Shown here: piece by piece, positions 1-64,000 of the stretch
Layout: the number at the start of each line of letters is the position of its first letter
Position numbering within the stretch: position 1 is the first letter of the stretch
DNA from: a virus
Lineage: Duplodnaviria; Heunggongvirae; Uroviricota; Caudoviricetes
Length of the DNA: 64,000 bases
Direction: 5' to 3' (one strand)
Virus record (IMG/VR): IMGVR_UViG_3300048837_000378
Location: 40,794-104,793 of that record
Program-made: the position numbers and the translations under genes
The notes under the pieces: model-generated
Database searches by the model: none
The model's input: the letters and a program-made list of their open reading frames with translations, nothing else
What the model was told of the DNA's origin: nothing

Positions 1-1
1 A

Positions 2-421
2 GCAGTAGCAGGAGTCGCAGACGGAATATTAGGTGGAAACTACACTGGTAGCGTAAAACTGACGCCAAATCAGAATCCAGAGTTCCATTCTGGACAAGCT
101 AAGACTCAAGCTGACACCGCAAGTAGATTAGTGCAGATTGATTTAATGACTTTAGGTTACACCAGGTTTACTCCTGGAGTATTCAATATAGGAAATATTG
201 GAGTACGTTATTCTGGTAAATATAGAATTTTAAACGTAGTTCACACTATTGACGGTTCTGGGTACTCTTGTAGAATGAGCGGCTCGACCCACTCACTAAC
301 TTCTGGAGGAACTAAGATTCCAGACGCTGTTCCAGGTCAAGATGAAGAACGTACAGTAGAAGTTCAACAATTTGACGGAAAAGTTAGAGATAAATTGGAT
401 GCTGACCAGGGAGTAAAATAA
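2..421 (+). CDS. Baseplate hub / late control gene D-like protein, C-terminal fragment (ORF open at window start)
   Basis: Frame 2 is open from nt 2. The C-terminal G-Y-x-V-x-x-V-H-T-I-D-G-S-G-Y pattern resembles gpD/gp27-like hub C-termini, and it sits just before the spike gene. Confidence 0.45.
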   Translation, partial: AVAGVADGILGGNYTGSVKLTPNQNPEFHSGQAKTQADTASRLVQIDLMTLGYTRFTPGVFNIGNIGVRYSGKYRILNVVHTIDGSGYSCRMSGSTHSLTSGGTKIPDAVPGQDEERTVEVQQFDGKVRDKLDADQGVK

Positions 422-422
422 T

Positions 423-1313
423 ATGTTTAGGTCAAATGGAAAGTACATAACTAGGTCAAAAGCTAAAGTTATTGACAATAGAGACCCTCTTAAAAGAGGC
501 AGGGTCCGAGTTGACCACCCCCTAGTCGGAAAAACGTCGTGGATTAATTATCTTAGAGTTCCTGGGTCTTTTACAGTACCCTCAATTAATGATTTAGTTT
601 ACTTGGAAGCCGACACCGGCCAACCTGAGTACCCTGTTGCATGGGGTAATGCAACTAAAGGTTTAGACGAGAGTGCAGAATTGCCTGAAGCCTTTAAGCG
701 TGATATCCCCACTAATAGAGGTTTATATACCCCTGGAGGCCATCTTTTTGAGATGGACGATGGTGAGGCTACCCTTACAACTGAACCCAAGGATAACGAT
801 TTTACGGACAAAGAGCGTGGAGTCCGATTAACTACTAAAGCCGGTAACAAAATCCATATAATGGAAGATGAGACCAATGGAAACCAGTACATTCTTATTG
901 AAGATAAAGAAGGCGACTACATAAAGCTAGATTATAAAGATAAGAAAGTTTCAATAGTATCTAAAGATACGACATTAATTGACACTACTGGAGACAGAAC
1001 AGACGTAGTAGGCGGAGTCTGGACAGTCACTGTTACAGGCAACGTCACAGTCAATACTGACGGAAATGCTACAATTTCTGCCGGAGGTAATGTCGAGGTG
1101 TCCGCAGACGGCCAAGCTACTTTTAAAGGTACTAGTCAAACTACTGTCGGAGATAGTGGAAGTCCCACTAACGTTAACGGACAGCAAGTACTTTTAGGTG
1201 GAGGCGGCCCTGGCCTCGCTAGACTCGGAGACCGAGCTTTTGGCGTAGGAAATATGGGTGCCCCAGTATCAAGTACAATAATTCAAGGTTCAAGTAAAGT
1301 TTTCTCTGGGTAA
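423..1313 (+). CDS. Baseplate central spike protein (gpV / gp5-like OB-fold plus C-terminal beta-helix)
   Basis: N-terminal DNRDPLKRGRVRV motif is typical of gpV baseplate assembly protein. The C-terminus has repetitive TVTVTGNVTVNTDGNATISAGGNVEVSADG beta-helix-like repeats. There is a 1-nt gap from the previous stop. Confidence 0.75.
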   Translation: MFRSNGKYITRSKAKVIDNRDPLKRGRVRVDHPLVGKTSWINYLRVPGSFTVPSINDLVYLEADTGQPEYPVAWGNATKGLDESAELPEAFKRDIPTNRGLYTPGGHLFEMDDGEATLTTEPKDNDFTDKERGVRLTTKAGNKIHIMEDETNGNQYILIEDKEGDYIKLDYKDKKVSIVSKDTTLIDTTGDRTDVVGGVWTVTVTGNVTVNTDGNATISAGGNVEVSADGQATFKGTSQTTVGDSGSPTNVNGQQVLLGGGGPGLARLGDRAFGVGNMGAPVSSTIIQGSSKVFSG

Positions 1314-1315
1314 TT

Positions 1316-1723
1316 ATGCAAAAAGTTTGTTCAGAATGTAAAATTGAAAAGCATATAAAAGAATTTCACAAAAGACACAATACCAAAGAAAAATTAGAAC
1401 TTTTAAACAAAAAGAGAGATTATAGAAAGAAAAACAAACCTTCACTAAAATCTCTTTATTCCAGATATAAATATTCCGCTAAACGTAGACAGCTATCTTT
1501 TTATTTAACCTTAGAACAATTTAGCAGCCTGTTTACAGAGAATTGTAAATACTGTAACAAACAATCGGCCTATGGTATAGATAGAGTAAATAATGCTTTT
1601 GGATACGAATTTGACAACTGCGTACCTTGTTGCAAAGATTGTAATGAGATGAAGATGGATAGAAATGTAAATGATTTTTATTCACACGTAATTAAGATTT
1701 ATACGACAATAACTAAGAGCTAA
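1316..1723 (+). CDS. HNH-family homing endonuclease (Zn-finger N-terminus)
   Basis: CxxC...CxxC cysteine pairs and a GIDRVNNAFGYEFDNCVPCCKDCNEMK His-Me finger-like core. N-terminal half resembles that of ORF 51242..51814. Inserted between baseplate genes. Confidence 0.65.
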   Translation: MQKVCSECKIEKHIKEFHKRHNTKEKLELLNKKRDYRKKNKPSLKSLYSRYKYSAKRRQLSFYLTLEQFSSLFTENCKYCNKQSAYGIDRVNNAFGYEFDNCVPCCKDCNEMKMDRNVNDFYSHVIKIYTTITKS

Positions 1724-1731
1724 GGATTTTT

Positions 1732-3183
1732 ATGTTAACCCAGCCTCAACGTATTCAAATATCTGGAGAACAATTAGATATTCCTCTAAAAGTTCAGGCA
1801 GCACTGGATACTCAAGCTCAACTAGCTGGAGTTAAAGCTGACCTGTTGGCTAAAGATGGTAGTGTTAAAATATTCTTTGATAAATTTAATGGTATAGTTG
1901 ACGCTTACCAAACCGAAAGACGATGGATTGATGGTACAACTTATTCTACGGTAGTAGAGTCTGATGTTACTGACGCCGCTCAAAGAAAACCAGGAAATAA
2001 GTTTCTTCCTACTGACGGGTCTTGGATACAGTTTCAACCAAAATTGCATAATTCTGCATTAGGTAATCCAACAACAACGTCTCCTGATTATGAGTTGGAA
2101 ATATTTTCTAAACCTATAGAAGATGACGGGTTGACAGTTTTATTAGATTTTATTTTAAATGGGCAGATTTCTGGCGTAGCAGATGACACATTAGCTGTAG
2201 ATTATATTCCTGGTTCTGGAACCATGGAAGTTACAACTGGCGGCCAAACAATAGGAAAATTAATAATTGTTGAAGGTGGAGGCTTTAGCGGCCTCTTTCT
2301 AGTAACTGACGTAACGACAGTAACAACCTTGACAGTCACAGAAATAGTAGCTCCAGACGGAACACTACCAATGACATCAAGCAACGTTGAAGAAAATATT
2401 ACAGCTTTTACTAACACTGAAAGAAATACACTAGTTTCTACCTTATTTCAAAATGTTCTTACTGGTATAACCAATAAAGTAGCTCCAATAGTTATTATGT
2501 GGGAAACAGCTATTAATAATCAACTAGCTCAACTGAACTTGAATGTTGATAATAGAAGTCCTCAAGCATCTGAAATCTCCGCAGCAATAGCTGACATAAA
2601 TAACGCAAAAAGTATTATCGATGTTTGGCAAGCCTTACCTAATACTGGAACTTTAGGAAATGACAGCAAGTTTGTAGATGTACAATTAGGAGCTTTGCAG
2701 TCAGAAGTGGTAGCTAGAACGTCTTTTAGTTCTACAAGAAACACTCAAGTAACAACCGCACTCGGCACAGTCAATCAAGCTATTGATGGAACATTTACGG
2801 GCTCTGGAATATATCATGAAAGATTTAAACAAATAGATTTACGTATTAACGCTGCTGGCGGACCTTTAACAGAGTATTATGAAAAAAATATGGCAGATTC
2901 TGCCTTATCGCAAATTGTCACAACAGCCATAAATACTCAAACTACTTACGAGACTGAACTGCGAAGTGAGCCTTTGGACGCTAATGCAGACGGAACAAAT
3001 ACTATTTTAGTAGCTTCTGTAACAGGTTTCTCAGTAAGTGACACTGTTTTTATAGTGTCTGACACTCAGTCTGAAATTACCGGAACTATAACGGGTATCT
3101 CTGGATTGAATATAACGTTAAGTATTACAGTATCAAACTTATATTTAAAAGCTGAGAGAGCTAGAATATATAAACAGTTATAA
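1732..3183 (+). CDS. Baseplate/tail structural protein (unknown family)
   Basis: Tightly packed in the baseplate operon and preceded by an AAGGA Shine-Dalgarno. Ser/Thr-rich with no enzymatic motif. Confidence 0.5.
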   Translation: MLTQPQRIQISGEQLDIPLKVQAALDTQAQLAGVKADLLAKDGSVKIFFDKFNGIVDAYQTERRWIDGTTYSTVVESDVTDAAQRKPGNKFLPTDGSWIQFQPKLHNSALGNPTTTSPDYELEIFSKPIEDDGLTVLLDFILNGQISGVADDTLAVDYIPGSGTMEVTTGGQTIGKLIIVEGGGFSGLFLVTDVTTVTTLTVTEIVAPDGTLPMTSSNVEENITAFTNTERNTLVSTLFQNVLTGITNKVAPIVIMWETAINNQLAQLNLNVDNRSPQASEISAAIADINNAKSIIDVWQALPNTGTLGNDSKFVDVQLGALQSEVVARTSFSSTRNTQVTTALGTVNQAIDGTFTGSGIYHERFKQIDLRINAAGGPLTEYYEKNMADSALSQIVTTAINTQTTYETELRSEPLDANADGTNTILVASVTGFSVSDTVFIVSDTQSEITGTITGISGLNITLSITVSNLYLKAERARIYKQL

Positions 3184-3191
3184 GGTGGAGC

Positions 3192-3605
3192 ATGGCTAAA
3201 ATCAAATCTAAAGAACAGAGCTTAAAAGAGCGGTTGGGTTCAGATTTAAAGTTTCCAATAAACAATAATTTTGAAGCTATTACTGGGGTACAACTTTTAC
3301 TTCAGGATATACAAAGATTATTACTTACTGTTCCTGGAGAAAGACCTAATAGACCTGAATTTGGCTGTAATCTTAGAAATCAAATTTGGGAAAATATAGA
3401 TACAGCCGCCGTCAGTGGCGAAGCCTCTATTAGAGAAGCTATTGATAGGTTTGAGCCCAGAATAACGTTATTTGGAGTGACGAGTTCAGTTAATAGAAAT
3501 ACTGGATTGATAACTTTTAATATACAATTCAAAATAAATAACGACGATTCACTTTTAAATCTTGTATTTCCTTTTAGAGCTGGCATTCAGCTCTCTTTCC
3601 AGTAA
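3192..3605 (+). CDS. Baseplate wedge protein gp25 / gpW-like
   Basis: PGERPNRPEFGCNLRNQIWENID matches the GPW/gp25 signature. Size 137 aa. SD is AAGGTGGAG. Confidence 0.8.
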   Translation: MAKIKSKEQSLKERLGSDLKFPINNNFEAITGVQLLLQDIQRLLLTVPGERPNRPEFGCNLRNQIWENIDTAAVSGEASIREAIDRFEPRITLFGVTSSVNRNTGLITFNIQFKINNDDSLLNLVFPFRAGIQLSFQ

Positions 3606-3613
3606 GGTAGTTT

Positions 3614-6600
3614 ATGGCAAATATTACGACAAATACTGACATTGATTACATACAAAAAGATTATAGTTCAACAGTAGATGCAATTATCGGCTTCGCTACG
3701 GTAAATTATGGTTCCGGCACCTCCGCTAACAGACTTTGGACCTCATTCAATGCAGATTCATTTTCTAGAAATTGGTTAGAAATAGTAGCATTCGTATCGG
3801 ATGTATTTTTCTTTTACTTTGATTCTCAAGCAACTCAGTCGTATTTACAAACGGCTACAGTATTGAGCGCAGTAAAAGATATAGCTAAGCAGTTTGGATT
3901 TACTCCAGATTCCGCTACAAGTGCGTCTGGAGTAGCTACGTTTACAGTAACAGGAGCAGGAACAATCCCTAGAGGATTCATTGTTCAGGCGAGTAACGGC
4001 TCTGATTTCTTTGTTACAACTCCCGTTGTAGCTCCTGGAGCAGGAACAGTTAATGCTACTGTACTGCAAGGGTCTATCATTTCTGAACAGTTTTCAGCAG
4101 AAGGTTTACAAAACGAAGAATTTGATTTACAAGGTCCAAATGTAGTTATTGATTCTGATAACTTAAATCCGTTAGACATTTCTCCTCAAATTACTATTGG
4201 CGGAAACTCTTACAAATTAGTCTCCAGTCTTATCAGGTTCAATGGAACGGATACTGCGCCTATTACTGACACTTTGGGTAATCTAATCGGTGGCGGCGGA
4301 AGAGTTTTCTTATTGGACGAAAGACCGGATGGTACTCCCTATGTTAAATTTGGAGATGGAATATTCGGCAGAAAACTAAATCCAGGAGAATTAATCACTA
4401 TAAGCTATCGTACTGGTGGTGGGTCGGCTGGAAATATTCCAGAGCAAACTCTTAACAAGTTAGTAAGTAATAGCTCTATAGTATCATCTGTGACTAATAA
4501 CTCAGATTTCTCTGGCGGCGCTGATGCTCAAACTATCGAACAACTACGCGAACTTATTCCTGCCAGTTTAAGAACTTTAGACCGAGCAGTGGCCGAACAA
4601 GATTACTCTGACTTACTGACTACGACTTTTAGTGAGGTTTTTGCAGCTTCCACAGAAGCTAATACCGAAGACCCAGGAATCGACCTAAATATTTATGTTG
4701 TCCCTCAAGGGAACGGCATAACTAAGATTTCAGATAACATACTTCTTAGAAATAAGTTATCAAACTACATTGACCGTAGAAAAATGGTCACAGTACAGTT
4801 TCAAATTTTAGATGCTTTTGGTGTAGATGTACTATTATCTTTAGAAATATTCATTGCTGACACAGCAAGTAAAAGTACTGTAGTCAATTCTATTAAAACG
4901 GCAATGGCCGATTTCTTCAGTTTAAATACTGGGGGAACGGATGATTCTGGTATCGGATTTGCCGAAAATATCTTAATAAAAGATATGGCAAATATTATTG
5001 AAGCCGTAGTAGGTGTGGAACGGTTTGAGATTAAGAAACTTACGTACAGACCAAGAATCGACGAAAAAGTAGTAGGATTAATTACAGATTATAATACTAG
5101 TCAAGTTCAAGTGTACCCTAACATCGAAGAAGTAGAATGGTTACTAGCTGCAAGCGGACTCCAGAATGAAGTGTCCGGCACATTAATTTTTACAAACACT
5201 GCTCTGACTGGCTTCGCGTACACGAGCGGAACGGGCCAGATAGCCTACTCCTTCCCTGTTGATTTAGATGGAGTAGCTCCTGGAGACTTGTTTAGAGATG
5301 GAACTGGTACAGATTTTACTATATTGGCTGTAGATACTACAACAAGTAGAGTATTTTTGTCTACCGGACTAACTATCAATAATACGGTGAGTACATCAAA
5401 TCACGGGTCAATCAGAAACGGTACGACTAGTTTTGAGTCTTATAGAGTTTATAAAAAGATTTTAGCTAAAGCTACTAATCTTTCTATTGACAGTATTACT
5501 GATAATAACTTAGATTTATCGGTCTTAACTGGCACTGGAGCAGCTATTGCTGCTAGACTCTTGTTAGACAACTCTAATGTCTATATTCCTGGTCAATATT
5601 CTACTGGAGAATTTTATTTAGTAGATTCTGCTGGAAATATTTGGGACATCGAAGAAAATGATAGCAATACCTTAAAGACCTCTATTAGTGCAATTAATGA
5701 TGCTTCTGTAGTTACAGTCTCTGCTGGAGAGTATAAAATTGTTAAAAATTTGACAGGAAAACAAGTACTGTTTCAAAGTAACATTTTTAATATTCAATAC
5801 AACAGCGAAAATACTATGTATTCTACTGGAGCGCAATTTAGTCAAATTGGTACTATTTCGGACCCATTTTCTATAAGTCTGGTACAAACCAACAAAGGTA
5901 ATATTGGCGTAGCAGTAGATGTATTGTCGTATAACGGCACTACAAAAGTTGCACGACTAAATAGTTCACCTAACTTGGTCGGAGTAAGTTCTGATTACGT
6001 GTTGATTGACGCTTCTGGACAAGTTTTTAACGTAGTAGCAGTAGACAATATTGCCAAGCCTTCAGTATTCTATGACTCTGTTAATTTAGATGCAGAATTT
6101 AATTTAGAAGGAATGGGATTAGGTTCTCAAGTAGCTCAAGGATTTAAAGTAAATACTACAGATGTATACGCTGTCGTAAGCTTTTACTTGAAAAAACAAG
6201 GTAATATTGTAGGCAATTTAACTGCAAAAATAGTCAACGACTTGGCCGGACTTCCCGACCTATCTTCTGTTGTAGCAGTTTCTGACCCAGTATCTGTAAC
6301 TAATTTGAACGAAATTAGTACAAAAATTGTGTTCAGTTTTACGACGCCTCCGGTTTTGACGGCAGCTACCCAATACCACGTAGTTTTGAGTTCGGACGCA
6401 GGATACACTGCTGCTGAAATTAATGGAGTAAAATCATTTGATAATACTGGACTAGTAAACTTTACTTACAACTCTCTTTCGGGAGTAATAGCTTACGCGA
6501 GTAATGTGAATCTGAGCGCAGTACTTCCTGGACACTATTTTAGTGATAGTTCTGGAGCACTGTTTAAGATACTGGCAGCAGATGATGCAAATAATGAAGT

Positions 6601-7132
6601 GACGTTAGATACAGGACTATCTGTGGACTTTTCAGTTCCTACGGTAGCTGATGATGGCGCATGTATTATTTATGATAGAGTTACGGTCGGTATTGATGAA
6701 TCTTCTTCTAGTTATGCTGACGGAGAGTTCTCAAGATTTGACGGTAGTTTATGGTCCAATTCAACATTAGGACCGTCACCATCTTTACCAACTAGAGATG
6801 CAGTATTTTCTGTTGAAGGTACAAAAAGTATTATTTTAGACAGTAATCTGACTCCTAGTTTAGGAACGGGTGCTACACTTAGCACTAGATACTATGACGA
6901 TTCAAATGAAATGTCATTAATTGTTGGAATTTCTTCTGGAAGTATAACTTCGGCTACTGACGTTAATGCGTTAGGTAAGGGTACTGTTGCTAGTGTTCCT
7001 AATAGACCAGTTGATACTTTTGTGTTTAGAAGTTCAAGGTATGCTGACGATATTGTCAATTTGAGACTAAACGAGATTCCACAAGTCAAAGCATCAGACA
7101 TAGATATAAAAATCTATGGCGGCGTAGATTAA
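3614..7132 (+). CDS. Baseplate J-like protein (gp6/gpJ family) with long C-terminal extension
   Basis: N-terminal region is similar to Baseplate_J. It directly follows the gp25-like gene and is 1172 aa. Confidence 0.7.
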   Translation: MANITTNTDIDYIQKDYSSTVDAIIGFATVNYGSGTSANRLWTSFNADSFSRNWLEIVAFVSDVFFFYFDSQATQSYLQTATVLSAVKDIAKQFGFTPDSATSASGVATFTVTGAGTIPRGFIVQASNGSDFFVTTPVVAPGAGTVNATVLQGSIISEQFSAEGLQNEEFDLQGPNVVIDSDNLNPLDISPQITIGGNSYKLVSSLIRFNGTDTAPITDTLGNLIGGGGRVFLLDERPDGTPYVKFGDGIFGRKLNPGELITISYRTGGGSAGNIPEQTLNKLVSNSSIVSSVTNNSDFSGGADAQTIEQLRELIPASLRTLDRAVAEQDYSDLLTTTFSEVFAASTEANTEDPGIDLNIYVVPQGNGITKISDNILLRNKLSNYIDRRKMVTVQFQILDAFGVDVLLSLEIFIADTASKSTVVNSIKTAMADFFSLNTGGTDDSGIGFAENILIKDMANIIEAVVGVERFEIKKLTYRPRIDEKVVGLITDYNTSQVQVYPNIEEVEWLLAASGLQNEVSGTLIFTNTALTGFAYTSGTGQIAYSFPVDLDGVAPGDLFRDGTGTDFTILAVDTTTSRVFLSTGLTINNTVSTSNHGSIRNGTTSFESYRVYKKILAKATNLSIDSITDNNLDLSVLTGTGAAIAARLLLDNSNVYIPGQYSTGEFYLVDSAGNIWDIEENDSNTLKTSISAINDASVVTVSAGEYKIVKNLTGKQVLFQSNIFNIQYNSENTMYSTGAQFSQIGTISDPFSISLVQTNKGNIGVAVDVLSYNGTTKVARLNSSPNLVGVSSDYVLIDASGQVFNVVAVDNIAKPSVFYDSVNLDAEFNLEGMGLGSQVAQGFKVNTTDVYAVVSFYLKKQGNIVGNLTAKIVNDLAGLPDLSSVVAVSDPVSVTNLNEISTKIVFSFTTPPVLTAATQYHVVLSSDAGYTAAEINGVKSFDNTGLVNFTYNSLSGVIAYASNVNLSAVLPGHYFSDSSGALFKILAADDANNEVTLDTGLSVDFSVPTVADDGACIIYDRVTVGIDESSSSYADGEFSRFDGSLWSNSTLGPSPSLPTRDAVFSVEGTKSIILDSNLTPSLGTGATLSTRYYDDSNEMSLIVGISSGSITSATDVNALGKGTVASVPNRPVDTFVFRSSRYADDIVNLRLNEIPQVKASDIDIKIYGGVD

Positions 7133-7144
7133 TAAGGGGTATAT

Positions 7145-8899
7145 ATGGCTCTTGCAAGAGAATTTAAAGCTTCTGTGTTCTCTCCTAATAAAGTAGGATT
7201 GAACTGGAAGATGCCATTAGATTTTAATAATGAAACAGACGAGATGATAATTACAAAAACAATTACTCATTATCCTGTTGAATTGTTTAATGCAAGTTTT
7301 CCAAATAGAGCCACGGATAGCAGACCTCTAGAAATTTTTAGAGGTCGAACAATTGTTGGCATAAACACGGGAACAATATCCGTAGCAACAAATGTGTTGA
7401 CTGACAGCGCAGCCAGCTTCTCAACATCACCACCTCTCAACGGTAGATTTTTAAGAGATGCTTCTAGCCAAGTTCATAGAATTGTAAGTAATACTGCGAC
7501 TACCGTAACCTTGGAAACAAACCCAGCTAACGGTAAATATGTAATATTACCAGACTTTCAAGAGGAAGTTATTCCTCAAGAAAACTACGAATTTGATATT
7601 AGAACCGAATCAGGCGCAGGCTTTATAAAAAATTTGGTAATTATAAACAATGGAACCCTTCAGCTAAAAACGTTCAATCAAGACGAACTAGCTAACATGG
7701 TATTCAAAGACGGAGCAGGAAATAAGTTTATTGTTAAAAGCAATACTTCCGACACCGTATTCTTTTTTGAAACGGCAATTCCGAGTCTTGGACTAGGGAT
7801 GAGCATGTTGACTAACTTTTTCAATAGTCAACCTTTGCCTTATGTGGATAATTTTAGAACAGAATCAGAGGCCACAGCTAGAGTGGGAACTAAATTATTA
7901 GATAATAAATATTACTATTATACAGTATTTACTATCCCAATTAGCGTAAATGTTGCTCAGGCTGAATTTGCAAACGTAGATAGTGGAATTTCTACTCAAG
8001 CTTATTCTATTAGCGCAAAAGATAATCAATTTGGCAACATTCTGTATGACTTGTGGCCAGGACTAGACAGGGAATTAGATTCTACTGGTGACTTAGAAGA
8101 TTTAATGGGAGTGTTTGGTAACTTCTTTAATGAATTACACGCTCTCATTGATACGTATAAACTACAAGACCCAGATAATGTACTAGTAACAGCTTTGTTA
8201 CCTTTATCTGAACAAACCGGACTACCATCTATTGGTTACGCTATTGGAGCAGACACGCTTCGTAGAGTAGCTAGAGATATGATTGGCTGTTGGAAACTTA
8301 AAGGAAGTAAAGAGGGTATTGCAGTTTTTATTAGAGTAATTACTACTTGGGACATAACTAATGGAACGGCAGACTTTTCTTCTGCTGTACAAGACTTTTT
8401 ACCTAACGTATCAGCATTACGATTTTTTGACCCTAATCTAGGTAATTTAAACGTAAGATTAACTAAAACGGACCCTTTTGTAGCTGGTGGAAGATTTGCA
8501 AAATCTTTACCTGGAGTAGTTATTCCAGGATTTTTCACATTCAGAGAGTTTGTTATTACTATTCCTAATGTAGCTTTGTATATAGGAACTAGTACGGGAT
8601 TTAGTATCTTAAACGGAACAACTACAATGACTGATACAACGCAAAATTTTGGTGCAGTAGACAGTCTAGTTGGAAATTATTTAATACCTAATTCAGAAGA
8701 AGTTAATGATATTTTTCAAATTGTAGGAAATACGGCAACCTCTATTACTGTTAGAGGTATTATAAATAATAGAGTTCCTGGCGGAGATTACGCAGTTCTT
8801 TCGCCCTTAAACACGAACAGGTTTATAATTTTGAACAAATTATTACCTTCGTATATTCCTTTTTCAACAAGAGCTGGTTTCTTGTTTACAATTACATAA
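7145..8899 (+). CDS. Baseplate wedge / fibre-attachment structural protein (gpI-like position)
   Basis: The position after the J-like gene is conserved in P2/T4-type baseplate operons. No catalytic motifs. Confidence 0.45.
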   Translation: MALAREFKASVFSPNKVGLNWKMPLDFNNETDEMIITKTITHYPVELFNASFPNRATDSRPLEIFRGRTIVGINTGTISVATNVLTDSAASFSTSPPLNGRFLRDASSQVHRIVSNTATTVTLETNPANGKYVILPDFQEEVIPQENYEFDIRTESGAGFIKNLVIINNGTLQLKTFNQDELANMVFKDGAGNKFIVKSNTSDTVFFFETAIPSLGLGMSMLTNFFNSQPLPYVDNFRTESEATARVGTKLLDNKYYYYTVFTIPISVNVAQAEFANVDSGISTQAYSISAKDNQFGNILYDLWPGLDRELDSTGDLEDLMGVFGNFFNELHALIDTYKLQDPDNVLVTALLPLSEQTGLPSIGYAIGADTLRRVARDMIGCWKLKGSKEGIAVFIRVITTWDITNGTADFSSAVQDFLPNVSALRFFDPNLGNLNVRLTKTDPFVAGGRFAKSLPGVVIPGFFTFREFVITIPNVALYIGTSTGFSILNGTTTMTDTTQNFGAVDSLVGNYLIPNSEEVNDIFQIVGNTATSITVRGIINNRVPGGDYAVLSPLNTNRFIILNKLLPSYIPFSTRAGFLFTIT

Positions 8900-8911
8900 A
8901 GAGGGTGAAAA

Positions 8912-11900
8912 ATGCTAAGGTTCAACACTTATCGAAGCCAAAGGTACTTACGTTCCAAATTTGTAGAGGGTAAATACTTACTCGCCTCGGAAGGAACTGA
9001 TTTACAACTTGAGCTTGTAGACTTATTAAGAAAAACGGTTGAGGCAGCTTTAGGCTCTGATGTAGCTGTAAAAGATGCGTGGAAAGTTGAAAAGCTTTCA
9101 GCAACTGAATTATTGATTAAACCTGGTGAAGCTTGGGTTAAAGGTTTACCTTTTGCCATGCGCACAGGTAAAGACCAACTTGTATCTGGAGCTATACTGT
9201 CCATAGGGACTGTGCCAGTAGGGGTTAGTGTATCTGATGACGCTAATGGTGAAGGTAAGATTCTTACTTTTAACGACGGCGCTAGCACTCCCACTAATGA
9301 TTACAAAATTATAATCTCTGCTAGAGAAGAACTACTTACTGACGTTGATGACCCGTTTTTAAAGAACGTAAACTTAACGGAATCAACTGCGCAAAAAATC
9401 CGTCTAATATTTCAATTAAACATAGTACCAGTTTCCCTTCAAACTGAAAGCCCAACTCCGTATAGAGACGAAACAAGTACTGCTGGAGCCCCCACTAATT
9501 TCCCTAATGTTGGTGGAGTTGCGTCTCCTAATTTAGTCAATCAAGTTTCTGTCACTCCTGATGTAGGATTGAATGGTGAACAGATTTCTTTAACCTTGGT
9601 AACAGGGTCTGAAGGAATTGATGGACGTGACGTAGAAATCGTAATTAGAAATGACCCAGGTGTCGGTAGTGGAAATCCATTTCCTAATAGTCCTGTAAGT
9701 CAGTCTGCCTTTTCAAATGGAACACTCATTGATAGCAACGGTAATAGATATCATGTTAATGCTATCTTTAATGATACTGTAAGCACTCAATTAGTCATTC
9801 GTGTTGATAAAGAGCCGGACCAACCAAATCCAGAAATAGTAAATACAAAAGCGTTCACTCTAATTAAGAGAGATGTATTTGTAACAGACGATGTAAATGG
9901 TAGCCCTCAAGGTCGATTATATTGGCCAGTAGCTGACGTTTCGTTTAGTACTACTAATGGGATTGTACACCAATCTAAAATTACTGACTTAAGAAACAAA
10001 CTGGATGAGGCACAATATTATCAAAATATCGTAAACCAAAAGTTTGATTTACAACTAGTAGAAGGCGGCGACCTTACCTATGACAACGCCACTAGTATGT
10101 TTTCTTGGGACGCTGACCTAAAATTAATAAACCCTTATGGTAGCCTTCAAACAATAGGAGCCTCTTCGGTTCCCTTAGTTGACGGAGGTACGCTTCACTA
10201 CGCTTTAAATATGGCTGGCGGAGCTTTGCAAAAAGGTTCATTAGCAATTAACGTCACAGCATTCGGCGCTACAAGTACTCTATCTGCGGTTTCTTTAGCG
10301 GACATAGAAGTTGGCAATATTGTTGTTGACTCTGCCCAAGTTGTTGCAGAAATTACTGAAATTGACGACGTAAATGCTACTATCACCACTAGCCCAGCTT
10401 TAACAGCTAATGGTGCGGCATTCATTTATAAAGATTCTTACGGTCCAGGCAAAGCTCCTCTTTCTGAGAAGAGTTATGTGTTAGCTGCTCGAAGCGGCTC
10501 CAAACTTTATGTTGGCGGGTCTTTAGAACTTGAATCTGGAGAAACTAGTCAAATTGGTGACGGTGTCACTGCTGAATTGTTGGCCTTTATCGGCTCAACG
10601 AGTGAGACAGACCAATCTCCTAATTATAGTAATGAAAATTATGTTTCTGATGGAATGTCTCTTGTAGATGGTATCAGTGCTTTAGATTTAGCTTTATTTA
10701 GTTTATCAGGCGTTGTGACTGCTATTAACTGGAAAGCTCCTGTAGCAGACTACGCAACTTTACCTTTGATAGGAAATTCTGACGGAGACGTAAGAATTAC
10801 CTTAGATTCTAGAGTAGCTTATAGTTGGGATAACGCAAATAGTATTTGGAAACCTTTAAATGGCACTGGCGGTGGAGTTAAAATTATAAGTGTTGACCCT
10901 TGGTCAAATGCTGTACCAACTTCAGCCATTCAGTATGATAATACAAGTTTTGCTATCAACGGCGGCGGAGCAATCCCCGACTACAAAACTTCATCATTCA
11001 CTATCACTCAAGATATGCAGATTGATTCTGTTGAGACCGAAATTAGAAATTTTCTAGGTTACGCAGGTAATTGGGATGTTCACATTTATGCGGACTTAGC
11101 AGGAGAGCCAGACGAAACAAACATACTGGCAACAGCTTCTTTATCAGCAACTACGGTTTCTGGTGTGTTCGGTCTCGTTACTTGGACTTTCGGTTCTCCA
11201 CCAATACTCACTCCAGGAACATACCACGTAGGTTTTAATAGTACTGAAGTTCCAGGTTTGGCCGCACAAGTTAGAAGCGTTCCTACAGGCTTTCAATCAT
11301 TTGATGCTGGAGCTACTTGGTCCGCCACAGACGGCATAGGACTGATAGTATATGGAACTTTGTTAGGCGTAGTATTAGAATTTGGTGGAACGGACGACGC
11401 ATACTTAGAAATAAAAGGATTAGATTACGTAGATAACACTATTCCTTGGGCAACAGAAAGTCCTATAGTATTTTCTAATGATTATGATGTTGCGTATGTA
11501 GTTCCTAATTTGACCGCTGGAGGACCGAATCTTACCGTAAATGTAGACACTTTAGCAAATGTTCCTCTTCAAGCTACTATTATTGCTAGAAGAGTCGGAA
11601 CTGACGTAATCGTAGGTTCCAGTTCAACGTTACTAAAACTAGGCCAAAGTTCTCTACTTTATGCTCAAACTTCAAACCAAACTTTATCGTACATTGGTGC
11701 GCCAGATACGGCAGATTCAACTCCAAGTTATAGTTCTAATATTAGAGGAACTTCTTCTGAGAACTTAACTGCTCGCGCAGGAGTTCTAACCGACATACTA
11801 GGCGACGAACAAGAAAATAGGTCAGCGTACTTTAGGTCCGACTTACCTATTACTTGGACCGGCACTCAATTAATTTTTACTGATGATATTGTTCTTGAGA

Positions 11901-13561
11901 TAGTTAATACTAAATCAGGGACTGTGACTCAACATACTATCTTAGCAGCAGAATCTCCGTTGAGTCTGACTGATGGTGAGAGTGCTTGGGTAACGATTGA
12001 TAGAACTTTAGCAACAGAGAATTTGACTTTAAATAAGTCAGGTACTCTAGCTGTACCGGCACAAACACAAGCTACTAAAGATGTTATTATTTTTGCTAGA
12101 AGACAAGATGCTACGGGCGCAGGTTATTTGCATCTACCTTTACATAAGCAGGTGTTGGAACCAGGTCAAACCGTTCGCTTAGGAGCTTCGGGCTCCGGTA
12201 GCGGAGGCGGAAATGAAATCCTAGAAACTCTTAAAAACAGTTTCATGGATAGTACTTTTGACTTAATGACTCCTAATATTTTTCAGACAAACACTGACGA
12301 TTTAATTGATTTGAGTTCTACTGGAGCTTACAGCCTAGTTGATAAAAGTTTTAACTTTACTGGCATTGGTCAAACTTTAGTGTCTGTTCAAATGTTAGAT
12401 GCTTTAGAGTTTTTAGCAGACCCAGATAATATTGGAGAGATTGAACTAGAAGTGTTCTGGCGCTTAGCGTCTATTGATACTGCTGCTACTTACGAAGTTT
12501 CCAGAAATGGCGGCAACGAATGGCAGACAATTGAAATGGACCGAGTAGGGTCAACTGAAGTTTATAGAGGCTTTCATAGATTTGAAACTGAAGCTTCTAA
12601 TCAAACTTTAGTAACTGTATCTCCTACGGCAGCTCCAATAAGCCTAAATGCTACGACTACGCAAGAGTTAGGTCAGAGTTTTGTATTAACTGAAGCTTCT
12701 CAGATTAGACGAGTATCTTTACAATTAAATAAAACAGGTTCTCCTGTAGGTAAGTTGACAGTTCAAGTTAGAACTGATTCCGCTGGCACTCCTAGCAGCA
12801 CTGTAATAGCTGAATCAAATATGATTGATATAGCTAGCCTGGGGGCAGGAGATATTACAGTAAATGCAGACTTTACGTCTACACTTGCTGCTGGAACGTA
12901 CCACACAGTACTCAAAACTGACGCAGCTTACAAAGCAGGCGCACTTACTTTGGGTTGGAGAACAGACTCCGGCTCTTTAGGTAATCAGTACGACGGAGCT
13001 GCGTGGACTGCTACAGGTTCTGAATTTGCACTGGATTTGCTGGGCATAGCTTTAGATTTACGAGTTAGGATTACTAGCTCAGTAGCTTCGGCTAAGTTAG
13101 ATGGTTATGGTATTCGTTACGACAAGATGGTCGGCGAGTACGTAACTGGAATAAAAGAAATAGAAGCTTTTATTTTTAGCGGAGACTTAAACACTGTAAA
13201 TTTCTTAGTTAGCAATTTTACTGTTAACCCAGAACTATTAAGAGTATACGACGTTAATAGCGGTCAAGTATATAGGTACGGAAGCTTTACAGTTGACGGC
13301 CAAACAGTTAAGTTTGAGTCTGGGCAATTCCTAGCTCCTGGAGAAACGGTTAAATTAGTTTTTGACCAGTTATCCGGCGGAGCATTTGATAATAGTGATT
13401 CAAACGCTAACTTGTTAGCTTCAAATCATTTAGGAAGTAACGACGCTACCTACGATAGGTCTGTTGCAGGCAGAGGTATTTTACTAAGACGTCCTGACGG
13501 AACTCTTAGAGAAATTACTTTAGACAATTCTGATAACATTGTTATTTTAAGTACGCCATAA
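8912..13561 (+). CDS. Large tail fibre / structural protein (1549 aa)
   Basis: Very long Ser/Thr/Gly/Asn-rich beta-type sequence with a GSGSGGGN linker. Sits in the fibre module. SD is AGAGGGTGA. Confidence 0.6.
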   Translation: MLRFNTYRSQRYLRSKFVEGKYLLASEGTDLQLELVDLLRKTVEAALGSDVAVKDAWKVEKLSATELLIKPGEAWVKGLPFAMRTGKDQLVSGAILSIGTVPVGVSVSDDANGEGKILTFNDGASTPTNDYKIIISAREELLTDVDDPFLKNVNLTESTAQKIRLIFQLNIVPVSLQTESPTPYRDETSTAGAPTNFPNVGGVASPNLVNQVSVTPDVGLNGEQISLTLVTGSEGIDGRDVEIVIRNDPGVGSGNPFPNSPVSQSAFSNGTLIDSNGNRYHVNAIFNDTVSTQLVIRVDKEPDQPNPEIVNTKAFTLIKRDVFVTDDVNGSPQGRLYWPVADVSFSTTNGIVHQSKITDLRNKLDEAQYYQNIVNQKFDLQLVEGGDLTYDNATSMFSWDADLKLINPYGSLQTIGASSVPLVDGGTLHYALNMAGGALQKGSLAINVTAFGATSTLSAVSLADIEVGNIVVDSAQVVAEITEIDDVNATITTSPALTANGAAFIYKDSYGPGKAPLSEKSYVLAARSGSKLYVGGSLELESGETSQIGDGVTAELLAFIGSTSETDQSPNYSNENYVSDGMSLVDGISALDLALFSLSGVVTAINWKAPVADYATLPLIGNSDGDVRITLDSRVAYSWDNANSIWKPLNGTGGGVKIISVDPWSNAVPTSAIQYDNTSFAINGGGAIPDYKTSSFTITQDMQIDSVETEIRNFLGYAGNWDVHIYADLAGEPDETNILATASLSATTVSGVFGLVTWTFGSPPILTPGTYHVGFNSTEVPGLAAQVRSVPTGFQSFDAGATWSATDGIGLIVYGTLLGVVLEFGGTDDAYLEIKGLDYVDNTIPWATESPIVFSNDYDVAYVVPNLTAGGPNLTVNVDTLANVPLQATIIARRVGTDVIVGSSSTLLKLGQSSLLYAQTSNQTLSYIGAPDTADSTPSYSSNIRGTSSENLTARAGVLTDILGDEQENRSAYFRSDLPITWTGTQLIFTDDIVLEIVNTKSGTVTQHTILAAESPLSLTDGESAWVTIDRTLATENLTLNKSGTLAVPAQTQATKDVIIFARRQDATGAGYLHLPLHKQVLEPGQTVRLGASGSGSGGGNEILETLKNSFMDSTFDLMTPNIFQTNTDDLIDLSSTGAYSLVDKSFNFTGIGQTLVSVQMLDALEFLADPDNIGEIELEVFWRLASIDTAATYEVSRNGGNEWQTIEMDRVGSTEVYRGFHRFETEASNQTLVTVSPTAAPISLNATTTQELGQSFVLTEASQIRRVSLQLNKTGSPVGKLTVQVRTDSAGTPSSTVIAESNMIDIASLGAGDITVNADFTSTLAAGTYHTVLKTDAAYKAGALTLGWRTDSGSLGNQYDGAAWTATGSEFALDLLGIALDLRVRITSSVASAKLDGYGIRYDKMVGEYVTGIKEIEAFIFSGDLNTVNFLVSNFTVNPELLRVYDVNSGQVYRYGSFTVDGQTVKFESGQFLAPGETVKLVFDQLSGGAFDNSDSNANLLASNHLGSNDATYDRSVAGRGILLRRPDGTLREITLDNSDNIVILSTP

Positions 13562-13571
13562 AGGAGAGATA

Positions 13572-14576
13572 ATGGGAAGTCCCGTAAATGTAATAACAGC
13601 AAATAAAAAAGCTAAAAATCTTCTTTATAATGGTGCCTTTGGTTTATTTCAAAGAGGTACTTCTTATACAAACACAGCTAACACTTTTTCTTATACGACT
13701 GATAGATGGGGATTTTTTCCAGGAGCTGTATCAAATTACACCTTAGCGAGAACTCAACATTCTAACCCAGGATATGCACTAGGTCATGGCAGAAATGCTT
13801 TGCTCGTGCAAAGAAATGTGGGAAATACGGCTGTAACTGGATTCCAATTTCAACAGTCATTAGAAAGAAGAGATTCTCAAGTATTGATTGGCAAACAAGT
13901 AACGTTAAGTTTTACTGCTTATAAAGGCGCAAACTATTCCGCCGCTGGGTCAATTTTAGCTTGTCAAATATTGTACACTTTATCAAATCCTGATACTAAC
14001 TACCTCACAGGTTGGTCAGCCCCAGTAGTTGCTATCTCACAAAATAACGTTTTAACAACACAACCTCAAAGATTTTCGGCAACGGTAACTTTGCCTACTT
14101 CTAATATAGTAGGAGTTGCTGTGAATTTTAGATTTGATACAGTTGGAACAGCCGGAGCAGCAGATTTATACGTTCTTGAAGACGTGATGTTAGAAGAAGG
14201 CCCAGTAGCAACTACTTTTGAAACTAGAGGTCAAACTTTTGCAGAAGAACTTCAGCTCTGCCAGAGATATTACGAGAAAAGTTACAATATTGACGTAACT
14301 CCAGGAACCGCTAGTAACCAAGGTTCAAAAGGATTTTCTTTAGGTGCAGGAATGTTGTTGCAATCTATTGGTTTAGTCTACAACGTTAGAAAAAGAGCCA
14401 CTCCTAGTATTGTTATGTACGATGAGTTAGGAGCTTCGGGAAAAGTTTCCCGATTTTCTGCTAATGGTGAAAATGCGTCCACATCAAGGTCCTCGGAAAC
14501 TGGATTTGAAGGCGGTAATGCTGGAACAGTGGATAGAGCTTTATATTTTCAATTTACAGCAGACGCAGAAATATAA
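13572..14576 (+). CDS. Receptor-binding tail fibre protein, paralog 1
   Basis: Shares the CQRYYEKSY motif and a C-terminal (F/W)TADAE(I/L) end with ORFs 17993 and 19094. SD is AAGGAGAG. Confidence 0.55.
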   Translation: MGSPVNVITANKKAKNLLYNGAFGLFQRGTSYTNTANTFSYTTDRWGFFPGAVSNYTLARTQHSNPGYALGHGRNALLVQRNVGNTAVTGFQFQQSLERRDSQVLIGKQVTLSFTAYKGANYSAAGSILACQILYTLSNPDTNYLTGWSAPVVAISQNNVLTTQPQRFSATVTLPTSNIVGVAVNFRFDTVGTAGAADLYVLEDVMLEEGPVATTFETRGQTFAEELQLCQRYYEKSYNIDVTPGTASNQGSKGFSLGAGMLLQSIGLVYNVRKRATPSIVMYDELGASGKVSRFSANGENASTSRSSETGFEGGNAGTVDRALYFQFTADAEI

Positions 14577-14585
14577 GGAGACATA

Positions 14586-15209
14586 ATGGGACAAATTTTA
14601 CTAGAAGATAAAACTCCTTATGGATTTGTCTATAAAATAACAAATATTGTAAACAATAAGTGTTATATTGGTCAAACTGTAAAGTCAGTATCTAGAAGGT
14701 TTATAGAACATAAAACAAAAAGTAATCCTTGTCATAAGCTAGCTAGAGCAATAAAAAAATATGGAAAGCGTAATTTTGTAGTTGAAACTTTGTGTGAATG
14801 TTTTTCTTTTGAAGAATTGAACAAAAAAGAAGTAGAGTTTATTGAAAAATATAATTCTATAAAACAAGGCTATAATATTAGGTTCGGCGGAGTAAAAGGA
14901 CGTTGGAACAAATCTTCTATAAAAAAGATGACTAAGAGTCAAATTAAACGTATGGAAGGTAAATATCCGACAGTATTGCAATACGACTTACAAGGTAATC
15001 TTGTTAGAGAATGGCGCTCTACTAGACAAATAACTAATGAGCTAGGATTAAAAATATCAGACTGTCTTAATGGACGTAGGTATTCAAGAGCTAATAGTGT
15101 TTGGGTTAGAAAAGGTAATGAGAGTTTGGTCCCAGAACTTATCAAAAAAGCTCAACCTAAACCAAAAAGAAAACTAGGAGAACCAAATGAGAATAGGTCA
15201 AAAAATTAA
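14586..15209 (+). CDS. GIY-YIG homing endonuclease
   Basis: GFVYKITNIVNNKCYIGQT ... RFIEHK ... YN GIY-YIG core plus a basic C-terminal DNA-binding region. Inserted between fibre genes. Confidence 0.8.
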   Translation: MGQILLEDKTPYGFVYKITNIVNNKCYIGQTVKSVSRRFIEHKTKSNPCHKLARAIKKYGKRNFVVETLCECFSFEELNKKEVEFIEKYNSIKQGYNIRFGGVKGRWNKSSIKKMTKSQIKRMEGKYPTVLQYDLQGNLVREWRSTRQITNELGLKISDCLNGRRYSRANSVWVRKGNESLVPELIKKAQPKPKRKLGEPNENRSKN

Positions 15210-15960
15210 AGAAGAAAAAATTGGAGCCTTATCTCACTCGTCTGGAGTTATTACTTTAGCTCCTAGTACTGTGAATATTGGCGGATTACAGATAGATACA
15301 GATAGTTTAAATAGAACTATTGCAACAGACGTTACTATGACAGCTAACTCATTGTACATGATTTACGCCGTACTTAGTGGCGGAGTGCCAGTTCTTAGAA
15401 TATCGTCTAACGTTAATAGCATAGGTCCTGCTGGATTTACTAGTTGGAAATTAGTTGGAGCTTTTTACGCTAATGGAGAAACTTCCGTAGCGTTTGGAAG
15501 TTTTGTCAATTTAGAAGGCGTTCCTACTACAAATTGGAAAAATTACGTTCCAACAGGAGCTTGGACTACGTTTACTACTTATACTGGACGTTGGAGGAGA
15601 GTCGCTGATTCCGTGGAAATTGATGTTGTTTTAAATTTTAGCGGAGCACCTGGAGGCCCAGCTAACCTCACAATTAATATGCCAACGAACCTTGTTATTG
15701 ACTCGGCAAAATTGGCGTCATCATCAAACGCCAGAGAGACGCTTGGTTCTGCTACAATCCTTGATTCAGGTGCGCGTGTTTACCTTGGAAATGTCACTTA
15801 TGCAACAACAACAACAGTAGAATTTACTCAGTCTGAGTCTGGCGGTTCCGGTCAAATTACTACTACAGCACCAATTACTTTTGGAGCATCGGACGCGATT
15901 GGCGGACGGTTCACAGTCCCCATCGTCAATTTCTCTAACATTCAACTGAAGGATTTATAA
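15187..15960 (+). CDS. Tail fibre protein
   Basis: Thr/Ser/Gly-rich. C-terminal ...IQLKDL ending is similar to ORF 16648 (...KLKDI). Overlaps the GIY-YIG 3' end by 23 nt. Confidence 0.5.
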   Translation: MRIGQKIKEEKIGALSHSSGVITLAPSTVNIGGLQIDTDSLNRTIATDVTMTANSLYMIYAVLSGGVPVLRISSNVNSIGPAGFTSWKLVGAFYANGETSVAFGSFVNLEGVPTTNWKNYVPTGAWTTFTTYTGRWRRVADSVEIDVVLNFSGAPGGPANLTINMPTNLVIDSAKLASSSNARETLGSATILDSGARVYLGNVTYATTTTVEFTQSESGGSGQITTTAPITFGASDAIGGRFTVPIVNFSNIQLKDL

Positions 15961-15961
15961 T

Positions 15962-16636
15962 ATGGCACTAGTACCTAGATTAGGAAAAAATCCTACAGTA
16001 CAAAAATTTACTTCAGGTTCTGGAACTTATACTACTCCTATTGGAGCAAAGTATCTCCGCGTCCGCATGGTAGGCGGCGGTGGTGGTGGCGGTTCTTCGG
16101 GAACAGCAAGTTGGGGAGCTGCTGGCGCTGGCGGTAATACTACTTTCGGAACTGCCTTGTTAAGTGCTGGAGGAGGTGGGGCTGGCGGACAAGCTGCGGC
16201 TGGCGGTGCTGGCGGAACAGGAAGTCTTGGAACCGGCCCAATTGGGTCAGTATTTATTGGCGGAAAAGGACAAGGGGCTGGAATTTTAGGCTCTGCTCCT
16301 TCGGCTGCAACACCTTCAATTATGGGTTCTCAAGGAGGTAGTTCATATTTTGGTGGAGCTGGTTCTGGCGGTGCCAATACTGCGGCTGGAACAGCAGGAC
16401 AAACAAATACTGGCGGTGGTGGCGGTGGAGCTGCCGCAGGAAATCTAGTTGTAAATAATTATTTTGGGTCTGGTGGTGGAGCTGGAGCTTATATTGAAGC
16501 GATTATCAATAACCCAAACTCCACATACCCTTACACTGTAGGAGCCGCTGGTACGGGCGGTAGCGCAGGAACTTCTGGACTAGCAGGCGGTGCCGGTGGT
16601 TCAGGTTACATAGAAATAACAGAATACTATTCATAA
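15962..16636 (+). CDS. Glycine-rich tail fibre protein
   Basis: Poly-Gly and GGAGG/GAGG repeats across the whole 224 aa, with a conserved N-terminal VPRLGKNP... ATGG overlap with the previous stop. Confidence 0.55.
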   Translation: MALVPRLGKNPTVQKFTSGSGTYTTPIGAKYLRVRMVGGGGGGGSSGTASWGAAGAGGNTTFGTALLSAGGGGAGGQAAAGGAGGTGSLGTGPIGSVFIGGKGQGAGILGSAPSAATPSIMGSQGGSSYFGGAGSGGANTAAGTAGQTNTGGGGGGAAAGNLVVNNYFGSGGGAGAYIEAIINNPNSTYPYTVGAAGTGGSAGTSGLAGGAGGSGYIEITEYYS

Positions 16637-16647
16637 AGAGGTAATAA

Positions 16648-17982
16648 ATGTCACTTACAGGTAAAAATACTTTAAGTCTGCGCAAAAAAGACGTTAATGA
16701 ACAACGTTCTATTGCAGTAGGCTTTAAAAAGCTTGTATTCGCTCATAAAGCCTCTTTAGGGGCCACAGGTATTGACCTTGGGAGTTTGACTACTCCCACT
16801 GAAATGTCAAGCCTAGGCTTCGTAAACGCTTCTACAGCGGATATGCTAGCTGCTAATTTAATGTTTTATAAAAAGAACTTAACTTTGACTAGTTCTTCTA
16901 GAAACTTGCTAATGCAAGATTTGAGTTACACAATCAAGTCTAACAGCCGAATCGAGTTTCAAGGTTTTACTGCCCTAGAAGGAGAAATCTTTATAGGGGT
17001 TATTGACGCTTCTGCGCGTACAGGTAACAACATAGTAGACGCTAGGCCAATTGGAGTTACTGGTACTCTAGGTATTGGAGTCACTGATTTCAACGTCGGC
17101 CAACCTTTTAGAGTCAACCACAACCCCAATACTCAAATTGGAGAAGTAATCGTATTCCGTAACGGCGTTCAACAGTTTAGAAACGTTGGAAATACTGTTA
17201 GCGGAGAGGGCAACTATTACGAAGTTCTTGCTGGCAACGGCCTAGGAGTAATAGTTAGGTTTAATAACGCCCCTTCAGGCGAAGCCGATAGCATTATGGT
17301 TATCAGTAACGGTTTGATTGCAGAACGACCTGACGGCTCTATGATGGCTACTATTGAAAATTTAGCCGGTCAGTTAGACCAAGTTATTCCTACTGTAGCG
17401 GCCTTAGCAGGCCAACCAGAAACTAACTTTCAAGCAGCTCCAAATAACGTAGACTTAAAAGCTTTTGGAGACAGAGTATTAGAATTAGAAAATAAAGAAG
17501 TTCCTATAGTTACTGAATGGCAAACTTACACGTTAATAATTGGCGCAACTACTACTGCTCCAACGGTTGCCGCTCCAGTAATTAATTCAGCTAAGTATCG
17601 ACGAGTTGGCGATTCTATGGAGATTTCATATCAACTTTATTCTGCTACTCCGGCTGGAACAGCAGGAACTGGCACATATTTATTTCCAATCCCTTCTGGA
17701 CACACGATAAACTCCAGTAAGGTTGGAATAGGCGTCGATTATAATACAGCTTCGGTTGTAGGTCCTGCTGGAGGTTATTCCTCTGTTGGAGGTCCTCAAG
17801 ACGGCACAGTTTGGGCTTATAATTCTACAAATCTAGCAATTGCTTTAGGTGACGCGGATTCTACTAAGAGCGCCATAGGTTCTGTTTATCTTCCACTAAG
17901 CGTAGTAGAAACTACATATATGTTTTTAGCCAAAGTGCCGATTACCGGCTGGGCTGCAACAGCTAAACTAAAAGACATATAA
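16648..17982 (+). CDS. Tail fibre / structural protein
   Basis: Sits in the fibre module. SD is AAGAGG. Has the C-terminal KLKDI motif. Confidence 0.5.
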   Translation: MSLTGKNTLSLRKKDVNEQRSIAVGFKKLVFAHKASLGATGIDLGSLTTPTEMSSLGFVNASTADMLAANLMFYKKNLTLTSSSRNLLMQDLSYTIKSNSRIEFQGFTALEGEIFIGVIDASARTGNNIVDARPIGVTGTLGIGVTDFNVGQPFRVNHNPNTQIGEVIVFRNGVQQFRNVGNTVSGEGNYYEVLAGNGLGVIVRFNNAPSGEADSIMVISNGLIAERPDGSMMATIENLAGQLDQVIPTVAALAGQPETNFQAAPNNVDLKAFGDRVLELENKEVPIVTEWQTYTLIIGATTTAPTVAAPVINSAKYRRVGDSMEISYQLYSATPAGTAGTGTYLFPIPSGHTINSSKVGIGVDYNTASVVGPAGGYSSVGGPQDGTVWAYNSTNLAIALGDADSTKSAIGSVYLPLSVVETTYMFLAKVPITGWAATAKLKDI

Positions 17983-17992
17983 GGAGCGTAAT

Positions 17993-19084
17993 ATGAGTTT
18001 AACTCCAAGATTAGATAAATTAGAAAAAAATTATATTATAAACGGCGACATGAGAATCTCTCAAAGGTACGTTACTGCTGCGGCTGTTGCGGTTGCTAAC
18101 AACACGTACACTTTGGACAGATGGAATTATAATAAAATATCTACAGCAGTACACACTATCACACAAGATACAGATGTTCCAACACCTGCACAAGTAGAAA
18201 GTGCTACTGGAGAAGCTTACCTTTTTCAAAATAGTATGAGGCTGAACCTGACAACCCCTGACACTTCAATTGCCGCAGGAGATGTAGTAAATATAAGACA
18301 ATTTATAGAAGGTTATAATTGGGCTAAAATTTCTCAAAAACCTTTCACTTTGTCTTTTTGGGTGAAGGCCACAACTGCTGGAACTTATTGCGTGAGTCTC
18401 ACTAATTCAGGTTTCAATCGTTCTTATGTATCAGAATACACAATAAATGCCACGAATACTTGGGAACACAAAACTATTAATGTAGACGCAGCCCCACTAG
18501 ATGGTACTTGGAATTATAGTACTGGTATAGGTTTGCGAGTGGCCTGGACATTGGCTTCTGGAACTGATTTTCAAACGACCCCTAATACTTGGCAAACTGG
18601 TGGATTTTTTTCTACTTCAAATCAAGTAAACGGAGTAAATACTGGAGCTACAGATTTCAGAATAACCGGAGTCATGATTGTTGAAGGTACACACGACCAA
18701 CCTGCTTTTACGACGTTTGGTAAAACGTTTGAAGAAGAGTTAATAGCTTGCCAAAGATACTACGAAAAGAGTTATGATTTAGGAGCTTCTGCTGGAGCTT
18801 TTCCTACTTATGCAGGCTCACATACTTGGCATGCCGTTGGCGCAACTAATAGACCTTTTACTACTTTGTATTTCAAAGTAGAAAAACGAGTAATTCCGAC
18901 AATCACTTTATATAATCCAAATGATGGAAATACTGTCAATCCTATATGGGACACACAAAATTCGACTAATCACGGTATAGCCTCTGGCGGAGTCTCTACA
19001 AAAAATTATTGGTTAACTCCAAGCGGAACACCAGCCAACAACGGTTCATTATATACGAATTGGGCTGTAGATGCAGAACTATAA
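17993..19084 (+). CDS. Receptor-binding tail fibre protein, paralog 2
   Basis: About 60% identical to ORF 19094 by eye (shared LDRWNY, VHTxTQDTD, LSFWVKATT, FRITGVM, CQRYYEKSY, W.VDAEL). SD is AAGGAG. Confidence 0.6.
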   Translation: MSLTPRLDKLEKNYIINGDMRISQRYVTAAAVAVANNTYTLDRWNYNKISTAVHTITQDTDVPTPAQVESATGEAYLFQNSMRLNLTTPDTSIAAGDVVNIRQFIEGYNWAKISQKPFTLSFWVKATTAGTYCVSLTNSGFNRSYVSEYTINATNTWEHKTINVDAAPLDGTWNYSTGIGLRVAWTLASGTDFQTTPNTWQTGGFFSTSNQVNGVNTGATDFRITGVMIVEGTHDQPAFTTFGKTFEEELIACQRYYEKSYDLGASAGAFPTYAGSHTWHAVGATNRPFTTLYFKVEKRVIPTITLYNPNDGNTVNPIWDTQNSTNHGIASGGVSTKNYWLTPSGTPANNGSLYTNWAVDAEL

Positions 19085-19093
19085 GGAGACATT

Positions 19094-20158
19094 ATGGCTA
19101 AATCACCAGAATTAGATTTAAGAGAAGATTACGGTCGTAATTACCTTTTGAACAGCGATATGAGATTGGCTCAAAGAGGAACATCTTTTACAGCAATAGC
19201 AAATGCAGCCTACCATTTAGACAGATATCAGTATAGTAAAGTTGGTGCAATGGTACATACAGTTACGCAAGACACCGACGCTCCAACCCTAGCTGAATCA
19301 GGATACTTGTTTCAAAATAGTTTAAGATATAATCTAACAACTCCCGACACTTCACTCGCAGCAGGTGATATTTGTACTATTAGACAATCAATTGAAGGGT
19401 ATAACTTTGCTAATTTAGCGCAAAAAAAGTTTACTTTATCTTTTTGGGTAAAAGCTACAACTCCTGGGATTTACTGCGTAGCTTTTTTGAATGCGGGTGT
19501 AGACCGTTCTTATGTTGCAGAATACACTATTACTTCTTCTGAAGTTTGGGAAAAGAAAACAATTACCGTACTAGCTTCACCTTCTACAGGAACTTGGAAT
19601 TATACTAATAGTCTAGGTTTGCGAGTTGTGTGGACGATTGCTTCAGGTTCTACTTATCATACAACTGCTGGAGCCTGGCAAACTGGAGAGTTTATTGCTA
19701 CTGCTAACCAAGTTAACGGCACTAACACTGGCTCCACAAATTTTAGAATAACCGGAGTCATGATAAACGAGGGCGCAGAAGCTTTACCTTTTAGAACAGC
19801 AGGTAAGACATTTGGCGGAGAGTTAGCTCTTTGTCAAAGGTATTACGAGAAAAGTTATAGCTTAGACGTTGTGCCTGGTGCTATTACTACTGCTGGCGCA
19901 GCACATTATTCCAGATATAACGGAACAAGTGTTACTCCTGGAGCTTATTTTAAAGTAGAAAAAAGAACTGCGCCTATAATAACACTTAGGGACACTGCTA
20001 GCGGAGCCGCAGGCAGTATAAGAAATTTGGATGCTAATAGCCCTGTTGCAGCCAGTGCAGTAGAAAGTACTACTTCTGCATTTTCTGTTGATACGGCTTT
20101 AGGTGTAGATACGACAGTGGCTTACAGGTATCAATGGACAGCAGACGCAGAATTATAA
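19094..20158 (+). CDS. Receptor-binding tail fibre protein, paralog 3
   Basis: Paralog of 17993 with the same shared blocks. SD is AAGGAG. Confidence 0.6.
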   Translation: MAKSPELDLREDYGRNYLLNSDMRLAQRGTSFTAIANAAYHLDRYQYSKVGAMVHTVTQDTDAPTLAESGYLFQNSLRYNLTTPDTSLAAGDICTIRQSIEGYNFANLAQKKFTLSFWVKATTPGIYCVAFLNAGVDRSYVAEYTITSSEVWEKKTITVLASPSTGTWNYTNSLGLRVVWTIASGSTYHTTAGAWQTGEFIATANQVNGTNTGSTNFRITGVMINEGAEALPFRTAGKTFGGELALCQRYYEKSYSLDVVPGAITTAGAAHYSRYNGTSVTPGAYFKVEKRTAPIITLRDTASGAAGSIRNLDANSPVAASAVESTTSAFSVDTALGVDTTVAYRYQWTADAEL

Positions 20159-20170
20159 TAGGAGTTAAAA

Positions 20171-20593
20171 ATGAAAACATTTATTATCGTTAAAAAAGAA
20201 ACCCTAGAAATTATGGGTTCTTACGAAGCAGAACAAAAGGACGATACTAGTGCTAATCGTTCTTGGCTCCAAGCGGAGCCTATGGCGGCACACTTAGAAC
20301 TTACTGAAGGTCTTGATAAAGATACTTGCGAAGCTTATATGGACGGCGAACAAATGAAACTTCGCCTATCAGAAGCAAAAGTAGACGCCCAATTAGAAAT
20401 GGCGTGGACAGTATTACGTGATAAACGTGATGCTAAACTTACTGAGACTGATAAATTCATGTTACCAGATTTTCCAATTAGCGAAGGTAACAAAGCTTTA
20501 ATTGAAGCTTATAGAGAAGCCCTTAGAGACCTACCCTCCCAAGTTTCTGACCCAAGAGACGAAGTAGAGTGGCCAACTAAACCTAACGTTTAA
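20171..20593 (+). CDS. Tail fibre assembly chaperone (Tfa/gpG-like)
   Basis: C-terminal ...YREALRDLPSQVSDP..VEWPTKP resembles the tail-assembly-chaperone signature. Lies immediately after the fibre genes. Confidence 0.55.
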   Translation: MKTFIIVKKETLEIMGSYEAEQKDDTSANRSWLQAEPMAAHLELTEGLDKDTCEAYMDGEQMKLRLSEAKVDAQLEMAWTVLRDKRDAKLTETDKFMLPDFPISEGNKALIEAYREALRDLPSQVSDPRDEVEWPTKPNV

Positions 20594-20603
20594 TAAGTAA
20601 TTT

Positions 20604-21239
20604 ATGCTTATTGACTCATTAGGCTTACCTCAAGACGAAGGCGCTACTGATAAAATGGATAGCGCCAGACTTGCCGGAATGATGGCCATAGTTAATCACC
20701 CTTTAACTCCAGACCTTACGTCTTATGTTATAGGCAATTTAGCAGTTAGGCACCCTCAAGAAGTACCCTCCAATAATCCTTTAAACTTCACCAGAGACCA
20801 GCTAATGTGCTTGGTGGCAGGGTTACGTAAACAAGGGCACCTAGAGGCTTGTAGAGCGTTATACGAGGCTGCAAAGACTAGAGGCTGGTTTGCCCAGAAC
20901 TCTGAAGCTGACCACCCTGGAACCGTTAAAAAATTTCCTAACGGGAGAGACTACCTTTCGCCCAGTAATAGAATGGTCCTGGCTATTTGCGCCGGACACA
21001 AAGGTAATATTATAGGTTATGCTTGGTTAGCTATGGATTTAGCCTATAACGCTATAATCACTCCTACAAGAGAACCTAATCAACTATTAGCTCAACTAAG
21101 CGTAGTTAGCCCTAAATGGACTAAGGCGTACAAGTTAATGACTCCTAAATGGAGAGAGGCTATTAGAGGTTACTGGAGCGGTTGGAGAAAAGAACCAGCA
21201 TTAGCTGAAATACTAGTCACTCACTTTGAAGGTGTGTAA
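20604..21239 (+). CDS. Hypothetical protein
   Basis: ORF of 211 aa with no recognisable motif. Confidence 0.4.
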   Translation: MLIDSLGLPQDEGATDKMDSARLAGMMAIVNHPLTPDLTSYVIGNLAVRHPQEVPSNNPLNFTRDQLMCLVAGLRKQGHLEACRALYEAAKTRGWFAQNSEADHPGTVKKFPNGRDYLSPSNRMVLAICAGHKGNIIGYAWLAMDLAYNAIITPTREPNQLLAQLSVVSPKWTKAYKLMTPKWREAIRGYWSGWRKEPALAEILVTHFEGV

Positions 21240-21457
21240 TGTCTATAAGGTCGTGTAAAAGGTGCTTAACTCACTTGTTATGTCACCCTAACGACAAACT
21301 TAGGCACTCAGGTTGGAAGAAATGTCCTAGTTGTAGCTGGAGCTGTGATAAGGACGGTTATAATTTAATTGACAAAAAAGAGGAGAAAGTCAGTGGAGAA
21401 GAACAGCCTATTGTCGCTCATTCTTTTAATAATCAACAAATTGATAGGAAAAAATAG
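21239..21457 (+). CDS. Small Cys-rich (zinc-ribbon-like) protein
   Basis: CKRC...CPSCSWSC cysteine pairs. ATGT overlap with the previous stop. Confidence 0.35.
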   Translation: MSIRSCKRCLTHLLCHPNDKLRHSGWKKCPSCSWSCDKDGYNLIDKKEEKVSGEEQPIVAHSFNNQQIDRKK

Positions 21458-22004
21458 CGATGAAACAGAAGCAAGAAATGAAGAAGAAACAATTGTCCAA
21501 GAAGTCCTCAAAACAGGACAAGAAATCAGACAAGAAGATGCCACCAAAGTTTATGAAGAAAAGCGACAAGAAAAAGAGTTGCTAAACTTGGTAACATTAA
21601 ATGAACTTTTAAAAGGTTCTAAATTAGAAAGTATACCAGTAGAACATCAAGCTAATATTAAGGAATTACATAAACGTATAAACCTTATAAGAGAAGCTTA
21701 TGGTAAACCTATGGTAGTTACTTCAGGTTATAGAAGTAAAGAAGACCACACAAGAATATACAAAGAACTAGCAGTTAAACGTAACGTTCAGTTTGACGAG
21801 AACAAGATACCTTGGGGTAGCCAGCACTTAAAAGGTGCGGCTGTGGATATATCCGACCCTGATGGAAAATTATACGAGTGGACAGAACAAAATACAAAAT
21901 TACTAGAACAAGTGGGCCTATGGTGCGAAGTCAAAGACGACCAACGTAGAGTTCATTATCAAACGTTTCCACCTAAAAGTGGTAAACGATTTTTCAGCCC
22001 TTAA
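21369..22004 (+). CDS. Peptidase M15 (VanY / L-Ala-D-Glu peptidase-like) putative endolysin or tail lysin
   Basis: SGYRS...H...SQHLKGAAVDISDPDG zinc-site motif. The N-terminal 110 aa are an uncertain extension, and the true start may be internal. Confidence 0.65.
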   Translation: MTKKRRKSVEKNSLLSLILLIINKLIGKNSDETEARNEEETIVQEVLKTGQEIRQEDATKVYEEKRQEKELLNLVTLNELLKGSKLESIPVEHQANIKELHKRINLIREAYGKPMVVTSGYRSKEDHTRIYKELAVKRNVQFDENKIPWGSQHLKGAAVDISDPDGKLYEWTEQNTKLLEQVGLWCEVKDDQRRVHYQTFPPKSGKRFFSP

Positions 22005-22053
22005 TCTGCGGCCTAGCCGTTCGATTCAAACACAATTACGTTAAGGAGTATTT

Positions 22054-22299
22054 ATGGCCCAAAGAGCCCCAAAACCAATGAAAAACAAACCTGAACACAT
22101 GAATCAAGTTTCAAGTCCAGGTAAAGTATATCACTCACGAGCTTCTAAACCATCTTCAGTAGCTGCTATGCCAGCTAGTGCAAATCTTGTTGGAGTAGAC
22201 GGAACTGGCAGTAATGCTGCTCCTCTAGTCGAAACAGAGTCACGTTTAGACGCACTTGAAGCAAAAATGAACGCTTTGGTTGCAGCTTTGAAGAAATAA
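22054..22299 (+). CDS. Small hypothetical protein (Ala/Ser-rich)
   Basis: 81 aa ORF. Last + strand gene before the terminator. Confidence 0.4.
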   Translation: MAQRAPKPMKNKPEHMNQVSSPGKVYHSRASKPSSVAAMPASANLVGVDGTGSNAAPLVETESRLDALEAKMNALVAALKK

Positions 22300-22366
22300 T
22301 TAGTCAGTACAAGTGAATATTTAAACTTACTAAGGATTAGTAGGTTTGTAAGCCCCTGGTGTAGGT

Positions 22367-22400
22367 CTCCTCCCTGCATTGGGGGCTATTTTTTATTTTT
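22367..22400 (+). terminator. Rho-independent terminator at the convergence of + and - blocks
   Basis: ctccc-tgcatt-ggggg stem-loop followed by ctattttttattttt. An alternative longer stem is agcccc...gggggct. Overlaps the stop of the first - strand gene. Confidence 0.5.
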
Positions 22401-22667
22401 ACCGTATAGAATTTGAATAGTCTTAGTATATGGCACTACTCTAGGGTGAGTCATATCATCTATTTCGTGTACGTCATGCCTAGTCCAGCTATCATGCCAT
22501 TTTACGTAGTATTCTAAATAGCCTGGATTTTCATAATCATTACTATGATATTTTGAACATAGATTGTCAATTCGTAATATAACTCCAATTTTCTTGGAAT
22601 CTAAATCAAAGACTTTATCTTTAACTTTAAGTTTGGGAGCTTTCCCCAAATAAGATTTTTTCCGCAT
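22386..22667 (-). CDS. LYG-tail small protein family member (chromo/Tudor-like?)
   Basis: Ends ...TIQILYGKNKK. N-terminal K-x-x-D-K-V-F motif. Confidence 0.5.
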   Translation of the reverse strand: MRKKSYLGKAPKLKVKDKVFDLDSKKIGVILRIDNLCSKYHSNDYENPGYLEYYVKWHDSWTRHDVHEIDDMTHPRVVPYTKTIQILYGKNKK

Positions 22668-22848
22668 CTGTTACCAATCTAATTTGTTTAGGTACTACTG
22701 CCATCCTGACAGGCTTCAAAGTCTTGTGGTGCCTCAAAGTCAAAATACTACCATTACTGTAGAATACTGTAAATATAGCATCTCTACTATACATTTGAGT
22801 AGTATTAAACGTAGAGTAAGTCACCATATCTCCGACTTTAAATTCCAT
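22627..22848 (-). CDS. LYG-tail small protein family member (LFG variant)
   Basis: Ends ...EKILFGESSQT. Start refined to the ATG embedded in TAT-GGA of the upstream gene's VLYGI tail (MEFKVGDMVTY); the ORF track gave 22914. Confidence 0.5.
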   Translation of the reverse strand: MEFKVGDMVTYSTFNTTQMYSRDAIFTVFYSNGSILTLRHHKTLKPVRMAVVPKQIRLVTDAEKILFGESSQT

Positions 22849-23101
22849 AAAGTACTTCCAAAGTTGTAAGTTCTTCTGGAAATACTTCTCTACCCCATTC
22901 TGATAGAATATCATAATCTAGCTTTAACTCAACAAGATTGTATTTATCAACAATAGAATGGTAAGTAATATTCTCATTTGAGTGATACCTAGAATTTACT
23001 TTTTTATAAACGTTTCCAGAATACCATATAAATTGATGGTCTTTAGGCATAACCCCAGAATCACAGAACACTTGATGTAAAGTTCTACGTCGGCGTACCA
23101 T
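22838..23101 (-). CDS. LYG-tail small protein family member
   Basis: Ends ...LEVLYGI. Start ATG embedded in the upstream TAT-GGT. Confidence 0.5.
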   Translation of the reverse strand: MVRRRRTLHQVFCDSGVMPKDHQFIWYSGNVYKKVNSRYHSNENITYHSIVDKYNLVELKLDYDILSEWGREVFPEELTTLEVLYGI

Positions 23102-23327
23102 AAAGAGTGTCCCCTATTTTAGCATCAACTCTAAGGCACGTACAGTTAGCTGCGCCGTACCTTTCAGTCCATAATCTATACTCTATTAAACCTTTGAGCC
23201 CTTTAAGAATAATCTTTTCTTTAGTTATAAGGTTTTCTATTAAATACCAGGGTTCTTGAAACTTTTGCCAAGCTACGGAAACATCTTCTACTGAATATTT
23301 AGTTTTATTTTGCATATAAAGTTTCAA
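23085..23327 (-). CDS. LYG-tail small protein family member
   Basis: Ends ...GDTLYGTPT. Likely real start is the ATG in the upstream TAT-GCA. Confidence 0.45.
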   Translation of the reverse strand: MKLYMQNKTKYSVEDVSVAWQKFQEPWYLIENLITKEKIILKGLKGLIEYRLWTERYGAANCTCLRVDAKIGDTLYGTPT

Positions 23328-23565
23328 TTACAGATTGATTAGAAAGTATAGTTATCTTACCTTCTTTTAAATATTCTACAAATCCTGCCACAGGAAGTCG
23401 AGTCTTATACGTAGACGTATTTTTTATTGCGACATAAAAATCCATTGTACCATGGTAAAAAGTGGCGTAATCAAACTTCAAATAAGCGTCCACTGTACCT
23501 ATTTTATAGTGTAGCCATTTGTTATCGTATTCATTTAGACACATAAAGTCGTAAAAATTATTCAT
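23305..23565 (-). CDS. LYG-tail small protein family member (LYA variant)
   Basis: Ends ...IETLYAK. Start ATG embedded in the upstream TAT-GAA. Confidence 0.45.
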   Translation of the reverse strand: MNNFYDFMCLNEYDNKWLHYKIGTVDAYLKFDYATFYHGTMDFYVAIKNTSTYKTRLPVAGFVEYLKEGKITILSNQSVIETLYAK

Positions 23566-23911
23566 ATAATACTTTTTCTGTAGAAGTCATCCACTCGTAA
23601 TTAAAGTTGTCTACGCAACGTAGCACTTGAACGTCTCCGTTAAAGTCAAAATCCACTCTACCAATTCTATGAAAACCATAATGTTCGTTAAAACAACTTA
23701 CAGGACTAATAACGCCATAAGGCAACACTTCATACAACATTAAGAATTTAGACGTATTAATGCCAGCTTTAACGTAAGCCTTTATACCTTCTAACTCATT
23801 GACTTGTTCTTGGTGAATAGATTCTGTTTCGTGAGACCCGTGCCCATCACACACCGGACAGTCGTAATAGTGAGTATAAGTAATGATAAACTTACGAACT
23901 TGCTTGTCCAT
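23558..23911 (-). CDS. LYG-tail small protein family member with CxxC...H Zn motif (LYE variant)
   Basis: Ends ...EKVLYE. Has YDCPVCDGHGSHETE. Confidence 0.45.
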   Translation of the reverse strand: MDKQVRKFIITYTHYYDCPVCDGHGSHETESIHQEQVNELEGIKAYVKAGINTSKFLMLYEVLPYGVISPVSCFNEHYGFHRIGRVDFDFNGDVQVLRCVDNFNYEWMTSTEKVLYE

Positions 23912-24173
23912 ACAACGTCTCTAGAGCGCCGCCGCCCTCAAATAGTTTAACCAACAACTCTACTTTCCACCAACAAGAAGTGTCAAATCTAGTAACGTTG
24001 CCTTTGTATTCCATTTCACCATCTTCACTAATAGACAACTTATAAAAATTAGCCACTTTTATGCCTTTAGTGTTTATGTAGAGTTTTGGTGGATACTGTC
24101 GCTCGTATGCGTACCCTATCTCAGAGAACACCTCTGCCCAACCAGCCACGTACTCAGTCTCTGTTTCGTCCAT
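23892..24173 (-). CDS. LYG-tail small protein family member
   Basis: Ends ...LETLYGQASS. Confidence 0.45.
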   Translation of the reverse strand: MDETETEYVAGWAEVFSEIGYAYERQYPPKLYINTKGIKVANFYKLSISEDGEMEYKGNVTRFDTSCWWKVELLVKLFEGGGALETLYGQASS

Positions 24174-24387
24174 ATAACACCTTTTCTTGTGGATTCAATT
24201 CTCTATACCAACGTTCTACTACAGAGCTAGCCATCCAAAATCTAGACCCAATATCGTGTTTTACGCTGTAGATGACTTCGATAGCATAATCTTTCTTTCT
24301 AGAATGATAATCCATATCAATATCAAGTACTACCACAACTTCACCGTATTTGTCAATTAGTTCGGTATTAACGGGGTATTTAATCAT
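24154..24387 (-). CDS. LYG-tail small protein family member
   Basis: Ends ...QEKVLYGRNRD. AAGGT + TATGG gives the SD and start of the downstream gene. Confidence 0.5.
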   Translation of the reverse strand: MIKYPVNTELIDKYGEVVVVLDIDMDYHSRKKDYAIEVIYSVKHDIGSRFWMASSVVERWYRELNPQEKVLYGRNRD

Positions 24388-24655
24388 TAGAATACAGTAT
24401 CACAGAAGTATCAGAACAGTCCAGTAAATAGCTTAGCCAAGCACTAGGACCACTCATACAGTGCGCAGAAATCATCGCGCTATAAGTTCCACTTTTAGCT
24501 GAACGAGAGCTAACTACGACTTCAAGTCTCATAAAATCAGTAGTACGGTCTAAATAAACTACTTTATATATTGTAAAATTAGATTTATTAAACCTATTTC
24601 GTTCTTCGATAAAAGAACCTAGTTTAATCTTTAAGGGGTCTCTTAATAGGTTCAT
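24380..24655 (-). CDS. Small hypothetical protein
   Basis: 91 aa, ends ...VILYSND. In the same tandem overlapping array. Confidence 0.4.
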   Translation of the reverse strand: MNLLRDPLKIKLGSFIEERNRFNKSNFTIYKVVYLDRTTDFMRLEVVVSSRSAKSGTYSAMISAHCMSGPSAWLSYLLDCSDTSVILYSND

Positions 24656-24944
24656 TGACGAATCCTGGCAAAGAATTACATTCTTCTAATAGATACGTAC
24701 TATTTCTAGTTTCAAAGATAATACCTTTACCAGTCTTTTCAATCATATCTACTGGAGTAGTATACCAATTCTGAAAGATTACTCCGTAGCCAACTTGAAT
24801 AGTGTCCATCCAAATATCACCAAAGCCTTTAAGTTCTCTAGTGCCGTCTTCGTGTAACTTATATAATATATATGTTTGATTAGGTTTTACTTGGTACCGT
24901 TGCAAGTTCAACTCCATTAGGAATAAAGCCTTCTTCAGGTTCAA
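24624..24944 (-). CDS. Hypothetical protein
   Basis: 106 aa ORF in the array. Confidence 0.4.
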   Translation of the reverse strand: MNLKKALFLMELNLQRYQVKPNQTYILYKLHEDGTRELKGFGDIWMDTIQVGYGVIFQNWYTTPVDMIEKTGKGIIFETRNSTYLLEECNSLPGFVNEPIKRPLKD

Positions 24945-25437
24945 TGTTACTTAAAGCATTTAATGCTGTATGAGAAATTGCAAGATGTTTAACGTCGTTA
25001 ATAGGTATAACGTAGCCGCCAGTAGAATAACTACGATTTTTTACTTCTACTTTTCTAGGTTTCTTTTCTTCAATATACTTCTCCAAAGCTGGAATAAGTG
25101 TTTCTAAGTTGAAGAGATAATACACATCTTTAGTAATGAAATAGTACGCAAAGTACTTAGAATGCTTGACAGCTTGCCAAGCCCCACCATCAGTCTGTTT
25201 CCACAAATCAGAATAGCGTTCAAAGAAGAAATTGGGAGAATCATAAGTGTCAGTTTTTAGTTCTAGACCAGAACCAACCTTGTTAGACACAATGAAGTCA
25301 GCTAGTTTGCCGTCTTGTTTAATTAGGGCTGCTTGAAATCTTTTTTGAAACTGAAGTTCACCATTAGCTCCAATCTTTAGGTCTTTACTAAAATTTGGGG
25401 TACGTTTTGGTTTTATCATCGTCATCATTGTCTCCAA
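24880..25437 (-). CDS. Hypothetical protein
   Basis: 185 aa ORF. Confidence 0.4.
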   Translation of the reverse strand: METMMTMIKPKRTPNFSKDLKIGANGELQFQKRFQAALIKQDGKLADFIVSNKVGSGLELKTDTYDSPNFFFERYSDLWKQTDGGAWQAVKHSKYFAYYFITKDVYYLFNLETLIPALEKYIEEKKPRKVEVKNRSYSTGGYVIPINDVKHLAISHTALNALSNIEPEEGFIPNGVELATVPSKT

Positions 25438-25711
25438 ATAAGATTTCTTTGTTCTTGGCTCTCTTATTACTCCAAAGAACTACTGACTTAATATTACCAT
25501 AGTTCTTAACAATGTCAATACATAAGTGGACAACTGGAATAAGCCATAACATAAAACCTGCTATAGCCATAAGAAATAGCATAGTTAAGTCTTCAACTTT
25601 AATAATGATTTCTTCTTTTTTATAAAAATTAAGGTAAAGGTAATAGACCACTAAGGCAAATACCCCAGCACAGTACCAATATAATACGACGTGACTTTCA
25701 GGCAAATTCAT
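25388..25711 (-). CDS. Small membrane protein (two TM segments)
   Basis: LYWYCAGVFALVVYYLYL and LFLMAIAGFMLWLIPVV hydrophobic helices. Confidence 0.4.
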   Translation of the reverse strand: MNLPESHVVLYWYCAGVFALVVYYLYLNFYKKEEIIIKVEDLTMLFLMAIAGFMLWLIPVVHLCIDIVKNYGNIKSVVLWSNKRAKNKEILFGDNDDDDKTKTYPKF

Positions 25712-26159
25712 TCAGTTTAGCAAAGCTCCCGTACACTTCTAGTGCAGCTTTATTGTAAGCTTCAGCCGCCTCTCGCTCTGTTTTAAAGTAACCTATTCTT
25801 GTGCTTTTGTAATTATTATAGATAAAAGCTTCCCAAGGTTTAGTTTTTAGTTCTTTTCTAAACGTCACACCCTTATACTTAGAGTGCCTGTTTCCTTTAT
25901 GTTTCTTTTGATTATATTGATTTTCTAGTTTACTGCATATTCTAAGATTAGATTTTCTATTATCTAAAGTATCGCCGTTAATATGGTCAACTACCATTCC
26001 TTTAGGACAATTCATAATCAATCTATGCAAATACAAATTAGAATATGAGAAATACGTTTGTCCGACAGGATTTTTTTTACTCTTCCATTTATATTGTTGT
26101 ACTATTTTTAAACTTTCTAAGTCTATTAGAATTTGAAATTCATCAATGATTACGGTCAT
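25698..26159 (-). CDS. HNH homing endonuclease with AP2 DNA-binding domain
   Basis: VVDHINGDTLDNRKSNLRICS HNH core, then YKGVTF...KPWEAFI...IGYFKTEREAAEAYNKAALEVYG AP2-like domain. Confidence 0.8.
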   Translation of the reverse strand: MTVIIDEFQILIDLESLKIVQQYKWKSKKNPVGQTYFSYSNLYLHRLIMNCPKGMVVDHINGDTLDNRKSNLRICSKLENQYNQKKHKGNRHSKYKGVTFRKELKTKPWEAFIYNNYKSTRIGYFKTEREAAEAYNKAALEVYGSFAKLNEFA

Positions 26160-26807
26160 TTAGTCCCACCACGACCTTACCTGTTTACTGAGAATTTTAG
26201 TAAATAGAGCCATGTCTTGATTAAACATTTTATCTTCTACGTTGTACAATACTTTTTTATCTTTATCATATTGCTTTTGAAGTTCAGGAGTTAAGGCGTC
26301 TCTACGGTCGTCAGCCAGGGTAGTATAGGTTCTGCCAGTCTTTTCATCTGTAACCTCTTTAAACAGCCTACCTTCTCTTTTACCCCATTTAGCGTCAAAT
26401 GCTTTAGAAGCAGGTTCGTGGTAGTTCTCCCAAGTGTCCGTCATACGCTCTAATAGGGCTATGGCGGTGTTTAATTTACGTAGCCTAGACTTGGGTAGTA
26501 CTGAGCTACCATTGACCATACAGCCCCTTAAACGCTTTAGACTGAAGGCCCAAAGCCTAAGGTGCCAATTGTAGTCAAATTCACCTATTCCCCATACAGC
26601 CTTAGAGTATGCGTATATGCGTTTAATTCGTTCTAATGGAACTCTATAGAAATGAGTGTGAGCTTTATGAATGGGGTCTACAAAGTCTGAAAGATAGATA
26701 GTATCCCAAATACGCTTTAGTAGAGGTTTCTTTTTGTAGCTAGGTAGATTAAAGGTATTAATATCATCTTTTATACTTCTCATAGCTTTTAATAATGCTC
26801 TACCCAT
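26160..26807 (-). CDS. Hypothetical protein
   Basis: 215 aa ORF. ATGA-type coupling with neighbours. Confidence 0.4.
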   Translation of the reverse strand: MGRALLKAMRSIKDDINTFNLPSYKKKPLLKRIWDTIYLSDFVDPIHKAHTHFYRVPLERIKRIYAYSKAVWGIGEFDYNWHLRLWAFSLKRLRGCMVNGSSVLPKSRLRKLNTAIALLERMTDTWENYHEPASKAFDAKWGKREGRLFKEVTDEKTGRTYTTLADDRRDALTPELQKQYDKDKKVLYNVEDKMFNQDMALFTKILSKQVRSWWD

Positions 26808-26815
26808 AAGTACTC

Positions 26816-27280
26816 CTAAAAAGTGATTATATAAACTCTATCGTCCAGTAATGAGGATATAACAGGTTTTACTTCTGTTTCCCAATCTAGTTTACCATTC
26901 CCACAACCTGGCCTAACTAAGATAGCAGTACACTCTTCTACATCACGTTCAATAGCCATAGAATCTAAAAAGGCGATAAGCTCATTACAAGAACGTTTAA
27001 TTAATTCAATATCCGCTGTTTCCCACCAATTATGTTTAACTGGAAAAGAAACTAAGTTATGACCTAGATAGTGCATAACATTCCCGTACATAAGAATATT
27101 ACGTCCTAAGTCTTTAGCTACCCAGTCAAACTGCCTAGCTGCTTCCTTGGCTATTCCTGCGCCCATTACACATGCGCCGTCTTTTCTTAATGTACCGTTA
27201 GTTGTGATGCACAGAAAACACTCTTCCTGTTCCTGGAGTTTTTGCCAAGTTTGCCAAGCATCACCAGTAATCTCAATCAC
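26816..27280 (-). CDS. Macro-domain-like (ADP-ribose binding/processing) protein; GTG start
   Basis: TNGTLRKDGACVMGAGIAKEAA and LVRPGCGNG resemble the macro-domain Gly-rich and second loop motifs. Start codon is GTG, overlapping the stop of micro-ORF 3. Confidence 0.4.
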   Translation of the reverse strand: MIEITGDAWQTWQKLQEQEECFLCITTNGTLRKDGACVMGAGIAKEAARQFDWVAKDLGRNILMYGNVMHYLGHNLVSFPVKHNWWETADIELIKRSCNELIAFLDSMAIERDVEECTAILVRPGCGNGKLDWETEVKPVISSLLDDRVYIITF

Positions 27281-27365
27281 GAGTGCAAACCGCCATACCT
27301 AACATAATTACTCCAAAGACTACATTCCCAGCAGCAAAGCATAGAATAGACAAAACGAAGAACAT
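27273..27365 (-). CDS. Micro-ORF 3, hydrophobic peptide (30 aa)
   Basis: MFFVLSILCFAAGNVVFGVIMLGMAVCTRD. ATG overlaps the stop of micro-ORF 2 (TGATG). Weak SD. Confidence 0.3.
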   Translation of the reverse strand: MFFVLSILCFAAGNVVFGVIMLGMAVCTRD

Positions 27366-27484
27366 CATAGCAAGCCTAATAAGGTAGCAATTGCCATAGT
27401 TGTAGCCTGCAATAAGATGCTAACAATTGTAGAACCTAAAGCAAATCCCATTCCAAGTAAAATACCTGTTTTAATTCTTTTCAT
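27365..27484 (-). CDS. Micro-ORF 2, hydrophobic peptide (39 aa)
   Basis: MKRIKTGILLGMGFALGSTIVSILLQATTMAIATLLGLL. AGGGAG SD 8 nt upstream. TAAATG junction with micro-ORF 1. Confidence 0.45.
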   Translation of the reverse strand: MKRIKTGILLGMGFALGSTIVSILLQATTMAIATLLGLL

Positions 27485-27625
27485 TTAAAAGCTCCCTGCT
27501 AATTTAATTACAAAGTACATAAAAGCTATTGCCGGTCCAATTGCTGCCGTGACAGCCAAGGCAGCTAACGTTAATCCAATTAACCAAGCCATACCATAAA
27601 TTATTACTTTCAACGCTGTATCCAT
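27485..27625 (-). CDS. Micro-ORF 1, hydrophobic peptide (46 aa)
   Basis: MDTALKVIIYGMAWLIGLTLAALAVTAAIGPAIAFMYFVIKLAGSF. GGGAG SD. ATG overlaps the stop of the deformylase gene (TAATG). Confidence 0.45.
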   Translation of the reverse strand: MDTALKVIIYGMAWLIGLTLAALAVTAAIGPAIAFMYFVIKLAGSF

Positions 27626-28080
27626 TATTCAATCTCCCTGTCATTCATAGTAATGCCTAAAAGATGGTCCATTTCATGGAGAATGACTCTAGCGCCTAGA
27701 CCACTAAAAGACCTTACCACAGTACGGTTAGCCAAGTCAAGGTATTCTACTTTAATTCTTAAAGGTCTAGTAACTTTGCAGGTTTCGCCTGGAAAACTTA
27801 AACAACCTTCTATATCGGTTGCCACTTCTTTGCTTGACCCTAAAATTTTTGGATTAAACATTATGCCGGAGTCGTTAGCACTGTACGTTTGGTTGACGCA
27901 ATCAAATACTATAAGGCTAATTGATTCACCTACTTGAGGGGCGGCTAATCCTATTCCACCTTCTAAACGCATAGTAGCTAGCATTTTTACGGCTAGCTGT
28001 TTAAGCTCATCTGTAATTTCTTCTACAGGACTAGCTACTTGACGTAGTATCGGATGATTGTCCTTTAATATCTTTAACAC
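27625..28080 (-). CDS. def: Peptide deformylase
   Basis: GIGLAAPQVG, EGCLSFPG and HEMDHL, the three PDF motifs. 151 aa. Confidence 0.9.
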   Translation of the reverse strand: MLKILKDNHPILRQVASPVEEITDELKQLAVKMLATMRLEGGIGLAAPQVGESISLIVFDCVNQTYSANDSGIMFNPKILGSSKEVATDIEGCLSFPGETCKVTRPLRIKVEYLDLANRTVVRSFSGLGARVILHEMDHLLGITMNDREIE

Positions 28081-28282
28081 GTTCTTCTACCCTTTCAAGA
28101 ATCTTGTCTGACTCAACGTAAAATTCATTTTGAATAGATATACACATTTCAGGTCTAGCTGGTCTATCTTCTTTAATAAAACCGTAATTGCGAAGTATTT
28201 GACTAAACCGTTGGTCAGGGTTGCTGTCTACTAAGTCCGATAAAAGTTTTACTAGTTTTTTATTAGCTTCAAGTCTTGACAT
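28031..28282 (-). CDS. Small hypothetical protein
   Basis: 83 aa ORF. Confidence 0.35.
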   Translation of the reverse strand: MSRLEANKKLVKLLSDLVDSNPDQRFSQILRNYGFIKEDRPARPEMCISIQNEFYVESDKILERVEERVKDIKGQSSDTTSSS

Positions 28283-28523
28283 TTTTCTTTCGACCTTTTG
28301 GTTTAGGCGGGTCTCCCATTACAATAAGCGTCTTACCACCATGACTATGAATTTCACTGACATCGTTTATACTTTTATAAATAGCAATACTTGAAGTGAA
28401 AGTTAGCCACTCTAATACACAGTGACCAGAAGGTAGTACAACTCCTCTAGCCACTATGCCTGTACCTGATACTCCAGACTCATCTTCTATACGTTTTAAA
28501 TAGAAGTGTTCTATCTTTACCAA
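28269..28523 (-). CDS. Small hypothetical protein
   Basis: 84 aa ORF. Basic C-terminus. Confidence 0.35.
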   Translation of the reverse strand: MVKIEHFYLKRIEDESGVSGTGIVARGVVLPSGHCVLEWLTFTSSIAIYKSINDVSEIHSHGGKTLIVMGDPPKPKGRKKNVKT

Positions 28524-28537
28524 ACTAAACCTCTAAG

Positions 28538-28972
28538 TTACGTCACACTAATTAGACTTGTAAGTTTACCATTATTTTTTAGTATCATCTCAAAAACTGG
28601 TTTCCCAGCTTCTTCCATCTGCTGCTTCATATTAGCAGAGCCTCGACTCTCGCCATCCCAAATCAAAAGCAAAGCGTCAGCGTATTGTGCCATTTGTTGA
28701 TTACGAATAGGACCGGCAGCTTTGCCATGTTCTTCCCAATCAGCTTCAAAAATCTTAAGACCGAGTTCTCGACCAACATAACTGCTAGGAATTGTTCCTG
28801 GAGTTTTGTGAAGTTGGTTCCATTGCTCCACAAAGATTTCACCACACTGGTCAATACCTCTGGCCCCACCGCTAACAATCTCTTTAGGGCTCAATCCCTG
28901 AAGCCTAATCAACTCTTCAATAAATCCTGCGGTAACTTTAATATCTCTTCCGCCTGCAATAATTAGTTTCAT
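28538..28972 (-). CDS. SLOG / DprA-like Rossmann-fold protein (DUF2493-like)
   Basis: IIAGGRD...VSGGARGIDQ pattern typical of SLOG/Smf-like nucleotide-binding domains. Confidence 0.4.
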   Translation of the reverse strand: MKLIIAGGRDIKVTAGFIEELIRLQGLSPKEIVSGGARGIDQCGEIFVEQWNQLHKTPGTIPSSYVGRELGLKIFEADWEEHGKAAGPIRNQQMAQYADALLLIWDGESRGSANMKQQMEEAGKPVFEMILKNNGKLTSLISVT

Positions 28973-29205
28973 CGGGCCGTCCTATCTACCACTTTAGAGC
29001 CTACGACTCTAGGTGGTCCAGCTAATTTTGCCCCTTTAGGACTGACAGCCAGTTCTTCCACAATTTCAAATCCCTCTGTAGTGACTCGGACCTTATCATC
29101 TTCAGGATGCTTATTGATATAAGTTACCTTTCTGACTTTAGTGACAATTTTTACCTGACCTTCGCCTGGTTGAGACAATTTATTAGTATCTGCATATCTA
29201 AACAT
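28969..29205 (-). CDS. Small hypothetical protein
   Basis: 78 aa ORF. ATGA overlap with downstream gene. Confidence 0.35.
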   Translation of the reverse strand: MFRYADTNKLSQPGEGQVKIVTKVRKVTYINKHPEDDKVRVTTEGFEIVEELAVSPKGAKLAGPPRVVGSKVVDRTAR

Positions 29206-29220
29206 AATAACTCCTGTGTA

Positions 29221-29454
29221 TTAGTTTTTTGGTGTGAGACGATTAAATTTACTTTCAATTTCTTCCAATCGTGAAATACGTCCATCCAAGTGAAACAGAT
29301 TTCCTGCAACTAACATAGTTAAACCTTGAATAATTTCAGGTGAAGTAGCTAACATTACCAAACCTCCAATAAGGAGTATATTACCTGCTAACAATTTAAA
29401 CTTTGTTGTAAATGTCAATTCTGAAAACTTCATATATCTCCTACCAATATACAC
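29221..29454 (-). CDS. Small membrane protein
   Basis: One TM segment (LLAGNILLIGGLVMLA). Confidence 0.35.
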   Translation of the reverse strand: MYIGRRYMKFSELTFTTKFKLLAGNILLIGGLVMLATSPEIIQGLTMLVAGNLFHLDGRISRLEEIESKFNRLTPKN

Positions 29455-29677
29455 TTAAGAAGGGTGTTTGGGTGTAACGTTCAAGTCCTGCTTTAAAGCC
29501 TCGACTATTTAATTCGTTTGCAATAAACTCAAGTACTTCTTCTTTACCGTCAATAAAAGTGTTATTGTGTCCGTTCTTAGCTTCAGACACTAAAAAAGCT
29601 ATAACTTCTGTCATAGTTTTAGGGTTAGCTTTAAGTAAGGACAATCTTCTAGCTCGTTTTGCGGTCAACTTTTTCAT
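29441..29677 (-). CDS. Small hypothetical protein
   Basis: 78 aa ORF. First gene after the 200-bp non-coding gap. Confidence 0.35.
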   Translation of the reverse strand: MKKLTAKRARRLSLLKANPKTMTEVIAFLVSEAKNGHNNTFIDGKEEVLEFIANELNSRGFKAGLERYTQTPFLSVYW

Positions 29678-29878
29678 AGTAACTCCTGGTTAATTTTAAA
29701 GAAGATTGGGCAAACAAAATACAAATATCAAAAAACACTCTTTTGATATGACAGATAAATAGGAACAAAACAGCTAAGTTGGTGACAAGCTAACAAGGCC
29801 CGAAGGCTTTAAATCGACTACCAACGCAAGAGCTTCTCCGTCAACATCCAGTATAAGCTGCCCACTTCTTAGGGAAAC

Positions 29879-30457
29879 CTAAAGCAATCCATTAGATTGC
29901 AATAAAGTTACCTCATTAGCGGAAAGAGTAATCTTTACGCCAACATTCTTTTGTACTAACTCTTCTTCAATATCTTCTAATTGCTTTTTTAACACATCAA
30001 TCTGACTTAGTAAAGCTTCTTTTTCAGTTTTAGAGATAATACCTGAAGTGATAGTTACGCCGTCAGAATGGTAACTACTTTCACCTTTATCTAAAACTTT
30101 ACGTTTATGTTCAAGTTTGTCCAGTAGCTCTCTGTCACTACAGACCTGCAAGCCTTGCAAAAGGTTTAAGTACGCAATTTTAGTGTTTAACACTTCTCTA
30201 GCGTTTACTAGATTATTGATACCTACTGATTCATTGGTCTGCTCAATTTTACGTCGAATAGAAAATCGAGCCTCTACAAGTTGGATATTGTTGGACAATT
30301 GTTCTTGTAGCCGGAGCCGAGCTTGGGCAAGGTCACTCAACGCCATTTCAGGCGGAGTACTAGCAAGTACTTCTAGTAATTCTGTGCCAGACTCTTTAAC
30401 AATCGCAGCAGGAATTTTTCCTTCTAATTTTCTTGCTTTACGTAAATTAATTTCCAT
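29879..30457 (-). CDS. Coiled-coil hypothetical protein
   Basis: 192 aa, heptad-rich. Confidence 0.4.
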   Translation of the reverse strand: MEINLRKARKLEGKIPAAIVKESGTELLEVLASTPPEMALSDLAQARLRLQEQLSNNIQLVEARFSIRRKIEQTNESVGINNLVNAREVLNTKIAYLNLLQGLQVCSDRELLDKLEHKRKVLDKGESSYHSDGVTITSGIISKTEKEALLSQIDVLKKQLEDIEEELVQKNVGVKITLSANEVTLLQSNGLL

Positions 30458-31148
30458 TTAATAGCTCCTTAACTTTTAATTCAAAGTCTTGAATTGTTCC
30501 TTTATTATCTAATATCACATCAAACTTAGCTTTGTCGAGGTCTCTTTCGCTAGGGTCTGTGGAAGCACTAGTCTCAAATCGTTCTACTCTAACAGTAACT
30601 AGGTTCTTGCCAAACGCGGCTTTAAGTTGGTCAATTTCAGATTGATACCTCAAATCAGAAATAACAAAGCCTCCGTTAGTAATACCTTCGTTAAAATTCT
30701 TAGCGGCTTTAGTTCTAATTTGACTAATAGCTCGTTCTGTCCAAAAGGTACTTGTAACCGCCCTATTGACGCTACCCTTAAGAATACACAGAGCCCTGGG
30801 GGTCCAATAGAGTTGCGCCACATTACGTCCCATAACGCCCAGAAACGCTCCAGAATCATCAACGTAAGGTTCCATGGCCATGTGACCATCTGAGCTTCTA
30901 AACTCTCTATACATGAAATTACAAAGCATTAAACTGAAGTCATCTTTTGGAGTGACTGGAAGATGTAAGATTGGTGCTTCTTTAAAATTAGGGTCATCAC
31001 AATGTTCTCTAGGAATGTTGTATTCTTGAGCTACCATATCTTTAAGTACATCAGCAAAAGCAACTCTTTCGTAGCCATTAGAGATGAGCAGATTAGCTGC
31101 GGTATCCTTGCCGCTACGTTTCCAACCTGATATAGCTATAATTTTCAT
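30447..31148 (-). CDS. Deoxynucleoside monophosphate kinase (T4 gp1-like)
   Basis: N-terminal IIAISGWKRSGKDT P-loop is typical of phage dNMP kinases. Confidence 0.6.
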   Translation of the reverse strand: MKIIAISGWKRSGKDTAANLLISNGYERVAFADVLKDMVAQEYNIPREHCDDPNFKEAPILHLPVTPKDDFSLMLCNFMYREFRSSDGHMAMEPYVDDSGAFLGVMGRNVAQLYWTPRALCILKGSVNRAVTSTFWTERAISQIRTKAAKNFNEGITNGGFVISDLRYQSEIDQLKAAFGKNLVTVRVERFETSASTDPSERDLDKAKFDVILDNKGTIQDFELKVKELLNGN

Positions 31149-31528
31149 TATTTACCTCTATTTTGTAATTCGTCAGTTTTGTCGTATAAGGATTTAATAG
31201 ATTCACTATGCCCTACTAAAGTTCTTGCTAACCAGTAACTTTTGCAACTTTTGTCCAGCGTGTATAAATCATTGAAACTTTTGACATTTCTACGTTTTAG
31301 TTCGTTTTTCATATCATCTAAATCTGCTATATAATATATAACATCATAATCATCTACGATAGAAACTCTGGCATAGACCGCATTAATATTGTGCGAGTAG
31401 CATTCATCTTCTTTTGGTGTATTGAGATGCTTGAATACTAAAAACCCCGACCACCACAAACAGCCTGATATTAGTACTGCTAAAAAATATCTTGGCCAAT
31501 TAATTTGTGAAGATTTAGCTTTTTTCAC
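31148..31528 (-). CDS. Membrane protein
   Basis: N-terminal TM (YFLAVLISGCLWWSGFLVF). Confidence 0.4.
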   Translation of the reverse strand: MKKAKSSQINWPRYFLAVLISGCLWWSGFLVFKHLNTPKEDECYSHNINAVYARVSIVDDYDVIYYIADLDDMKNELKRRNVKSFNDLYTLDKSCKSYWLARTLVGHSESIKSLYDKTDELQNRGK

Positions 31529-31821
31529 TGCATTCCTTCTAAGTAGTTTTTAATAGTTTCATATTCCTGCTTAGGTAATACGCTACCTACAGGCATGTTT
31601 CGCTTAATAATAACACGCTCTTTAATAATGTCAAGTCTTTCTTTGAAAACTGTCTCATTAAGCCAGTTGGTGCTGTGTCCATGAGGACGTATGCTATCGT
31701 TGTGACAAGACATACATCTCATCTGTAATATAGGCTTTACGTCTTGAAACGTAGGATTACTTGGTATAGGTTTAGGCGTACATCCTGCCAGAAGCATTAG
31801 TACAAATAAAAAAGGCACCAT
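31525..31821 (-). CDS. Lipoprotein with c-type cytochrome motif (CxxCH plus distal Met)
   Basis: Lipobox LLAGC, CMSCHN haem-binding motif, and RNMPVG...YETIKNYLEG resembling the class I cytochrome c Met ligand and C-terminal helix. Confidence 0.5.
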   Translation of the reverse strand: MVPFLFVLMLLAGCTPKPIPSNPTFQDVKPILQMRCMSCHNDSIRPHGHSTNWLNETVFKERLDIIKERVIIKRNMPVGSVLPKQEYETIKNYLEGMQ

Positions 31822-31860
31822 GTTCTACATAGTGCCTCAATTAGCTTTATTTGTCAATAA

Positions 31861-33765
31861 TTATTTTATTGGACAGACTCCGCCTTCACACTCAAAAGAA
31901 TCTAATATGGACTGCTCGTCTATAGTTTCTATTCCTGTAATGGGTTTGGTTTTAGAGAGTAAATCTTCATAAACCTCTTTAGTAATCTCTTCTAGGGGAG
32001 CTTGAATAAACCCGTGGTCGCTGTGCAACAAAAAGGATACAGATTTGACATTTGTATTGTAATTGTCTAATAACCATTGTTTTATAAGAGGTAGTTCTTC
32101 TTTTTTGTAATATATTGTACAAGATACAGCATTATCGGACCAGTTCGTTTGCAAACTTTTAATTACTTCTAATTGGTCAACGGCTGTCATATCTTTTGCC
32201 ACTTTTGTGTGGTCTGGAAATTTACAAGGAAAAGAAACTATGACTGTACTGGCATCCAGTGAGCCGTCAAATTTTTTTTGGTATTCAACTGGATATCCGT
32301 GAGCTTTACACACTTCTACTAGAGGAATATTTGAAGCCATTCTTATACGTCTGATATGATGAGTAGCGTAGCCTGGATGACAGCCTGGCGTAACTCCGGC
32401 TAACAAGGACAGAGTGCCACTAGGTTTTACAGTGGTCAATTTAATGCTAGTATTAAAATTATGTTCCGCGCTATATTTTTTATCATACTCTCTAAGATAG
32501 ACATAGGTAGAATCTAACCAAGAACGTTGCTCGTCAGTAGCTTGAAGATAACCAGTAACTCCTATTCCCATCCTCATATTCTTATGAACAATTGCCTCAG
32601 TTTCAGGCAGGTGACAGTTTAGAGCTAAAGAGTGTTTATTTATTCGGTATAAATAAGTGGCAACTTCTTTAAATTCGTCCAAAGAATCAATATTCGGTAA
32701 GTATATCTCAGCTAAACAGCATGTCTCTTTGTCAGCTAAACTCTGTTCTGCGCAAGGATTAAATCCTCCAACTTCCATATCTGGGTATTGAGTTTCGCCC
32801 ACTCTTCCTATTTTTCTAGCTAGTCCAAGATTAATTAAACCATAAGGTTCGCCATTGCCCAAATAGCCTTGCCAAAACTGTTCTGGTAATTGAGTAATAT
32901 CATTACATACAACTGAATTGTTAGACATGGCTCTCCAATTTGGAATATTTCCAATATCCCAACGTTTGGCATTTAAGTATTGTAAGTCATCCATATCTCC
33001 TATAGCAATTTGTGCTGAACGTCGAACATTTCCTGCTACTACAATCATACCTATAATATTCATAATGTCTAAGCAATCAATAGGTCTTAATTTTTTGTTT
33101 GCTCTATCATTTAAAATTTTACTGATTTCTGTCATTCCCCAACACAAGTCTTCTGGTCCTGAAGCGAGACCACCAAAGCTTTTAATCGGAGCGCCTTTAC
33201 CACGAATACAAACAGTAGAATACGTAAAACTTTTGCCAGTAATAAAATGAGCTTCTAATACTTTACGTAGTAATTCTACCCAACCTTCTCGGCTGTCAGG
33301 AACGATAAACTCGGCATCATTGGTTTCTTGTCGAATGATTTTAACTTTTTTTGGTTTTGGAAGCTCGTACACATATTCACGTTGAATATTAAAGCCAACA
33401 CCGCTGCCGAGCATGAGAGCGTCCATTGTCCAAGTGAAAGGTCGGATAGGCTCGTTTACTAAAGTAAAGGCGCAATTTTGTAAAGACAACAAGCCTAACT
33501 TATCTACAGTCTTTGTTCCTAATTGCCACAAAAAACGGCCAGCAACAATACCTTTTAATCCTAGCATAATTTCTTTAAGACGAGCTTCTTCAGAAGAAGT
33601 AAACCCAACGTTGAGTTGATTTTTGCAAGCTTTGACTACTCTATCCACCGTATCAGAAAATTCTTCTGTTTCAGAATTTAAGCTATCGTCTTTGAATCTA
33701 CGAGCATAAGTACGTTTAAAAGTAATATAACCAACAGGACCCCAAGGAGTCTCTATTTTTTGCAT
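31861..33765 (-). CDS. nrdJ: Ribonucleotide reductase, class II (B12-dependent)-like
   Basis: GFNPCAEQSL...CCLAEI active-site motifs (NPC.E and C.L.EI). 634 aa. Confidence 0.65.
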   Translation of the reverse strand: MQKIETPWGPVGYITFKRTYARRFKDDSLNSETEEFSDTVDRVVKACKNQLNVGFTSSEEARLKEIMLGLKGIVAGRFLWQLGTKTVDKLGLLSLQNCAFTLVNEPIRPFTWTMDALMLGSGVGFNIQREYVYELPKPKKVKIIRQETNDAEFIVPDSREGWVELLRKVLEAHFITGKSFTYSTVCIRGKGAPIKSFGGLASGPEDLCWGMTEISKILNDRANKKLRPIDCLDIMNIIGMIVVAGNVRRSAQIAIGDMDDLQYLNAKRWDIGNIPNWRAMSNNSVVCNDITQLPEQFWQGYLGNGEPYGLINLGLARKIGRVGETQYPDMEVGGFNPCAEQSLADKETCCLAEIYLPNIDSLDEFKEVATYLYRINKHSLALNCHLPETEAIVHKNMRMGIGVTGYLQATDEQRSWLDSTYVYLREYDKKYSAEHNFNTSIKLTTVKPSGTLSLLAGVTPGCHPGYATHHIRRIRMASNIPLVEVCKAHGYPVEYQKKFDGSLDASTVIVSFPCKFPDHTKVAKDMTAVDQLEVIKSLQTNWSDNAVSCTIYYKKEELPLIKQWLLDNYNTNVKSVSFLLHSDHGFIQAPLEEITKEVYEDLLSKTKPITGIETIDEQSILDSFECEGGVCPIK

Positions 33766-33779
33766 TAAAACCTCATTGT

Positions 33780-34097
33780 TTAATTTTTGTATTTATCTTC
33801 TAATTGTCTATATTGCTGTTCTAAATCTTGAGAAAGGTATTCTACATAACTTAGTAGAGAATTGCGCTCAGTTGCCATACCATGTTGATACCCAGCTTCG
33901 TAAGAAGCTTGTGGATTACTTTTAGGAAGAGGTTTAAAACACTTGCTTAACTCTTGTATTGAACTTCTCATCAAAAAGTTTGCCTCTTTAATCCAATTAA
34001 GTTTACGAGTAGAAGATAGATAGTCCCAGTGACCATCTATCCCTTGTTGTTTCACGTATTCTTCAAATATTCTAGCTGCGTAAACTTCTAATTTCAT
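33780..34097 (-). CDS. Hypothetical protein (envelope cassette, soluble member)
   Basis: 105 aa. ATGA overlap with the upstream gene. Confidence 0.4.
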   Translation of the reverse strand: MKLEVYAARIFEEYVKQQGIDGHWDYLSSTRKLNWIKEANFLMRSSIQELSKCFKPLPKSNPQASYEAGYQHGMATERNSLLSYVEYLSQDLEQQYRQLEDKYKN

Positions 34098-34435
34098 TTT
34101 TTATTCCAGTAGTCTTCTACTTGAGAATCTGTAAGATTCCCTTCTTTTAAAATACTCTGGCGTTTTTCTTCTAAAATGTCAAGGGCTTTTTGAAGACTCT
34201 GTAAATCCTTTTGATTCAAGTCTCTTTGAGCCATATCTTGTTTAATACTGGCTTCCAAAGCATCAGCTTCTTTCTGCGTATTGACTAAGGCAATTTTTGC
34301 TTTAGCTGCGTCCAGTTCTTTATTTTTAAGGTTCAAAACATATAATAGTATAGCAATGCTAGCGCCGACTACTAATACAATATAACCCCAAATACTAGAA
34401 AGTCCTTGTTTAATCTTCTCCATCGTCGTCCCCAC
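34094..34435 (-). CDS. N-terminal TM plus coiled-coil protein (i-spanin-like topology)
   Basis: TM IWGYIVLVVGASIAILLYVL, then a long coiled coil. Confidence 0.45.
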   Translation of the reverse strand: MGTTMEKIKQGLSSIWGYIVLVVGASIAILLYVLNLKNKELDAAKAKIALVNTQKEADALEASIKQDMAQRDLNQKDLQSLQKALDILEEKRQSILKEGNLTDSQVEDYWNKK

Positions 34436-34985
34436 TTAATCCAGACATAATACCTGAATCTTTAACTGTTTGCAACAACTTTCCATCTAGACCGATTACT
34501 CGGTTCTTTACGCCTTTTTCATTGATACGGATTTCTTCATAAAAAACTCTACCTGCTTTAATTATATTTTTTACAATCTTTTGACGCTTTGTAGGTTTAC
34601 TATTTCCAGATTTAACTTCAAGAAATGTTATGGCTCCTTGGTCAAAGTCAAAAATACAATAATCTATAGGGTTTCCCATAAAGTGCATATTTTTAGGTTC
34701 ATGTGTACAATTCTCAAGAAAGGGTACGAGATGTTCGCTGATTTGTCCGAGTCGAGTTTCACTACTCTTCTTCTGAGACAAAAGAGTTCTATTCTTTTCT
34801 CGTTCTTGTCCCAAATCTTCTTGGACTTGTAACAGTTGAGTTTGTTGAGTTTTTAATTCTTGTTTTAGGGTCTCGTTTTGTACGGAAGTGCTCAGTATAT
34901 TTTTACTAGCTTTCTTTGTTCTATATAACTCTATTGCTAGAACTATACAAAGACATACTAACGGACCAATAAAATATTCCATCAT
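34410..34985 (-). CDS. Membrane-anchored PD-(D/E)xK nuclease-like (NERD/Hjc-like) protein
   Basis: N-terminal TM, coiled coil, then DYCIFDFDQGAITFLEVKSGNS (D...E-V-K) at the C-terminus. Confidence 0.45.
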   Translation of the reverse strand: MMEYFIGPLVCLCIVLAIELYRTKKASKNILSTSVQNETLKQELKTQQTQLLQVQEDLGQEREKNRTLLSQKKSSETRLGQISEHLVPFLENCTHEPKNMHFMGNPIDYCIFDFDQGAITFLEVKSGNSKPTKRQKIVKNIIKAGRVFYEEIRINEKGVKNRVIGLDGKLLQTVKDSGIMSGLSGDDDGED

Positions 34986-35398
34986 TTAACCTGTCCTACG
35001 GCCCAGCCAGCACCCACAGTAACTACCACTCCTAGCAACGCCATTAATAGGTCTCTATTGCCTTGACCCTCATTAACTTTAACTAGTTCTAGTGTAGACT
35101 TTTCAGCAGTAATGCGCCATAGTTCTGATTTACTGCGTTCTTTTTCTATGATGTTGTCTGATAGAGTTCTATCATATAATAGAATGTCTATTTTTTTGTT
35201 TTTAATTTGTAACTCTTGTTTAAGAAACGAATAGTCCTCATTCATTAGCCTAATTTCTTTCTCTTTCTCTTTTGAGAATAAGAAACCGGAACAAGGAGCC
35301 GAAGCTCCCTGTTCTAATAAAGTTACTGGTTTAGGACATTCAGCAAAAGTCTGAAAAGGAATCATAATTGCTAACACTAAACACAATAGCTTTTTCAT
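34982..35398 (-). CDS. Secreted, C-terminally membrane-anchored coiled-coil protein
   Basis: Signal peptide MKKLLCLVLAIMIPFQTFA, two Cys, and a C-terminal TM LLMALLGVVVTVGAGWAVG. Confidence 0.45.
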   Translation of the reverse strand: MKKLLCLVLAIMIPFQTFAECPKPVTLLEQGASAPCSGFLFSKEKEKEIRLMNEDYSFLKQELQIKNKKIDILLYDRTLSDNIIEKERSKSELWRITAEKSTLELVKVNEGQGNRDLLMALLGVVVTVGAGWAVGQVK

Positions 35399-35399
35399 A

Positions 35400-36362
35400 T
35401 TAGTACTTCTTTACGTTACGGTCAGCAGAACCTTCACGAGCATCAAGTTTCTTAGTCACCAATTTTTTGATATTTTCCGCAGCTTCAAGACCTACAGAAT
35501 CTAAGACTGTACGATTAAATCGAGAATAGCCGGATTGATTGATGTCAGTACTTACTTTTGTTGAATTCACTAAGGAGTCTGTGTCAGAAGCAAACAAGGG
35601 TTCTCCATCAATATATACATTCCAACTGAGAGCTTCTGTAATTAGTGGACAGTTTGACATAACGTCAACAATCTCTACTACGTGGCCCATGTAGATGAAA
35701 CGGTCGTATAGTGCGTTATGTGTACCTTTTAAGCTTTGGTCACAAGAAGGCTTAACTACTCGGTCTGCAAAACCTTGAGCAATACAGTCAGCACCATCGC
35801 ACCAGTGTTCGTTTTCAATCAATGCTGCGTAGCTTTTTGCTGTATGTTTTCCGTTTGTACGTTTGACGACTTGGGCGTCTAATCGTTGAACTCTGCGGAG
35901 ATAGTGATTATATCTAGAATCGAGTTGTCCTGGAAACTCTCCATAAAATCCACCTCGCGCTTTGTGGCTCATTAAAGTGCCGTTTTCAGTAATTAGACGT
36001 TCACCTCGTAAACCTTCTACAGTTTGGAATCCCATAGATGCGGCGAACAGCGTTACAGTTTTTACTGGTCGATTGAGATTGTTAAGGTTTTCAATTAACT
36101 CGATACCAGCTTCAGTAGACCCTCCGCCAGAATCAAGAACCAGATATAAAGGTTCATTAGACTGTAATTTGGCATCTAAATCTTTTGCTTTTTGAGTTAC
36201 TTGTGCGACCTTCTCTCCTGAGAAGTAATCATCCATAACAATTGTATTATCCTTAGTTAGGACAATTCCATTTTTTACTCCTACTGTCGTTTTCGGTGGA
36301 GTAGCTGCAAAGCTACTTAAACCTAGAAGTAGTGTGCTCATCAATACTAAAATCTTCTTCAT
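35400..36362 (-). CDS. Secreted ClpP/S49-fold serine protease (NfeD/SppA-like)
   Basis: Signal peptide MKKILVLMSTLLLGLSSFA, then LVLDSGGGSTEAG...TLFAASMGFQ ClpP/crotonase-fold motifs. Confidence 0.5.
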   Translation of the reverse strand: MKKILVLMSTLLLGLSSFAATPPKTTVGVKNGIVLTKDNTIVMDDYFSGEKVAQVTQKAKDLDAKLQSNEPLYLVLDSGGGSTEAGIELIENLNNLNRPVKTVTLFAASMGFQTVEGLRGERLITENGTLMSHKARGGFYGEFPGQLDSRYNHYLRRVQRLDAQVVKRTNGKHTAKSYAALIENEHWCDGADCIAQGFADRVVKPSCDQSLKGTHNALYDRFIYMGHVVEIVDVMSNCPLITEALSWNVYIDGEPLFASDTDSLVNSTKVSTDINQSGYSRFNRTVLDSVGLEAAENIKKLVTKKLDAREGSADRNVKKY

Positions 36363-36647
36363 CTATTCTCCTTGTTTTTCTACGGTAGTTTTACCTGCCG
36401 TCACTTTTCTACCAAAGTACAAAGCTGCAAATACAGTCAGTAGTTCTTTGGAATTATCAAAATTTAATCCTAAATTGAGGCTCACATTGCTCTTATCAAA
36501 TAAGGCTAGTAAAGCTACAATCCCAGATACAACTAAAAAAGTAAATGTGATTGAAGGTTCTTTAGATTTTATATCCCTCAAAGTGATGGGCGTAATATCT
36601 AAACCTTTTTCCTTCAAAGAATTTAACAGTTCTTTAAGTTTATCCAT
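36363..36647 (-). CDS. Small membrane protein
   Basis: Central TM ITFTFLVVSGIVALLALF. Confidence 0.4.
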   Translation of the reverse strand: MDKLKELLNSLKEKGLDITPITLRDIKSKEPSITFTFLVVSGIVALLALFDKSNVSLNLGLNFDNSKELLTVFAALYFGRKVTAGKTTVEKQGE

Positions 36648-36654
36648 ACATCTC

Positions 36655-37317
36655 CTATACGATATTAATGGGGCCTTGAATTTCTAAGGAAGAAAAATCT
36701 CTATTTTTAATCCCTATCTTTTGAAGAAATCCCATTGATATTGCTAATGCGTCATACAAATCTGAGGGCGTAGCTCTAGTATTGCCCGTTATATTAGACA
36801 CGATTTGAGCAGGAATTGTGTTACATACTTTAGTGACCTCCGTTTTAGTAGGGAGTTTATAATCCCTCTTCTTTTTGCCATTCTTATCTAAAGTTACTGT
36901 AGGTTTAATCCCAAGTAACGACCGCCAAGTTTGAGGCAAAATGGTTTTATATTTTACTCCAATCTCAGCAAGAGACACCTGCAAAACACCATGTAATTCG
37001 GGTCCGACATGGCTTCCCATCATTTTGTTTTGATTAATCATATAAGCTTCAGCTACACAATAGTCAACTTGGCCCACAATATTAAAGTAATTGGTGATAG
37101 CAGCAAACAAGTAATGATACTTTTCTTGATTACTCCAATCATCATTAAACCAAATAACCCCAGCATTAGTGAATGTCGCTTTCTTTTGAGCAAAGTTTAC
37201 GGTAACTAAACTGTACCCAGTACAAGACGCACTAAGGTCTAAAAATAGAATATTAAAAGACTCTACTTTCTGACCTATATCTTCTTGTAATTCTTCTAAA
37301 TCTTTATCTACGACCAT
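36655..37317 (-). CDS. RuvC-like Holliday junction resolvase
   Basis: N-terminal ILFLDLSASCTGYSLV resembles the RuvC GIDPG..TGY motif. 220 aa. Confidence 0.5.
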   Translation of the reverse strand: MVVDKDLEELQEDIGQKVESFNILFLDLSASCTGYSLVTVNFAQKKATFTNAGVIWFNDDWSNQEKYHYLFAAITNYFNIVGQVDYCVAEAYMINQNKMMGSHVGPELHGVLQVSLAEIGVKYKTILPQTWRSLLGIKPTVTLDKNGKKKRDYKLPTKTEVTKVCNTIPAQIVSNITGNTRATPSDLYDALAISMGFLQKIGIKNRDFSSLEIQGPINIV

Positions 37318-37849
37318 ATTTACTATCCCATTCTTTTTGTAGTTTTATAGCTAACTCTGTATTACCTTGTTTATGAGCTTGACGTATTTGTCTTATAACG
37401 CTGCGACGTTGTTTATCAGCTTGAAGCTCGTACATATCGCCAATTCTTTTTTCAACCATCTTAGCCCTGTCCGTTTGATTCTTAATATCAGAATTTGAAA
37501 AATCCATACCAGATTTTAAAATATTTGTATATTGAGCTTGAGGACTACTCTCTTCTCGTTGAGCTAGGCATACTAAGTTGTCAAGCTCTTTTAAAGTTTT
37601 ATCATACTCTTCTTTTGTTTTACTGCCGACTAAGACATTTACTTTGGATTTAATTTCTTTTACGCCTTCGCCGAGCATACTATATTGGCGCACTACTTGA
37701 GCTATCTCTTTTGGAGTCATATACTGTAGTTGTTTGCGGTCTTTTCTGCGGTCTAACCATAACAACAAATCAAAGTATACGTTGCCAAGCCAAGTTGTAT
37801 AAAACCAATTTAATAGTTTATTCATTTTACTGGTCCCGTTTTGCCGCAC
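37304..37849 (-). CDS. Hypothetical protein
   Basis: 181 aa ORF. Confidence 0.4.
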   Translation of the reverse strand: MRQNGTSKMNKLLNWFYTTWLGNVYFDLLLWLDRRKDRKQLQYMTPKEIAQVVRQYSMLGEGVKEIKSKVNVLVGSKTKEEYDKTLKELDNLVCLAQREESSPQAQYTNILKSGMDFSNSDIKNQTDRAKMVEKRIGDMYELQADKQRRSVIRQIRQAHKQGNTELAIKLQKEWDSKYGRR

Positions 37850-38145
37850 TCAACGCAATTAAAATGAGAACGTTCGTACCTTAAATCCAGAAGCTTAACA
37901 TTTCTACTAGAGCAGTGAGGACAAATAATCTTTGGTTTAGATTCTTGAGTCTCTAGTTGTTCTTCTAGTTGTCCAAATTCTTGAATCAAATCTTGTAGTC
38001 CTTCGTCTCTATTCTTAAGTCTCACCAATTCTTTTTGAAGCTGGGATACTTGTTTTCTTAGCTTTCTATTGTCTGCTCGTAAATCTTCTTGCTTATCTTT
38101 AAAACGTTCTTCAGGCACTTTTCTGTTTGAAGTTTTATGTTTCAA
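37822..38145 (-). CDS. Coiled-coil plus zinc-ribbon protein
   Basis: CPHCSSRN...CVECGK zinc ribbon after a leucine-zipper-like helix. Confidence 0.45.
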   Translation of the reverse strand: MKHKTSNRKVPEERFKDKQEDLRADNRKLRKQVSQLQKELVRLKNRDEGLQDLIQEFGQLEEQLETQESKPKIICPHCSSRNVKLLDLRYERSHFNCVECGKTGPVK

Positions 38146-38184
38146 GTAGGTACTCCGATATAATTAGTTGTATTTTACGTAGTC

Positions 38185-38622
38185 CTAATTTCCACTACTC
38201 CCAAAACCTTGTGACCCTCTATTAGTTTTTTGTAAGTCTTCGACCTCTTTAAGTTGTATGGTCGGATAGGGCATAATTAACAATTGACCAATTCGGTCCC
38301 CTACAGAATATTCTAAGTACTCTCTGTTTTCTTCCGTTCGGAATCTGAGTTTAATTTCTCCAGTATAGTTTGAATCTATAACCCCAACAGAGTTACATAA
38401 TGTGTGAGGAGTTTTAGATATACTAGAACGAGGAAACAACAAACCCACATAACCTTCTGGAATTTTTACAGCAATGCCAGTACCGTATTCCACATAATCA
38501 AATTCTCTATCGTGACGAACATCCGTTGCAACTAAATCTAGTGCTGCGTCCCCTTCTCTGGAGTACTCGGGCAGCTCTGCGTGAGCCGTCAAACGTTTAA
38601 CTTCAATTGTTACTGGAACCAT
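38185..38622 (-). CDS. dut: dUTP diphosphatase
   Basis: SREGDAALDL, GDRIGQLLI and RGSQGFGSSG motifs. Confidence 0.85.
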   Translation of the reverse strand: MVPVTIEVKRLTAHAELPEYSREGDAALDLVATDVRHDREFDYVEYGTGIAVKIPEGYVGLLFPRSSISKTPHTLCNSVGVIDSNYTGEIKLRFRTEENREYLEYSVGDRIGQLLIMPYPTIQLKEVEDLQKTNRGSQGFGSSGN

Positions 38623-38890
38623 TGTTACTACCTTTGATAATATCCGCTAACTTACTACTTCTGTCCACAGTCTTGATTTGTGATACTGTTTTAGTATTTC
38701 CTGTAGATTTTTGTAACTCATTTGCTACTAGTTTAAGTTCGTCTTGATACTTTTTTAAGTTTTTACCGGCATCAGTCTTGAGAGTGATATGTAAGCGTAA
38801 CCCTAACACAATTGTAGCATTAGATATATGTCTTAGAATAACTCCCATATAAATAGGAATATTACATACAAGGTTCTTAAATTTAATCAT
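38603..38890 (-). CDS. Hypothetical protein
   Basis: 95 aa ORF. Confidence 0.35.
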   Translation of the reverse strand: MIKFKNLVCNIPIYMGVILRHISNATIVLGLRLHITLKTDAGKNLKKYQDELKLVANELQKSTGNTKTVSQIKTVDRSSKLADIIKGSNNGSSNN

Positions 38891-39848
38891 CTTTACCTTC
38901 TTGAATTTCTAAATCTGCGCCCCAAGATGCTTTATGAGTTTCTTTATAATATTCTATTGCAGTTTTATCATTAGGGATAATCTGGTCGGCAGTCACAATA
39001 AACTCTCCACTGTGGGCAGTATTTGTTAGGTGGTTCTTGTCCACTGTAATTTTAGACACGATACCAAATCCTAATTCAGCACCATCTTTTTTAGCTGTCA
39101 GTTTTTTTACCTTTTGAGTCTTAATTACTAAACTGCTTCTAAACCAAATTGCATTACCGCCGTAAGGTACTAGCTTTGATGGGCCGCCTGGGAACGCTGG
39201 TGGCTCTTTATATGCTTGATTGAGAATCATCAAACCTACAGATTTGGGATGAGATATTTTTCTAGTATCATTAATTTTCTTAGATAAAACTCTCATACGT
39301 TCTGTAATTACTTTGGCCGCTTTCATCATTGTAGATTTTTTAGTCCAAGTGCCATCTTCCTCAATTTGAACTTCTTCACGACTGAGAGTGTTACCGACAG
39401 AGTCCCAAAAAATCATAATATTTTCGGGTAACTCTCCCATAGCAACGTCTGAAGTAATCTTATCAATAAATGCGAAAGCATCTTCAAGAAAGTCACAACC
39501 TTCGTTTACAATAGCAAAATCTTCCTTACGGTCCTCTTCTGCCATGTCGCCTGTGTAATCTAGTCCCATTTGTCTAGCTCGAGCCCAGTCTACTTTACCC
39601 TCTGTGATAATAATTACTGGCAGAATACCTTGCTTTTGAGCTTGCGCCGCAGCATGAAACAATAACGAAGTTTTACCTGTATCTGATAGTCCGTAGACTT
39701 GAGTTATGTGGCTAAGAGGAATTCCTTGCATACCTAATACAGAATGCAAGCAATCGTCTAATTTAATAAATTCTTGATTCTTCAAAGGCGTGTCTGCCAT
39801 TTGAATTGTTTTTTTATAAGACTTTAAATCGTATTTCTTTTTGGCCAT
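38883..39848 (-). CDS. RecA/UvsX-like recombinase
   Basis: Walker A GLSDTGKTSL. C-terminal block resembles the RecA core (KITVDKNHL...EFIVTADQII). Confidence 0.65.
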   Translation of the reverse strand: MAKKKYDLKSYKKTIQMADTPLKNQEFIKLDDCLHSVLGMQGIPLSHITQVYGLSDTGKTSLLFHAAAQAQKQGILPVIIITEGKVDWARARQMGLDYTGDMAEEDRKEDFAIVNEGCDFLEDAFAFIDKITSDVAMGELPENIMIFWDSVGNTLSREEVQIEEDGTWTKKSTMMKAAKVITERMRVLSKKINDTRKISHPKSVGLMILNQAYKEPPAFPGGPSKLVPYGGNAIWFRSSLVIKTQKVKKLTAKKDGAELGFGIVSKITVDKNHLTNTAHSGEFIVTADQIIPNDKTAIEYYKETHKASWGADLEIQEGKDD

Positions 39849-39849
39849 A

Positions 39850-40233
39850 TTACCCCTTTCGTAGGGCAGCGCCTACCTTAGTTCGTAGCTTCTTTCCATT
39901 CATTACTACGTTTCTATAGGTATTTACAAATTCTGATAAATCTATTGCATCTGTTCTATTGGAGCGAGCGATGACAATTTCATGTTCAATTAGAGGTCTG
40001 ACTGAATCTATTTGAGTGGCTAAAGAATCCAAGCCTACTATGTCTAAATATCTAATGGCCTGTCGTACCGTTAGGGTCCTGTTATTACTAGTTGAATCCC
40101 CAATAAGTTTCTTAATTTGTTTAGTTTTACTTCCTCTAGCGACAGAACGTAATTCTGCAATCTGCTTAAAGAACTTCTCAAATCTACGCATAAATAACCT
40201 CCAATTAATTGAATATAGCAACTTTCGTGCCAA
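39850..40233 (-). CDS. Hypothetical protein (possible recombination mediator)
   Basis: 127 aa basic protein directly upstream of the recombinase. Assignment is speculative. Confidence 0.3.
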   Translation of the reverse strand: MARKLLYSINWRLFMRRFEKFFKQIAELRSVARGSKTKQIKKLIGDSTSNNRTLTVRQAIRYLDIVGLDSLATQIDSVRPLIEHEIVIARSNRTDAIDLSEFVNTYRNVVMNGKKLRTKVGAALRKG

Positions 40234-40236
40234 TTG

Positions 40237-40503
40237 TCAAACTATATCTTCTTTTTTCACTTTGAATAAATTTTGTGGAACAACGTATTTAATTTTAGTT
40301 AATTCTACTTCCACAATACCACACTCTTCCCAGCAGGTGCGACGACTTTTTAGCTCCTCAATAGAGGAATAAAGTGGTATTTTGCCTTCTAGGTCCGGTG
40401 CTTCACCAATCTCCTCTGACCAATCAATACCGCAGCAATACATTATTTTACTTGATTTTTTTTGCTTCTTTGCCATATAAAACTTTGGCTCCGTCCGACT
40501 CAA
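40237..40503 (-). CDS. Small hypothetical protein
   Basis: 88 aa. Confidence 0.35.
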   Translation of the reverse strand: MSRTEPKFYMAKKQKKSSKIMYCCGIDWSEEIGEAPDLEGKIPLYSSIEELKSRRTCWEECGIVEVELTKIKYVVPQNLFKVKKEDIV

Positions 40504-40798
40504 AAGGGTACAGACTAAGTTTGTCTAAGTCTATCTCCGCATCTAATTCCATTATTTTAGAATGGCTATTTTTTTTAATATGGTATTTTTTGCACATTTT
40601 TAATGCTTTCATATTCGGAGCTGAGTCAAACACTATTTTTACTCTAGGCATTCTTTTTTCATCTGATGCTCGAGTAAATGAAGGGTGTTCGTCTGTTCCA
40701 AAATAGTCTATAGATACTTTGACGCCAGTATCTCTTATGTATAGAGGTTCATTTTTGAACATCGCTTCAATCAGTTTATCTCTAACTCGCCAATCCAT
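40448..40798 (-). CDS. LYG-tail small protein family member
   Basis: Ends ...DGAKVLYGKEAKKIK. Confidence 0.45.
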   Translation of the reverse strand: MDWRVRDKLIEAMFKNEPLYIRDTGVKVSIDYFGTDEHPSFTRASDEKRMPRVKIVFDSAPNMKALKMCKKYHIKKNSHSKIMELDAEIDLDKLSLYPFESDGAKVLYGKEAKKIK

Positions 40799-40799
40799 T

Positions 40800-41372
40800 T
40801 TAACCTTTTACAAAAATCTCAAATAAAGACCTTTTTAGTCGGTTATTTGATTTGATACCGAGTTCTCCTAGTTTTGTTTCAAGCTCTTTAAGCTGGACAA
40901 ACGGGTCGGCTAAATCTTTTACTTTCTCTTTATTTACTTCAATCTCTATAAACCTAGAGCGTTCTTTCATATCTTTGTCGTAAACGATATAATACACCAC
41001 ATTAACGTTTTCAAACCAGTAGATAAAACAAGTCTTGTAGATTTTTGTGTTTTCTTGGTAATTTAAAAGGGACGTAAAAGCGTCTACACTAGTTTTACTT
41101 AAACGCTGTGAATCTAAAGGTAAATCAACTTCTACACGTTCCCAATTGTTAGAATTCTTCGTTTTTCTTTTTATTGTTAATTCTGGACTGTCGGCTTGTC
41201 GAAACCGGATAAACTCGTCTTTTATGGTCAAATCTGTAGGAGTGTAATAATAATCCCAACTAGACACGTCCACACGCTTTACTGGAGACATCTTAGAAAT
41301 ACAATCTAAAAAACTGGATAAGCTAATATCATTAGCATCATACTTGTATTCTAACTCTTTAAAATCGTCCAT
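40800..41372 (-). CDS. Hypothetical protein
   Basis: 190 aa. Confidence 0.4.
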   Translation of the reverse strand: MDDFKELEYKYDANDISLSSFLDCISKMSPVKRVDVSSWDYYYTPTDLTIKDEFIRFRQADSPELTIKRKTKNSNNWERVEVDLPLDSQRLSKTSVDAFTSLLNYQENTKIYKTCFIYWFENVNVVYYIVYDKDMKERSRFIEIEVNKEKVKDLADPFVQLKELETKLGELGIKSNNRLKRSLFEIFVKG

Positions 41373-41892
41373 TTCTCCGGTCCTCTATTTCCTTTGCATA
41401 AGCTTGGAAACTCTCTTCAGTAGGAAACCCCACTTCAGGGTTCATCACGTCTCGCACATTATTTACATGATTGAAGCCTAAACAGTGTAAATATTCGTGT
41501 ATCAAGATTTGTCTGTAAGTCTCGTAATCTTCTCCACTTCTTATAGATATATCACAAGTATTCCACAAAGACAAGGCTAATCCTGCAACATTATCTTGTC
41601 CTACGATTTTAGAGACTTCTTTAATCGTTATAGCTTTTTGAGGTAAGACAATAGAATGAGTAGAAGTTGGTCTAAAGGATACGGCCCTACCTGTAGCTGA
41701 CATATTGTTAAATTCTCTTAAAAATTCAATAGTTACGTCGTTTCCATAGTTGGGCGTGTCAATTTTGTAAATGTACCCATCCGTAAAGAATGTAGGTTTT
41801 TTTGAAATTACATAATTAGCAGTTCCAAGAGTAATAGAAGAAAAAATTATAAAAATTTGTATAATTAATCTAATCGCTAAAGGATTCCGCAT
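41359..41892 (-). CDS. Secreted zinc metallopeptidase (HExxH)
   Basis: N-terminal hydrophobic signal/anchor, HEYLHCLGFNHV motif. Confidence 0.5.
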   Translation of the reverse strand: MRNPLAIRLIIQIFIIFSSITLGTANYVISKKPTFFTDGYIYKIDTPNYGNDVTIEFLREFNNMSATGRAVSFRPTSTHSIVLPQKAITIKEVSKIVGQDNVAGLALSLWNTCDISIRSGEDYETYRQILIHEYLHCLGFNHVNNVRDVMNPEVGFPTEESFQAYAKEIEDRRNGRF

Positions 41893-44213
41893 TATTTAGC
41901 TTCTCCCCAATTGTCTGCAATAATAGGTTCAGCCACTAAAGGAATACTTATTTTTGTTGTATTTTCCATACACTCTTTCATCAACTTCGCGGCCAAAGCG
42001 GAATGTTCTTCTTTAACTATTGCAGTAATTTCATCGTGTACCTGAAGTCCAATCCAGCCATCAATGTTGTGTTGTTTGAATAATCTAGACAAAGCAATCA
42101 TAGCTCTATTAACTATGTGGGCCGCCAAACCTTGAATAGGAAAGTTTTTAGAGTTGTTAAGGACATTTTTAAATTTACGTCTAATATCTTCTACGCCTTG
42201 TTTTTTTGCCCATTTATATTCAAGAATGCTATCTCCGTAAAGACTGTATATACTTCTAGCCTCTCTTAAGTGTCTAATACGTCCAAACTCTGTACTAACT
42301 TGACCAGTAGTTTTTGCAGTGTAGTTGCACCTGTTCATATATTTACGAAGATAGGGAAATCCATTAAGGTAGTTGTCAATAACATCATTGGCTTCTTTAA
42401 ACGATATGCCCAATTCATCCGAGATTCGTGATGCTTCCGCTCCATAAGGTATAGCCAGAGCAATAACTTTTGCTACTTGACGTTTTTCAGGCATAATATT
42501 TTTTAGATAATTAGCATCAGATTTCTTTGCACTAACTCCAGTCAAATTAAACGTTTCAATGGCTACACGAGAGTATAAGTCCTCTCCGTTACGGAACACG
42601 TCTTTCAGCTTTTCGTCGCCGCTCACATGAGCAAAACACACTGGCTCCAGAGAAGCGTAGTCCGCATTGACAACCTTATACCCTTTAGGTGCGACGAATC
42701 CTTTACGGATTGCATTAACGTACTTTAGGACTAAGGGGGATAATCCTGAATCTTCATCTTTAATTCTTGGTTGATTTTGAAGATTAGGATTTCTACTACT
42801 AAATCGTCCAGAAGTTGTTCCAAACTGCAACATTGAAGTGTAAATTACGCCGTCAATCTGACGTTCTAAAATTCCTTCTACATAAGTAGACAGCAGTTTG
42901 TTTAATTTTTTAAAGTCTAGAAGTTTTTCTATTACTAATCTAGATTTTAATGATTCTAAAAATTCATCATCAATTTGAGGCTTTCCAGTTTCCGTTTTTT
43001 CAGGAGTAACATAACCCCAGGTTTTACAAATTAGTTCAATTAAATGGTCATTACTTTTTAAATTAAAGATGTGACGTTTATCTTCGTATTTTTCAAAAAA
43101 GAGTTTCTCTTGTGCTGCTCTAATAGGATTATTAGCGGAATTACCAGCAGCTTTTGTAAAAAGTATTTTAGCTGCTGCCGAAGGGATTGCCTTTGTTATG
43201 TCTTTCTCAGCTCCAGATACCCAATCGTAAAAGGTTGCAAAGACTGGAGTGGCTTCTTTTTGTTTATCTACCGCTTTTTTAGCTAACGTAGTTTTGCCCT
43301 CTTTATTTACTGGAAGAGGGATACCTAAAACTTCTGCTAAAGCTTTAGGAAAATTACCAGCATTTTTAATTGGAAATTCATCGTTAAGTAATTCTGTTTC
43401 AAATCCATTAATTTCAGTCTTAATAGACTTCATAATATCGTCTTCTACTTGCTTAATTTCTCCTGAAATTTGAGATTTCAGGTTCTCATAATAAGCGGTA
43501 TCAATAGGAAAACCATTACGTTTCATATTGATTGTGACTTCTTTATAAAGAGGCATAATTTCTTCATTGTAGAATAAGTTGTCCAGTCCTTCTTTAGTTA
43601 ACTTTAAACTAAAAAGTTCATAAAGCATAAAACTCAACAACACGTCCCAACAACAATAGTCACCTAAAGTTTGTGTGGACGCTAAATACATATCTTTTTG
43701 GTCTTTAGTCCAGGAGCCGCCTTTAGCAAGAACTTCGTTTTTAAGAGTATCTTGTGCTCTGTCAGCCCAAACTCCAAGTTCTTCTACGGCAGTTTCTTTC
43801 AATCCAAAAGGACCCTCTTCATTTAAAGTATGTCTCATTAATATTGTATCAGCTAAGATTCTATCGTCTAATTTTTTACCAAAATTACACTCATACACCA
43901 AGACATCATAAATTAAGTTGTGTCCAATGATTTGTTTTGAATCAAACAGGTTGTTTAGCCAAGTTAAGATTGTTCTGTGCTCCGACTCTGACCAAAACAT
44001 CTGCCTATCTGGAGTACGAATGGGAATGTAAAAGGCGGTCGTAGTTGTAAAAGCTATACCAATTCCCATTACTTGGGCCAGTTTTTCATTAACGCTATCT
44101 GTTTCTAAGTCGAATGAAATAATCTCAGAGTCTACTTTATCTGCGTAGGACTTTAATCTTTCAAAGAAACTCATATCAGTTATGAGATAGTTATTTACTG
44201 TAGGTTGATTCAT
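41892..44213 (-). CDS. DNA polymerase, family A, with 3'-5' exonuclease domain
   Basis: Exo I SFDLETDS, motif A VVNADYASLEPV, motif B RQVAKVIALAIPYG, motif C QVHDEI. Confidence 0.9.
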   Translation of the reverse strand: MNQPTVNNYLITDMSFFERLKSYADKVDSEIISFDLETDSVNEKLAQVMGIGIAFTTTTAFYIPIRTPDRQMFWSESEHRTILTWLNNLFDSKQIIGHNLIYDVLVYECNFGKKLDDRILADTILMRHTLNEEGPFGLKETAVEELGVWADRAQDTLKNEVLAKGGSWTKDQKDMYLASTQTLGDYCCWDVLLSFMLYELFSLKLTKEGLDNLFYNEEIMPLYKEVTINMKRNGFPIDTAYYENLKSQISGEIKQVEDDIMKSIKTEINGFETELLNDEFPIKNAGNFPKALAEVLGIPLPVNKEGKTTLAKKAVDKQKEATPVFATFYDWVSGAEKDITKAIPSAAAKILFTKAAGNSANNPIRAAQEKLFFEKYEDKRHIFNLKSNDHLIELICKTWGYVTPEKTETGKPQIDDEFLESLKSRLVIEKLLDFKKLNKLLSTYVEGILERQIDGVIYTSMLQFGTTSGRFSSRNPNLQNQPRIKDEDSGLSPLVLKYVNAIRKGFVAPKGYKVVNADYASLEPVCFAHVSGDEKLKDVFRNGEDLYSRVAIETFNLTGVSAKKSDANYLKNIMPEKRQVAKVIALAIPYGAEASRISDELGISFKEANDVIDNYLNGFPYLRKYMNRCNYTAKTTGQVSTEFGRIRHLREARSIYSLYGDSILEYKWAKKQGVEDIRRKFKNVLNNSKNFPIQGLAAHIVNRAMIALSRLFKQHNIDGWIGLQVHDEITAIVKEEHSALAAKLMKECMENTTKISIPLVAEPIIADNWGEAK

Positions 44214-44383
44214 TAATCTGCCAATTCTTTAGATAAAACTTTCTGTACGTACTCATCTTCCCCAATTACAAGACCTTTAATATCTTCTTGTGAGTTTTCC
44301 GTAGGAATAGCAATTGTCCATCCTAAAAATTCACAAGCTTTTATAATCGCATTTAAGGCTTCTTCTGGTGTATTAAATTCCAT
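44213..44383 (-). CDS. Small hypothetical protein (56 aa, not in ORF track)
   Basis: MEFNTPEEALNAIIKACEFLGW... ORF with GGAG SD. Stop overlaps the polymerase start (TAATG). Confidence 0.4.
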   Translation of the reverse strand: MEFNTPEEALNAIIKACEFLGWTIAIPTENSQEDIKGLVIGEDEYVQKVLSKELAD

Positions 44384-44385
44384 AT

Positions 44386-44988
44386 TTACTCCAACACTTC
44401 GTCCGCTAATCCTAATTCTACAGCCTCTTCTCCAGTGACAATAAAATCTGATTTTAGCATCTCTTGTATATCTTTTTTTGTTAAGCTAGGATTCACTGCT
44501 TGCATTTTTTCTAAAAACAAATCTTCCATCCAAGAATCAATTTTTTTATTATCATCAATCCATTTGTATACGTCTTGAGCATTTCCATCACTACCGAAGC
44601 TGCCGTAGTGCATCATAAAACGGGAATTAGCAGACATTACTCGCTTGTCTGCTGCTTGTAAAATGATTCCTCCCATAGACATAGCTTTACCATATACTAT
44701 GATAGTTATGTGATTTCTGCAAGCTTTGATTGCATCATAAATACCAAGACCGTCGTACTCATCTCCACCAGGATTATTCATAATGATAGTTATGGGTTTG
44801 TCTCCATTAGGGGCAGAACTGTCTAAAATATGAAGTCCTTTAATGATTCTTTGAGCCATCTCAGCGTCAGTCCCTGACTCACCGTCTTCATTATCTACAG
44901 CATGAGACCGCATTACAATAGTTCTAGTCGGTACGTAAATATCGTAATCAAATAGTCTATCAATCTCATCTTTGTAGATTTTTGCCAT
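44386..44988 (-). CDS. clpP: ClpP-family serine protease
   Basis: NNPGGDEYDGLGIYDAIK, GKAMSMGG (Ser nucleophile) and RFMMHYGS motifs match ClpP. 200 aa. Confidence 0.8.
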   Translation of the reverse strand: MAKIYKDEIDRLFDYDIYVPTRTIVMRSHAVDNEDGESGTDAEMAQRIIKGLHILDSSAPNGDKPITIIMNNPGGDEYDGLGIYDAIKACRNHITIIVYGKAMSMGGIILQAADKRVMSANSRFMMHYGSFGSDGNAQDVYKWIDDNKKIDSWMEDLFLEKMQAVNPSLTKKDIQEMLKSDFIVTGEEAVELGLADEVLE

Positions 44989-44989
44989 A

Positions 44990-45571
44990 TTATACCTTAC
45001 ATTTACACATAGCCTGTACAGCTAATTCGGTTAGTTTTTTGTCTATTTTAAAATACAAACTTACGTCACCTTTGGCCGAATGTAATTCTTCTTCTTTATA
45101 TTCAATTTTTAGTGTGTCGGCTAAATCTTTAAGACTATTACCTTTACCTGAGTTTTTTACTTGAAGCAGTCCAATTGACGATAAAAACCTAGAAATATTA
45201 GTAATGTCGTGTAATCTATAAGGTAGTACGGAGCCTATATCAATATTGTATTTTTGGGCTCTAGTTTTAAGAAAATTATAATCAAACTGAATATTCACTC
45301 CGGCCATCTCAGGAGAACCTTTTAAAGTTAGAAGCCAGTCCACAAAATACAATAGTAAATCTTTTTCAGAACGAAGTTGTTTGAGGCTAGCAAAAGTGTG
45401 TTTATTGACTTTTAATGCGTCCAAACTTACTATCGCAGTTTCGTCAAAACCTTTATCATTAAAGGATGCTACTAATTTGTCGTCAATGTAATATTCAGCA
45501 GCTATCTCAACAATAGAGCCGGTATGTGATAGGTGTGTTGTCTCTAGGTCAAGATATAATCTATTACCCAT
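44990..45571 (-). CDS. DEDD-type 3'-5' exonuclease
   Basis: N-terminal LYLDLETTHL Exo I motif. Confidence 0.65.
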   Translation of the reverse strand: MGNRLYLDLETTHLSHTGSIVEIAAEYYIDDKLVASFNDKGFDETAIVSLDALKVNKHTFASLKQLRSEKDLLLYFVDWLLTLKGSPEMAGVNIQFDYNFLKTRAQKYNIDIGSVLPYRLHDITNISRFLSSIGLLQVKNSGKGNSLKDLADTLKIEYKEEELHSAKGDVSLYFKIDKKLTELAVQAMCKCKV

Positions 45572-45782
45572 TTGACTCTAGCTTTTCTTGATGTCTAGAG
45601 TAGACTTCTAAAGCTCGTTCCATTGCCAATTGACGACCTCGTTTAAACTCAAACTGGTCTCCATCAGAACACAAAGCAGAGCCGTGAAAAATTTTACCAT
45701 CACGCATAATTACGCAGATAGTGTGGCCTGTTCGTTGTCCTTTTTTGTCTCGTGGATAAATAAAGTAATGCGTTCTAGTCAT
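45564..45782 (-). CDS. Small hypothetical protein
   Basis: 72 aa. GGAG SD. Preceded by a promoter-like motif. Confidence 0.4.
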   Translation of the reverse strand: MTRTHYFIYPRDKKGQRTGHTICVIMRDGKIFHGSALCSDGDQFEFKRGRQLAMERALEVYSRHQEKLESNG

Positions 45783-45803
45783 GTTATTCTCCTATAAAAC
45801 TAC

Positions 45804-45830
45804 AATATACTTCTGCATCAAACTTGTCAA
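45804..45830 (-). promoter_or_regulatory. Sigma70-like promoter candidate
   Basis: On the - strand: TTGACA, then a 15-17 nt spacer, then TATATT/TATTGT, upstream of gene 45564..45782. Confidence 0.35.
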
Positions 45831-45833
45831 GTA

Positions 45834-46121
45834 CTAACGTTTAGTCTCTTCGTAAATCCTAAAGTCTGGCCTATTGTCTCCAGTTTCTTTGTGTTTGTTT
45901 GGAAAAGCTACAAAACTAACTTTTACCTCTTCTGTAGTAGTACTGGCGATAAGTTCTAGTAATTTAGACTTTGGCATATTCAACTTTATGTTAAGGTAAG
46001 GTAAATCTGCTTTTGAATTTTGTTGCCACACTGCGCCCATTTCGGCTCGCTGTTGGATTGGAGAAGTGCTGGCTACAGCAGTTGCTCCAAATGTGGGTTT
46101 TACGTGTTTATTGTCGCTCAT
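45834..46121 (-). CDS. Hypothetical protein
   Basis: 95 aa. Confidence 0.35.
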   Translation of the reverse strand: MSDNKHVKPTFGATAVASTSPIQQRAEMGAVWQQNSKADLPYLNIKLNMPKSKLLELIASTTTEEVKVSFVAFPNKHKETGDNRPDFRIYEETKR

Positions 46122-46138
46122 ATTATTCCTCTATCCTG

Positions 46139-47380
46139 TTAGTCTTTTTCTTCTCTAAATCTTTGGAACGTCGGATGACGTAAAGAACCTTCTTCAGTTT
46201 CCTCAAAGTACTTAATCTCGATTGTTTTACCAATAAAATCATTGGGTGATTCGGCCATCTTTTTTCTAGTTGCCACATCAAAGCCAGAACCAATGGAAAC
46301 GGTAACACCAGAATAATCACAATCGACACCGCCTGCCATACCTTCAAAGAGACCTTCACCAGCGTATACTCCTGTTATTGCTAAATCTATACTTTTAAAT
46401 GGTTTGACTTTCAACATCTCTCCAGAACGTATAGTAGTTCTTTTCCATTTATATAGTCCATCTGGTGCCTTTAGCATACACCCTTCATAACCTTTATTCA
46501 AGTATTCTTTATACAAAGAGACTGCTTCAGCCGAAGTATTAATTAAATCGTTAGAAATATCAATAACTTTCTTGTGGTCAGCTATTTGACTATTTACTAC
46601 TTCTCTTAAAGTTTTTAGTCTGTTTTCGTAAATTATTTTAGTTTTCTGGCTTAACCAGTCTTTTACTGGGACGCAGTCGTAAACTACATACTTTAAACTA
46701 CTGGGTAATGGAGTATCTTCTGTATTTAGGATAGTCTGAAGTTTGTTAAAATTGATACCGTGAACATAGAGTTCACCATCTAGTACGTAATCAGTTACTC
46801 CAAACAAGCTTTTAAAGTGCGTAGCTAGGTTCTTATTGCCAAAAGGCTTACCTTTACGGCTCCACAGTAAACCGTCCTTGTAGACGCACCTATAGCCGTC
46901 TAGCTTGGGTTGTAGATAGAGGGGGTATTTGACCTTGGTAAGGTCTGGAAGCTCGTTAGGAGCCAGCATAAGCTCAAATGAGGGTATAAGGCTAGGCCAG
47001 ACTTTATTAACTGTTCTAGCTCCTACTCCAATAGATTCCTTAAGCAATACCTTTGAATAGAGGTCGAAGTGCTCTCTATCAAAAAGCTTAAAGACAGCAA
47101 TTACAGTTTCTTTAGCTTTATTTCCAGTAGTGTATCTACCTTTAAGGTCGTTCAAAAGTCCTTCTAAAAACCCAAATTTCCACTCTTGAGTTTGGCCTAT
47201 TTCGCCTTCTGTCTCAAACTGACAAGGCATCTTATTAAACTGGAATAGCGCATAAGGGTCCAAATTCCACTTTAGAATCTTTTTTAAGTACTCATTATCT
47301 TTATTTTTAGTTAAGATAGCTTCTTTATCTACTACGGAGTTAGTAGAATTTAACTCTTTAAAAATACCTATTAAGTTCAT
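46139..47380 (-). CDS. ATP-dependent DNA ligase
   Basis: Motif I LQPKLDGYRCVY (KxDGxR adenylation lysine). 413 aa. Confidence 0.85.
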   Translation of the reverse strand: MNLIGIFKELNSTNSVVDKEAILTKNKDNEYLKKILKWNLDPYALFQFNKMPCQFETEGEIGQTQEWKFGFLEGLLNDLKGRYTTGNKAKETVIAVFKLFDREHFDLYSKVLLKESIGVGARTVNKVWPSLIPSFELMLAPNELPDLTKVKYPLYLQPKLDGYRCVYKDGLLWSRKGKPFGNKNLATHFKSLFGVTDYVLDGELYVHGINFNKLQTILNTEDTPLPSSLKYVVYDCVPVKDWLSQKTKIIYENRLKTLREVVNSQIADHKKVIDISNDLINTSAEAVSLYKEYLNKGYEGCMLKAPDGLYKWKRTTIRSGEMLKVKPFKSIDLAITGVYAGEGLFEGMAGGVDCDYSGVTVSIGSGFDVATRKKMAESPNDFIGKTIEIKYFEETEEGSLRHPTFQRFREEKD

Positions 47381-47615
47381 TATAACTCCTATTTAACAAA
47401 ATGTAATAGACTGAACACTACTTCAGTGACTTACCTAAGAGCTTCCTACGCATTGGTTTGCGCTGTGGGTCTTTCGGGGTTACTCGTTTGTAAGTACTAC
47501 TATAAACCCTTATTCGTTGACGTATTTTTGAGTCCCATTATAGGGATGGATGCGGCCATTCTGCTCCATCTATTAAAACCGCTGCTACAAGACAACGCCA
47601 CGCTATTACAAATAC

Positions 47616-47643
47616 AGTATAGCATAAATAAAACATTTGTCAA
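47616..47643 (-). promoter_or_regulatory. Sigma70-like promoter (TTGACA-16-TATACT)
   Basis: - strand reads TTGACAaatgttttatttatgcTATACT, immediately downstream of the terminator. Followed by a ~225-nt leader before the ligase ATG. Confidence 0.5.
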
Positions 47644-47644
47644 T

Positions 47645-47682
47645 AAATAAGAAAACCCCCTAGAAGGTGTGGTTCTAGGGGG
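47645..47682 (-). terminator. Rho-independent terminator after the primase-helicase gene
   Basis: 10-bp perfect stem CCCCCTAGAA/TTCTAGGGGG with a 7-nt loop, followed on the - strand by TTTTCTTATTT. Confidence 0.75.
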
Positions 47683-47711
47683 CTGATAACTGACCTTAAG
47701 TTGTATAACTA

Positions 47712-49772
47712 TTAGTCAGTAAAAGTTTTACCATTACGTGCTTTTAAATAGTCTCGTTCTGCTTTTTCGCCTCTATTCATATTGTATTCAGCGAGTTCAT
47801 CAAAACTTAAATCTCTCAATAAAGATTTAGCTCCATCCCAATGTAAGACTTGCTCTAACTCAGACCCCATACGATTTTTGGCTAAAAACAACCTAGCAAC
47901 ATCATCACGTTCTGCGTCGCCCATATAAGGTCTCCACATAGTAATAACATTAGTTGCACTTTCTTCCCAGTCTCCAGATTCTTTAGCTGCACGTTTAGTT
48001 CTAATTGGTGTACAACCGTCTCCAGTTTGACGAGAGATTTGAGAAAGGATAATCATTGCCGTATCTGTACTGTTTGCTACTTCTACAGTTTTTAGAGCAT
48101 TGTAAGTGGAATTCGCGTACCTGTCAGAATGTGGTCCAGTAATTCGTCCAGCATAATCAATTAGGACGAATTTCATTTTTTCACCCGTTCTCTGTTCAAT
48201 ATCAAAGATACGGTCTCGCATTTGCTCCAAACTCAAAGTAGTACTAAAATCAAAATGAGTTTTGTTATAAGTCTTAGCAATAATCTCTTTTATTTCTCCA
48301 ATTTTAGCTTTATTTCTTTCTTGGTGAAACTTAAAGATTTGTTCTTTAGTATACTTAGTTAACTTCATTGCCAACTTTAGATACACTAAATTTTTATTCA
48401 TATCCATGCTAAAGAATGCCGAGGCTTGGTTATTTAAGCAGGAGGTCTCTAGGACGTTTAGAGCTGCTGTAGTTTTTCCACTACCGGCAGCGCCTACCCA
48501 AAGGCTTGTAGTACCTGTAGTGATTTGCATATTCTTGTCAATAAACTCAATACCAGTTTTGACTACGTTTTTGTCAAAGTTCATTGCAAAACGGTCAAAA
48601 TCCTCTGATACTTCATCAATCAATACTACTGACCGATTTTCTTGCAATTGGTGGTGGACACAGCAAGGTTTGCTCGTAAATTTACCAACAGCATCGCAAT
48701 ATTTTTTAAGGATGTCATTTTTAGGGTCTGTACCAAAAGCTCCTGGAATAAGTTTCCACGATTTCCCATAAGCAGAATTCATTGTAGTGTTCCACAATTC
48801 ACTCTTTTTGAAAGGCTCACTGTCTGGGTACAGTCTAGCGTTATCTCTTGCTACGCCTTTAAGGAGTCCGTAAGCACCTTCTTTACTGGTACCTTGATTT
48901 CTATAGTAACAGGCTAATCTTAGAAAAACTTGACTTCGTTCACCGACGCCAGAAATCATTATACCAGTCTCTAAAGCGTGTATGCAACGTGGTTTGGATT
49001 TTGGACAAGTAGAGAAATCTACTTCATCTAATCCTCGGATACCGTCTACAGAATTAGAATCATCCACAACTACAGATTTGAATTTTGGAGGGGTGGGAGA
49101 CTTAAACTTATCAAGAAATGAAGTGTCTTTTACGGGTTCGATAGAGAACGTTGACTTTGTTTTTGTTTTTGCTGACTCTTTGATTTGGTCTAAACTTAAT
49201 TCTACTAAATCATAAGGGTCAATTTCAATCTTAAATAAACCGGAATCTTGATGTCTAGTATTTACTATACGAATCGTTCTTGACGAATTGTAAATGACAT
49301 CGTCAAAAGAATCTAAACCAGCAGCAATATTACTACAAATTTGTTTTAATTCTTCTGGTTCAAGTGTTTTATCGACTAAAGGAACTTCAATGTGGAAACC
49401 TTTGTTTCCAGAAAAGTACACCCTAGCATTAGTAGAAACATCTACTCCAGCTTTTTGTAACCTATGCAAGAGTTCTTTAGCGTCTGTCTGAGCTTTGGAT
49501 ACATCTTTTTTTGAGTCTAAATCAAAAAATAGTCTGTCTGCATATACTTTTCCCGTATATCCAGCAATACTGTTGTTGTTTTTCTTAAAATATTCTTCAG
49601 CATCTTTTGAAAAAATATATAAAGACGAGTATAGGTCATCTTTATCTAAGTTTGTGTTACTGAATAGTGATTTATGCGCATTAATTACTTTATCATCAAC
49701 ATAAGACACAGGCAATAGAACGCCTGTGTCCTTTAATGACTTCTTTATTAGAATAAACTTTTCCATTTCCAC
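47712..49772 (-). CDS. DNA primase-polymerase (AEP/PrimPol) fused to SF4 replicative helicase
   Basis: N-terminal FFDLD...SGNKGFH PrimPol motifs. C-terminal Walker A GAAGSGKTTAALN in a DnaB/gp4-like domain. Confidence 0.8.
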   Translation of the reverse strand: MEMEKFILIKKSLKDTGVLLPVSYVDDKVINAHKSLFSNTNLDKDDLYSSLYIFSKDAEEYFKKNNNSIAGYTGKVYADRLFFDLDSKKDVSKAQTDAKELLHRLQKAGVDVSTNARVYFSGNKGFHIEVPLVDKTLEPEELKQICSNIAAGLDSFDDVIYNSSRTIRIVNTRHQDSGLFKIEIDPYDLVELSLDQIKESAKTKTKSTFSIEPVKDTSFLDKFKSPTPPKFKSVVVDDSNSVDGIRGLDEVDFSTCPKSKPRCIHALETGIMISGVGERSQVFLRLACYYRNQGTSKEGAYGLLKGVARDNARLYPDSEPFKKSELWNTTMNSAYGKSWKLIPGAFGTDPKNDILKKYCDAVGKFTSKPCCVHHQLQENRSVVLIDEVSEDFDRFAMNFDKNVVKTGIEFIDKNMQITTGTTSLWVGAAGSGKTTAALNVLETSCLNNQASAFFSMDMNKNLVYLKLAMKLTKYTKEQIFKFHQERNKAKIGEIKEIIAKTYNKTHFDFSTTLSLEQMRDRIFDIEQRTGEKMKFVLIDYAGRITGPHSDRYANSTYNALKTVEVANSTDTAMIILSQISRQTGDGCTPIRTKRAAKESGDWEESATNVITMWRPYMGDAERDDVARLFLAKNRMGSELEQVLHWDGAKSLLRDLSFDELAEYNMNRGEKAERDYLKARNGKTFTD

Positions 49773-49787
49773 ACCTTTAGTTAAAAT

Positions 49788-50030
49788 TTATTCTTGAGTA
49801 AATACAAAACGTGCGTCAGGCGACGTTTCTTTAGATTTCTCCGTTGCAAAGAAAACTGCAAAACTATTCAAAGGTACGGTAGAACCGTCTTCAAGTTGAG
49901 CGAATAGTTTAATTTTGTCTTTAGGGCCATTGGCACTAGCACTGATATATTGTCCAGCTTTGCCTTGTTTTAGCCATCCTGCTGCAAAAGTTAGATAATT
50001 CTTTTTGCCGCCACTATTAATGTTATTCAT
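49788..50030 (-). CDS. Small hypothetical protein
   Basis: 80 aa. Confidence 0.35.
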   Translation of the reverse strand: MNNINSGGKKNYLTFAAGWLKQGKAGQYISASANGPKDKIKLFAQLEDGSTVPLNSFAVFFATEKSKETSPDARFVFTQE

Positions 50031-50568
50031 TTGTAACTCCTTCTGGGTTAGTTGGTTGTTCTACATTAGCAGAACCTTGTTCTTTAGTCAATTCATTTCG
50101 TTTAGCTTTTTTAGCTTCTTCAAAAGCGTGGTTAGCCATAATCACAAACATATCACGAATTAGATTTTGTCCGATTGCAAATGCGGCTTTCTCTTCTTCT
50201 GATTGCAGTCTTACTGGCAGTCCTTCAGCAGGGAGAGAAAAAATAGCATTCATCACCCTGTTCATACCTTTTCGACTGATAGCATATTTTGTGCCACCAT
50301 TTAATCTACTAATAACCATATTCATTCGTCTTTGGTTGACGAGCAAATTAGCACTAGTACGAGCTAGCAACTCTTCTTGGCTGGGCATATTAATTTTTTG
50401 TCCGGTGCGAGCTTCTTCTTGAGCAATGGAAGTCACTTCTGTGAGTACTTCTTTTCTAACTCCATCGAGCGTCTCTGTTTTATTTAAAAGATTTGTGCCA
50501 GATTTTAAATCAGTATCTACTACTCCATTATTTAGTAGATTGCTGTCACCTGTTAATTCATTTTGCAT
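50023..50568 (-). CDS. Hypothetical protein
   Basis: 181 aa. Confidence 0.4.
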   Translation of the reverse strand: MQNELTGDSNLLNNGVVDTDLKSGTNLLNKTETLDGVRKEVLTEVTSIAQEEARTGQKINMPSQEELLARTSANLLVNQRRMNMVISRLNGGTKYAISRKGMNRVMNAIFSLPAEGLPVRLQSEEEKAAFAIGQNLIRDMFVIMANHAFEEAKKAKRNELTKEQGSANVEQPTNPEGVTNE

Positions 50569-50577
50569 TTATTCTCC

Positions 50578-51252
50578 TTAAAATTTAGGTTCAGTTTTTT
50601 GTTCAGTTTGTACGTTTCTTTTTGGAAATTTAATTTGAGTAGCTTGGACTGACGGTTGCTTATCTGGTGCCGGAGTTTTAGTTTGACTTAAATCTAATAA
50701 AGTTGAAGTCACAGCTTTTACGGAGTTATCAACTTCTTTAGTTTCCGAGGCACTAGGTTTAATTACACTTGGAGCAATATTTAGCCCTTTAGCTGGTTGT
50801 ACCGAGTTGCCTTTTTGTTTACGCGGACTTACGCCATCATTTTCTGGGTCATCTTCTGTAGCCACCATAAAGTTTTTACTGACAAAATACTTCATAGCCC
50901 CAGTAATAGCCTTATATGCCCCTTTATCTAAAGAATCATGGCCAGAACCTACGGATTTAACTGAAAAGGTTTCTCCACTTTCAGTATCCGCAAAAGTGTG
51001 AGTAGTTTCAATAATAGTAATAAGGTTTTCTTTATCTTTATTGACTACTCGTTCAGCATGTTTATATTCTGATGAAGTTAGAATCATTAGATTATTTTTT
51101 ACTAAGTTATTTCTAATCGCATCCAGAAGGTCGTTTTCTGTAGCGTAGCTATAACTCTGATGTGAGTTGTACCCAGTTTTTTCAATAGCTTCCGTTGCTG
51201 CAAGCACCGCTAAAATCTTTTTAAAAAGTCCTGCTTTAGCTTTATTTTCCAT
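50578..51252 (-). CDS. ERF-family single-strand annealing protein
   Basis: N-terminal LAVLAATEAIEKTGYNSHQSYSYATENDLLDAIRNNLVKNNL matches the ERF N-terminal pattern. Confidence 0.6.
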   Translation of the reverse strand: MENKAKAGLFKKILAVLAATEAIEKTGYNSHQSYSYATENDLLDAIRNNLVKNNLMILTSSEYKHAERVVNKDKENLITIIETTHTFADTESGETFSVKSVGSGHDSLDKGAYKAITGAMKYFVSKNFMVATEDDPENDGVSPRKQKGNSVQPAKGLNIAPSVIKPSASETKEVDNSVKAVTSTLLDLSQTKTPAPDKQPSVQATQIKFPKRNVQTEQKTEPKF

Positions 51253-51814
51253 TAATTTCCTCCAGATAAATTATCGCATTCTTTAAAATGCTCACGTTTT
51301 CTTTTAACATACCTATACCAGAATTGCAAGTAGAACATAAAAGTCCTCTAATTTTTCCAGTAAGATGATTATGGTCAACTACTAATTTTTCAACATTGTT
51401 GCAAATTTTACATTTGTTATTTTGTTTTTCTAGTAATTTCTGATATTCTTCTAATGTTATACCAAAATTATACTTAAGTCTAGAATTTTTTACTTTATCT
51501 TTATTTTTTTTAACCCAAGACTTTTGATAGGCTGTAACTTTAGTTTTATTGAGTTTTCTCCAAATCTTATTTGTAGTTAATATTTTTTCTTTATTTATGA
51601 GATACTTTTTACGCTTACGTTCAGTTTCTCTAGATTTATTTTTTAAATAAGCTTTTTTAGTTCTTATATTGCAGCACACTTTACATTCATAATAGAGACC
51701 ATCTTTTGTTTTAGTTTGCCTATAAAATAAACTAATATTCTTTTTTACTTTACAATTAGTACAAGTCTTTTTCATTTCTTTTTTGTCAATCCCGTTGCAT
51801 CGCCTTTGTGACAT
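51242..51814 (-). CDS. Endonuclease VII-type HNH homing endonuclease with Zn-finger N-terminus
   Basis: LVVDHNHLTGKIRGLLCSTCNSGIGML, the Endo VII family core. Confidence 0.8.
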   Translation of the reverse strand: MSQRRCNGIDKKEMKKTCTNCKVKKNISLFYRQTKTKDGLYYECKVCCNIRTKKAYLKNKSRETERKRKKYLINKEKILTTNKIWRKLNKTKVTAYQKSWVKKNKDKVKNSRLKYNFGITLEEYQKLLEKQNNKCKICNNVEKLVVDHNHLTGKIRGLLCSTCNSGIGMLKENVSILKNAIIYLEEINGK

Positions 51815-52878
51815 AAATTAAAATAAGGGCATTGGGAGCCAAACCAATTGTTACATTTACTAGTATTTTTGTACACAATTTCTTGTTTCATGGCTAAAAT
51901 AATGTTACCGTAGTCCATTAAAAGGTCGTTAATTTGATTTGAGTCTTTCTTCTCAACTAAAACTTGTACTTGCGGCTCAAGTGTGGTTTTCTCGTCCCAT
52001 TCCCCTCCGCACCTTTTAGCAGCAATAGTGTTATTGCAGGTTTGATGAGAACTGGTTTTAATGTGTCCACAACTTTTACAAGTACTAATTTGGTTTTTTT
52101 GTATATCTTTAGACAAAATAACATACCCTACTAAATCAGTGTTGTACTCCCCACCCTTCATTGCAGCGTACAAAGTAAGCTGCTGAGTCAGGTCGATGTC
52201 TTGTTGTGTATAAGGTTTGGCGGCTGTCTTTAAATCAAAAATTACTGGCTTATCGTAGCCATCAATTTCTAATACCATATCAATAAATCCTGTAATAGTA
52301 TCTCCAGTATTTGGGTCCTGTATTTGCGCCCTACCTTGAGTAGAAATTACTCTCTTAACCTTTGGCATAAACTGTTGTTGAAATGAGCTTAAAAGAATTT
52401 TACCTTTACGTTTCATAGAAAGCCAGCACATACGATTAAAATAAATCATCTCGTCTTTTGTGACGCTTTTGTAAGGGTTTTTCTTTTTGTTTGCAATATC
52501 TTTAAATAATGCAATACACTGTTCTTTATTAGTCCCTGGAGCTAACTTTAATTGAGTAGCCCAAGTTACCATTTGGGGTTCATCTTTAGCTTCTAGTACG
52601 TCTGAATCAAAGTCTTTATTTCCATATACGATGTCTGGGTTATCAAAAATAACAGTAGACTTACCAAAATTAAAAGCTTTGTTCCAACGGTCGTAAAATA
52701 CCTTTAAGAAGTCTGGGTTTTGTTCTAGCATAGCTGTTACGCCAGCGTCAATAGCAGAACCGAAGAAAGTGGACGCACCTTGAATAGGCGATTCCCAACC
52801 TTCTTTATAATTCAAGTGCCAGTGTTTCGGACACGAGATATAGGTGTTTGATTGTGAATAACTTGTCTTTACTGACAT
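51772..52878 (-). CDS. PD-(D/E)xK exonuclease (Cas4/RecB-like) with C-terminal Cys cluster
   Basis: GFIDMVLEIDG...IFDLKTAAKPYTQ...QLTLYAA nuclease motifs. CKSCGH...C...C and SQCPYFNLC cysteines. Confidence 0.6.
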   Translation of the reverse strand: MSVKTSYSQSNTYISCPKHWHLNYKEGWESPIQGASTFFGSAIDAGVTAMLEQNPDFLKVFYDRWNKAFNFGKSTVIFDNPDIVYGNKDFDSDVLEAKDEPQMVTWATQLKLAPGTNKEQCIALFKDIANKKKNPYKSVTKDEMIYFNRMCWLSMKRKGKILLSSFQQQFMPKVKRVISTQGRAQIQDPNTGDTITGFIDMVLEIDGYDKPVIFDLKTAAKPYTQQDIDLTQQLTLYAAMKGGEYNTDLVGYVILSKDIQKNQISTCKSCGHIKTSSHQTCNNTIAAKRCGGEWDEKTTLEPQVQVLVEKKDSNQINDLLMDYGNIILAMKQEIVYKNTSKCNNWFGSQCPYFNLCHKGDATGLTKKK

Positions 52879-52879
52879 T

Positions 52880-53443
52880 TTATGGTATCTCCTGTAATTT
52901 GTTCCATTTTCTATTTAAAATTGGAAGATTGTACCGTTTTGAAAATTGATATAATTGTTCTAGTTTTTTATTATCATATAATGATACTATATGTATCTTA
53001 CTTTTGCAATGAATTATCGGTTTATGTTTAATTCCTAAAATTTTAGACATCCAAAAAAGTACATTTGGTGTACCTAGTATTCGTAATCTTAGATAGCGAC
53101 CATTATATCCAATAGTACCATCACCATCAATGTATCCAATTATGTAAGCCAGTTCTTGAGATTTTTTTAAACCTTTTGGGTATTTCAAAGTTAAAGATTT
53201 TTTATTAACGATATTTAATTTTTCTAAAAATTCTGCTAAAATTTTATCTGTAAAAGTTAAACTCGTATTTGTTGTTGTTTTACTTATATAAATTTTATTC
53301 TTAACATGAAATTGAATTTTTAGTTTTTTTAAATGTTTTAAATCTTTTACAGACAAGCATACGCTTATTCTTTTAGATTTAGTAATATATCCGTCCGCAG
53401 CAATAAATCCTGCCCAATAATAGTCTGTTAAATTATTTTTCAT
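52880..53443 (-). CDS. LAGLIDADG homing endonuclease (two-motif, free-standing)
   Basis: YWAGFIAADGYI and YIIGYIDGDGTIG LAGLIDADG motifs. Confidence 0.75.
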   Translation of the reverse strand: MKNNLTDYYWAGFIAADGYITKSKRISVCLSVKDLKHLKKLKIQFHVKNKIYISKTTTNTSLTFTDKILAEFLEKLNIVNKKSLTLKYPKGLKKSQELAYIIGYIDGDGTIGYNGRYLRLRILGTPNVLFWMSKILGIKHKPIIHCKSKIHIVSLYDNKKLEQLYQFSKRYNLPILNRKWNKLQEIP

Positions 53444-54104
53444 AATCTATTACCGTAGGTTCATAATCAACTGCATAAGTTTCACCGCAAATAGAAGCGT
53501 TATAATAGTACTTGCCGTTAAAATATTTTTGACCGTGAGCCGAATGTATGTGGCCGAAAATATGAATTTTTAGATTCTTTAATTGTTGTGTTCGTAAAAA
53601 TAAATCGTAACACCCTACGCGCTCTTTAGGCGTACCGTCAGCATAACATACTACATCTAAGATTCCTTGAGGCGGACCATGAGTTATTAATATTTCAGTA
53701 TCCTCGGGAATTTTTGCCCATTCCGCAGCTATTTCAGGCCCTCTTTGAGAATTCCACGCCCAATCATGGAAATAAGGGGTTACGGCAGAGCCATAAATTT
53801 TAGTACCTTCAATATCTACAGCTTGTCCAGAACCTATAAAATGCACACCTGGGCAGGCTTTTTCGGCAATCTCTTTAGCTTGTTGAAAATTTTCTTCGAC
53901 CCATAATTCGTGATTACCTTGTACTGAGACTACGTGTCTCGCATCTTGTTTGTTTAACCATTTATGGTAGTCTTCAACAACATGCTTTTCGCCCTTAAAT
54001 GAATAATCTCCAGCACTAATAAGAATATCGCAGGGTGGAATAACTAATCTACTCTGACGACAATGTACGTCGCTGATGGCCACCAATTTCATTCTTGTTC
54101 CCAA
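53433..54104 (-). CDS. Calcineurin-like metallophosphoesterase
   Basis: LVAISDVHC, GDYSF, QGNHE, ITHGPP motifs. Likely true start is the ATG at 54092 (MKLVAISD). Confidence 0.8.
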   Translation of the reverse strand: MGTRMKLVAISDVHCRQSRLVIPPCDILISAGDYSFKGEKHVVEDYHKWLNKQDARHVVSVQGNHELWVEENFQQAKEIAEKACPGVHFIGSGQAVDIEGTKIYGSAVTPYFHDWAWNSQRGPEIAAEWAKIPEDTEILITHGPPQGILDVVCYADGTPKERVGCYDLFLRTQQLKNLKIHIFGHIHSAHGQKYFNGKYYYNASICGETYAVDYEPTVIDYEK

Positions 54105-54268
54105 CCTACTTCGGTCACTTCATTTTCCCCAACTGTTTCAAGCCTAATCATGTGTTCTTCTACAACTTCTAGAACTCTATCTAAAGACGTAATAGTATCG
54201 TACTTCAAATTATCTTTACAAATCTCAAAACACTTTACCATCTTTTCTAGCATTTCGCTACGTTTCAT
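54089..54268 (-). CDS. Small hypothetical protein (59 aa, not in ORF track)
   Basis: MKRSEMLEKMVKCFEICKDN... ATGA overlaps at both ends (with 54265..54537 and with the phosphoesterase start). Confidence 0.4.
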   Translation of the reverse strand: MKRSEMLEKMVKCFEICKDNLKYDTITSLDRVLEVVEEHMIRLETVGENEVTEVGWEQE

Positions 54269-54537
54269 AGATTGTAGGGTTCCATATACTTTTCATATAA
54301 TAATTTGCAACTAAGTCTAAAAGCTTCTGAAGGCCCATTTTGGATAAAGTATTTAGTAAGCAGCACTAAATTGTGAGCTTCTTCAGGATTCATTGGTTTA
54401 TCATATAGTAATTTCAATCTTAAAATTTCAAACTGTTCTACCATAGCATAAGTATTTCCATGCTTTTTCATGCGTCTCATCTTAGCTTCATCTAAACTCA
54501 CTAAGTTTTCTGGTAGGTTATTTTTCTTTTCGTCCAT
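54265..54537 (-). CDS. LYG-tail-like small protein (LYE variant)
   Basis: ...SCKLLYEKYMEPYNL. Confidence 0.4.
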   Translation of the reverse strand: MDEKKNNLPENLVSLDEAKMRRMKKHGNTYAMVEQFEILRLKLLYDKPMNPEEAHNLVLLTKYFIQNGPSEAFRLSCKLLYEKYMEPYNL

Positions 54538-54766
54538 TTAGTTCTTCCTGTAAATCTTTTAAAACTAAGACCGCAGCTTTATGAAACATCATTCTATCTT
54601 TTAAAGACATCAACTTTTGTGCTTCTAAAGTAATTTCCATTTTTTTAGTAGGGTCTTGTTTAAGTTCAGAAACTGTTTTTCTAATCTTTTCAATATCAAT
54701 TAACAGTAAATTAATTACTTGCTCGTGTTCAACTACCCTTTTATCAATTAGCTTATTTGTCTCCAA
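54518..54766 (-). CDS. Small coiled-coil protein
   Basis: 82 aa. Confidence 0.35.
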   Translation of the reverse strand: METNKLIDKRVVEHEQVINLLLIDIEKIRKTVSELKQDPTKKMEITLEAQKLMSLKDRMMFHKAAVLVLKDLQEELNGRKEK

Positions 54767-55016
54767 AAAGAACCTCGGCCTCTTTAGTTAATTTCATTAG
54801 AAATCGTGGTACACTTTGCATTAATGGCACTGTTTCCGTGCAGTATGTATAAGTTGGAGCATTATAAGTACTAGAAGTTGAAATTCCAGGCACTTCTTTT
54901 TGAACCGAAGTAAGTACTACGTTAGACTCATAGAAAATATTGACTAACTCGTATCCGTTTTTTACCATTTCATTCAAATCGTGCTCATTTACGCTGATGA
55001 AAGTAGGTTTATTCAT
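54753..55016 (-). CDS. Small hypothetical protein
   Basis: 87 aa, ends ...EVLFGDK. Confidence 0.4.
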   Translation of the reverse strand: MNKPTFISVNEHDLNEMVKNGYELVNIFYESNVVLTSVQKEVPGISTSSTYNAPTYTYCTETVPLMQSVPRFLMKLTKEAEVLFGDK

Positions 55017-55310
55017 TTATTTTCCTCCAAACAGAACTATGGCTGCTTCTGTTGCAGGTATCATTCTAGCTGGTATATTTCTTAGCCAAATTTCTTCATT
55101 TTTAAATTTTACCCACACATGAGAGTTGTTTGCCTTAACTATGATAACTGGAGTATTTGCTGGAATAACTACTTTTTTTGTAGGTTGTGAAAAATATCCT
55201 GCGGCTTCATAAGAATCTTTTTTTATGTCTTTTGTAAAAAGAACTACGTCGCCTTTTTTGAAAGGGGTAGCGTTAGCTGTAGGTCTACCTTTAGCCATTT
55301 GCAGCCCCAA
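55017..55310 (-). CDS. LYG-tail small protein family member (LFG variant)
   Basis: FKKGDVVLF N-terminal motif. Ends ...AAIVLFGGK. Confidence 0.5.
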   Translation of the reverse strand: MGLQMAKGRPTANATPFKKGDVVLFTKDIKKDSYEAAGYFSQPTKKVVIPANTPVIIVKANNSHVWVKFKNEEIWLRNIPARMIPATEAAIVLFGGK

Positions 55311-55905
55311 ACATAACCCTCAAAGCTTTTGACTCTTCTGGCCAAACAATTTCAGTTAAATTGATAATTTGAGCTTTGAATGATTTTTCGTACAATTTAA
55401 AACTTTCTGCATCGTACATAGCATTAGGAGAATAGCAAAGAATGTATAAACATTCTACTAATCCTCTGATTTCCTTATTAACAATTGCATCAATTAGATA
55501 AATTCTAAACTTATAAAACTCATGAAAAGTAATATCTGAATGGTCGTCAACAAGGTTATCCCTATATGTTTCTAGGTCAGAATTTTTATACGCCCCTTCA
55601 AAATACCTGTCCATTGCCGAGTGAAAGTTGCGCAGCGCCATACGATACGCTGAAAATTTGGAATTTAAAGTTTGTTTTACTAGGTATTTAATCAGTACAG
55701 CAGGGTCGATTAGTTTAGCTAGGTCGGCTACTAGACAATCTGGCACATCTTCAGTAAAGGATTTTTGAAAATCTTGAAGAACACTTACTACTGTTTGATA
55801 AGACGTGACAGGTTTAGGCTTACTGGGCCTAACAATAGGAGCATTAATCTGAGACATCACAAGAGGACTATGTTTAGTTTGAACGACGACAGGTTTCTTA
55901 ATCAT
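55291..55905 (-). CDS. Hypothetical protein
   Basis: 204 aa. Confidence 0.4.
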   Translation of the reverse strand: MIKKPVVVQTKHSPLVMSQINAPIVRPSKPKPVTSYQTVVSVLQDFQKSFTEDVPDCLVADLAKLIDPAVLIKYLVKQTLNSKFSAYRMALRNFHSAMDRYFEGAYKNSDLETYRDNLVDDHSDITFHEFYKFRIYLIDAIVNKEIRGLVECLYILCYSPNAMYDAESFKLYEKSFKAQIINLTEIVWPEESKALRVMFGAANG

Positions 55906-56798
55906 TTTAAGACCTCGGGAACATTGTATATAACTTTGTTATTCTGTTTTTTAACAAAAATTGTCCATTTAATTCGGTTCTTTTCAATAACTCTTTTAAC
56001 AGTTTGTTGTATTGCTTGCTTGCTCACTTTAAGCTCTTTTGCGGCAATTGTCAAGGATTTATTCAGGTTGTATATATTGTTTAATACTATAAACTGGTAA
56101 GGGGTTAATTTTGTTTGGTTATTTTGAATAAAGTGTCTCATTGTTGAGTACTCTGCTAGAGTCGTTAAAGCCGCGTATAACTCGTATTTAGCTCTAGCTT
56201 GGTCGTGGTAGCCTAATTCAATTGCTATCGTTAGGAAGTCTTTTTGTTCATATAGGTAGGCTTCTAGCGTCCGTTTGCGACGCGGTTTAAGTACGTCCCA
56301 AGCCACTTTTAGGTCTTTTCCTAATAAAGTCCCCATAATTACCGTATTATCTGGCTCTGGGGCTATATTTTCTAAATTGTCTCTATATTCCAGTTGAGGT
56401 TCTTCTGATTTATCTCTTTGAAGAAAGTCGTTAACTTCAGCACAGGCTGATTTACAGGTCGTAGCAATAGGGCAGCCGCCACAGTTAGAAATGAATAATT
56501 CTCCGTTAACAATTTTATGAGTTTTGGCTAACTCGTCTAAATAGGGTTTAGCGGTAACAGACTTGTGCGGCAAAGGCCGCCCTAAACACTGTTTACCAAA
56601 GCACACAAGCCTCTTAGGACACTCGTCCATAGATTGCCCATAGGCTGCCATAGTCTCGCGCCTAATGTCTCTTAAAACGTCTTCTCTAACGTCTGAAGCT
56701 ATAGCCATTGCCCAAGGTGGCCTAGTACAACTGGCCGGTTTATTGTCTTTTTTAAACTTTTTATCGTCCAAACAGCACCTTTCCAGCCGGAGTAGCAA
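55902..56798 (-). CDS. Putative transcription regulator (sigma-70 region-4-like HTH) with N-terminal Cys cluster
   Basis: C-terminal LTIAAKELKVSKQAIQQTVKRV HTH. N-terminal C-x-n-C cluster. Annotated start is TTG, so the true start is uncertain. Confidence 0.4.
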   Translation of the reverse strand: MLLRLERCCLDDKKFKKDNKPASCTRPPWAMAIASDVREDVLRDIRRETMAAYGQSMDECPKRLVCFGKQCLGRPLPHKSVTAKPYLDELAKTHKIVNGELFISNCGGCPIATTCKSACAEVNDFLQRDKSEEPQLEYRDNLENIAPEPDNTVIMGTLLGKDLKVAWDVLKPRRKRTLEAYLYEQKDFLTIAIELGYHDQARAKYELYAALTTLAEYSTMRHFIQNNQTKLTPYQFIVLNNIYNLNKSLTIAAKELKVSKQAIQQTVKRVIEKNRIKWTIFVKKQNNKVIYNVPEVLK

Positions 56799-56985
56799 TA
56801 CGAACGTGTTGGCTGTTATCTAAATACTCTACGTCAAGTAGTTCTCTAGGATGTCCTGATAAAGCGTAGAAGTATTTCCACTTTTCAGCATAAACGTGCT
56901 GCTCTATGCCCTCAATAACAAAAATTCTTCCCATCAATGTTTGAAGTACGTCGCCTTTTTTATATTTAGTTTTCATTTTTCCCAT
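56761..56985 (-). CDS. LYG-tail small protein family member (LFG variant)
   Basis: KYKKGDVLQTL N-terminal motif. Ends ...PAGKVLFGR. GGAAAGGTG-CTGT-TTG gives an SD and a candidate start for the next gene. Confidence 0.5.
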   Translation of the reverse strand: MGKMKTKYKKGDVLQTLMGRIFVIEGIEQHVYAEKWKYFYALSGHPRELLDVEYLDNSQHVRIATPAGKVLFGR

Positions 56986-57247
56986 ATAACAGTATCTCCG
57001 CAGGAGTAGCTAGTCTAGCATAATTATCGTAAAATTCTTTAACAGTTTTGTATCCGTCTTGGTTTTTAAGAAAGTCGGTAATATACTCTTGCAGTTGTTC
57101 CTCAAAATATACAAAACCATGTCTAAAAGAGTATAAATCATATCCTGTATCAGATACAGCAACTATTTTATACAGGTTATTTAGTTTATAACCAATATCA
57201 GAAGTGTCTGCCATTCTAATTATATCATTTATTTTATACTTGGCCAT
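56966..57247 (-). CDS. LYG-tail small protein family member
   Basis: Ends ...AEILLYGKNEN. Confidence 0.5.
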   Translation of the reverse strand: MAKYKINDIIRMADTSDIGYKLNNLYKIVAVSDTGYDLYSFRHGFVYFEEQLQEYITDFLKNQDGYKTVKEFYDNYARLATPAEILLYGKNEN

Positions 57248-57533
57248 ATAAAATCCTATTTATTTTTCGCTGCTTTATAATTTTCTGAATGTCTCCAGAT
57301 TTGTAATACCGAAAGTGTCCAGATTCAAACTCTTTTTTTAAATCCAATTTAAAAGGTTGTCCTAGGTATCCACCAAAGGCAAACTCACCATGAAGAGTGT
57401 CGCACAAAGAACGCACCCACAAATCGTTTCCTTCTACTTTCACAACCCTAACAATTGCATGATAAAGTTTTGATTTGTAGATTGCTTCAAAACCAGTATT
57501 TATTAGTACATCACCTTTTTTAGGCTTGACCAT
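57234..57533 (-). CDS. LYG-tail small protein family member
   Basis: KPKKGDVLIN N-terminal motif. Ends ...NRILYGQV. Start ATG lies inside the TAT-GGT of the upstream tail (checked base by base). Confidence 0.55.
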   Translation of the reverse strand: MVKPKKGDVLINTGFEAIYKSKLYHAIVRVVKVEGNDLWVRSLCDTLHGEFAFGGYLGQPFKLDLKKEFESGHFRYYKSGDIQKIIKQRKINRILYGQV

Positions 57534-57786
57534 ACAATACCTGTACAGCTTTAGGAAGCAATTTAATTTGATTCTCTCTAACTAAATCTAAGTCTCTTGT
57601 ATTTTGCCACCGAATCAATACCCACTTTGATTTAGTTTGATAAGCCGTAGATGCAATATTTTTCCAAGACCTATAATCTTTTGGAGAAATTAGTTTATCT
57701 GGAGTACAAACTTTTCCAATTTGGAGAGGTCCCTCATTTTTAAACATAATCAAATCGCCGTGCTGATATTTATTACTTATTGGCAA
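57520..57786 (-). CDS. LYG-tail small protein family member
   Basis: YQHGDLIMF motif. Ends ...AVQVLYGQA. Annotated start is TTG, preceded by AGGTAAGGTG. Confidence 0.5.
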   Translation of the reverse strand: MPISNKYQHGDLIMFKNEGPLQIGKVCTPDKLISPKDYRSWKNIASTAYQTKSKWVLIRWQNTRDLDLVRENQIKLLPKAVQVLYGQA

Positions 57787-58081
57787 ATAGCACCTTACCT
57801 GCTAAGGTACTTTTTATAAGTCTCTTTCTTAGAAGATTTTCAAATACTTCTATAGAATCTAAAAGTTTTTCATATCTCCATTGTTCAACACCGTCTTTTT
57901 TGGCGTATTCAACTCTATCTTTTAAATGTTTTATGATATTTTGTAAGTGGTCATCTTTAATGAATTTATAAGGTATTCTAACGCCGTCCAAAGTAGTCCA
58001 ACATTCTTTATTGGGATTGGCAATAAGATATTTTTCAAACATCTCTATTTCTTCTTTTGAGTAAGAACTTTGTTGGCTCAT
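57773..58081 (-). CDS. LYG-tail-like small protein (LFA variant)
   Basis: Ends ...LAGKVLFANK. First gene after the promoter at 58088..58116. Confidence 0.45.
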   Translation of the reverse strand: MSQQSSYSKEEIEMFEKYLIANPNKECWTTLDGVRIPYKFIKDDHLQNIIKHLKDRVEYAKKDGVEQWRYEKLLDSIEVFENLLRKRLIKSTLAGKVLFANK

Positions 58082-58087
58082 AAATTA

Positions 58088-58116
58088 ACTCTACCTTAAA
58101 GTTGACTTAGTGTCAA
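58088..58116 (-). promoter_or_regulatory. Sigma70-like promoter candidate (TTGACA-17-TAGAGT), near-leaderless
   Basis: - strand reads TTGACActaagtcaactttaaggTAGAGTtaatttATG. The -10 ends 6 nt before the ATG of 57773..58081. Confidence 0.4.
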
Positions 58117-58147
58117 TAAAAAAGAGGCTCCGTTTGAAGGGAGCCCC
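58117..58147 (-). terminator. Rho-independent terminator after the SPFH gene
   Basis: GGCTCC/GGAGCC stem with an 8-nt loop, followed on the - strand by TTTTTTATT. Confidence 0.6.
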
Positions 58148-58176
58148 TGGCTAGATGAATGGTTATAAAACTTTTA

Positions 58177-59376
58177 CTAGTCTTTAGGGCCTGTATTGGA
58201 CATCTTATCGCTAATGCGCATAAAAGATTCTAGTCCTACAGCATCAAAGGGGTTCAAAGCTTGTCCACCTTTTCCATCACCGCCACCAATAACCATCATA
58301 CCTGGAAATTTAACTTGAGACATTTTTTCTGCTACTCCAATAGAAGTTTTCATTTGATATTCAGCTCGTTCTTGTGGAGTGAGACCTGCTTGCACTTTGA
58401 GTCGATTAGTTTCAGCTTCAGCTTTACCTCTCACTACGGCGGCTTTGGCCTCTTCTTCAGCTTGCAGTCGTTGTTGTACTGCTACTTCTTTTTCACGTTC
58501 GGCATTAATAACCGCAGTCTTTTTTTCAACTAAGGCTAGAGCTTCTGCTTGTGCGACTTTTGCCTTTCCTTCTTCTCCTGCCGTAATAGCGTCTTGCTTG
58601 GCTCGTTCGGCTTTAGCCCTAGATACTACTTTTTCTTGTTCAGCTTCTTTCTTTTTGACAATAATAGCTTGTGTTTTTTCATCAAAATCAAAGTCTTTAA
58701 TCACAAAATTAATTACTTCTACATTGTACCTAATTAGAGGAGACCCTTTACTAATGATACGTTTGCCTTCTTTATCCGTTTTGATGCGAACTTGAGTTTC
58801 CGTATAAGTGTTTCCATCAGAGTCGGTCTCTTTGATTTGTTCCGATAAAGTTTCATAGATACCTAGTTTAATCTGTTCTTCTGCTAAAGTAGTAAACTCT
58901 GCCAAGCGACCAGAATAAGATTCTTCTGCTTTCATAGTAGCGGCAGTTTTATTTAAAGCCTCCTGCACTACTTGCCTAATAAGGTCGTTCTTTACGGCTT
59001 CATAGGCTTTAAAGTCCTTGTGCAGTAGAAGTTGGTCAGACTCTTTAGTTGATAGACGAAACTTGATAGCGCCTGAAATAAAGGCTTGACCGCCATCATT
59101 AAACCGGACTGTAATAGGCTCCGCACCTACCTCTGGACCGTCACCGTCATGTTTAGAAAAATAGTACATATCAGATACTTGGTAAGTACTAATATTTCCA
59201 AAAAACTGATTATAAGTACCTGCCTGATTACGCACAGACATTTCCCCACTAACAGCCGCTTGTTTGACTTGGTAATAACCTTCGTCGTTAGTTTCTACTA
59301 TTTGTCCTACTGTAGACAGTAGAGTAATAAGAGCAACAGCTCCTAGTACCATAATACCAATTTTTCTTGGATTCAT
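58177..59376 (-). CDS. SPFH/band-7 (stomatin/HflC-like) membrane protein with long Ala/Glu/Lys-rich coiled coil
   Basis: N-terminal TM IGIMVLGAVALITLL, an SPFH-like core, a C-terminal AEQEKVVSRAKAERAKQDAI... coiled coil, and a GGGDGKG tail. Confidence 0.7.
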   Translation of the reverse strand: MNPRKIGIMVLGAVALITLLSTVGQIVETNDEGYYQVKQAAVSGEMSVRNQAGTYNQFFGNISTYQVSDMYYFSKHDGDGPEVGAEPITVRFNDGGQAFISGAIKFRLSTKESDQLLLHKDFKAYEAVKNDLIRQVVQEALNKTAATMKAEESYSGRLAEFTTLAEEQIKLGIYETLSEQIKETDSDGNTYTETQVRIKTDKEGKRIISKGSPLIRYNVEVINFVIKDFDFDEKTQAIIVKKKEAEQEKVVSRAKAERAKQDAITAGEEGKAKVAQAEALALVEKKTAVINAEREKEVAVQQRLQAEEEAKAAVVRGKAEAETNRLKVQAGLTPQERAEYQMKTSIGVAEKMSQVKFPGMMVIGGGDGKGGQALNPFDAVGLESFMRISDKMSNTGPKD

Positions 59377-59597
59377 TTGTTTTCCTTTGTAAATTTGTTA
59401 ATTTCATTTTGTTTTTTATCAACGTCTTTAAATTCTTCTTTAGTTTGTACCACTTCTTGATATTGTTCGTCAACTAATTTTATTTCGGCAATTCTATTGC
59501 GGACGTTGGCTTTTTGCACAGCTAGGTAGATATTATATAATATAAGCCCTCCCACCCCTACAGTGAACAAAAAAATTGCTAAAGCTATAATACTCAT
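59373..59597 (-). CDS. Small single-TM protein (holin-like topology)
   Basis: MSIIALAIFLFTVGVGGLILYNIYLAV TM, then a charged C-terminus. Confidence 0.4.
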   Translation of the reverse strand: MSIIALAIFLFTVGVGGLILYNIYLAVQKANVRNRIAEIKLVDEQYQEVVQTKEEFKDVDKKQNEINKFTKENK

Positions 59598-60001
59598 TAG
59601 TATTCTCCTTTTCCGTATAAAACGTCAAATGTTTTTAAATCTTTACTAAAATATTCCCATTTAGGGTTAGCGATTTTTTCTTTTTCAAACATTCTACCGC
59701 CATTAGTAGTCATTCCGCCACGTCTTTCTAGGTCGAAAGTAATTTTAAATATACCCTCTTCTCCACAATCTTGTAGCACTGTCCAGTCCGTCGCTATATA
59801 GCCGCCTCTATTAGACTTTCTCCAAAATAAAGCTATAAACGACTTTTCAATAGCGTACTCAATAGTGTTGGTCAGGCTGGGTCCTAATATTGAGTGTTCT
59901 TTTAATACCATAGTTCTAGTGTTGTAGTCTGCAATAACTATAATAGTATTTGTTTTACCATTAAAACAATCGTATTTCACGGTTTCAATTACAGGGTTCA
60001 C
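59597..60001 (-). CDS. LYG-tail small protein family member
   Basis: Ends ...TFDVLYGKGEY. Confidence 0.45.
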   Translation of the reverse strand: MNPVIETVKYDCFNGKTNTIIVIADYNTRTMVLKEHSILGPSLTNTIEYAIEKSFIALFWRKSNRGGYIATDWTVLQDCGEEGIFKITFDLERRGGMTTNGGRMFEKEKIANPKWEYFSKDLKTFDVLYGKGEY

Positions 60002-60519
60002 ATATACCTCGCCACCAACGTTTTGTATATTTCACAATTATCTTGAATCTTATGTTTTGGCGCGGTCCCTACGTTATATCTACACCAATAGTCTAATTCT
60101 CTGTGACCAAAGCTTCGTTTAAAATCGGCTAAGACCATTGCTCCAGCTTTCACAGAATACTCTAAATCAGTGAGTAATCTTTCTTTGTCAAAGCCATAGG
60201 CTTCAATTGTTTTATGGTTAATTTGTGATATACCATAGTCTAGGGATTTTGTATTTATTGCGTCTAATTTATAACCGCTCTCGTGTGCTAAAATTGCTGC
60301 AAGTCTGTAAGGTTTAATGTTGTAAACTCTAGCTAAATTGTGGATTATGTTAGACAATTCCATAGCATAATTTTTATCAATATTTGTTTTATTTTTGACA
60401 ATTTGACAATATATAGGATGTTCTTTGCAAATATCATTCGCTTGGCAAAGAATTGATGTCACCAAGAATACCATAATTAATATTAGGTGTTTCATTTGGA
60501 CCTCCAAAAAGTACTTCAT
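59998..60519 (-). CDS. Secreted lytic transglycosylase (SLT domain)
   Basis: Signal peptide MKHLILIMVFLVTSILCQA. AHESGYKLDAINTKSLDYGISQIN matches the SLT catalytic E-S...GLMQ region. Likely true start is the second Met (GGAGG SD). Confidence 0.7.
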   Translation of the reverse strand: MKYFLEVQMKHLILIMVFLVTSILCQANDICKEHPIYCQIVKNKTNIDKNYAMELSNIIHNLARVYNIKPYRLAAILAHESGYKLDAINTKSLDYGISQINHKTIEAYGFDKERLLTDLEYSVKAGAMVLADFKRSFGHRELDYWCRYNVGTAPKHKIQDNCEIYKTLVARYM

Positions 60520-61075
60520 AGTTCTTATCTTTATATACCAATTTATTATCTTTGTCTACAATTAACCATTTAGGAGCAACACCGACTGACAAAGCCTCTA
60601 CACCAGTCAATTTGTACCATGTGGGAGGTCTAACATCTGTGTTCCATCTAGACGTTAAATATTGTCTATAAGCTTCTACAGTGTCTCCTATATGTTTAAA
60701 GTCTACGCCTTTGCTTGAATTTGCTGCGCAGTTTGCAAAGGGTGTAGCAGGTGTTTCTGAAAAACAAGAAAGAGATTTTGTATTCAAGTCGTTCAATATA
60801 TCCAAACATTTATGGGTTTTGGCGTACCTTCGTTCGTACTCGTCACACAAATAAAAAGCATGGTCTAATAGCCACAGAAAATTAGTTTTTGTTTGGCGAG
60901 CCCACACATTTGAAGGGTGGTTTGCGTGAGTAGACTTATAGGGCGTATTGTGTCCATGATGATTTAAAGCGGTACAAAGCATTTGAGTTGATTCTAAGCA
61001 CATCTTAATAACACGCTTATCATCTAAGTTTTGCGCACACAAATAAGGGTTTAAATCACTAAAAAATATATTCAT
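60434..61075 (-). CDS. Pyrimidine-dimer DNA glycosylase (T4 endonuclease V/DenV-like) with C-terminal extension
   Basis: N-terminal DLNPYLCAQNLDDKRVIKMCLE and RPPTWYKLTG resemble the T4 endo V ends (ADQHLMAEYRE / RPTWYKYYGK). Extension carries EVLFGG. Confidence 0.45.
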   Translation of the reverse strand: MNIFFSDLNPYLCAQNLDDKRVIKMCLESTQMLCTALNHHGHNTPYKSTHANHPSNVWARQTKTNFLWLLDHAFYLCDEYERRYAKTHKCLDILNDLNTKSLSCFSETPATPFANCAANSSKGVDFKHIGDTVEAYRQYLTSRWNTDVRPPTWYKLTGVEALSVGVAPKWLIVDKDNKLVYKDKNYEVLFGGPNETPNINYGILGDINSLPSE

Positions 61076-61698
61076 TTAATTTCTTCTTTTTCTTTTGGTA
61101 AATATATTGTGACTTCACTTGGCAGTATTAGCCAGGGAATTCTTATTAGTTTTGCGCCTTCTTTGTAGGTCGTTAATACTCGTCCTGCATAAAAAAATAA
61201 TTCTGATTCTTCGTGTTTTTCTTCTTCAGTAAGGGGACGCCCTAACTTTTTTTCTAAAATTTTAGTAAAGGAAGGGTCAGGAATACGCACTTGAGAGTTC
61301 CCATTAGGGGGGAATAAGATGTTTGTGTAACCGCAATCAAATTTTTCCTCGCCATCACTCTTTAATGCGTATTCCCAACGGTCGTATAATTCTAAAAATC
61401 TGCTATAATTTGATAATTCCGTTATATATTTTGTTTTATCTTTATCAGACATTTTATTGTACCTAGCAAAATCAGACTCCCATAGTTGGAGTTTATTGCC
61501 GGTACATTTGAACACCTTGGCTTCATCTAAAATCATTGTAGATAAGCAGTTAGGACAACTAGTAACAGTATGCCTAGCAACATAATTCACCTTCTTTTTA
61601 TCTCTAGGTTTAACTTGCCTAATCTTAAGTTTGGAGCCGTCTGCCTGAGTTTCTTCTCTTTCAGAAACAGATTTAGCTCTCTTTCTTAGTTTTTTCAT
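61072..61698 (-). CDS. Zinc-ribbon protein
   Basis: CPNC...C motif. 208 aa. Confidence 0.4.
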   Translation of the reverse strand: MKKLRKRAKSVSEREETQADGSKLKIRQVKPRDKKKVNYVARHTVTSCPNCLSTMILDEAKVFKCTGNKLQLWESDFARYNKMSDKDKTKYITELSNYSRFLELYDRWEYALKSDGEEKFDCGYTNILFPPNGNSQVRIPDPSFTKILEKKLGRPLTEEEKHEESELFFYAGRVLTTYKEGAKLIRIPWLILPSEVTIYLPKEKEEIK

Positions 61699-61870
61699 AT
61701 ACCCTTCCGTTTTCGGCTATATAGTTTTTTGAAGCTAGATAGCTTAGTACGCCTTTAGTATAACACTCGCAAAGAAAATTGTCACTAGTAACCGCTTTTT
61801 CAAGATAATTCTTTAATGCTAAATCTTTAATTTGGTCGTAGTCTTGCTTCTTTAGAGTGATTTCTTTCAT
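61673..61870 (-). CDS. Small hypothetical protein
   Basis: 65 aa. ATG directly follows the upstream TAA. Confidence 0.35.
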   Translation of the reverse strand: MKEITLKKQDYDQIKDLALKNYLEKAVTSDNFLCECYTKGVLSYLASKNYIAENGRVYEKTKKES

Positions 61871-62344
61871 TTATTTACCATATAAAATCTTAGTTGTTGG
61901 TCCAATAGGTACTATTTCATTAAGATTTACAACTAAACTTTTTTTAGCATTCATAATTTTGTATTGTAGACTGCCTAAATCATCAAATTTAGATAAAATA
62001 ACGCCTTCTACGAGAACATTCCCCAATTCTTGGTGGAAAGCTACGTCTCCAGCTTTGAACGGTAAATGTGTTACAGTCTGTTCTACAGTTTCAAGCCAAT
62101 TAATTTTTTCTTGAAGTTTGTCTCTTTCTAAAATAGTTTTAACTTTTGATTGCCTAATAAAATCTATATCTGCATTTTTACGATTAGTCTTTTCTAAAAC
62201 AGACTCTTCTAAAGTTTTTACTAATTCATCAAAACTAGCTTTTGACATATCTGCTGAGCCGCTGATGCCATAAGACATGGCGTCTTGGGCATGAGTTGTC
62301 TGCCTACCAGCAATACCAGAAGTTTTTTGAGAAGGGTAACTCAT
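61871..62344 (-). CDS. LYG-tail small protein family member
   Basis: FKAGDVAF motif. Ends ...TTKILYGK. ATGA overlap with the upstream gene. Confidence 0.5.
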   Translation of the reverse strand: MSYPSQKTSGIAGRQTTHAQDAMSYGISGSADMSKASFDELVKTLEESVLEKTNRKNADIDFIRQSKVKTILERDKLQEKINWLETVEQTVTHLPFKAGDVAFHQELGNVLVEGVILSKFDDLGSLQYKIMNAKKSLVVNLNEIVPIGPTTKILYGK

Positions 62345-63801
62345 ACATGAACTTTCTTCTTAACTTCAATATAAGTTCTACCACCCCATTTGTAAGGAGG
62401 TTGTCTAGTCTTGCCGCCTACCAAAGCCCACAACACAGGGTACTTGGGTTTTTTAATACCTTCGTCCCAACATTCTCCATCGGTAAAATAAATAAGACCG
62501 TCCACTTCTAAATTATCACACTCTTCAAACACTGGTTTGAAAGAAGTACCCCCCCGACCATTTGTTAGAAACGGTTTTTTAGGGTCAAATTTATACACTC
62601 CGTTGACTTTAGTGTCACACTCAATAACTGTTAGTACAATTTCCATATTGTGCAGACGGCCCATTTCAGCAAAGAACTGATTTAGTTCGTCGTCGTGGAC
62701 CGAACCAGAACTGTCAATTCCTATTGCAATGTGCAGTTTAGGGAAAGTCACAATACCTGGATACAAGATGCCATAACGTCGATTACGACGTTTACGAGAG
62801 GAGTCAATAATGATTTCAGCGGTACGCGCTACAAACCGTTGTACGTCTTGTCTCCAATCTCTAGGAACGTGATTTAAGGCTGCAATAGCTTGTTGAATGT
62901 CCATTGACAAGTTGCCTTTTTCACGGTCAGGAGTAGCTTCTAAAGCTTTATTGACAACAGCCTTTACCTTATCGGTGATTTGGTCCTCAGTAGCATCGGA
63001 TTCATGCCAAATTGAGTGGTCGTCAATTGTCATAGGACCGCCGCCGCCACCACCACCACTTCCCCAACCTCCGCCGCCGCCTCCGCCACCTTTTTGTTTG
63101 TCTTTTTCTTGTTGTTGTTTCAAAAATTCATAGTAATATTCTAAAGATTGTTGTTCCAAAATGTGGGGAATTTGTTTTTTTAAATCTTTCACAAGTAACG
63201 GAGTACCTGTCAAGGGTTTTCCTGCATCTGGATTAGGTTTGCCGTCTGCAAACGTTTCAGGCTGTACAATCAATTCCCCAGCCGGTGTAAACATTTTCAT
63301 ATCTTTTGGCAACAAAGGCAGATATTCGTTAATAGCGTAGTCTGCGGCTTTGTTTAGTACGCTGGCACTTTCTTGGTCGTTTTTACGTTCTTGATGTGTA
63401 CGTTCTTTAACATCAAAAATTTGAGGTTCTAAGTCTCTAAAGCGAACAAAATGGTTGTTAATAACGTGGTAGCATTCGTGTTTTAAGACTTCTACGCGCT
63501 CAATAGGAGACATTGAATTAAAAAAGTAAGGGTTAATGAAAAGATTGACTTCATCTGTGACGTTGACTCCTAATGTGGGCAGTTTGTTTGTAAACTCCCG
63601 TCTAAAATTCAGAAGCAAGTTAGAAAAGAATCGACCTTCGTGAATAATTTTCATAATAGCAGATTCAAGGTTTTCAGCCGCTAATGCCAAAACTTTTTCA
63701 GGAATAGGCGGTAGTTGCTGAGTCACTACTACCGTGACGGTCTGTTTAGAAGCCTCTCCCCCTACTGTATTTACTGATGTTGAGTTTTTATTATTGTCCA
63801 T
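62341..63801 (-). CDS. DUF2201-like protein: putative HExxH metallopeptidase domain, poly-Gly linker, vWA domain
   Basis: HECYHVINNH (HExxH), GGGGGGGWGSGGGGGGG linker, and AIGIDSSGSV (DxSGS MIDAS) vWA motif. Confidence 0.55.
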   Translation of the reverse strand: MDNNKNSTSVNTVGGEASKQTVTVVVTQQLPPIPEKVLALAAENLESAIMKIIHEGRFFSNLLLNFRREFTNKLPTLGVNVTDEVNLFINPYFFNSMSPIERVEVLKHECYHVINNHFVRFRDLEPQIFDVKERTHQERKNDQESASVLNKAADYAINEYLPLLPKDMKMFTPAGELIVQPETFADGKPNPDAGKPLTGTPLLVKDLKKQIPHILEQQSLEYYYEFLKQQQEKDKQKGGGGGGGGWGSGGGGGGGPMTIDDHSIWHESDATEDQITDKVKAVVNKALEATPDREKGNLSMDIQQAIAALNHVPRDWRQDVQRFVARTAEIIIDSSRKRRNRRYGILYPGIVTFPKLHIAIGIDSSGSVHDDELNQFFAEMGRLHNMEIVLTVIECDTKVNGVYKFDPKKPFLTNGRGGTSFKPVFEECDNLEVDGLIYFTDGECWDEGIKKPKYPVLWALVGGKTRQPPYKWGGRTYIEVKKKVHV

Positions 63802-63819
63802 TTTGTGTCCTTTTTATAT

Positions 63820-64000
63820 AGTTTATAGCATTTTGTAATATATTGCAATCATCTTTAAATTTGCCTAAAGCAGTATTACAATTTCTACACAATAGTCCTC
63901 TAATTTTACCAGTAACGTGACAGTGGTCAACATTTAGCTTATGGTTTAAAGTAGTAGCGTCCTTGCTACATATAGAACATTTATTATTTTGTTCTAATTT
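63820..64000 (-). CDS. Endonuclease VII-type HNH homing endonuclease, C-terminal fragment (runs off window end)
   Basis: - strand translation gives ...NNKCSICSKDATTLNHKLNVDHCHVTGKIRGLLCRNCNTALGKFKDDCNILQNAINYIKRTQNG. Confidence 0.7.

Follow-up and report, generated by a model that had tools for sequence, protein, structure and literature searches.

In T4-type phages, hyperplastic regions hold small early-gene cassettes that are shuffled, and the element that recurs between the cassettes is a non-coding promoter or stem-loop. The accessory genes in arrays of this type are small, evolve fast and are mostly orphans, and close relatives differ in which of them they have and in what order. The clamp-binding C-terminal epitope of T4 proteins is a portable, interchangeable docking handle (PMC2988020). 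T4 gp43 ends in SLDFLFG and gp55 in SLDFLYEAND, each directly before the stop codon.

The genes described here lie in a window of 64,000 nucleotides, the whole stretch that was analysed, and their main array, array A, appears to be the distal end of a long, packed minus-strand gene chain of a novel uncultivated phage. Like T4 gp43, gp55 and gp33, proteins that are unrelated to one another share a short hydrophobic/acidic C-terminal peptide of the form Phi-L-[FY]-[GE], a likeness that is one of resemblance only; here [KER]-[VIT]-L-[YF]-G closes members of 46 unrelated clusters. We think it probable, though far from certain, that this tail has a dual use, as a conserved peptide and as the initiation region of the next gene, and that this permits gene exchange at the junction.

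The tail and where it occurs

Array A (22386-24655) consists of nine consecutive minus-strand genes with endings of the type [VIT]-L-[YF]-[GAES] (Table 1). All of the endings listed in the first-pass annotation were found on the minus strand where it had placed them (A1 to A8), and a ninth member, A9 at 24380, ends in VILYSND. The lengths given there, 77-117 aa, become 73-117 aa with the start codons described below, because some starts in the program-made ORF list lie too far upstream. The proposed early-gene position has to be reversed, since minus-strand transcription runs toward low coordinates and array A is therefore the last, promoter-distal part of the strand. The array abuts a hairpin that is the terminator of the late operon on the plus strand and the point where the minus-strand gene chain ends, and the KNKK codons of A1 are the complement of this terminator's T-tract.

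A count over 13,804 minus-strand codons gave 16 occurrences of the strict motif [VIT]L[YF]G, 14 of which fall within the last 12 residues of a protein, against an expectation of 0.06 and a maximum of two in 2000 residue shuffles. At least 13 minus-strand genes beyond array A also have the tail; it ends genes at 25388, 40448, 54753, 55017, 56761, 56966, 57234, 57520, 57773, 59597 and 61871, and a degenerate VMFG closes the gene at 55291. Conservation past the last four residues, which the first-pass annotation had set as a check, is evident: the consensus is T-[KP]-A-x-[KER]-[VIT]-L-[YF]-G and extends over 9-12 residues. Between the motif and the C-terminus lie 0 to 22 residues. For comparisons between loci, 68 tails were pooled from nine non-redundant loci with a collecting pattern that required Leu; among junctions in frame a, collected without this bias, Leu precedes T-ATG in about three-quarters.

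Table 1. Features of the window, with protein lengths, tails and the codons at junctions.
Feature	Positions	Strand	Description
Hairpin	22351..22387	+	GC-rich; T-run on plus strand only
A1	22386..22649	-	87 aa; last gene of the strand; tail TIQILYGKNKK
TTG embedded in A2	22647-22649	-	probable A1 start
A2	22627..22848	-	73 aa; predicted KOW/SH3-like barrel and C-terminal helix (DAEKIL); tail DAEKILFGESSQT, ending ILFGESSQT
ATG embedded in A3	22846-22848	-	A2 start (MEFKVGDMV...)
A3	22838..23101	-	87 aa; tail TTLEVLYGI
ATG embedded in A4	23099-23101	-	A3 start, earliest start codon in the A3 ORF
A4	23085..23315	-	76 aa; tail KIGDTLYGTPT
ATG embedded in A5	23313-23315	-	A4 start
A5	23305..23565	-	86 aa; tail VIETLYAK
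ATG embedded in A6	23563-23565	-	A5 start; overlap 8 nt
A6	23558..23911	-	117 aa; tail TEKVLYE and stop (GTA-TTA-TAT-GAA-TAA)
ATG embedded in A7	23909-23911	-	A6 start
A7	23892..24173	-	93 aa; tail GGGALETLYGQASS, ending TLYGQASS
A8 motif codons	24169-24180	-	GTG-TTA-TAT-GGA; embedded ATG 24171-24173 is the A7 start
A8	24154..24387	-	77 aa; tail QEKVLYGRNRD, ending VLYGRNRD
A9 motif codons	24389-24400	-	ATA-CTG-TAT-TCT
A9	24380..24655	-	91 aa; tail SVILYSND
ORF after C1	24880-25437		opened by the TTG embedded in C1
C1	25388..25711	-	107 aa; two-TM protein; NKEILFG 14 residues before the end
HNH-AP2	25698-26159		homing endonuclease
Gene after D1	40237-40476		79 aa; its start is the ATG embedded in D1
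D1	40448..40798	-	116 aa; tail GAKVLYGKEAKKIK
Endo VII	51242-51775		homing endonuclease
LAGLIDADG	52880-53443		homing endonuclease
Second array	54753..58081	-	endings B8 VLFANK, B7 VLYGQA, B6 ILYGQV, B5 LLYGKNEN, B4 VLFGR; then a 289-aa HTH-like gene; then B3 VMFGAANG, B2 VLFGGK, B1 VLFGDK; junctions of the same kind as in array A; orthologues in L005 and L008
E1	59597..60001	-	134 aa; tail FDVLYGKGEY (TTA-TAC-GGA); no embedded start
Pyr_excise-domain protein (N-terminal domain)	60434..61075	-	213 aa; EVLFGG 22 residues from the end
F1	61871..62344	-	157 aa; C-terminal KOW-like domain (PFKAGDVAF...); tail TTKILYGK and stop

Start codons and selection at the junctions

The first-pass annotation missed that the tail contains the start codon of the next gene. 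At seven of the eight array-A junctions the tail has TAT-GGN or TTT-GGN as its Y/F-G codons, and the ATG or TTG inside them opens the next ORF, for which it is often the earliest start codon available. The remaining junction is A9/A8, where the A8 ATG lies 7 nt downstream of the A9 TAT in the same +1 frame and is thus not embedded. The window holds 17 tail junctions with an embedded ATG or TTG opening the next ORF, and in the pooled set the embedded start is used in 49 of the 68 tails. Overlaps at the junctions are 8, 11, 14, 17, 20 or 23 nt (3k+2), in a fixed frame. The K/E-V codons before Y/F-G read AAGGT or GAGGT, which is Shine-Dalgarno (SD)-like; purines at -10 to -7 and a T at -6 give the general form RRRGT. 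Swaps between Y and F follow swaps between ATG and TTG from one orthologue to another (B8, F to Y; B6 and A8, Y to F). All 49 used junctions have T as the last base of the Y/F codon, and 6 of the 19 unused ones have C (Fisher p=2.5e-4), the latter share fitting the genome-wide frequencies of TAC (40%) and TTC (17%). The downstream N-termini are conserved from residue 2 (MPISNKY/MPISGKY/MGISHKF; MVKPKKGD; MDDKKFKK/MDENKFKK/MDEKKFKK).

Genes outside array A show further forms of the junction. The gene after E1 starts at TAATG, and the E1 orthologue in the related phage L008 (29% identical) retains EVLYG with its embedded ATG in use. The embedded ATG of F1 is unused, the ATG of the next gene coming after the stop. 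In the gene at 60434, TTT-GGA-GGA codons yield a GGAGG SD 5 nt before the in-frame ATG of the next (SLT) gene. ATGA, TAATG and 'A-ATG-G' (...NG tail) junctions are also found in the same genome. Several starts in the program-made ORF list and in the JGI annotation disagree with the embedded starts, and gene callers mis-start genes of this junction type.

At these junctions the start lies within the upstream ORF and an SD-like element lies in the upstream codons, as in translationally coupled chains. Under the dual-use reading, AAG/GAG-GTN would supply the SD-like AAGGT or GAGGT, the Leu codon and the first T of the Tyr/Phe codon would form a 4-nt spacer, and TAT-GGN or TTT-GGN would supply an AUG or UUG start. 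In a second arrangement, V-L-F-G-[GE], GGA-GGA or GGA-GAA would act as a GGAG SD with the ATG 5-8 nt downstream. The upstream ribosome would terminate 0-22 codons past the embedded start, in the +2 frame, and from this we infer that the array genes are translationally coupled to one another.

The constant frame relation, with the downstream ORF at +1, and the SD-like AAGGT immediately 5' of the Leu codon might also be taken to mark a programmed +1 frameshift at L-Y that fuses consecutive ORFs with a prfB-like SD upstream, but this is highly improbable. There is no slippery pair, any of the six Leu codons can be present, and TTA-TAT would be unable to re-pair at +1. The A site holds neither a rare codon nor a stop codon, the downstream ORFs all have start codons of their own and conserved N-termini, and downstream of 19 tails that frame holds no ORF.

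The tail could also be a nucleotide-level by-product, in which a ribosome-binding site, spacer and start are merely read in the upstream frame and the peptide is unselected. Most junctions do have an embedded ATG or TTG which the Y/F choice tracks, the K/E-V codons spell the SD-like element, and the position of the motif is bound to the start of the next gene rather than to the stop. Tails with unused starts drift (B3 has VMFG or IMLG, versus LLFG in L008), and in L008 the B5 peptide has drifted to TIHG (CAT-GGA) with the start retained. However, orthologue comparisons show that the V-L-Y/F-G core codons have a pS of 0.70 and a pN of 0.09, against 0.66 and 0.39 in gene bodies, so that with synonymous divergence in the core saturated, pN is still four-fold lower there. 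Conservation across the junction repeats every 3 nt in the frame of the upstream gene, and the Leu codons follow the genetic code, with all six occurring (TTR, CTN) and TTY never. The A7 orthologue in L014 retains EGGGALETLYG, all 7 changes in 10 codons being synonymous, and accessory orthologues that are 26-39% identical overall still retain the tail. Ordinary TAC/TTC usage is seen in the 19 of 68 tails without an embedded start. A1 has none either: its codons are CTA-TAC-GGT and only a hairpin follows, in line with the TAC-GGT and the lack of a downstream gene pointed out in the first-pass annotation. The consensus extends well upstream of any ribosome-binding site, with the T, [KP] and A residues conserved 15-27 nt upstream of the start codon, and the YTNT spacer is not shared by non-overlapping strong ribosome-binding sites of the same genome. 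An unselected by-product is therefore very unlikely, and the earlier claim that the tail is conserved as protein stands on the pN/pS values, the free tails and the length of the consensus. Part of the protein-level signal at K/E-V could be RNA-level, because the first and second positions of these codons coincide with the SD core.

The proteins that carry the tail

The tail proteins had been proposed to form one expanded family of small beta-barrels, several with an N-terminal K-x-GD-hydrophobic motif. A single family is not borne out, as 66 tail-trimmed proteins fall into 46 BLASTP clusters that are in effect orthologue groups only. In hhalign comparisons the signal between members is lost once tails are trimmed, with a probability of at least 50% only for B7 versus B7b (one cross-subfamily link). 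Iterative HMMs link only a core group, connecting B7 to two L016 genes, and B4, B5, P0024, the L016 genes and L018_1597 to one another; for A3-A7 and A9 no relation to A2 could be demonstrated. Among the array-A proteins the N-terminal motif can be recognised clearly in A2 alone (FKVGDMV) and loosely in A1, and it is frequent in the 54.7-58.1 kb array and in F1. In the form K-x-GD-[VIL] it is present in A2, B2, B4, B6, B7, F1 and several database relatives, and absent from A3-A7 and A9.

A small barrel is predicted for A2, the sole usable model (mean pLDDT 66.5, moderate; strands 8-11, 25-31, 36-40, 46-48 and 56-58; helix 61-66); the A7 model, at pLDDT 42, is unusable. Foldseek matched the A2 model to PWWP, Spt5/NusG KOW and SH3 folds (TM about 0.55, probability 0.97-1.0, E 0.05-0.3), and positions 3-49 of the family profile A1 match the KOW region of ribosomal eS4 (residues 173-218, E=6.5e-4). 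The families named in the first-pass annotation (DUF2158, DUF3553, chromo and Tudor) gave no Pfam match at E<=1 or E<=10, and neither KOW (PF00467), SH3, Tudor nor chromo was matched at E<=10 by nine members or at E<=1 by A1-A10. The tail proteins matched no Pfam or PHROG family model of the KOW or any other kind, the sole Pfam-type match being a weak one of B2 to NHase_beta_C, an SH3-like barrel (E=0.034). The five-stranded barrel predicted for A2, its fold matches, the profile match to eS4 and the K-x-GD-[VIL]-hydrophobic...G N-terminus suggest a likeness of the phage proteins to the KOW/SH3-like barrels of NusG, Spt5, eS4 and L24. Unlike those, the phage proteins are stand-alone, 70-100 aa long and encoded in tandem arrays, they add a conserved C-terminal helix (T-x-A-x-x-V-L-Y-G), and only a core subset has the N-terminal motif.

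In the A2 model the tail is predicted to form a short capped amphipathic helix after the barrel, and a structural role as a helix cap may follow from this. The idea of a family whose terminal helix is structural may fit the core group only, because most bodies are without demonstrable homology. Other carriers include the two-TM protein, the Pyr_excise-domain protein, helical B8 and proteins of 134-217 aa, in which the tail cannot be capping a barrel. As a group, the tail proteins are probably fast-evolving accessory binding modules.

Instead, the tail may be a portable docking or sorting peptide, a short linear motif in the form of a two-turn amphipathic C-terminal helix, through which unrelated accessory proteins bind one common partner, with the start placed there secondarily; the partner could be a hub protein, an unfoldase/protease (ClpP-like) or a packaging/processing factor. 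This is a serious possibility, if a rather unlikely one. It would account for the same peptide on so many unrelated proteins, a membrane protein and a glycosylase-domain protein included, for the near-invariance of L and the aromatic residue (pN 0.07-0.14), and for the persistence of the motif with free codon usage in tails without an initiation role. It would also resemble the interchangeable sliding-clamp-binding C-termini of unrelated T4 proteins, and two ClpP-like proteases are among the peptidases that the phage encodes. However, Pfam scans of proteins from the window, which covers 64 kb of the 104.8-kb contig, detected no sliding clamp family, and the A2 model places the segment in a helix adjoining the barrel, not in a disordered end. 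Furthermore, the motif is tied to a downstream start in 49 of 68 tails and its distance to the C-terminus is variable, which is unexpected for a tag read from a free C-terminus.

Small proteins ending in [FY]-G plus 0-22 variable residues also recall Atg8/ubiquitin-like precursors. We rejected this comparison, as the modelled fold is SH3-like and not beta-grasp and the carrier bodies are many and different; Pfam scans of the window proteins gave no ThiF/E1-like or JAB/deubiquitinase-like genes.

Gene turnover and comparison with known systems

The tail proteins are lineage-specific, as the first-pass annotation had suggested. A profile search of 1.84 billion representatives gave 20 matches, and the tail family was not found in GenBank phages or IMG/VR. 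Fourteen matches were retrieved, two being the window's own B4 and F1 and 12 coming from other contigs; all 14 are small and have the tail at their end.

Related metagenomic phages gain, lose and permute genes precisely at the junction. The second array runs B8-B7-B6-B5-B4 in the window, is without B5 and B4 in L005, and reads X-E1-B8-B6-B7-B5 in L008. In L014 the order is A10'-A8'-A7'-A2'-EndoVII, without A9, A6-A3 and A1; the A2 orthologue there ends in AEKVLFGE and a stop, with a different gene, Endo VII, after it. A8 has the orthologues P0016 and P0026/L014, the L014 copy with the tail VLFG and a TTG start. At turnover points the V-L part goes together with the gene upstream, and the start codon with the one downstream. 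Under the dual-use reading each gene would extend from its start codon to the ribosome-binding site, and insertion, deletion or reordering there would therefore spare both neighbours.

Such break points in L005, L008 and L014 are also what would be expected of a recombination connector, a short homology for ERF-type annealing or homing-endonuclease break repair by which cassettes are shuffled among co-infecting relatives. An ERF recombinase and several homing endonucleases are encoded nearby, and in L014 the array is bordered by additional HNH and Endo VII genes. We regard this as unlikely, however, since the junction DNA is degenerate, with saturated synonymous sites and no direct repeat of at least 12 nt common to the array-A junctions, so that usable homology would be 8-11 nt at most, and selection for intact genes alone would also leave break points at gene borders.

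More speculatively, and with clear doubt on our part, the tail might be a universal plug that combines a standard ribosome-binding site and start at the RNA level with a two-turn helical handle to one partner at the protein level. If so, more than 20 unrelated accessory proteins per genome would be delivered to one common partner, which could be the phage ClpP-type protease, for timed turnover, or a hub like the T4 clamp. Phages would then have a plug-and-play system for evolving and deploying accessory proteins, and the Y/F ambiguity would be an inbuilt switch between ATG and TTG that sets how the next gene is expressed. Should the tail prove to be a common handle for docking or degradation, it would likewise identify a hub for dozens of unknown phage proteins. 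The tail is a simple signature for orphan accessory genes in an uncultivated phage clade, and junction-precise turnover makes the arrays a tractable model for the evolution of phage accessory genes.

Compared with the T4 epitope, the tail has more than 20 carriers per genome, which are small accessory proteins and not replication or transcription factors; its upstream consensus is T-[KP]-A-x-[KER] where T4 has S-L-D-F, and the phage polymerase here is of family A. The junctions resemble coupled overlapping genes (ATGA/TAATG, termination-reinitiation) in having the start inside the upstream 3' end, the SD in upstream codons and termination soon after the downstream start. Ordinary overlaps impose no shared peptide, whereas here one selected peptide recurs, always in the same frame, at dozens of junctions, and its Y/F ambiguity maps to the choice of ATG or TTG. 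As in T4-type hyperplastic regions, break points fall at a recurring inter-gene element, but the element here is coding, serves as both peptide and ribosome-binding site, and contains no conserved DNA repeat. It is a natural case of dual coding, in which the same 12-15 nt are selected as peptide (pN 0.09) and used as ribosome-binding site and start.

Embedded start codons in a shared C-terminal tail

On the minus strand, nine consecutive small ORFs (array A, genes A9 down to A1) all end in a tail-type C-terminus. Among 13,804 minus-strand codons, the strict form of the tail ([VIT]L[YF]G) is found 16 times, 14 of them inside the final 12 residues of a protein, where 0.06 would be expected from composition; 2000 within-protein shuffles gave at most 2 C-terminal matches, so a chance origin of the enrichment is ruled out. 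Beyond array A, the motif recurs at gene ends at 25388 (C1), 40448 (D1), 54753-58081 (a second array, B8 to B1), 59597 (E1) and 61871 (F1), and it stands 22 residues before the C-terminus in the gene at 60434, but none of the plus-strand (structural) genes of the window has it. A 90-95-aa protein common to this phage and those of the related metagenomic contigs L005 and L008 ends in SCK[LF][LM]YEKYM[EKQ]P[YF][NG]L; its L-Y-E look-alike, 8 residues before the end, is without a usable embedded start and apparently has nothing to do with the tail.

What the first-pass annotation overlooked is the DNA-level content of the tail: the start of the next gene lies inside the Y/F-G codons. Tail DNA reads RTN-YTN-TAT-GGN or RTN-YTN-TTT-GGN, and the following ORF begins at an ATG or TTG that spans the boundary of the Y/F and G codons. 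In array A this applies to the junctions A8-A7, A7-A6, A6-A5, A5-A4, A4-A3, A3-A2 and A2-A1, with overlaps of 20, 20, 8, 11, 17, 11 and 23 nt, respectively, all 3k+2. In A3, A5, A6 and A7 no start codon of the ORF precedes the embedded ATG, and the conservation of downstream proteins from residue 2 on places the start at the embedded codon. The codon preceding V is mostly AAG, GAG, AAA, GAA or AGG, so that positions -10 to -6 read AAGGT or GAGGT, a Shine-Dalgarno (SD)-like element 4-5 nt from the embedded start. Tyr or Phe in the tail matches ATG or TTG as the next start, and the two co-vary between orthologues (F to Y in B8, Y to F in B6 and A8). A +1 frameshift that fuses consecutive ORFs is very unlikely, since there is no shift-prone site and each downstream gene has a start of its own.

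In an alternative arrangement, the tail is V-L-F-G-G or V-L-F-G-E, and its GGA-GGA or GGA-GAA codons supply a GGAG(G) SD with ATG 5-8 nt downstream. Strong non-overlapping ribosome-binding sites of the same genome have variable A/T-rich spacers and do not have YTNT in common, which rules out a genome-wide consensus as the source of the YTNT spacer. An Rfam search gave no match at E<=1. Another frequent minus-strand junction, in the same 3k+2 frame, has its start as A-ATG-G; here the upstream proteins end in ...N-G-x(1-4), the residue before Asn is not conserved, and a GGAG-type SD is followed by an A-rich spacer.

Coordinates of the features discussed (window positions unless a contig is named)
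Feature	Position	Strand	Detail
Array A tails, in order of rising coordinate	22386-24655	-	ILYGKNKK, ILFGESSQT, VLYGI, TLYGTPT, TLYAK, VLYE, TLYGQASS, VLYGRNRD, VILYSND
GGAG(G)-type junctions			B2 to B1; 60434 gene to SLT gene; A2' (L014 orthologue of A2) to Endo VII in L014
A-ATG-G junctions, examples	51242/51252, 30447/30457, 54518/54537, 41359/41372	-	
90-95-aa protein	54265-54537; L005 4085-4357; L008 6142-6429	- (window)	
289-305-aa protein	55902-56771; L016 1757-2674; L018 2502-3020	- (window)	weak HTH and sigma-70 region-4-like matches
Homing-endonuclease-type genes	25698-26159, 51242-51775, 52880-53443; L014 8066-8470, 9258-9779, 10684-11142		HNH_3+AP2, Endonuclease VII, LAGLIDADG
E0 and SPFH/Band-7 genes	58177-59597		74 + 399 aa
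Single ORF in their place	L005 486-911		141 aa
B3	55291-55905; L005 2695-3315		
B5 orthologue	L008 3922-4203		
Hairpin	22351-22387		T-run on plus strand only
ClpP-like protease	44386-44988	-	Pfam CLP_protease, E=3e-29
ClpP-like protease	35400-36362	-	Pfam CLP_protease, E=2e-14
Peptidase_M10-like gene (weak)	41359-41892		
DUF2201 VWA/metallopeptidase gene	62341-63801		

This phage is new: the best identity of its family A polymerase is 31%, to that of a Flavobacterium phage. The genome has clear GGAG/GAGGT SD sites, unusual for Bacteroidota phages, whereas the nearest cultured polymerase relative infects Flavobacterium, and the host is thus uncertain. The window contains no tRNA genes. Its minus-strand gene run extends from beyond 64 kb to 22386, where it meets the hairpin, so array A is promoter-distal and last on its strand, and the earlier argument from an early-gene position fails. 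The final four codons of A1 (AAA AAT AAA AAA, KNKK; within 22351-22400) are the reverse complement of the plus-strand terminator T-tract, so the C-terminus of A1 is shaped by the terminator of the other strand. Both ClpP-like genes lie within the replication/nucleotide-metabolism module, away from the capsid genes, and in contig L006 a MoxR-type AAA_5 gene is directly upstream of the DUF2201 gene.

Selection on the tail as protein

Orthologues were taken from L005 and L014 (ENA sample ERZ2854929) and from L008 (FRDC01002761); their primase-helicases are 85% and 73% identical to that of the window. The four core codons of the tail change synonymously as often as gene bodies do (pS=0.70 vs 0.66), but have a pN of 0.09 vs 0.39, and about half of the few core replacements are Y/F. 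Only at the Y/F codon is synonymous change lowered (pS 0.32), a constraint that the embedded start codon predicts. Conservation across the junctions is periodic at 3 nt in register with the upstream frame (positions -5, -2 and +4 are almost random), and all six Leu codons are in use. The pooled set of 68 non-redundant tails from nine loci was collected with a pattern that requires Leu, which also applies to the Leu-codon covariation test; among junctions with T-ATG in frame a, collected without this requirement, Leu precedes Tyr in about three quarters. The pooled consensus is T-[KP]-A-x-[KER]-[VIT]-L-[YF]-G, with Ala three residues before V in 34/68 tails, and its T-[KP]-A portion is far upstream of any ribosome-binding site, which argues against the tail as a mere shadow of that signal.

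Tails whose embedded start is used have a Y/F codon ending in T in 49/49 cases, and those whose embedded start is unused, which in the window include A1 and E1, have one ending in C in 6/19 (Fisher p=2.5e-4), a frequency that fits the genome-wide usage of TAC (40%) and TTC (17%). Accessory proteins retain the tail even where window and L008 share just 26-39% identity, and the A7 orthologue pair retains EGGGALETLYG with 7 synonymous and 0 replacement changes in ten tail codons. The tail is more than a shadow of the next gene's initiation signal, and we consider it highly improbable that it is a purely RNA-level artefact. Individual orthologues vary: the L008 orthologue of B5 ends in TIHG (ATA-CAT-GGA), with the embedded ATG retained and L-Y lost, while the B3 ending is VMFG (window) or IMLG (L005) where the start is unused, and LLFG (L008) where it is used.

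Diverse protein bodies and gene turnover

Pfam and PHROGs searches with A1-A10, the second array, C1, D1, E1 and F1 returned nothing significant. The tail genes had been read as one expanded family, but after removal of the tails BLASTP sorts 66 proteins into 46 clusters and the signal of profile-profile comparison is lost, which leaves a single family unsupported. The sole hhalign link is B7 with B7b, and iterative HMMs joined just one core group (B7, B4, B5, the database relative P0024 and genes of contig L016). Tail carriers also include a two-TM protein (C1), a Pyr_excise-domain protein, a helical protein (B8) and proteins of 134-217 aa.

The small beta-barrel fold that was also proposed is reasonable for the K-x-GD core. 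In the AlphaFold model of A2 (pLDDT 66.5), five strands are followed by a C-terminal helix over DAEKIL, and the model matches PWWP, Spt5/NusG KOW and SH3-like domains in Foldseek (TM ~0.55, E 0.05-0.3), as well as numerous uncharacterised small phage proteins; the single-sequence model of A7 was uninformative, with a pLDDT of 42. A profile of the members with the N-terminal K-x-GD-[VIL] motif (A1, A2, A8, B2, B4-B7 and F1) matched the KOW region of ribosomal protein eS4 at E=6.5e-4. Its search against 1.84 billion representative proteins gave 20 matches, and the 14 retrieved (B4 and F1 from the window, 12 from other contigs) are all small proteins with a terminal ...[VI]L[YF]G, frequently as R-L-A-T-K-A-E-x-V-L-Y-G. 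Searches of 50,697 GenBank phage records with the array (blastn) and two members (tblastn) found nothing meaningful, IMG/VR scans gave distant relatives or none and no relative with the motif, and we found no described equivalent in the literature. Processing of the ubiquitin/Atg8 type was rejected, as neither the fold nor the gene content agrees with it.

The arrays differ in gene content and order between related phages. In the window, the order of the second array is B8-B7-B6-B5-B4-[289 aa]-B3-B2-B1. L005 is without B5 and B4, and its B6 tail (AAT AGG ATT TTG) runs straight into TTT GGA CGA..., which holds the TTG start of a 290-aa gene. In L008 the order is X-E1-B8-B6-B7-B5-[294 aa]-B3-B1, with B6 and B7 swapped, E1 moved, and B4 and B2 missing. 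At array A, L014 has A10'-A8'-A7'-A2'-EndoVII (primes mark its orthologues), lacks A9, A6-A3 and A1, and joins the A7' tail to the A2' start. In all of these cases the upstream gene keeps the SD and V-L portion and the downstream gene keeps the start codon. Arrays of five to ten tail genes are present in L016, L018, L020 and L021, from other samples. Sequences of the clade were encountered in JGI 3300048838 and 3300022707, ENA ERZ2854929 and ERZ1749621, FRDC01, SRR26809237 and GCA_037024655.1. Junction DNA is degenerate, with no shared repeat of 12 nt or more, so microhomology may account for the break points no better than selection to keep genes intact. The 12-22-nt matches are only at chance level, which rules out a recent DNA duplication and a conserved junction repeat.

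Homing-endonuclease-type genes are dense near the arrays; in L014, two additional ones flank the shorter array A, one of them at the place of A1 in the window. The 289-305-aa protein found within the small-gene arrays may be a transcription factor co-inherited with them. Where the window encodes the small membrane protein E0 and an SPFH/Band-7 protein, L005 has a single ORF that fuses the E0 N-terminus to the SPFH C-terminus and looks like an internal deletion.

A proposed chained array and its putative C-terminal helix

The account we favour, and regard as probable, joins both levels: the array would encode a set of small, fast-evolving accessory proteins, including a group with a KOW/SH3-like core, that share a capped C-terminal helix selected as protein, and the following gene would have come to use the codons of this helix to initiate its translation. 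The outcome would be a translationally chained array that tolerates gain, loss and reordering of cassettes. As for a biochemical role, the helix may cap the barrel structurally. A shared docking or degradation handle is a more novel reading, which we judge unlikely; it rests on the occurrence of the tail on unrelated protein bodies, the two ClpP-like genes of the phage, and the similarity of the tail to the clamp-binding C-termini of phage T4, where gp43 ends in ...LDFLFG and gp55 in ...LDFLYEAND.

Follow-up and report, generated by a model that had tools for sequence, protein, structure and literature searches.

A conserved phage envelope module of a secreted ClpP-fold protease, small membrane proteins and a predicted membrane-tethered nuclease

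Results

Gene content and genomic setting

The stretch analysed here (the window) comprises 64,000 nucleotides of a virus of the Caudoviricetes (IMG/VR record IMGVR_UViG_3300048837_000378, positions 40,794 to 104,793). An ORF check confirmed six minus-strand ORFs at 33780-36647. In gene order these are g94 (36363..36647; 94 aa), a small inner-membrane protein; g320 (35400..36362; 320 aa), a secreted ClpP-fold serine protease; g138 (34982..35398; 138 aa), a type I membrane protein; g191 (34410..34985; 191 aa), a membrane-tethered PD-(D/E)xK nuclease of the PF10107/COG4741 family; g113 (34094..34435; 113 aa from a GTG start), with an N-terminal TM segment and a coiled coil; and g105 (33780..34097; 105 aa), which is soluble. 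As the initial annotation had placed them, the six genes lie between a RuvC-like Holliday junction resolvase upstream (36655..37317, minus strand; phrog_159, E 8.4e-12) and a class II (B12-dependent) RNR downstream (31861..33765, minus strand; phrog_367, E 7e-129; Pfam matches Ribonuc_red_lgC, RNR-II_ins_dom and RNR_Alpha).

The junctions from g94 to g105 measure 0, 1, -4 (ATGA), -14/-26 and -4 (ATGA) nt, so that the translational coupling described earlier is indeed present as tight or overlapping junctions. As the sign of a unit it fails, since of the 79 junctions in the 42 kb minus-strand block 63 measure ≤10 nt, with 48 overlapping; tight junctions are the genome-wide norm and therefore do not single out these six genes as a cassette. 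The clustering of envelope proteins at the locus, on the other hand, is real. By hydropathy, every gene of the six but g105 encodes a TM or signal segment, which bears out the count of five. Across the minus strand a hydrophobic segment was found in 15 of 80 ORFs, one of which (the RNR) is spurious, and of the 14 genuine cases five fall in the cluster and two more (31148-31821) just past the RNR.

The cluster runs in the same direction as early/middle DNA-metabolism genes. Neither within it nor at its borders with the adjoining genes is there a terminator-like site, and the sole clear one is a hairpin at 31812-31838, after the RNR. Elsewhere, outside the module, the window encodes a Peptidase_M15/VanY endolysin candidate (21369-22004, plus strand), a second, cytoplasmic ClpP-like gene (44386-44988) and an SPFH protein (58177-59376, 22 kb from the module). 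PADLOC returned no credible matches and no tRNAs were found. A GTDB scan recovered only three MAG contigs, and as these resemble mis-binned phage they provide no host clue.

The secreted ClpP-fold protease

The g320 product matches Pfam CLP_protease with an E value of 2.2e-14 (54.2 bits, cut-off 20.2). A signal peptide at aa 1-19 (…SSFA|A) precedes the ClpP domain (aa ~33-205), which is followed by a Cys-rich beta domain (aa ~205-260) and a basic C-terminal helix with an invariant Tyr as its last residue. The AF2 model (pLDDT 81, pTM 0.76) retrieved ClpP from the PDB with Foldseek (E 1.6e-12, TMt ~0.78). S109, H133, E185, D200, the cysteines C188/C193/C207/C238 and Y320 are invariant in 30 homologues, and we take S109, H133 and E185 to align with E. 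coli ClpP S111, H136 and D185. The Ser and His of the triad match those of ClpP, and the acidic position is occupied by the invariant E185 instead of Asp. An N-terminal hydrophobic, cleavable-type signal is present in 30/30 homologues and, together with the four invariant cysteines, leads us to predict an extracytoplasmic location; these same features argue against a role as a cytoplasmic ClpP that partners a Clp ATPase.

The protease shares its fold, its Ser-His motifs and its Pfam/NCBIfam domain match with ClpP (MEROPS S14) and phage head-maturation proteases, but adds the cleavable signal peptide, the four invariant cysteines and the C-terminal beta domain and basic helix, and its NCBIfam scores lie far under the equivalog cut-offs. 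PHROG head-protease matches span the ClpP domain only. A prohead protease is ruled out by the signal peptide, the conserved cysteines and the location between the RuvC-like resolvase and the RNR, outside the structural module. The initial annotation had suggested a secreted serine protease of ClpP/SppA/NfeD fold; the ClpP fold and the secretion signal stand, while an S49/SppA assignment was rejected, CLP_protease being the only protease family at E≤1 in Pfam and the ClpP-motif His being invariant.

The type I membrane protein g138

The g138 product combines a cleavable signal peptide, a conserved head motif, a coiled coil, a Gly/Ala-rich C-terminal TM segment (aa 116-137) and a short basic tail, and hydropathy and alignment thereby agree with the signal peptide, coiled coil and C-terminal anchor first noticed. 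The head motif, C-x-KPVT-x-L-xx-G-xx-APC-x-G[FY]LF-x-PEKE-x-EVR, contains two nearly invariant Cys and is predicted to be displayed in the periplasm on a coiled-coil stalk. The family comprises 519 representative clusters at E≤1e-3, all of ~120-150 aa and one architecture, with the C-terminal TM conserved throughout, and g138 has no family match in Pfam, PHROG, NCBIfam or PADLOC.

In its TM-anchored periplasmic coiled coil g138 resembles the spanins (lambda Rz/Rz1, T1 gp11), and its N-terminal signal and C-terminal TMD are u-spanin-like. Unimolecular spanins are defined by an N-terminal lipobox, [LVI][ASTVI][GAS]C, together with a C-terminal TMD (PMC6139136). The full lipobox consensus occurs in none of 26 aligned g138 members; a few have a near-lipobox, one member has no Cys, and the residue before the Cys is mostly E, D, N or another residue other than G, A or S, following an AxA-type site. 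With periplasmic cysteines and a helical rather than beta-rich periplasmic domain as further differences, we rejected g138 as a unimolecular spanin of the T1 gp11 type.

The PF10107 nuclease g191

The g191 product matches Pfam PF10107 (Endonuc_Holl) with an E value of 1.2e-23 (84.1 bits, cut-off 23.8), covering positions 23-158 of the 159-position profile. It consists of a TM segment (aa 1-23), a long helix to aa ~92, a minimal nuclease core and an acidic tail (DDDGED), and the AF2 model (pLDDT 71) has a helix at 6-92 followed by a small alpha/beta core of strands, helix and strands. E84, D108 and E123-V-K125 are among the 50 columns invariant in 29 aligned sequences. The early description of an N-terminal TM, a coiled coil and a nuclease-like domain is thus upheld by the PF10107 match and the invariant E..D..EVK residues. 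The N-terminal TM and the E-(V/I)D-E(V/I)K motif are common features of PF10107/COG4741, an uncharacterised family without a solved structure in which the membrane tether is universal; members of the g191 clade, unlike other PF10107 proteins, have ~40 additional residues of coiled-coil spacer and, in many cases, an acidic tail. The TM and coiled-coil stretch also gives weak matches to Rz-like PHROGs (E ~1e-3).

Homologues of g191 carry on average 3.9 K/R after the TM against 0.29 before it, with more on the C-terminal side in 65 of 66. By the positive-inside rule the TM is predicted to be N-out and the nuclease domain to face the cytoplasm in these 65, and a cytoplasmic nuclease domain was likewise predicted for COG4741 by Kosinski et al. 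2005 (PMC1189080). The idea of a periplasmic DNA-degrading system is therefore not supported.

The small partners

Hydropathy agrees that g94 is a TM protein, with one strong TM segment (aa 30-55), a weaker hydrophobic stretch (aa ~68-78) and basic termini, from which we infer an N-in/C-in hairpin topology. It has no Pfam, PHROG or PADLOC match. Its size, TM segment and charged tail are holin-compatible, and no holin family is matched in Pfam or PHROG; the endolysin candidate lies ~14 kb away on the opposite strand.

For g113 the likelier start is probably the ATG at 34423, which has GGGGA upstream. The protein has a conserved C-terminal motif, (V/I)EDYWNKK, and all its family matches are weak (DUF4446, 5.6e-4; Rz-like phrog_739, 6e-3). 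A charge bias, itself weak, suggests that its coiled coil is cytoplasmic; the orientations of both g113 and g94 are based on such weak charge bias alone. Its TM and coiled coil had been likened to a spanin, and both elements are there. The spanin pairing does not hold: no ORF of ≥20 aa with a lipobox occurs on the minus strand at 33700-36700, and with no o-spanin partner in the window, as two-component spanins have, g113 was rejected as a two-component i-spanin. It is not a paralogue of the N-terminal region of g191 either (BLASTP E 67). The g105 product has no hydrophobic segment by hydropathy and no family match in Pfam or PHROG.

Comparison across related loci

Homologues in IMG/VR were recovered by alignment-based scans; single-protein scans of IMG/VR with g191 and g320 gave no matches. 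The six-gene order recurs in relatives, which answers the neighbourhood conservation check proposed at the outset. Of 28 evaluable g138 loci, 25 encode a serine protease, secreted or anchored, no more than two small genes upstream of g138. Fourteen of these enzymes are ClpP-like and the other 11 are unrelated to them and Trypsin_2-like (for example L043:4477-5478, Pfam 1.8e-8), the trypsin-like alternative in L043-type loci being N-terminally anchored. The exchange is a non-orthologous displacement in one slot, which we read as evidence that protease and g138 form a functional pair.

The core of protease, g138 and a g113-like protein occurs in at least three different genomic contexts. The next gene after g138 is g191 in 22 of 30 loci, and ~30% of module instances lack g191. 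Homologues of g113 follow g191 or adjoin g138 in many loci (L010, L016, L043, L091-L097, L103, L105, L109, L111, L112 and L114), with shorter g113-like proteins in L011, L106, L115 and L121. Labelled relatives of g94 lie upstream of the protease in L001, L011, L043, L091, L093, L110, L112, L116 and L118 (with a fragment in L117), and unlabelled TM proteins fill this slot in L010, L016 and L111. Homologues of g105 are found downstream of g113 in L010, L043, L091, L096, L097, L109, L111, L112 and L116; g105 is syntenic with the module in the RuvC…RNR clade only, and modules in other genomic settings lack it. We therefore consider protease, g138 and g113-like protein, with g94 in some loci, to be the portable functional core, and g191 a frequent addition. 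These comparisons show that the six genes are a conserved, portable phage envelope module and not a set of unrelated genes.

A RuvC-like resolvase occupies the equivalent position in L001, L010, L016, L043, L091, L095, L097, L107 and L110-L112, and relatives carry DNMK, Thy1 and dUTPase genes nearby. Close relatives differ in what lies between RuvC and RNR, L001 and L045 having an unrelated envelope protein in place of g138 and g113, and such variability is typical of accessory or conflict genes. In L040, of a distant lineage, the gene for a ClpP-like protease precedes those for an 80-aa lipoprotein and an M15 endolysin 43% identical to the endolysin candidate of the window, with small TM genes convergent to them. 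An ORF for a 93-aa lipoprotein (LLGC) is present in L043 and overlaps its g113 homologue at the 3' end. PHROG searches with the flanking genes of the other module contexts gave no matches.

Both enzymes also occur apart from the module. Most of the further phage contigs recovered with the ClpP-like protease, which are larger (~50-170 kb), have it on its own, often beside SbcC-like genes. PF10107 stands alone in ~30 other phage loci, beside tRNA nucleotidyltransferase (PolyA_pol + HD), MBL-fold (Lactamase_B_2), PolB exonuclease and AEP primase genes. Each must therefore have a function independent of the other.

Discussion

To our knowledge, the combination of a protease, small membrane proteins and a membrane-tethered nuclease has not been previously described. 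No part of the module matches defence families, nor holin or spanin families apart from the weak Rz-like PHROG matches, and the architecture is, as was initially remarked, unlike a canonical holin-endolysin-spanin set. We infer that g138 serves the protease as substrate, adaptor or sensor. Pairs in which a serine protease gene lies beside a single-pass coiled-coil membrane substrate are known from DegS/RseA and from NfeD (ClpP-class)/stomatin, and DegS shares N-terminal anchoring with the trypsin-like alternative of L043-type loci. The resemblance is architectural only, as PDZ and anti-sigma domains are absent and g138 has no SPFH domain. A true NfeD/stomatin pairing was rejected on this last ground and because the SPFH protein of the phage is encoded 22 kb off.

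We tentatively propose that the module is an early-expressed entry barrier, that is, a superinfection exclusion system, analogous to SNIPE; this is possible, though well short of probable. The module would be made early, together with the replication genes. The exclusion genes imm and sp of T4 also lie within replication-gene clusters. The periplasmic protease might act on an incoming phage by attacking or sensing its proteins, either itself or via g138, and the membrane-tethered nuclease g191 would then cut DNA emerging at the inner membrane, its tether sparing the resident phage's own replicating DNA by a spatial self/non-self logic like that of bacterial SNIPE. Given the Gly/Ala-rich TM of g138, TM-TM contacts could provide the coupling. 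The fully elaborated version, a protease-gated trans-envelope system in which a compartmentalised periplasmic protease, of interchangeable ClpP or trypsin fold, acts with g138 to detect or destroy the rival's injection machinery and licenses g191 to cut the genome entering at the inner membrane, as a viral multi-component counterpart of SNIPE, we regard as unlikely in all its parts. The occurrence of each enzyme without the other in many phages, the loss of g191 from nearly a third of modules and the lack of a PADLOC match speak against an entry barrier. If exclusion is nevertheless correct, viruses too would use the bacterial strategy of cutting DNA at its entry site, with an added periplasmic proteolytic layer.

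SNIPE (PD-lambda-1) is a membrane-bound anti-phage nuclease of E. coli that cleaves phage DNA during injection, and its membrane anchoring is how resident DNA is spared (Saxton et al., Nature 2026, PMC13190303). The layout predicted for g191 is alike, in that a short N terminus in the periplasm leads into a single-pass TM, which an elongated helical linker connects to a cytoplasmic C-terminal nuclease. This is an analogy of layout: SNIPE is bacterial and encoded by a single gene with DUF4041 and a GIY-YIG nuclease, whereas g191 is phage-encoded, is of the PD-(D/E)xK type, is accompanied by a periplasmic protease and three small membrane proteins, has no DUF4041 or GIY-YIG match in Pfam or PADLOC and bears no sequence relationship to SNIPE.

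The arrangement of protease, lipoprotein and M15 endolysin in L040 counts against an entry barrier and points to lysis. The protease and the coiled-coil membrane proteins would in that case help to take apart the periplasm or outer membrane, or determine when lysis occurs, with g94 holin-like, g138 and g113 antiholin- or spanin-like and the protease degrading a regulator. Host DegP degrades T4 RI, and it is to the DegP (Trypsin_2) family that the alternative protease belongs. The lipoprotein ORF overlapping the g113 homologue in L043 resembles an overlapped i-/o-spanin pair, g113 and g191 have their weak Rz-like matches, and neither holin nor spanin adjoins the endolysin of the window. We nevertheless judge a lysis-associated module improbable. 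No lipoprotein ORF lies within or beside the module of the window, most aligned g138 members have no lipobox, and their periplasmic Cys and alpha-helical stalk are unlike u-spanins; the coiled coil of g113 is, judging by charge bias, more likely cytoplasmic. The module also belongs to the DNA-metabolism operon and is separated by 12 kb from the endolysin, which is on the other strand, and a membrane nuclease has no obvious job in lysis. Were it correct, it would describe a new envelope-dismantling route in phages without a canonical spanin in the available sequence.

Alternatively, g191 may serve the DNA and nucleotide economy of the phage, as a nuclease acting at the membrane on the host chromosome or on replication intermediates, together with the RuvC-like resolvase, RNR, dNMP kinase and ThyX, the envelope proteins being independent neighbours. 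The flanking resolvase and RNR, the nucleotide-metabolism genes near the module in relatives, the nucleic-acid enzymes beside PF10107 in other phages and the predicted cytoplasmic nuclease domain are all consistent with this, but a universal membrane tether fits bulk degradation of the nucleoid poorly, and the recurrent position of g191 after g138 and the protease–g138 linkage would go unexplained, so that we think it quite unlikely. Equally doubtful, in our estimation, is that there is no functional unit at all, and that unrelated accessory membrane genes gathered in a permissive variable region where adjacency is inherited synteny. Tight junctions are the background throughout the genome, both enzymes occur alone in many phages and the RuvC-RNR content differs among relatives; yet protease and g138 stay adjacent despite replacement of the protease fold and despite relocation to other genomic contexts.

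The module provides a concrete, testable context for PF10107/COG4741, an orphan 'secreted nuclease' family since 2005, and for secreted ClpP-like proteases of phages, annotated only as generic ClpP. It also brings forward the g138 family, unnamed until now, with its ~500 clusters of small type I membrane proteins.

Gene set and transcriptional setting

The six ORFs that the initial annotation described as an envelope cassette are present on the minus strand at the positions it reported, between an upstream gene for a RuvC-like resolvase (minus strand; phrog_159, 8e-12) and a downstream gene for a class II RNR (minus strand; phrog_367, 7e-129, together with Pfam RNR-II_ins_dom). In the direction of transcription, and named by length in amino acids, they are g94 (36363-36647), g320 (35400-36362), g138 (34982-35398), g191 (34410-34985), g113 (34094-34435, with the ATG at 34423, preceded by GGGGA, as the likelier start) and g105 (33780-34097), with junctions of 0, 1, -4, -14/-26 and -4 nt. 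Translational coupling had been read as the mark of a cassette; such tight junctions are common across the 42-kb minus-strand block, in which 63 of 79 junctions are ≤10 nt and 48 are overlapping. Since coupling is the background state, and since terminator-like hairpins are absent from the RuvC-RNR interval except for one within the g138 coding sequence, the six genes are part of a long DNA-metabolism transcription unit rather than an operon of their own, and are strongly predicted to be co-transcribed with the early/middle replication genes. At 31812-31838, 3' of the RNR gene, is a 12-bp hairpin with a T-run after it. The concentration of envelope proteins at the six genes is real: a hydrophobic segment occurs in 15 of the 80 minus-strand ORFs, one of them (RNR) spurious, and the 14 genuine cases include five in the six-gene set and two directly beyond the RNR gene. 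Just beyond the RNR gene, 31525-31821 (minus strand) encodes a 98-aa lipoprotein whose lipobox is LLAGC; it matches Cytochrome_CBB3 weakly (E 0.0045), has the haem-binding motif CxxCH (as CMSCH) and is followed by a 126-aa TM protein (31148-31528, minus strand). Homologues of the lipoprotein occur in two of the loci collected for comparison (L001 and L032); a cytochrome-c-like lipoprotein is unusual for a phage.

A predicted secreted ClpP-fold protease

The g320 protein begins with a signal-like segment in a Kyte-Doolittle scan and matches Pfam CLP_protease (2.2e-14), with no S49 match reported in the Pfam search. The NCBIfam ClpP and head-protease models match the domain only, with scores far under their cut-offs, and the closest viral match is an uncultured-phage protein annotated just as 'ClpP'. 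An AF2 model built with 30 homologues (pLDDT 81, pTM 0.76) superposes on solved ClpPs in Foldseek (E 1.6e-12, TMt ~0.78, 17-24% identity). The N-terminal hydrophobic signal sequence is found in all 30 aligned homologues, with an AxA-like end in most, and S109 (in AASMG), H133 (in MSHKA), C188, C193, C207, C238 and a C-terminal Tyr are invariant among them. In a pairwise alignment with E. coli ClpP, S109, H133 and E185 pair with the catalytic Ser, His and Asp. The signal peptide and the paired conserved cysteines suggest that g320 is a periplasmic, probably active serine protease, and the presence of such an enzyme in the module is strongly predicted.

We rejected g320 as a prohead protease because it is encoded in the replication region and because the phage carries another ClpP-like gene, without a signal peptide (44386-44988, minus strand; 200 aa, motifs AMSMGG and MMHYG). 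Of the two ClpP-like proteases of the phage, one is thus secreted and the other cytoplasmic. The signal-less gene is directly upstream of the PolA gene (41892-44213), an arrangement also seen in L001 and L016. A 177-aa protein encoded at 41359-41892 (minus strand), with a signal peptide, the metzincin motif HEYLHCLGFNH (HExxHxxGxxH) and a weak Peptidase_M10 match (5.5e-4), would be a third protease of the phage, probably secreted; a similar motif, HELGHC, occurs in a lipoprotein of L040 (3469-3906). The usual partners of SPFH proteins are NfeD (ClpP-class) proteases; the phage encodes a 399-aa membrane-anchored SPFH/Band 7 protein (58177-59376, minus strand; Pfam 2e-12) 22 kb from g320, and the gene upstream of it, for a 74-aa TM protein (59373-59597, minus strand), overlaps it by 4 nt.

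g138 and an interchangeable protease slot

A Kyte-Doolittle scan of g138 gives a signal-like segment and a C-terminal TM. Pfam, PHROGs, NCBIfam and PADLOC assigned the protein to no family, and PADLOC gave no match for the module either; a profile search (E<=1e-3) recovered a family of 519 representative clusters of 120-150 aa with the same build, namely a signal peptide, a head motif with two conserved Cys (C-x-KPVT-x-L-xx-G-xx-APC-x-G[FY]LF-x-PEKE-x-EVR), a coiled coil, a Gly/Ala-rich C-terminal TM and a basic tail. It is strongly predicted to be a type I membrane protein, to have its coiled coil in the periplasm and to be genetically locked to the protease. A lipoprotein was ruled out, the residue preceding the Cys being mostly E, D, N or another non-G/A/S residue. 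The codons of the conserved EQGASAPCS motif of g138 coincide with a hairpin that has a perfect stem of 11 bp and the loop TTCG (35289-35314, minus strand; GAACAGGGAGC-TTCG-GCTCCTTGTTC; -18.8 kcal/mol). L091 and L093 retain a hairpin of different sequence (GGGGGC-GCAA-GCCCC); the structure may be a real RNA element or may result from the G-A…A-P codons. Two further small membrane proteins are strongly predicted in the module. In the same type of scan g113 has an N-terminal TM, to which are added a coiled coil and a conserved C-terminal motif, (V/I)EDYWNKK; g94, a small membrane protein, has one strong TM, with the conserved segments PS(I/V)T ahead of it and LYFGRK after a second hydrophobic stretch; and g105, without a hydrophobic segment, is soluble and belongs to no assigned family. 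The g138, g113 and g94 families are unnamed.

The phage is uncultured; its metagenomic relatives are abundant, and INPHARED gave distant matches only (ClpP/head proteases at 29% identity, Flavobacterium phage 'endonuclease' genes at 36%). The comparison drew on 121 loci (L numbers) from IMG/VR, metagenomes and GTDB, in which ORFs were labelled by iterated HMM searches. In a clade of 100-118-kb contigs the order g181, RuvC, g94, protease, g138, g191, g113, g105, RNR recurs: it is seen, with small insertions or contig-end truncation, in the window, L043, L091, L097, L111, L112 and L116, is kept through g105 in L010, and is found in its downstream part in L096 and partially in L095 and L109. The protease slot before g138 holds a g320-type ClpP-like protease in 14 distinct loci and an unrelated, N-terminally anchored trypsin-like protease in 11 (for instance L043:4477-5478; Pfam Trypsin_2 1.8e-8; motifs TNNH, HDLC and GSSGS). 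A serine protease lies at most two small genes upstream of g138 in 25 of the 28 evaluable g138 genes; the exceptions are L016/L017, a single lineage in which the ClpP-like gene is 4 kb away, and L114, in which transporters fill the slot. There, the g138 and g113 homologues follow genes for a PQ-loop (SemiSWEET-like) protein of 89 aa and a multi-pass transporter-like protein of 460 aa (3369-5004). At least three further genomic contexts (L011, L106, L115, L118, L119 and L121) contain the protease, a g113-like gene and g138, joined in some loci by g94, and lack both g191 and the RuvC/RNR flanks. The strongest argument that the protease and g138 are likely to work together combines this portability with non-orthologous displacement in an unchanged position.

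The ClpP-like protease is solitary in most of the remaining phage loci that were recovered along with it (contigs of ~50-170 kb); genes for a zinc-finger protein and an SbcC-like protein often lie downstream of it, and small secreted proteins sometimes precede it. In L001 (9546-10001) and L045 (5219-5680), relatives without g138 and g113, it is followed by an unrelated ~150-aa protein with an N-terminal TM, a Lys/Glu/Thr-rich linker and a C-terminal segment that ends in …LSVSMEF or …SLSVEF and resembles an outer-membrane beta-signal. L043 and L111 have Cys-rich inserts inside the envelope module, possibly homing endonucleases, with no Pfam match.

A predicted membrane-tethered nuclease

The g191 protein has an N-terminal TM in a Kyte-Doolittle scan and matches Pfam PF10107 (Endonuc_Holl) at 1.2e-23 with near-complete profile coverage. 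PF10107 is equivalent to COG4741, a minimal PD-(D/E)xK core with an E-(V/I)D-E(V/I)K motif, preceded by an N-terminal TM, whose nuclease domain was placed in the cytosol by three topology predictors (Kosinski et al. 2005, PMC1189080). The family is still uncharacterised, and a search for a solved structural relative found none. Residues E84, D108, E123 and K125 are invariant in 29 phage homologues, inside a block of 50 invariant columns; in the AF2 model (pLDDT 71), residues 6-92 form a single long helix, and a small alpha/beta core comes after it. Among 66 family members, the mean number of K/R in the 15 residues after the TM is 3.9, against 0.29 before it, and the bias is C>N in 65; the nuclease is therefore strongly predicted to lie on the cytoplasmic side, tethered to the membrane. 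The 'periplasmic DNA-degrading' system suggested by the initial annotation is contradicted by this prediction; the interpretation given there holds in part, once the nuclease topology is corrected and the functional core is redrawn.

In 22 of 30 loci the g191 gene directly follows g138. A further ~30 phage loci carry a solitary short PF10107 nuclease, always with an N-terminal TM; the neighbours there include tRNA nucleotidyltransferase (PolyA_pol + HD), MBL-fold, PolB-exonuclease and primase genes. Among all scanned neighbours, PolyA_pol + HD (CCA-adding enzyme type, 8-9 members) and Lactamase_B_2 (MBL fold, 9) are the most frequent Pfam families; they probably correspond to the ~490-aa and ~250-aa/~910-aa proteins on either side of the short nuclease in an unrelated IMG/VR lineage (L051, L065, L067, L078, L079, L081, L082 and L085); there are hints of a link between the family and tRNA/RNA processing and repair. 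Peptide deformylase, encoded by the phage at 27625-28080 (minus strand; Pfam 7e-46) and also by L001 and L002, adjoins PF10107 genes in three other phage loci.

Possible function of the module

The individual enzymes belong to known families, ClpP-fold peptidases and PF10107/COG4741; in the literature searched we found no description of the assembly or of the interchangeable protease slot. As the best functional reading, we tentatively propose that the module could be an entry barrier against superinfecting phages. The periplasmic chamber protease could attack unfolded ejection proteins of the incoming phage, and a nuclease made once the phage's own genome is inside would give it a SNIPE-like discrimination of self from non-self. 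g138 may act as a substrate, adaptor or sensor of the protease, and the single-pass proteins of the module may communicate via their TMs, that of g138 being rich in small residues. A conflict function fits because the RuvC-RNR region is variable among close relatives. The T4 exclusion genes imm and sp lie within replication clusters, as the module does here. SNIPE, a bacterial membrane-bound anti-phage nuclease, has an N-out TM, an elongated linker and a cytoplasmic nuclease, and cuts phage DNA during injection, membrane anchoring averting self-damage (PMC13190303). g191 has the same three-part layout; the module would at most work 'like' SNIPE and at most resemble regulated periplasmic proteolysis, and is a member of neither. 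We hold the entry barrier to be possible rather than probable: g191 is dispensable to the core and PADLOC was silent.

A lysis-related role, which we consider doubtful, is suggested by one distant 53-kb phage (L040), in which a ClpP-like gene is followed by a lipoprotein and then by an M15 endolysin 43% identical to the endolysin candidate of the window (21369-22004); in addition, a lipoprotein ORF overlaps the end of the g113 homologue in L043, and a holin or spanin was not found beside the window's candidate. However, g138 falls outside the u-spanin definition (PMC6139136), as it is without a lipobox and has periplasmic Cys and a helical stalk, no o-spanin candidate was found in the window, and the nuclease would have no place in lysis. 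A part in DNA or nucleotide economy would agree with the neighbouring genes and the cytoplasmic orientation of the nuclease but is at odds with the universal membrane tether and the protease-g138 linkage, and we judge it improbable; mere synteny, countered by fold displacement and portability, is likewise improbable.

The endolysin candidate, on the plus strand at the end of the tail-fibre module, matches Peptidase_M15_3 (6e-8), VanY (1e-5) and phrog_894. Its start codon is TTG, and its N-terminal extension is rich in lysine and includes a weakly hydrophobic stretch. The tail-fibre module also contains a homing-endonuclease-like gene of GIY-YIG type (14586-15209, plus strand; phrog_314, 3e-30), and another such gene, with HNH_3 and AP2 domains (Pfam 1e-11 and 4e-6), is found at 25698-26159 (minus strand).

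Follow-up and report, generated by a model that had tools for sequence, protein, structure and literature searches.

Constant terminal modules that link divergent viral proteins to one machine are exemplified by the PRANC/F-box-like C-terminal domain of poxvirus ankyrin proteins and by the capsid-targeting sequence of T4 internal proteins. The hyperplastic regions of T4-like phages undergo shuffling mediated by PeSLs, which are non-coding DNA repeats made up of a promoter and a stem-loop. T4 gp43 carries the C-terminal clamp-binding tail EKASLDFLFG (PMC6212786), and such tails, present on gp43, gp55 and gp33 with an internal copy in the T4 ligase, are interchangeable and dock these proteins on one hub (PMC2988020, PMC6212786). 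Translationally coupled overlapping genes are described with overlaps of -4, -1 and -8 nt (reviewed in PMC12548453). The stretch of DNA analysed here (the window) comprises 64,000 nt of an uncultured Caudoviricetes virus (IMGVR_UViG_3300048837_000378, positions 40,794-104,793). A short hydrophobic motif with L-[YF]-G, reminiscent of the L-F-G end of the T4 tail, lies at or near the C-terminus of functionally different proteins of this phage; unlike in T4, the codons of the tail usually hold the start of the following gene as well.

The C-terminal tail as a protein-level module

On the minus strand of the window, ∼22 genes end in [VIT]-L-[YF]-[G/A/E/S], with 0–22 residues remaining before the stop codon. 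A preliminary description had proposed at least 18 members of such a family, which is indeed real but larger, as three genes (54753, 55291 and 22838) had been missed, whereas one that was counted (54265) probably does not belong; all of the reading frames and tails listed at that stage were found in place on the minus strand. Occurrences of the strict motif [VIL][LM][YF]G at ≤15 residues from the C-terminus of real genes number 14 vs 0.2 expected from amino-acid composition, with only two elsewhere in 20,474 aa. The profile search that had been proposed bears out the family: a tail-only HMM, trained solely on tails of other phage loci, places 16 window tail genes as the top 16 among 480 six-frame ORFs, with all 16 matches lying 0–8 residues from the C-terminus. 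At the protein level, the tail forms a module of ∼10 residues that follows the pattern h-[RK]-x-x-T-x-[A/T]-x-[K/E/R]-[V/I]-L-[Y/F]-G, with a variable position -2 (E/L/A/I), K, R or Q at position -1 in 45/87 tails (E in 14/87, no conserved Asp) and a Tyr that is replaceable by Phe or Leu. It ends exactly at the Gly in 3/63 clade tails, and overall 0–22 unconstrained residues follow, which excludes motifs that require a free C-terminus. These residues are an out-of-frame readout of the next gene, K/N/Q/E-rich and with no terminal AA, and selection for a very short post-tail segment is marginal only (median 2 vs 5 codons, p = 0.05).

Codon-level comparisons support selection of the tail as protein, which overlapping start signals would not explain entirely. 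Nucleotide information is 3-periodic, with ∼0 bits at third codon positions and fixed second positions, and the tail Leu is encoded by both TTR and CTN. Between orthologues, identity amounts to 58% in the tail vs 31% in the gene body, and differences in the core codons number 17/6/33 at codon positions 1/2/3. The contrast of substitutions in the tail and the rest of the gene, suggested previously, gives a pN of 0.12 vs 0.28 at similar pS (0.59 vs 0.66). Non-overlapping tails, which have no start role, exhibit pN = 0 at pS 0.5–0.84, and the tails of 55017, 61871 and 59597 are still conserved without an embedded start. The free third positions, the lower pN and the occurrence on several folds are in agreement with the earlier idea of a protein-level tag shared by otherwise unrelated proteins.

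The folds that carry the tail are unrelated and include an SH3-like barrel, a DUF416-like helical bundle, a membrane protein and the Pyr_excise (DenV-like) enzyme. The SH3-like members are predicted by AlphaFold to form a five-stranded small barrel, the first strand of which corresponds to the N-terminal KKGDV motif already noticed in the preliminary description. Most tail members are SH3-like paralogues, and part of the tail sharing is thus simple common descent. In both AlphaFold models the tail forms a short terminal helix that ends at, or is capped by, the Gly (pLDDT ∼85), and a helix predicted with such high confidence fits packing against the parent domain no less well than it fits a free docking peptide.

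Tail-bearing genes of the arrays and dispersed members

Array B lies entirely on the minus strand, and ten of its proteins (nine tail-bearing) gave no match above threshold against Pfam-A and PHROGs. The fam21 gene at 57773..58081 (102 aa) ends in KVLFANK, with the TTG at 57786-57784 within its F-A codons starting the next gene; orthologues in four related loci (L005, L011, L014 and L017) retain KVL[YF], and Y/F tracks a downstream ATG/TTG. The fam7 gene at 57520..57786 (SH3-like, N-terminus MPISNKYQHGD) ends in QVLYGQA and embeds the ATG (57533-57531) of its successor, and the external homologues P0011, P0013 and P0014 match it in the N-terminus and the tail. The fam22 gene at 57234..57533, with a KKGDVL N-terminus, ends in RILYGQV around the next start ATG (57247-57245), and its L014 orthologue ends in RILFGRE and adjoins the TTG start of the sigma-like gene. 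Two fam0 genes follow, one at 56966..57247 (tail RLATPAEILLYGKNEN), whose embedded ATG (56985-56983) starts the next gene, and the other at 56761..56985 (KKGDVL N-terminus, tail RIATPAGKVLFGR), whose embedded TTG (56771-56769) starts the gene of a sigma-like/HTH protein (55902..56771). The latter forms the downstream side of a tail junction without being a tail member itself. Its start is TTG in the window and ATG in L005, L007 and L008, and its N-terminus, MD[DE]xKFKK, is conserved from the embedded codon in the window and in L005, L007, L008 and L014. The C-terminus of the sigma-like protein (NKVIYNVPEVLK) was considered as a degenerate tail and left out, as it looks like a conserved beta-hairpin of this protein.

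The fam3 gene at 55291..55905 encodes an all-alpha protein of 204 aa, in which the tail, ESKALRVMFGAANG (RVMFGAANG), is the last helix (residues 189–199, with G200 as cap). The gene after it begins at a conserved ATG (MAKGRP) at 55298, outside the 55291 tail; a start of 55017 at the TTG embedded in 55291 was rejected, as orthologues conserve the ATG four codons downstream. The SH3-like gene at 55017..55298 (FKKGDVVLF) ends in PATEAAIVLFGGK and contains no embedded start codon, its tail codons TTT GGA GGA instead supplying a GGAGGA Shine-Dalgarno (SD) sequence for the ATG at 55016. The tail of the gene at 54753..55016, LTKEAEVLFGDK (EVLFGDK), contains the TTG (54766-54764) that starts gene 54518-54766, and orthologues are present in L014 and L015. 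The gene at 54265..54537, previously listed as a tail variant, was dropped as probably no member: its C-terminal segment, LLYEKYMEPYNL, represents a different block, kept as CK[YLF][LM]YEKYM in L005, L011, L014 and L015, no start is embedded in it, and its match to the tail HMM is weak (E = 0.13).

Array A, also on the minus strand, contains a run of nine consecutive small genes (22386..24655) with the tails ILYSND (24380), KVLYGRNRD (24154), TLYGQASS (23892), VLYE (23558), TLYAK (23305), TLYGTPT (23085), VLYGI (22838-23101), ILFGESSQT (22627) and ILYGKNKK (22386). The next start is embedded at seven junctions of this run (six ATG, one TTG); no start is embedded in the first gene, 24380, nor in the last, 22386, which is TAC-coded. 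A membrane protein of the same array with two hydrophobic segments (25388..25711, minus strand) bears the tail KNKEILFGD followed by 13 more residues, and its embedded TTG at 25437 is probably the start of gene 24880-25437.

The dispersed members are likewise on the minus strand. The gene at 40448..40798 (116 aa, tail GAKVLYGKEAKKIK) embeds an ATG at 40476-40474 that starts the next gene (MAKKQKK). The fam6 gene at 59597..60001 (134 aa) ends in KTFDVLYGKGEY, which contains a TAC codon and embeds no start; its orthologues in L005, L011 and L014 retain EVLYG with TAT, which in L005 and L011 houses an ATG that opens the next ORF. The DenV-like gene (60434..61075) matches the pyrimidine-dimer glycosylase family PF03013, and its C-terminal extension holds YEVLFGG, in line with the EVLFGG block reported earlier; here TTTGGAGG acts as the SD for the ATG at 60495 of a gene in which an SLT domain was found. 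Finally, the gene at 61871..62344 (157 aa, C-terminal SH3-like domain with FKAGDVAF) ends in GPTTKILYGK, which has no start role as the next gene begins past the stop, and its L011 orthologue, ending in ATSVLYGQK, is likewise without start use.

Next-gene starts within the tail codons

The Y/F-G codons take the form T-ATG-G or T-TTG-G in 15 of the 22 window tails, where this ATG/TTG starts the next gene; in two further window tails the F-G-G codons (TTTGGAGG) provide the SD of the next gene. Among the strict clade tails, 49/63 embed the next-gene start and 14/63, two of them TAC-coded, have no start role. That overlapping start signals might account for the entire tail, as the preliminary description had allowed, is consistent with the embedded starts but not with these 14 tails. 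The embedded initiation codon is in the +1 frame relative to the upstream gene, and through the dual coding of the last tail codons the small genes form chains that overlap by 8+3n nt (8, 11, 14, 17 and 20 nt), a single frame relation; the usual -4 and -1 classes are a minority inside the arrays. The genes constitute overlapping same-strand pairs in which the upstream ORF contains the downstream start, and the downstream N-terminus is conserved starting from the embedded codon. Independent gene callers picked the embedded starts, and Y/F switches with the ATG/TTG of the downstream gene between relatives. The Y/F codon ends in T in 80/87 tails (genome-wide, 60% TAT and 82% TTT), and the presence of the next ATG/TTG in the Y/F-G codons accounts for the bias to TAT/TTT, for part of the Gly and for the location of the tail at the gene boundary. 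The start codon inside the tail codons had been overlooked in the preliminary description.

The SD mean is -3.8 kcal/mol at embedded starts vs -6.9 kcal/mol at structural genes and -2.1 kcal/mol at random positions, and many embedded starts are without any SD. An SD explanation of the tail was rejected on the grounds of this weakness, and an RNA-structure explanation of the junction was also rejected, as 61 junctions give a mean z of -0.02 and an accessibility of the start equal to random positions. The weak SDs suggest coupling or re-initiation, through which the downstream genes would mainly be translated. At each junction the upstream gene contributes ‘...V-L-T’ and the downstream gene ‘ATG-G’ or ‘TTG-G’, such that any two cassettes can be joined there with both ORFs intact. 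In agreement with such an arrangement, cassette order varies among relatives with breaks always at the junction, and whole cassettes are swapped, gained or lost exactly at this point.

At least six related uncultured phages share the tail and the junction, both of which are absent from the nearest cultured relative; the tail-only HMM gave no match at E ≤ 1 against 42 kb of Flavobacterium phage immuto or against L001. Outside homologues were recovered by full HMMER search only. GenBank phages gave no match to the region by megablast or to P0011 by tblastn, and GTDB genome contigs yielded nothing. A word-indexed protein search with the paralogue alignment returned only the phage itself, and the sigma-like protein, PolA and fam3, when scanned against IMG/VR, gave nothing or one distant PolA locus.

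Possible functions and comparison with known systems

Our leading, still tentative reading, to which we assign a probability of roughly 45%, is that the tail serves as a shared docking helix whose codons are dual-coded with gene cassettes that are both translationally coupled and plug-compatible. By analogy with the T4 clamp-binding tail, the helix would plug many different small proteins into a single partner, and this one common job would be the reason that the tail is kept. Candidate partners are the phage ClpP or a host unfoldase, the host clamp or RNA polymerase, and the phage sigma-like system. An extended form, which we consider improbable, would combine small fast-evolving binder domains (SH3-like and others) with one constant docking helix leading to a single effector hub, e.g. 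phage ClpP with a host unfoldase; the proteins would be substrate adaptors or takeover factors, and with the helix codons serving as the start of the next cassette, the library would be reshuffled in frame via junction-to-junction recombination.

It is possible, if doubtful, that the tail is instead a structural relic, i.e. the capping helix of an expanded paralogous family that was spread by tandem duplication and junction recombination and kept for protein stability and overlap constraint, with no shared partner. The prevalence of SH3-like paralogues with a KKGDV N-terminus, the confident AlphaFold helix past the last strand or helix, and arrays that resemble duplication products with cassettes shuffling at the junction all accord with this, whereas the pN of zero in overlap-free tails does not, and the same 10-residue pattern on the all-alpha DUF416-like protein, the membrane protein and the glycosylase is unexpected of a purely structural helix in unrelated cores. 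The phage does encode its own stand-alone ClpP, as reported previously (44386-44988; PF00574, E = 3e-29), and a hydrophobic tail near the C-terminus of many small accessory proteins may be read, in line with the degradation signal among the earlier proposals, as a degron for their timed destruction by this ClpP together with a host unfoldase, or else by Lon or FtsH. We regard this as unlikely, as an ordered helix is predicted for the tail, which is unlike LAA-COOH-type ClpX tags, varies in its distance from the C-terminus and is also borne by a DNA-repair enzyme and by a protein conserved beside the sigma-like gene.

Explanations at the nucleic acid level are less likely still. That the tail is a pure by-product of the initiation region of the next gene (SD, A/U-rich spacer, ATG and G at +4) read in the upstream frame is largely refuted: the frequent embedded starts, the SD-like AAG-GTG of some cases, and the bias to TAT/TTT codons and G at +4 fit, but the SDs are weak or missing, what is conserved is the second codon position in the upstream frame, the third being free, and the tails without a start role include TAC-coded ones. 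Furthermore, the conserved A/T at -3 and T at -5 sit upstream of any initiation signal, normal starts of this phage consist of TAAGGAG and a spacer without such a T pattern, and tail pS equals body pS. The variable gene order, with breakpoints at the junction and whole cassettes gained or lost, together with the presence of ERF, RecA-like and several homing-type endonuclease genes, would suit a site that acts as DNA in recombination or cassette exchange, every gene boundary holding an att-like or microhomology core and the peptide being incidental. Such a site is nevertheless very unlikely, as only ∼8/12 bases are fixed, the free ones are codon wobble positions (Leu TTR and CTN), the junctions lack RNA structure as well as inverted or direct repeats, and survivorship alone would put viable breakpoints there.

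Much of phage ‘dark matter’ consists of small ORFan genes, and across this clade a quarter to half of them bear this one conserved handle; a common partner, if found via the tail peptide, would give dozens of unknown proteins a shared mechanism at once.

Canonical motifs were rejected as the identity of the tail owing to sequence misfit. The bacterial beta-clamp motif QL[SD]LF/QLxLxL (Gln 1, Leu 2) does not fit, as the corresponding positions are variable or K/E/R (Q in 6/87 tails), the tails do not end as ssrA-like ClpX degrons (LAA-COOH or RRKKAI-type), and HbYX, with hydrophobic-Tyr-X as the last three residues, fits only tails that end in ...LYG* (3/63). The T4 tail is acidic, at the extreme C-terminus and on 3–4 proteins, whereas here the flanks are basic or polar, 0–22 residues remain after the Gly and the motif is present on >20 proteins per genome; the acidic residue of LDFLFG has no conserved counterpart in the tails, and no gp45-like clamp was found among 40 window proteins scanned with Pfam. 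For SH3-like small beta-barrel proteins, the C-terminal Gly-capped helix is specific to this phage clade. A constant terminal module on many divergent viral proteins is shared with PRANC and the T4 capsid-targeting sequence, although these are longer or N-terminal, have known partners and show no dual coding with a neighbour gene. As with coupled overlapping genes, the downstream start lies inside the upstream ORF and the SD is weak, but here one conserved codon pair within a conserved peptide always holds the start. The junction is an unusually regular case of dual coding, in which a conserved peptide motif repeatedly houses the next start codon or SD, and it shows that overlapping genes can still act as exchangeable cassettes. 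In common with T4-like hyperplastic regions, the small ORFan arrays vary in content and order among relatives and have conserved sequences at gene boundaries; unlike PeSLs, the boundary element lacks RNA structure, is coding and is conserved as protein rather than DNA.

Tail genes in the window and in related phages

From ~22.1 kb to 64 kb of the window, every gene lies on the minus strand, and many of the small genes in this region end in a predicted helix with the full motif h-[RK]-x-x-T-x-[AT]-x-[KER]-[VI]-L-[YF]-G (the tail). Real genes have 14 copies of the strict form, [VIL][LM][YF]G, no more than 15 residues from the C-terminus, versus 0.2 expected from composition; outside the tail position it is found in only 2 cases in 20,474 residues, and it is absent from the real plus-strand structural genes of the window. 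With the near-variants TLYG, TLYA, VLYE, VLFA and ILYS counted in, the window holds ~22 members (named by first coordinate), i.e. ten in array A (22386–25711), eight in array B (54265–58081) and four dispersed (40448, 59597, 61871 and the DenV-like gene at 60434–61075), all on the minus strand. An HNH-AP2 gene (25698–26159) adjoins array A. The ORFs and tails listed in the preliminary description were all found, but the list was incomplete in array B, where 54753 (EVLFGDK) and 55291 (RVMFGAANG) also belong; 54265 (LLYEKYM...), listed there as a tail variant, probably has a separate conserved C-terminus instead. When members are compared pairwise by BLAST, alignment is essentially confined to the tails, which also end the C-terminal extension of the Pyr_excise (DenV-like) enzyme and a two-segment membrane protein. 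Ten array B proteins compared with Pfam-A and PHROGs matched no curated family. The terminal helix motif is a protein-level feature of many unrelated proteins.

The window matches a section of a JGI metagenome contig at full identity, and searches of GenBank phages, IMG/VR and GTDB genomes turned up no close relative. The PolA it encodes shares 31% identity with the one from Flavobacterium phage immuto. When 12 SH3-like paralogues were combined in a profile and run through full HMMER against 1.8 billion proteins, four outside homologues emerged (P0011, P0013–15), with ISKKYKHGD as their common N-terminus and RLATxAExxLYGK as their common C-terminus. The profile also matched P0010, a giant flagellin/FlgL-like protein of 1581 aa in which a unit that includes ...DTGEILFGKN... 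is repeated about a dozen times; this match is probably a coincidence through the tail-like ILFGK segment. Contigs of the homologues, together with matches to the sigma-like and fam3 proteins, yielded loci syntenic with the window (L004, L005/6, L007–12 and L014–18) that stem from at least six related phages. The same tails are present in all of them, on 21 of 44 called genes in L004, and in eight loci together the strict tails number 63 and the loose ones 87. With an HMM of the tail alone, built from sequences outside the window, the first 16 ranks among 480 six-frame ORFs all went to window tail genes, and there was no match in 42 kb of phage immuto and none in L001.

Tail codons and the start of the next gene

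The tail codons are dual-coded with the start or the Shine-Dalgarno sequence of the next gene. L-Y-G is encoded as YTN-TAT-GGN and L-F-G as YTN-TTT-GGN, and for 15 of the 22 window tails the next gene starts in the +1 frame at an ATG or TTG that straddles the boundary between the Y/F and G codons. Examples on the minus strand are the junction of 57520 with 57234, ...GTA TTG T(ATG)GT CAA GCC TAA (downstream product MVKPKKGDVL), and that of 56761 with the sigma-like gene, ...GTG CTG T(TTG)GA CGA TAA (MDDKKFKK). Because the start is embedded in this way, gene overlaps measure 8+3n nt; the residues after Gly are an out-of-frame readout of the AT-rich 5′ end of the downstream gene. At a second type of junction, F-G-G is encoded as TTT GGA GGN and serves as a GGAGG Shine-Dalgarno with an ATG 5–8 nt downstream (55017 to 54753, and the DenV-like gene to the SLT gene, both minus strand). 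The probable start of the SLT transglycosylase gene (59998–60495, minus strand) is the ATG at 60495, 5 nt downstream of GGAGG, which gives the signal-peptide-like MKHLILIMVFLVTSILCQA, whereas the metagenome gene call begins at 60474. Four window tails, 61871, 59597 (TAC), 22386 (TAC) and 24380, have no initiation role at all.

Across the eight loci, 49 of 63 strict tails contain the ATG/TTG with which the next ORF begins. T occupies the third position of the Y/F codon in 80 of 87 tails, compared with genome-wide values of 60% TAT and 82% TTT, and the two TAC-coded tails of the window are precisely ones without an embedded start. A DNA-level constraint is visible where expected, in the third base of the Y/F codon. 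Embedded starts have weak Shine-Dalgarno sequences: their pairing energy averages −3.8 kcal/mol, compared with −6.9 for the starts of structural genes and −2.1 for random positions. Normal starts in this phage read TAAGGAG-N5-7-ATG. No RNA structure signal was found at the junctions. The downstream genes would be translated by coupling or re-initiation (background in PMC12548453). The strong canonical Shine-Dalgarno (TAAGGAG) of the structural genes at 1–22000 (plus strand) would be atypical of a Bacteroidota host, though the nearest cultured PolA relative infects Flavobacterium.

The sigma-like protein (55902–56771, minus strand; also in L005, L007, L009 and L011) has a Cys-rich N-terminal half, HTH matches that are region-4-like only, and a conserved, degenerate-tail-like C-terminus, NK[VI][IV][YF]N[VKT][PS]E. 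Its gene is always followed by fam3, of DUF416/SsdAI-like fold. In L011 (9739–10020), the tail of the fam0 orthologue has decayed to ...SEITIHGRKEV (L to I, Y to H) and the embedded ATG of the sigma-like gene (C-ATG-G) is nevertheless retained, a rare case of start without motif. In L010 (420–480), the sigma-like gene begins at an ATG preceded by an ordinary AGGAGA Shine-Dalgarno, downstream of an ORF without a tail, so that a tail junction is not obligatory for this gene.

Exchange of cassettes at the junction

Gene order from the SPFH/Band-7 gene (58177–59376, minus strand) to the sigma-like gene varies among relatives, the families of small genes running fam21-7-22-0-0-sigma in the window, 21-22-7-0-sigma in L011, 21-7-22-sigma in L014 and 21-7-(206-nt gap)-sigma in L015/17. 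In each of these orders, the sequence through V-L travels with the upstream family, the sequence from the start codon onward, post-Y/F residues included, travels with the downstream family, and Y/F switches in step with ATG/TTG. Thus, the sigma-like gene starts with TTG after ...VLFG in the window and with ATG after ...VLYG in L005, L007 and L008, and fam22 ends in RILYG in the window, where an ATG gene follows, and in RILFG in L014, where the TTG sigma gene follows. Cassettes are exchanged at the junction, which on these grounds acts as a universal joint, and the sequences indicate that any junction-to-junction event would regenerate a valid tail and a valid start.

The 206 nt without a called gene (L015 537–742, L017 931–1136) separate fam7 (tail KVLFGKN) from the sigma-like gene, at a point where the window and L014 have one to three cassettes; the stretch may represent the remains of a cassette or else a promoter region. 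Elsewhere, a free-standing LAGLIDADG gene (52880–53443) and an Endonuclease VII-like gene (51242–51814), both minus strand and set among Metallophos, PD-(D/E)XK and ERF genes, have no counterpart at these positions in L014, a close relative, and look like mobile nuclease insertions. A second ClpP-family protein (35400–36362, minus strand; 320 aa) has a signal- or lipoprotein-like N-terminus and, with the SPFH/Band-7 protein, recalls the NfeD-stomatin pairing, although here the two genes are not adjacent.

Selection on the tail and its possible function

The nucleotide information profile of the tail shows strict 3-periodicity. Variation is almost absent from the second position of the V/I and L codons and from the first position of Y/F, third positions carry ~0–0.3 bits, Leu is encoded by TTR as well as CTN, and the conserved A/T at −3 and T at −5 lie upstream of any initiation signal. 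Orthologues are 58% identical in the 10-residue tail versus 31% in the remaining protein, and the differences in their core codons number 17/6/33 at positions 1/2/3. The comparison of dN/dS between tail and remainder proposed in the preliminary description favours selection on the tail as protein (tail pS 0.59, pN 0.12; body pS 0.66, pN 0.28 among the closer relatives, i.e. the window, L014 and L015/17), the ratios being rough because pS is near saturation. For the 55017 tail, where there is no overlap, pN is 0 at pS 0.5–0.84. It is very improbable that the tail is a by-product of initiation signals, and hardly more probable that it is a recombination site.

The tail may have one common function, and we tentatively favour a putative docking helix for one shared partner (probability roughly 0.45). 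Appreciably weaker is the proposal that the helix is purely structural, or a relic, and was spread by duplication; the main argument for it is that both AlphaFold models assign a high pLDDT to the tail helix, and against it stand chiefly the recurrence of the same motif across unrelated cores and its conservation even without overlap. Doubtful, and below the relic helix in our estimate, is a degron linked to the phage ClpP (44386–44988); the tail lacks the defining features of the ssrA motif, as it does those of the HbYX and beta-clamp (QL[SD]LF) motifs.

The nearest known parallel to such a docking helix is the clamp-binding tail that is interchangeable among T4 gp43, gp55 and gp33 (gp43 C-terminus EKASLDFLFG; PMC2988020, PMC6212786). 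The likeness is partial only, in that the tail described here has no acidic residue and is not strictly terminal, and a Pfam scan of 40 window proteins found no clamp gene. Searches of the literature turned up no account of a tail of this kind. It is best filed with shared terminal docking modules and translationally coupled overlapping genes, from which it is distinguished by its systematic dual coding and the number of its carriers.
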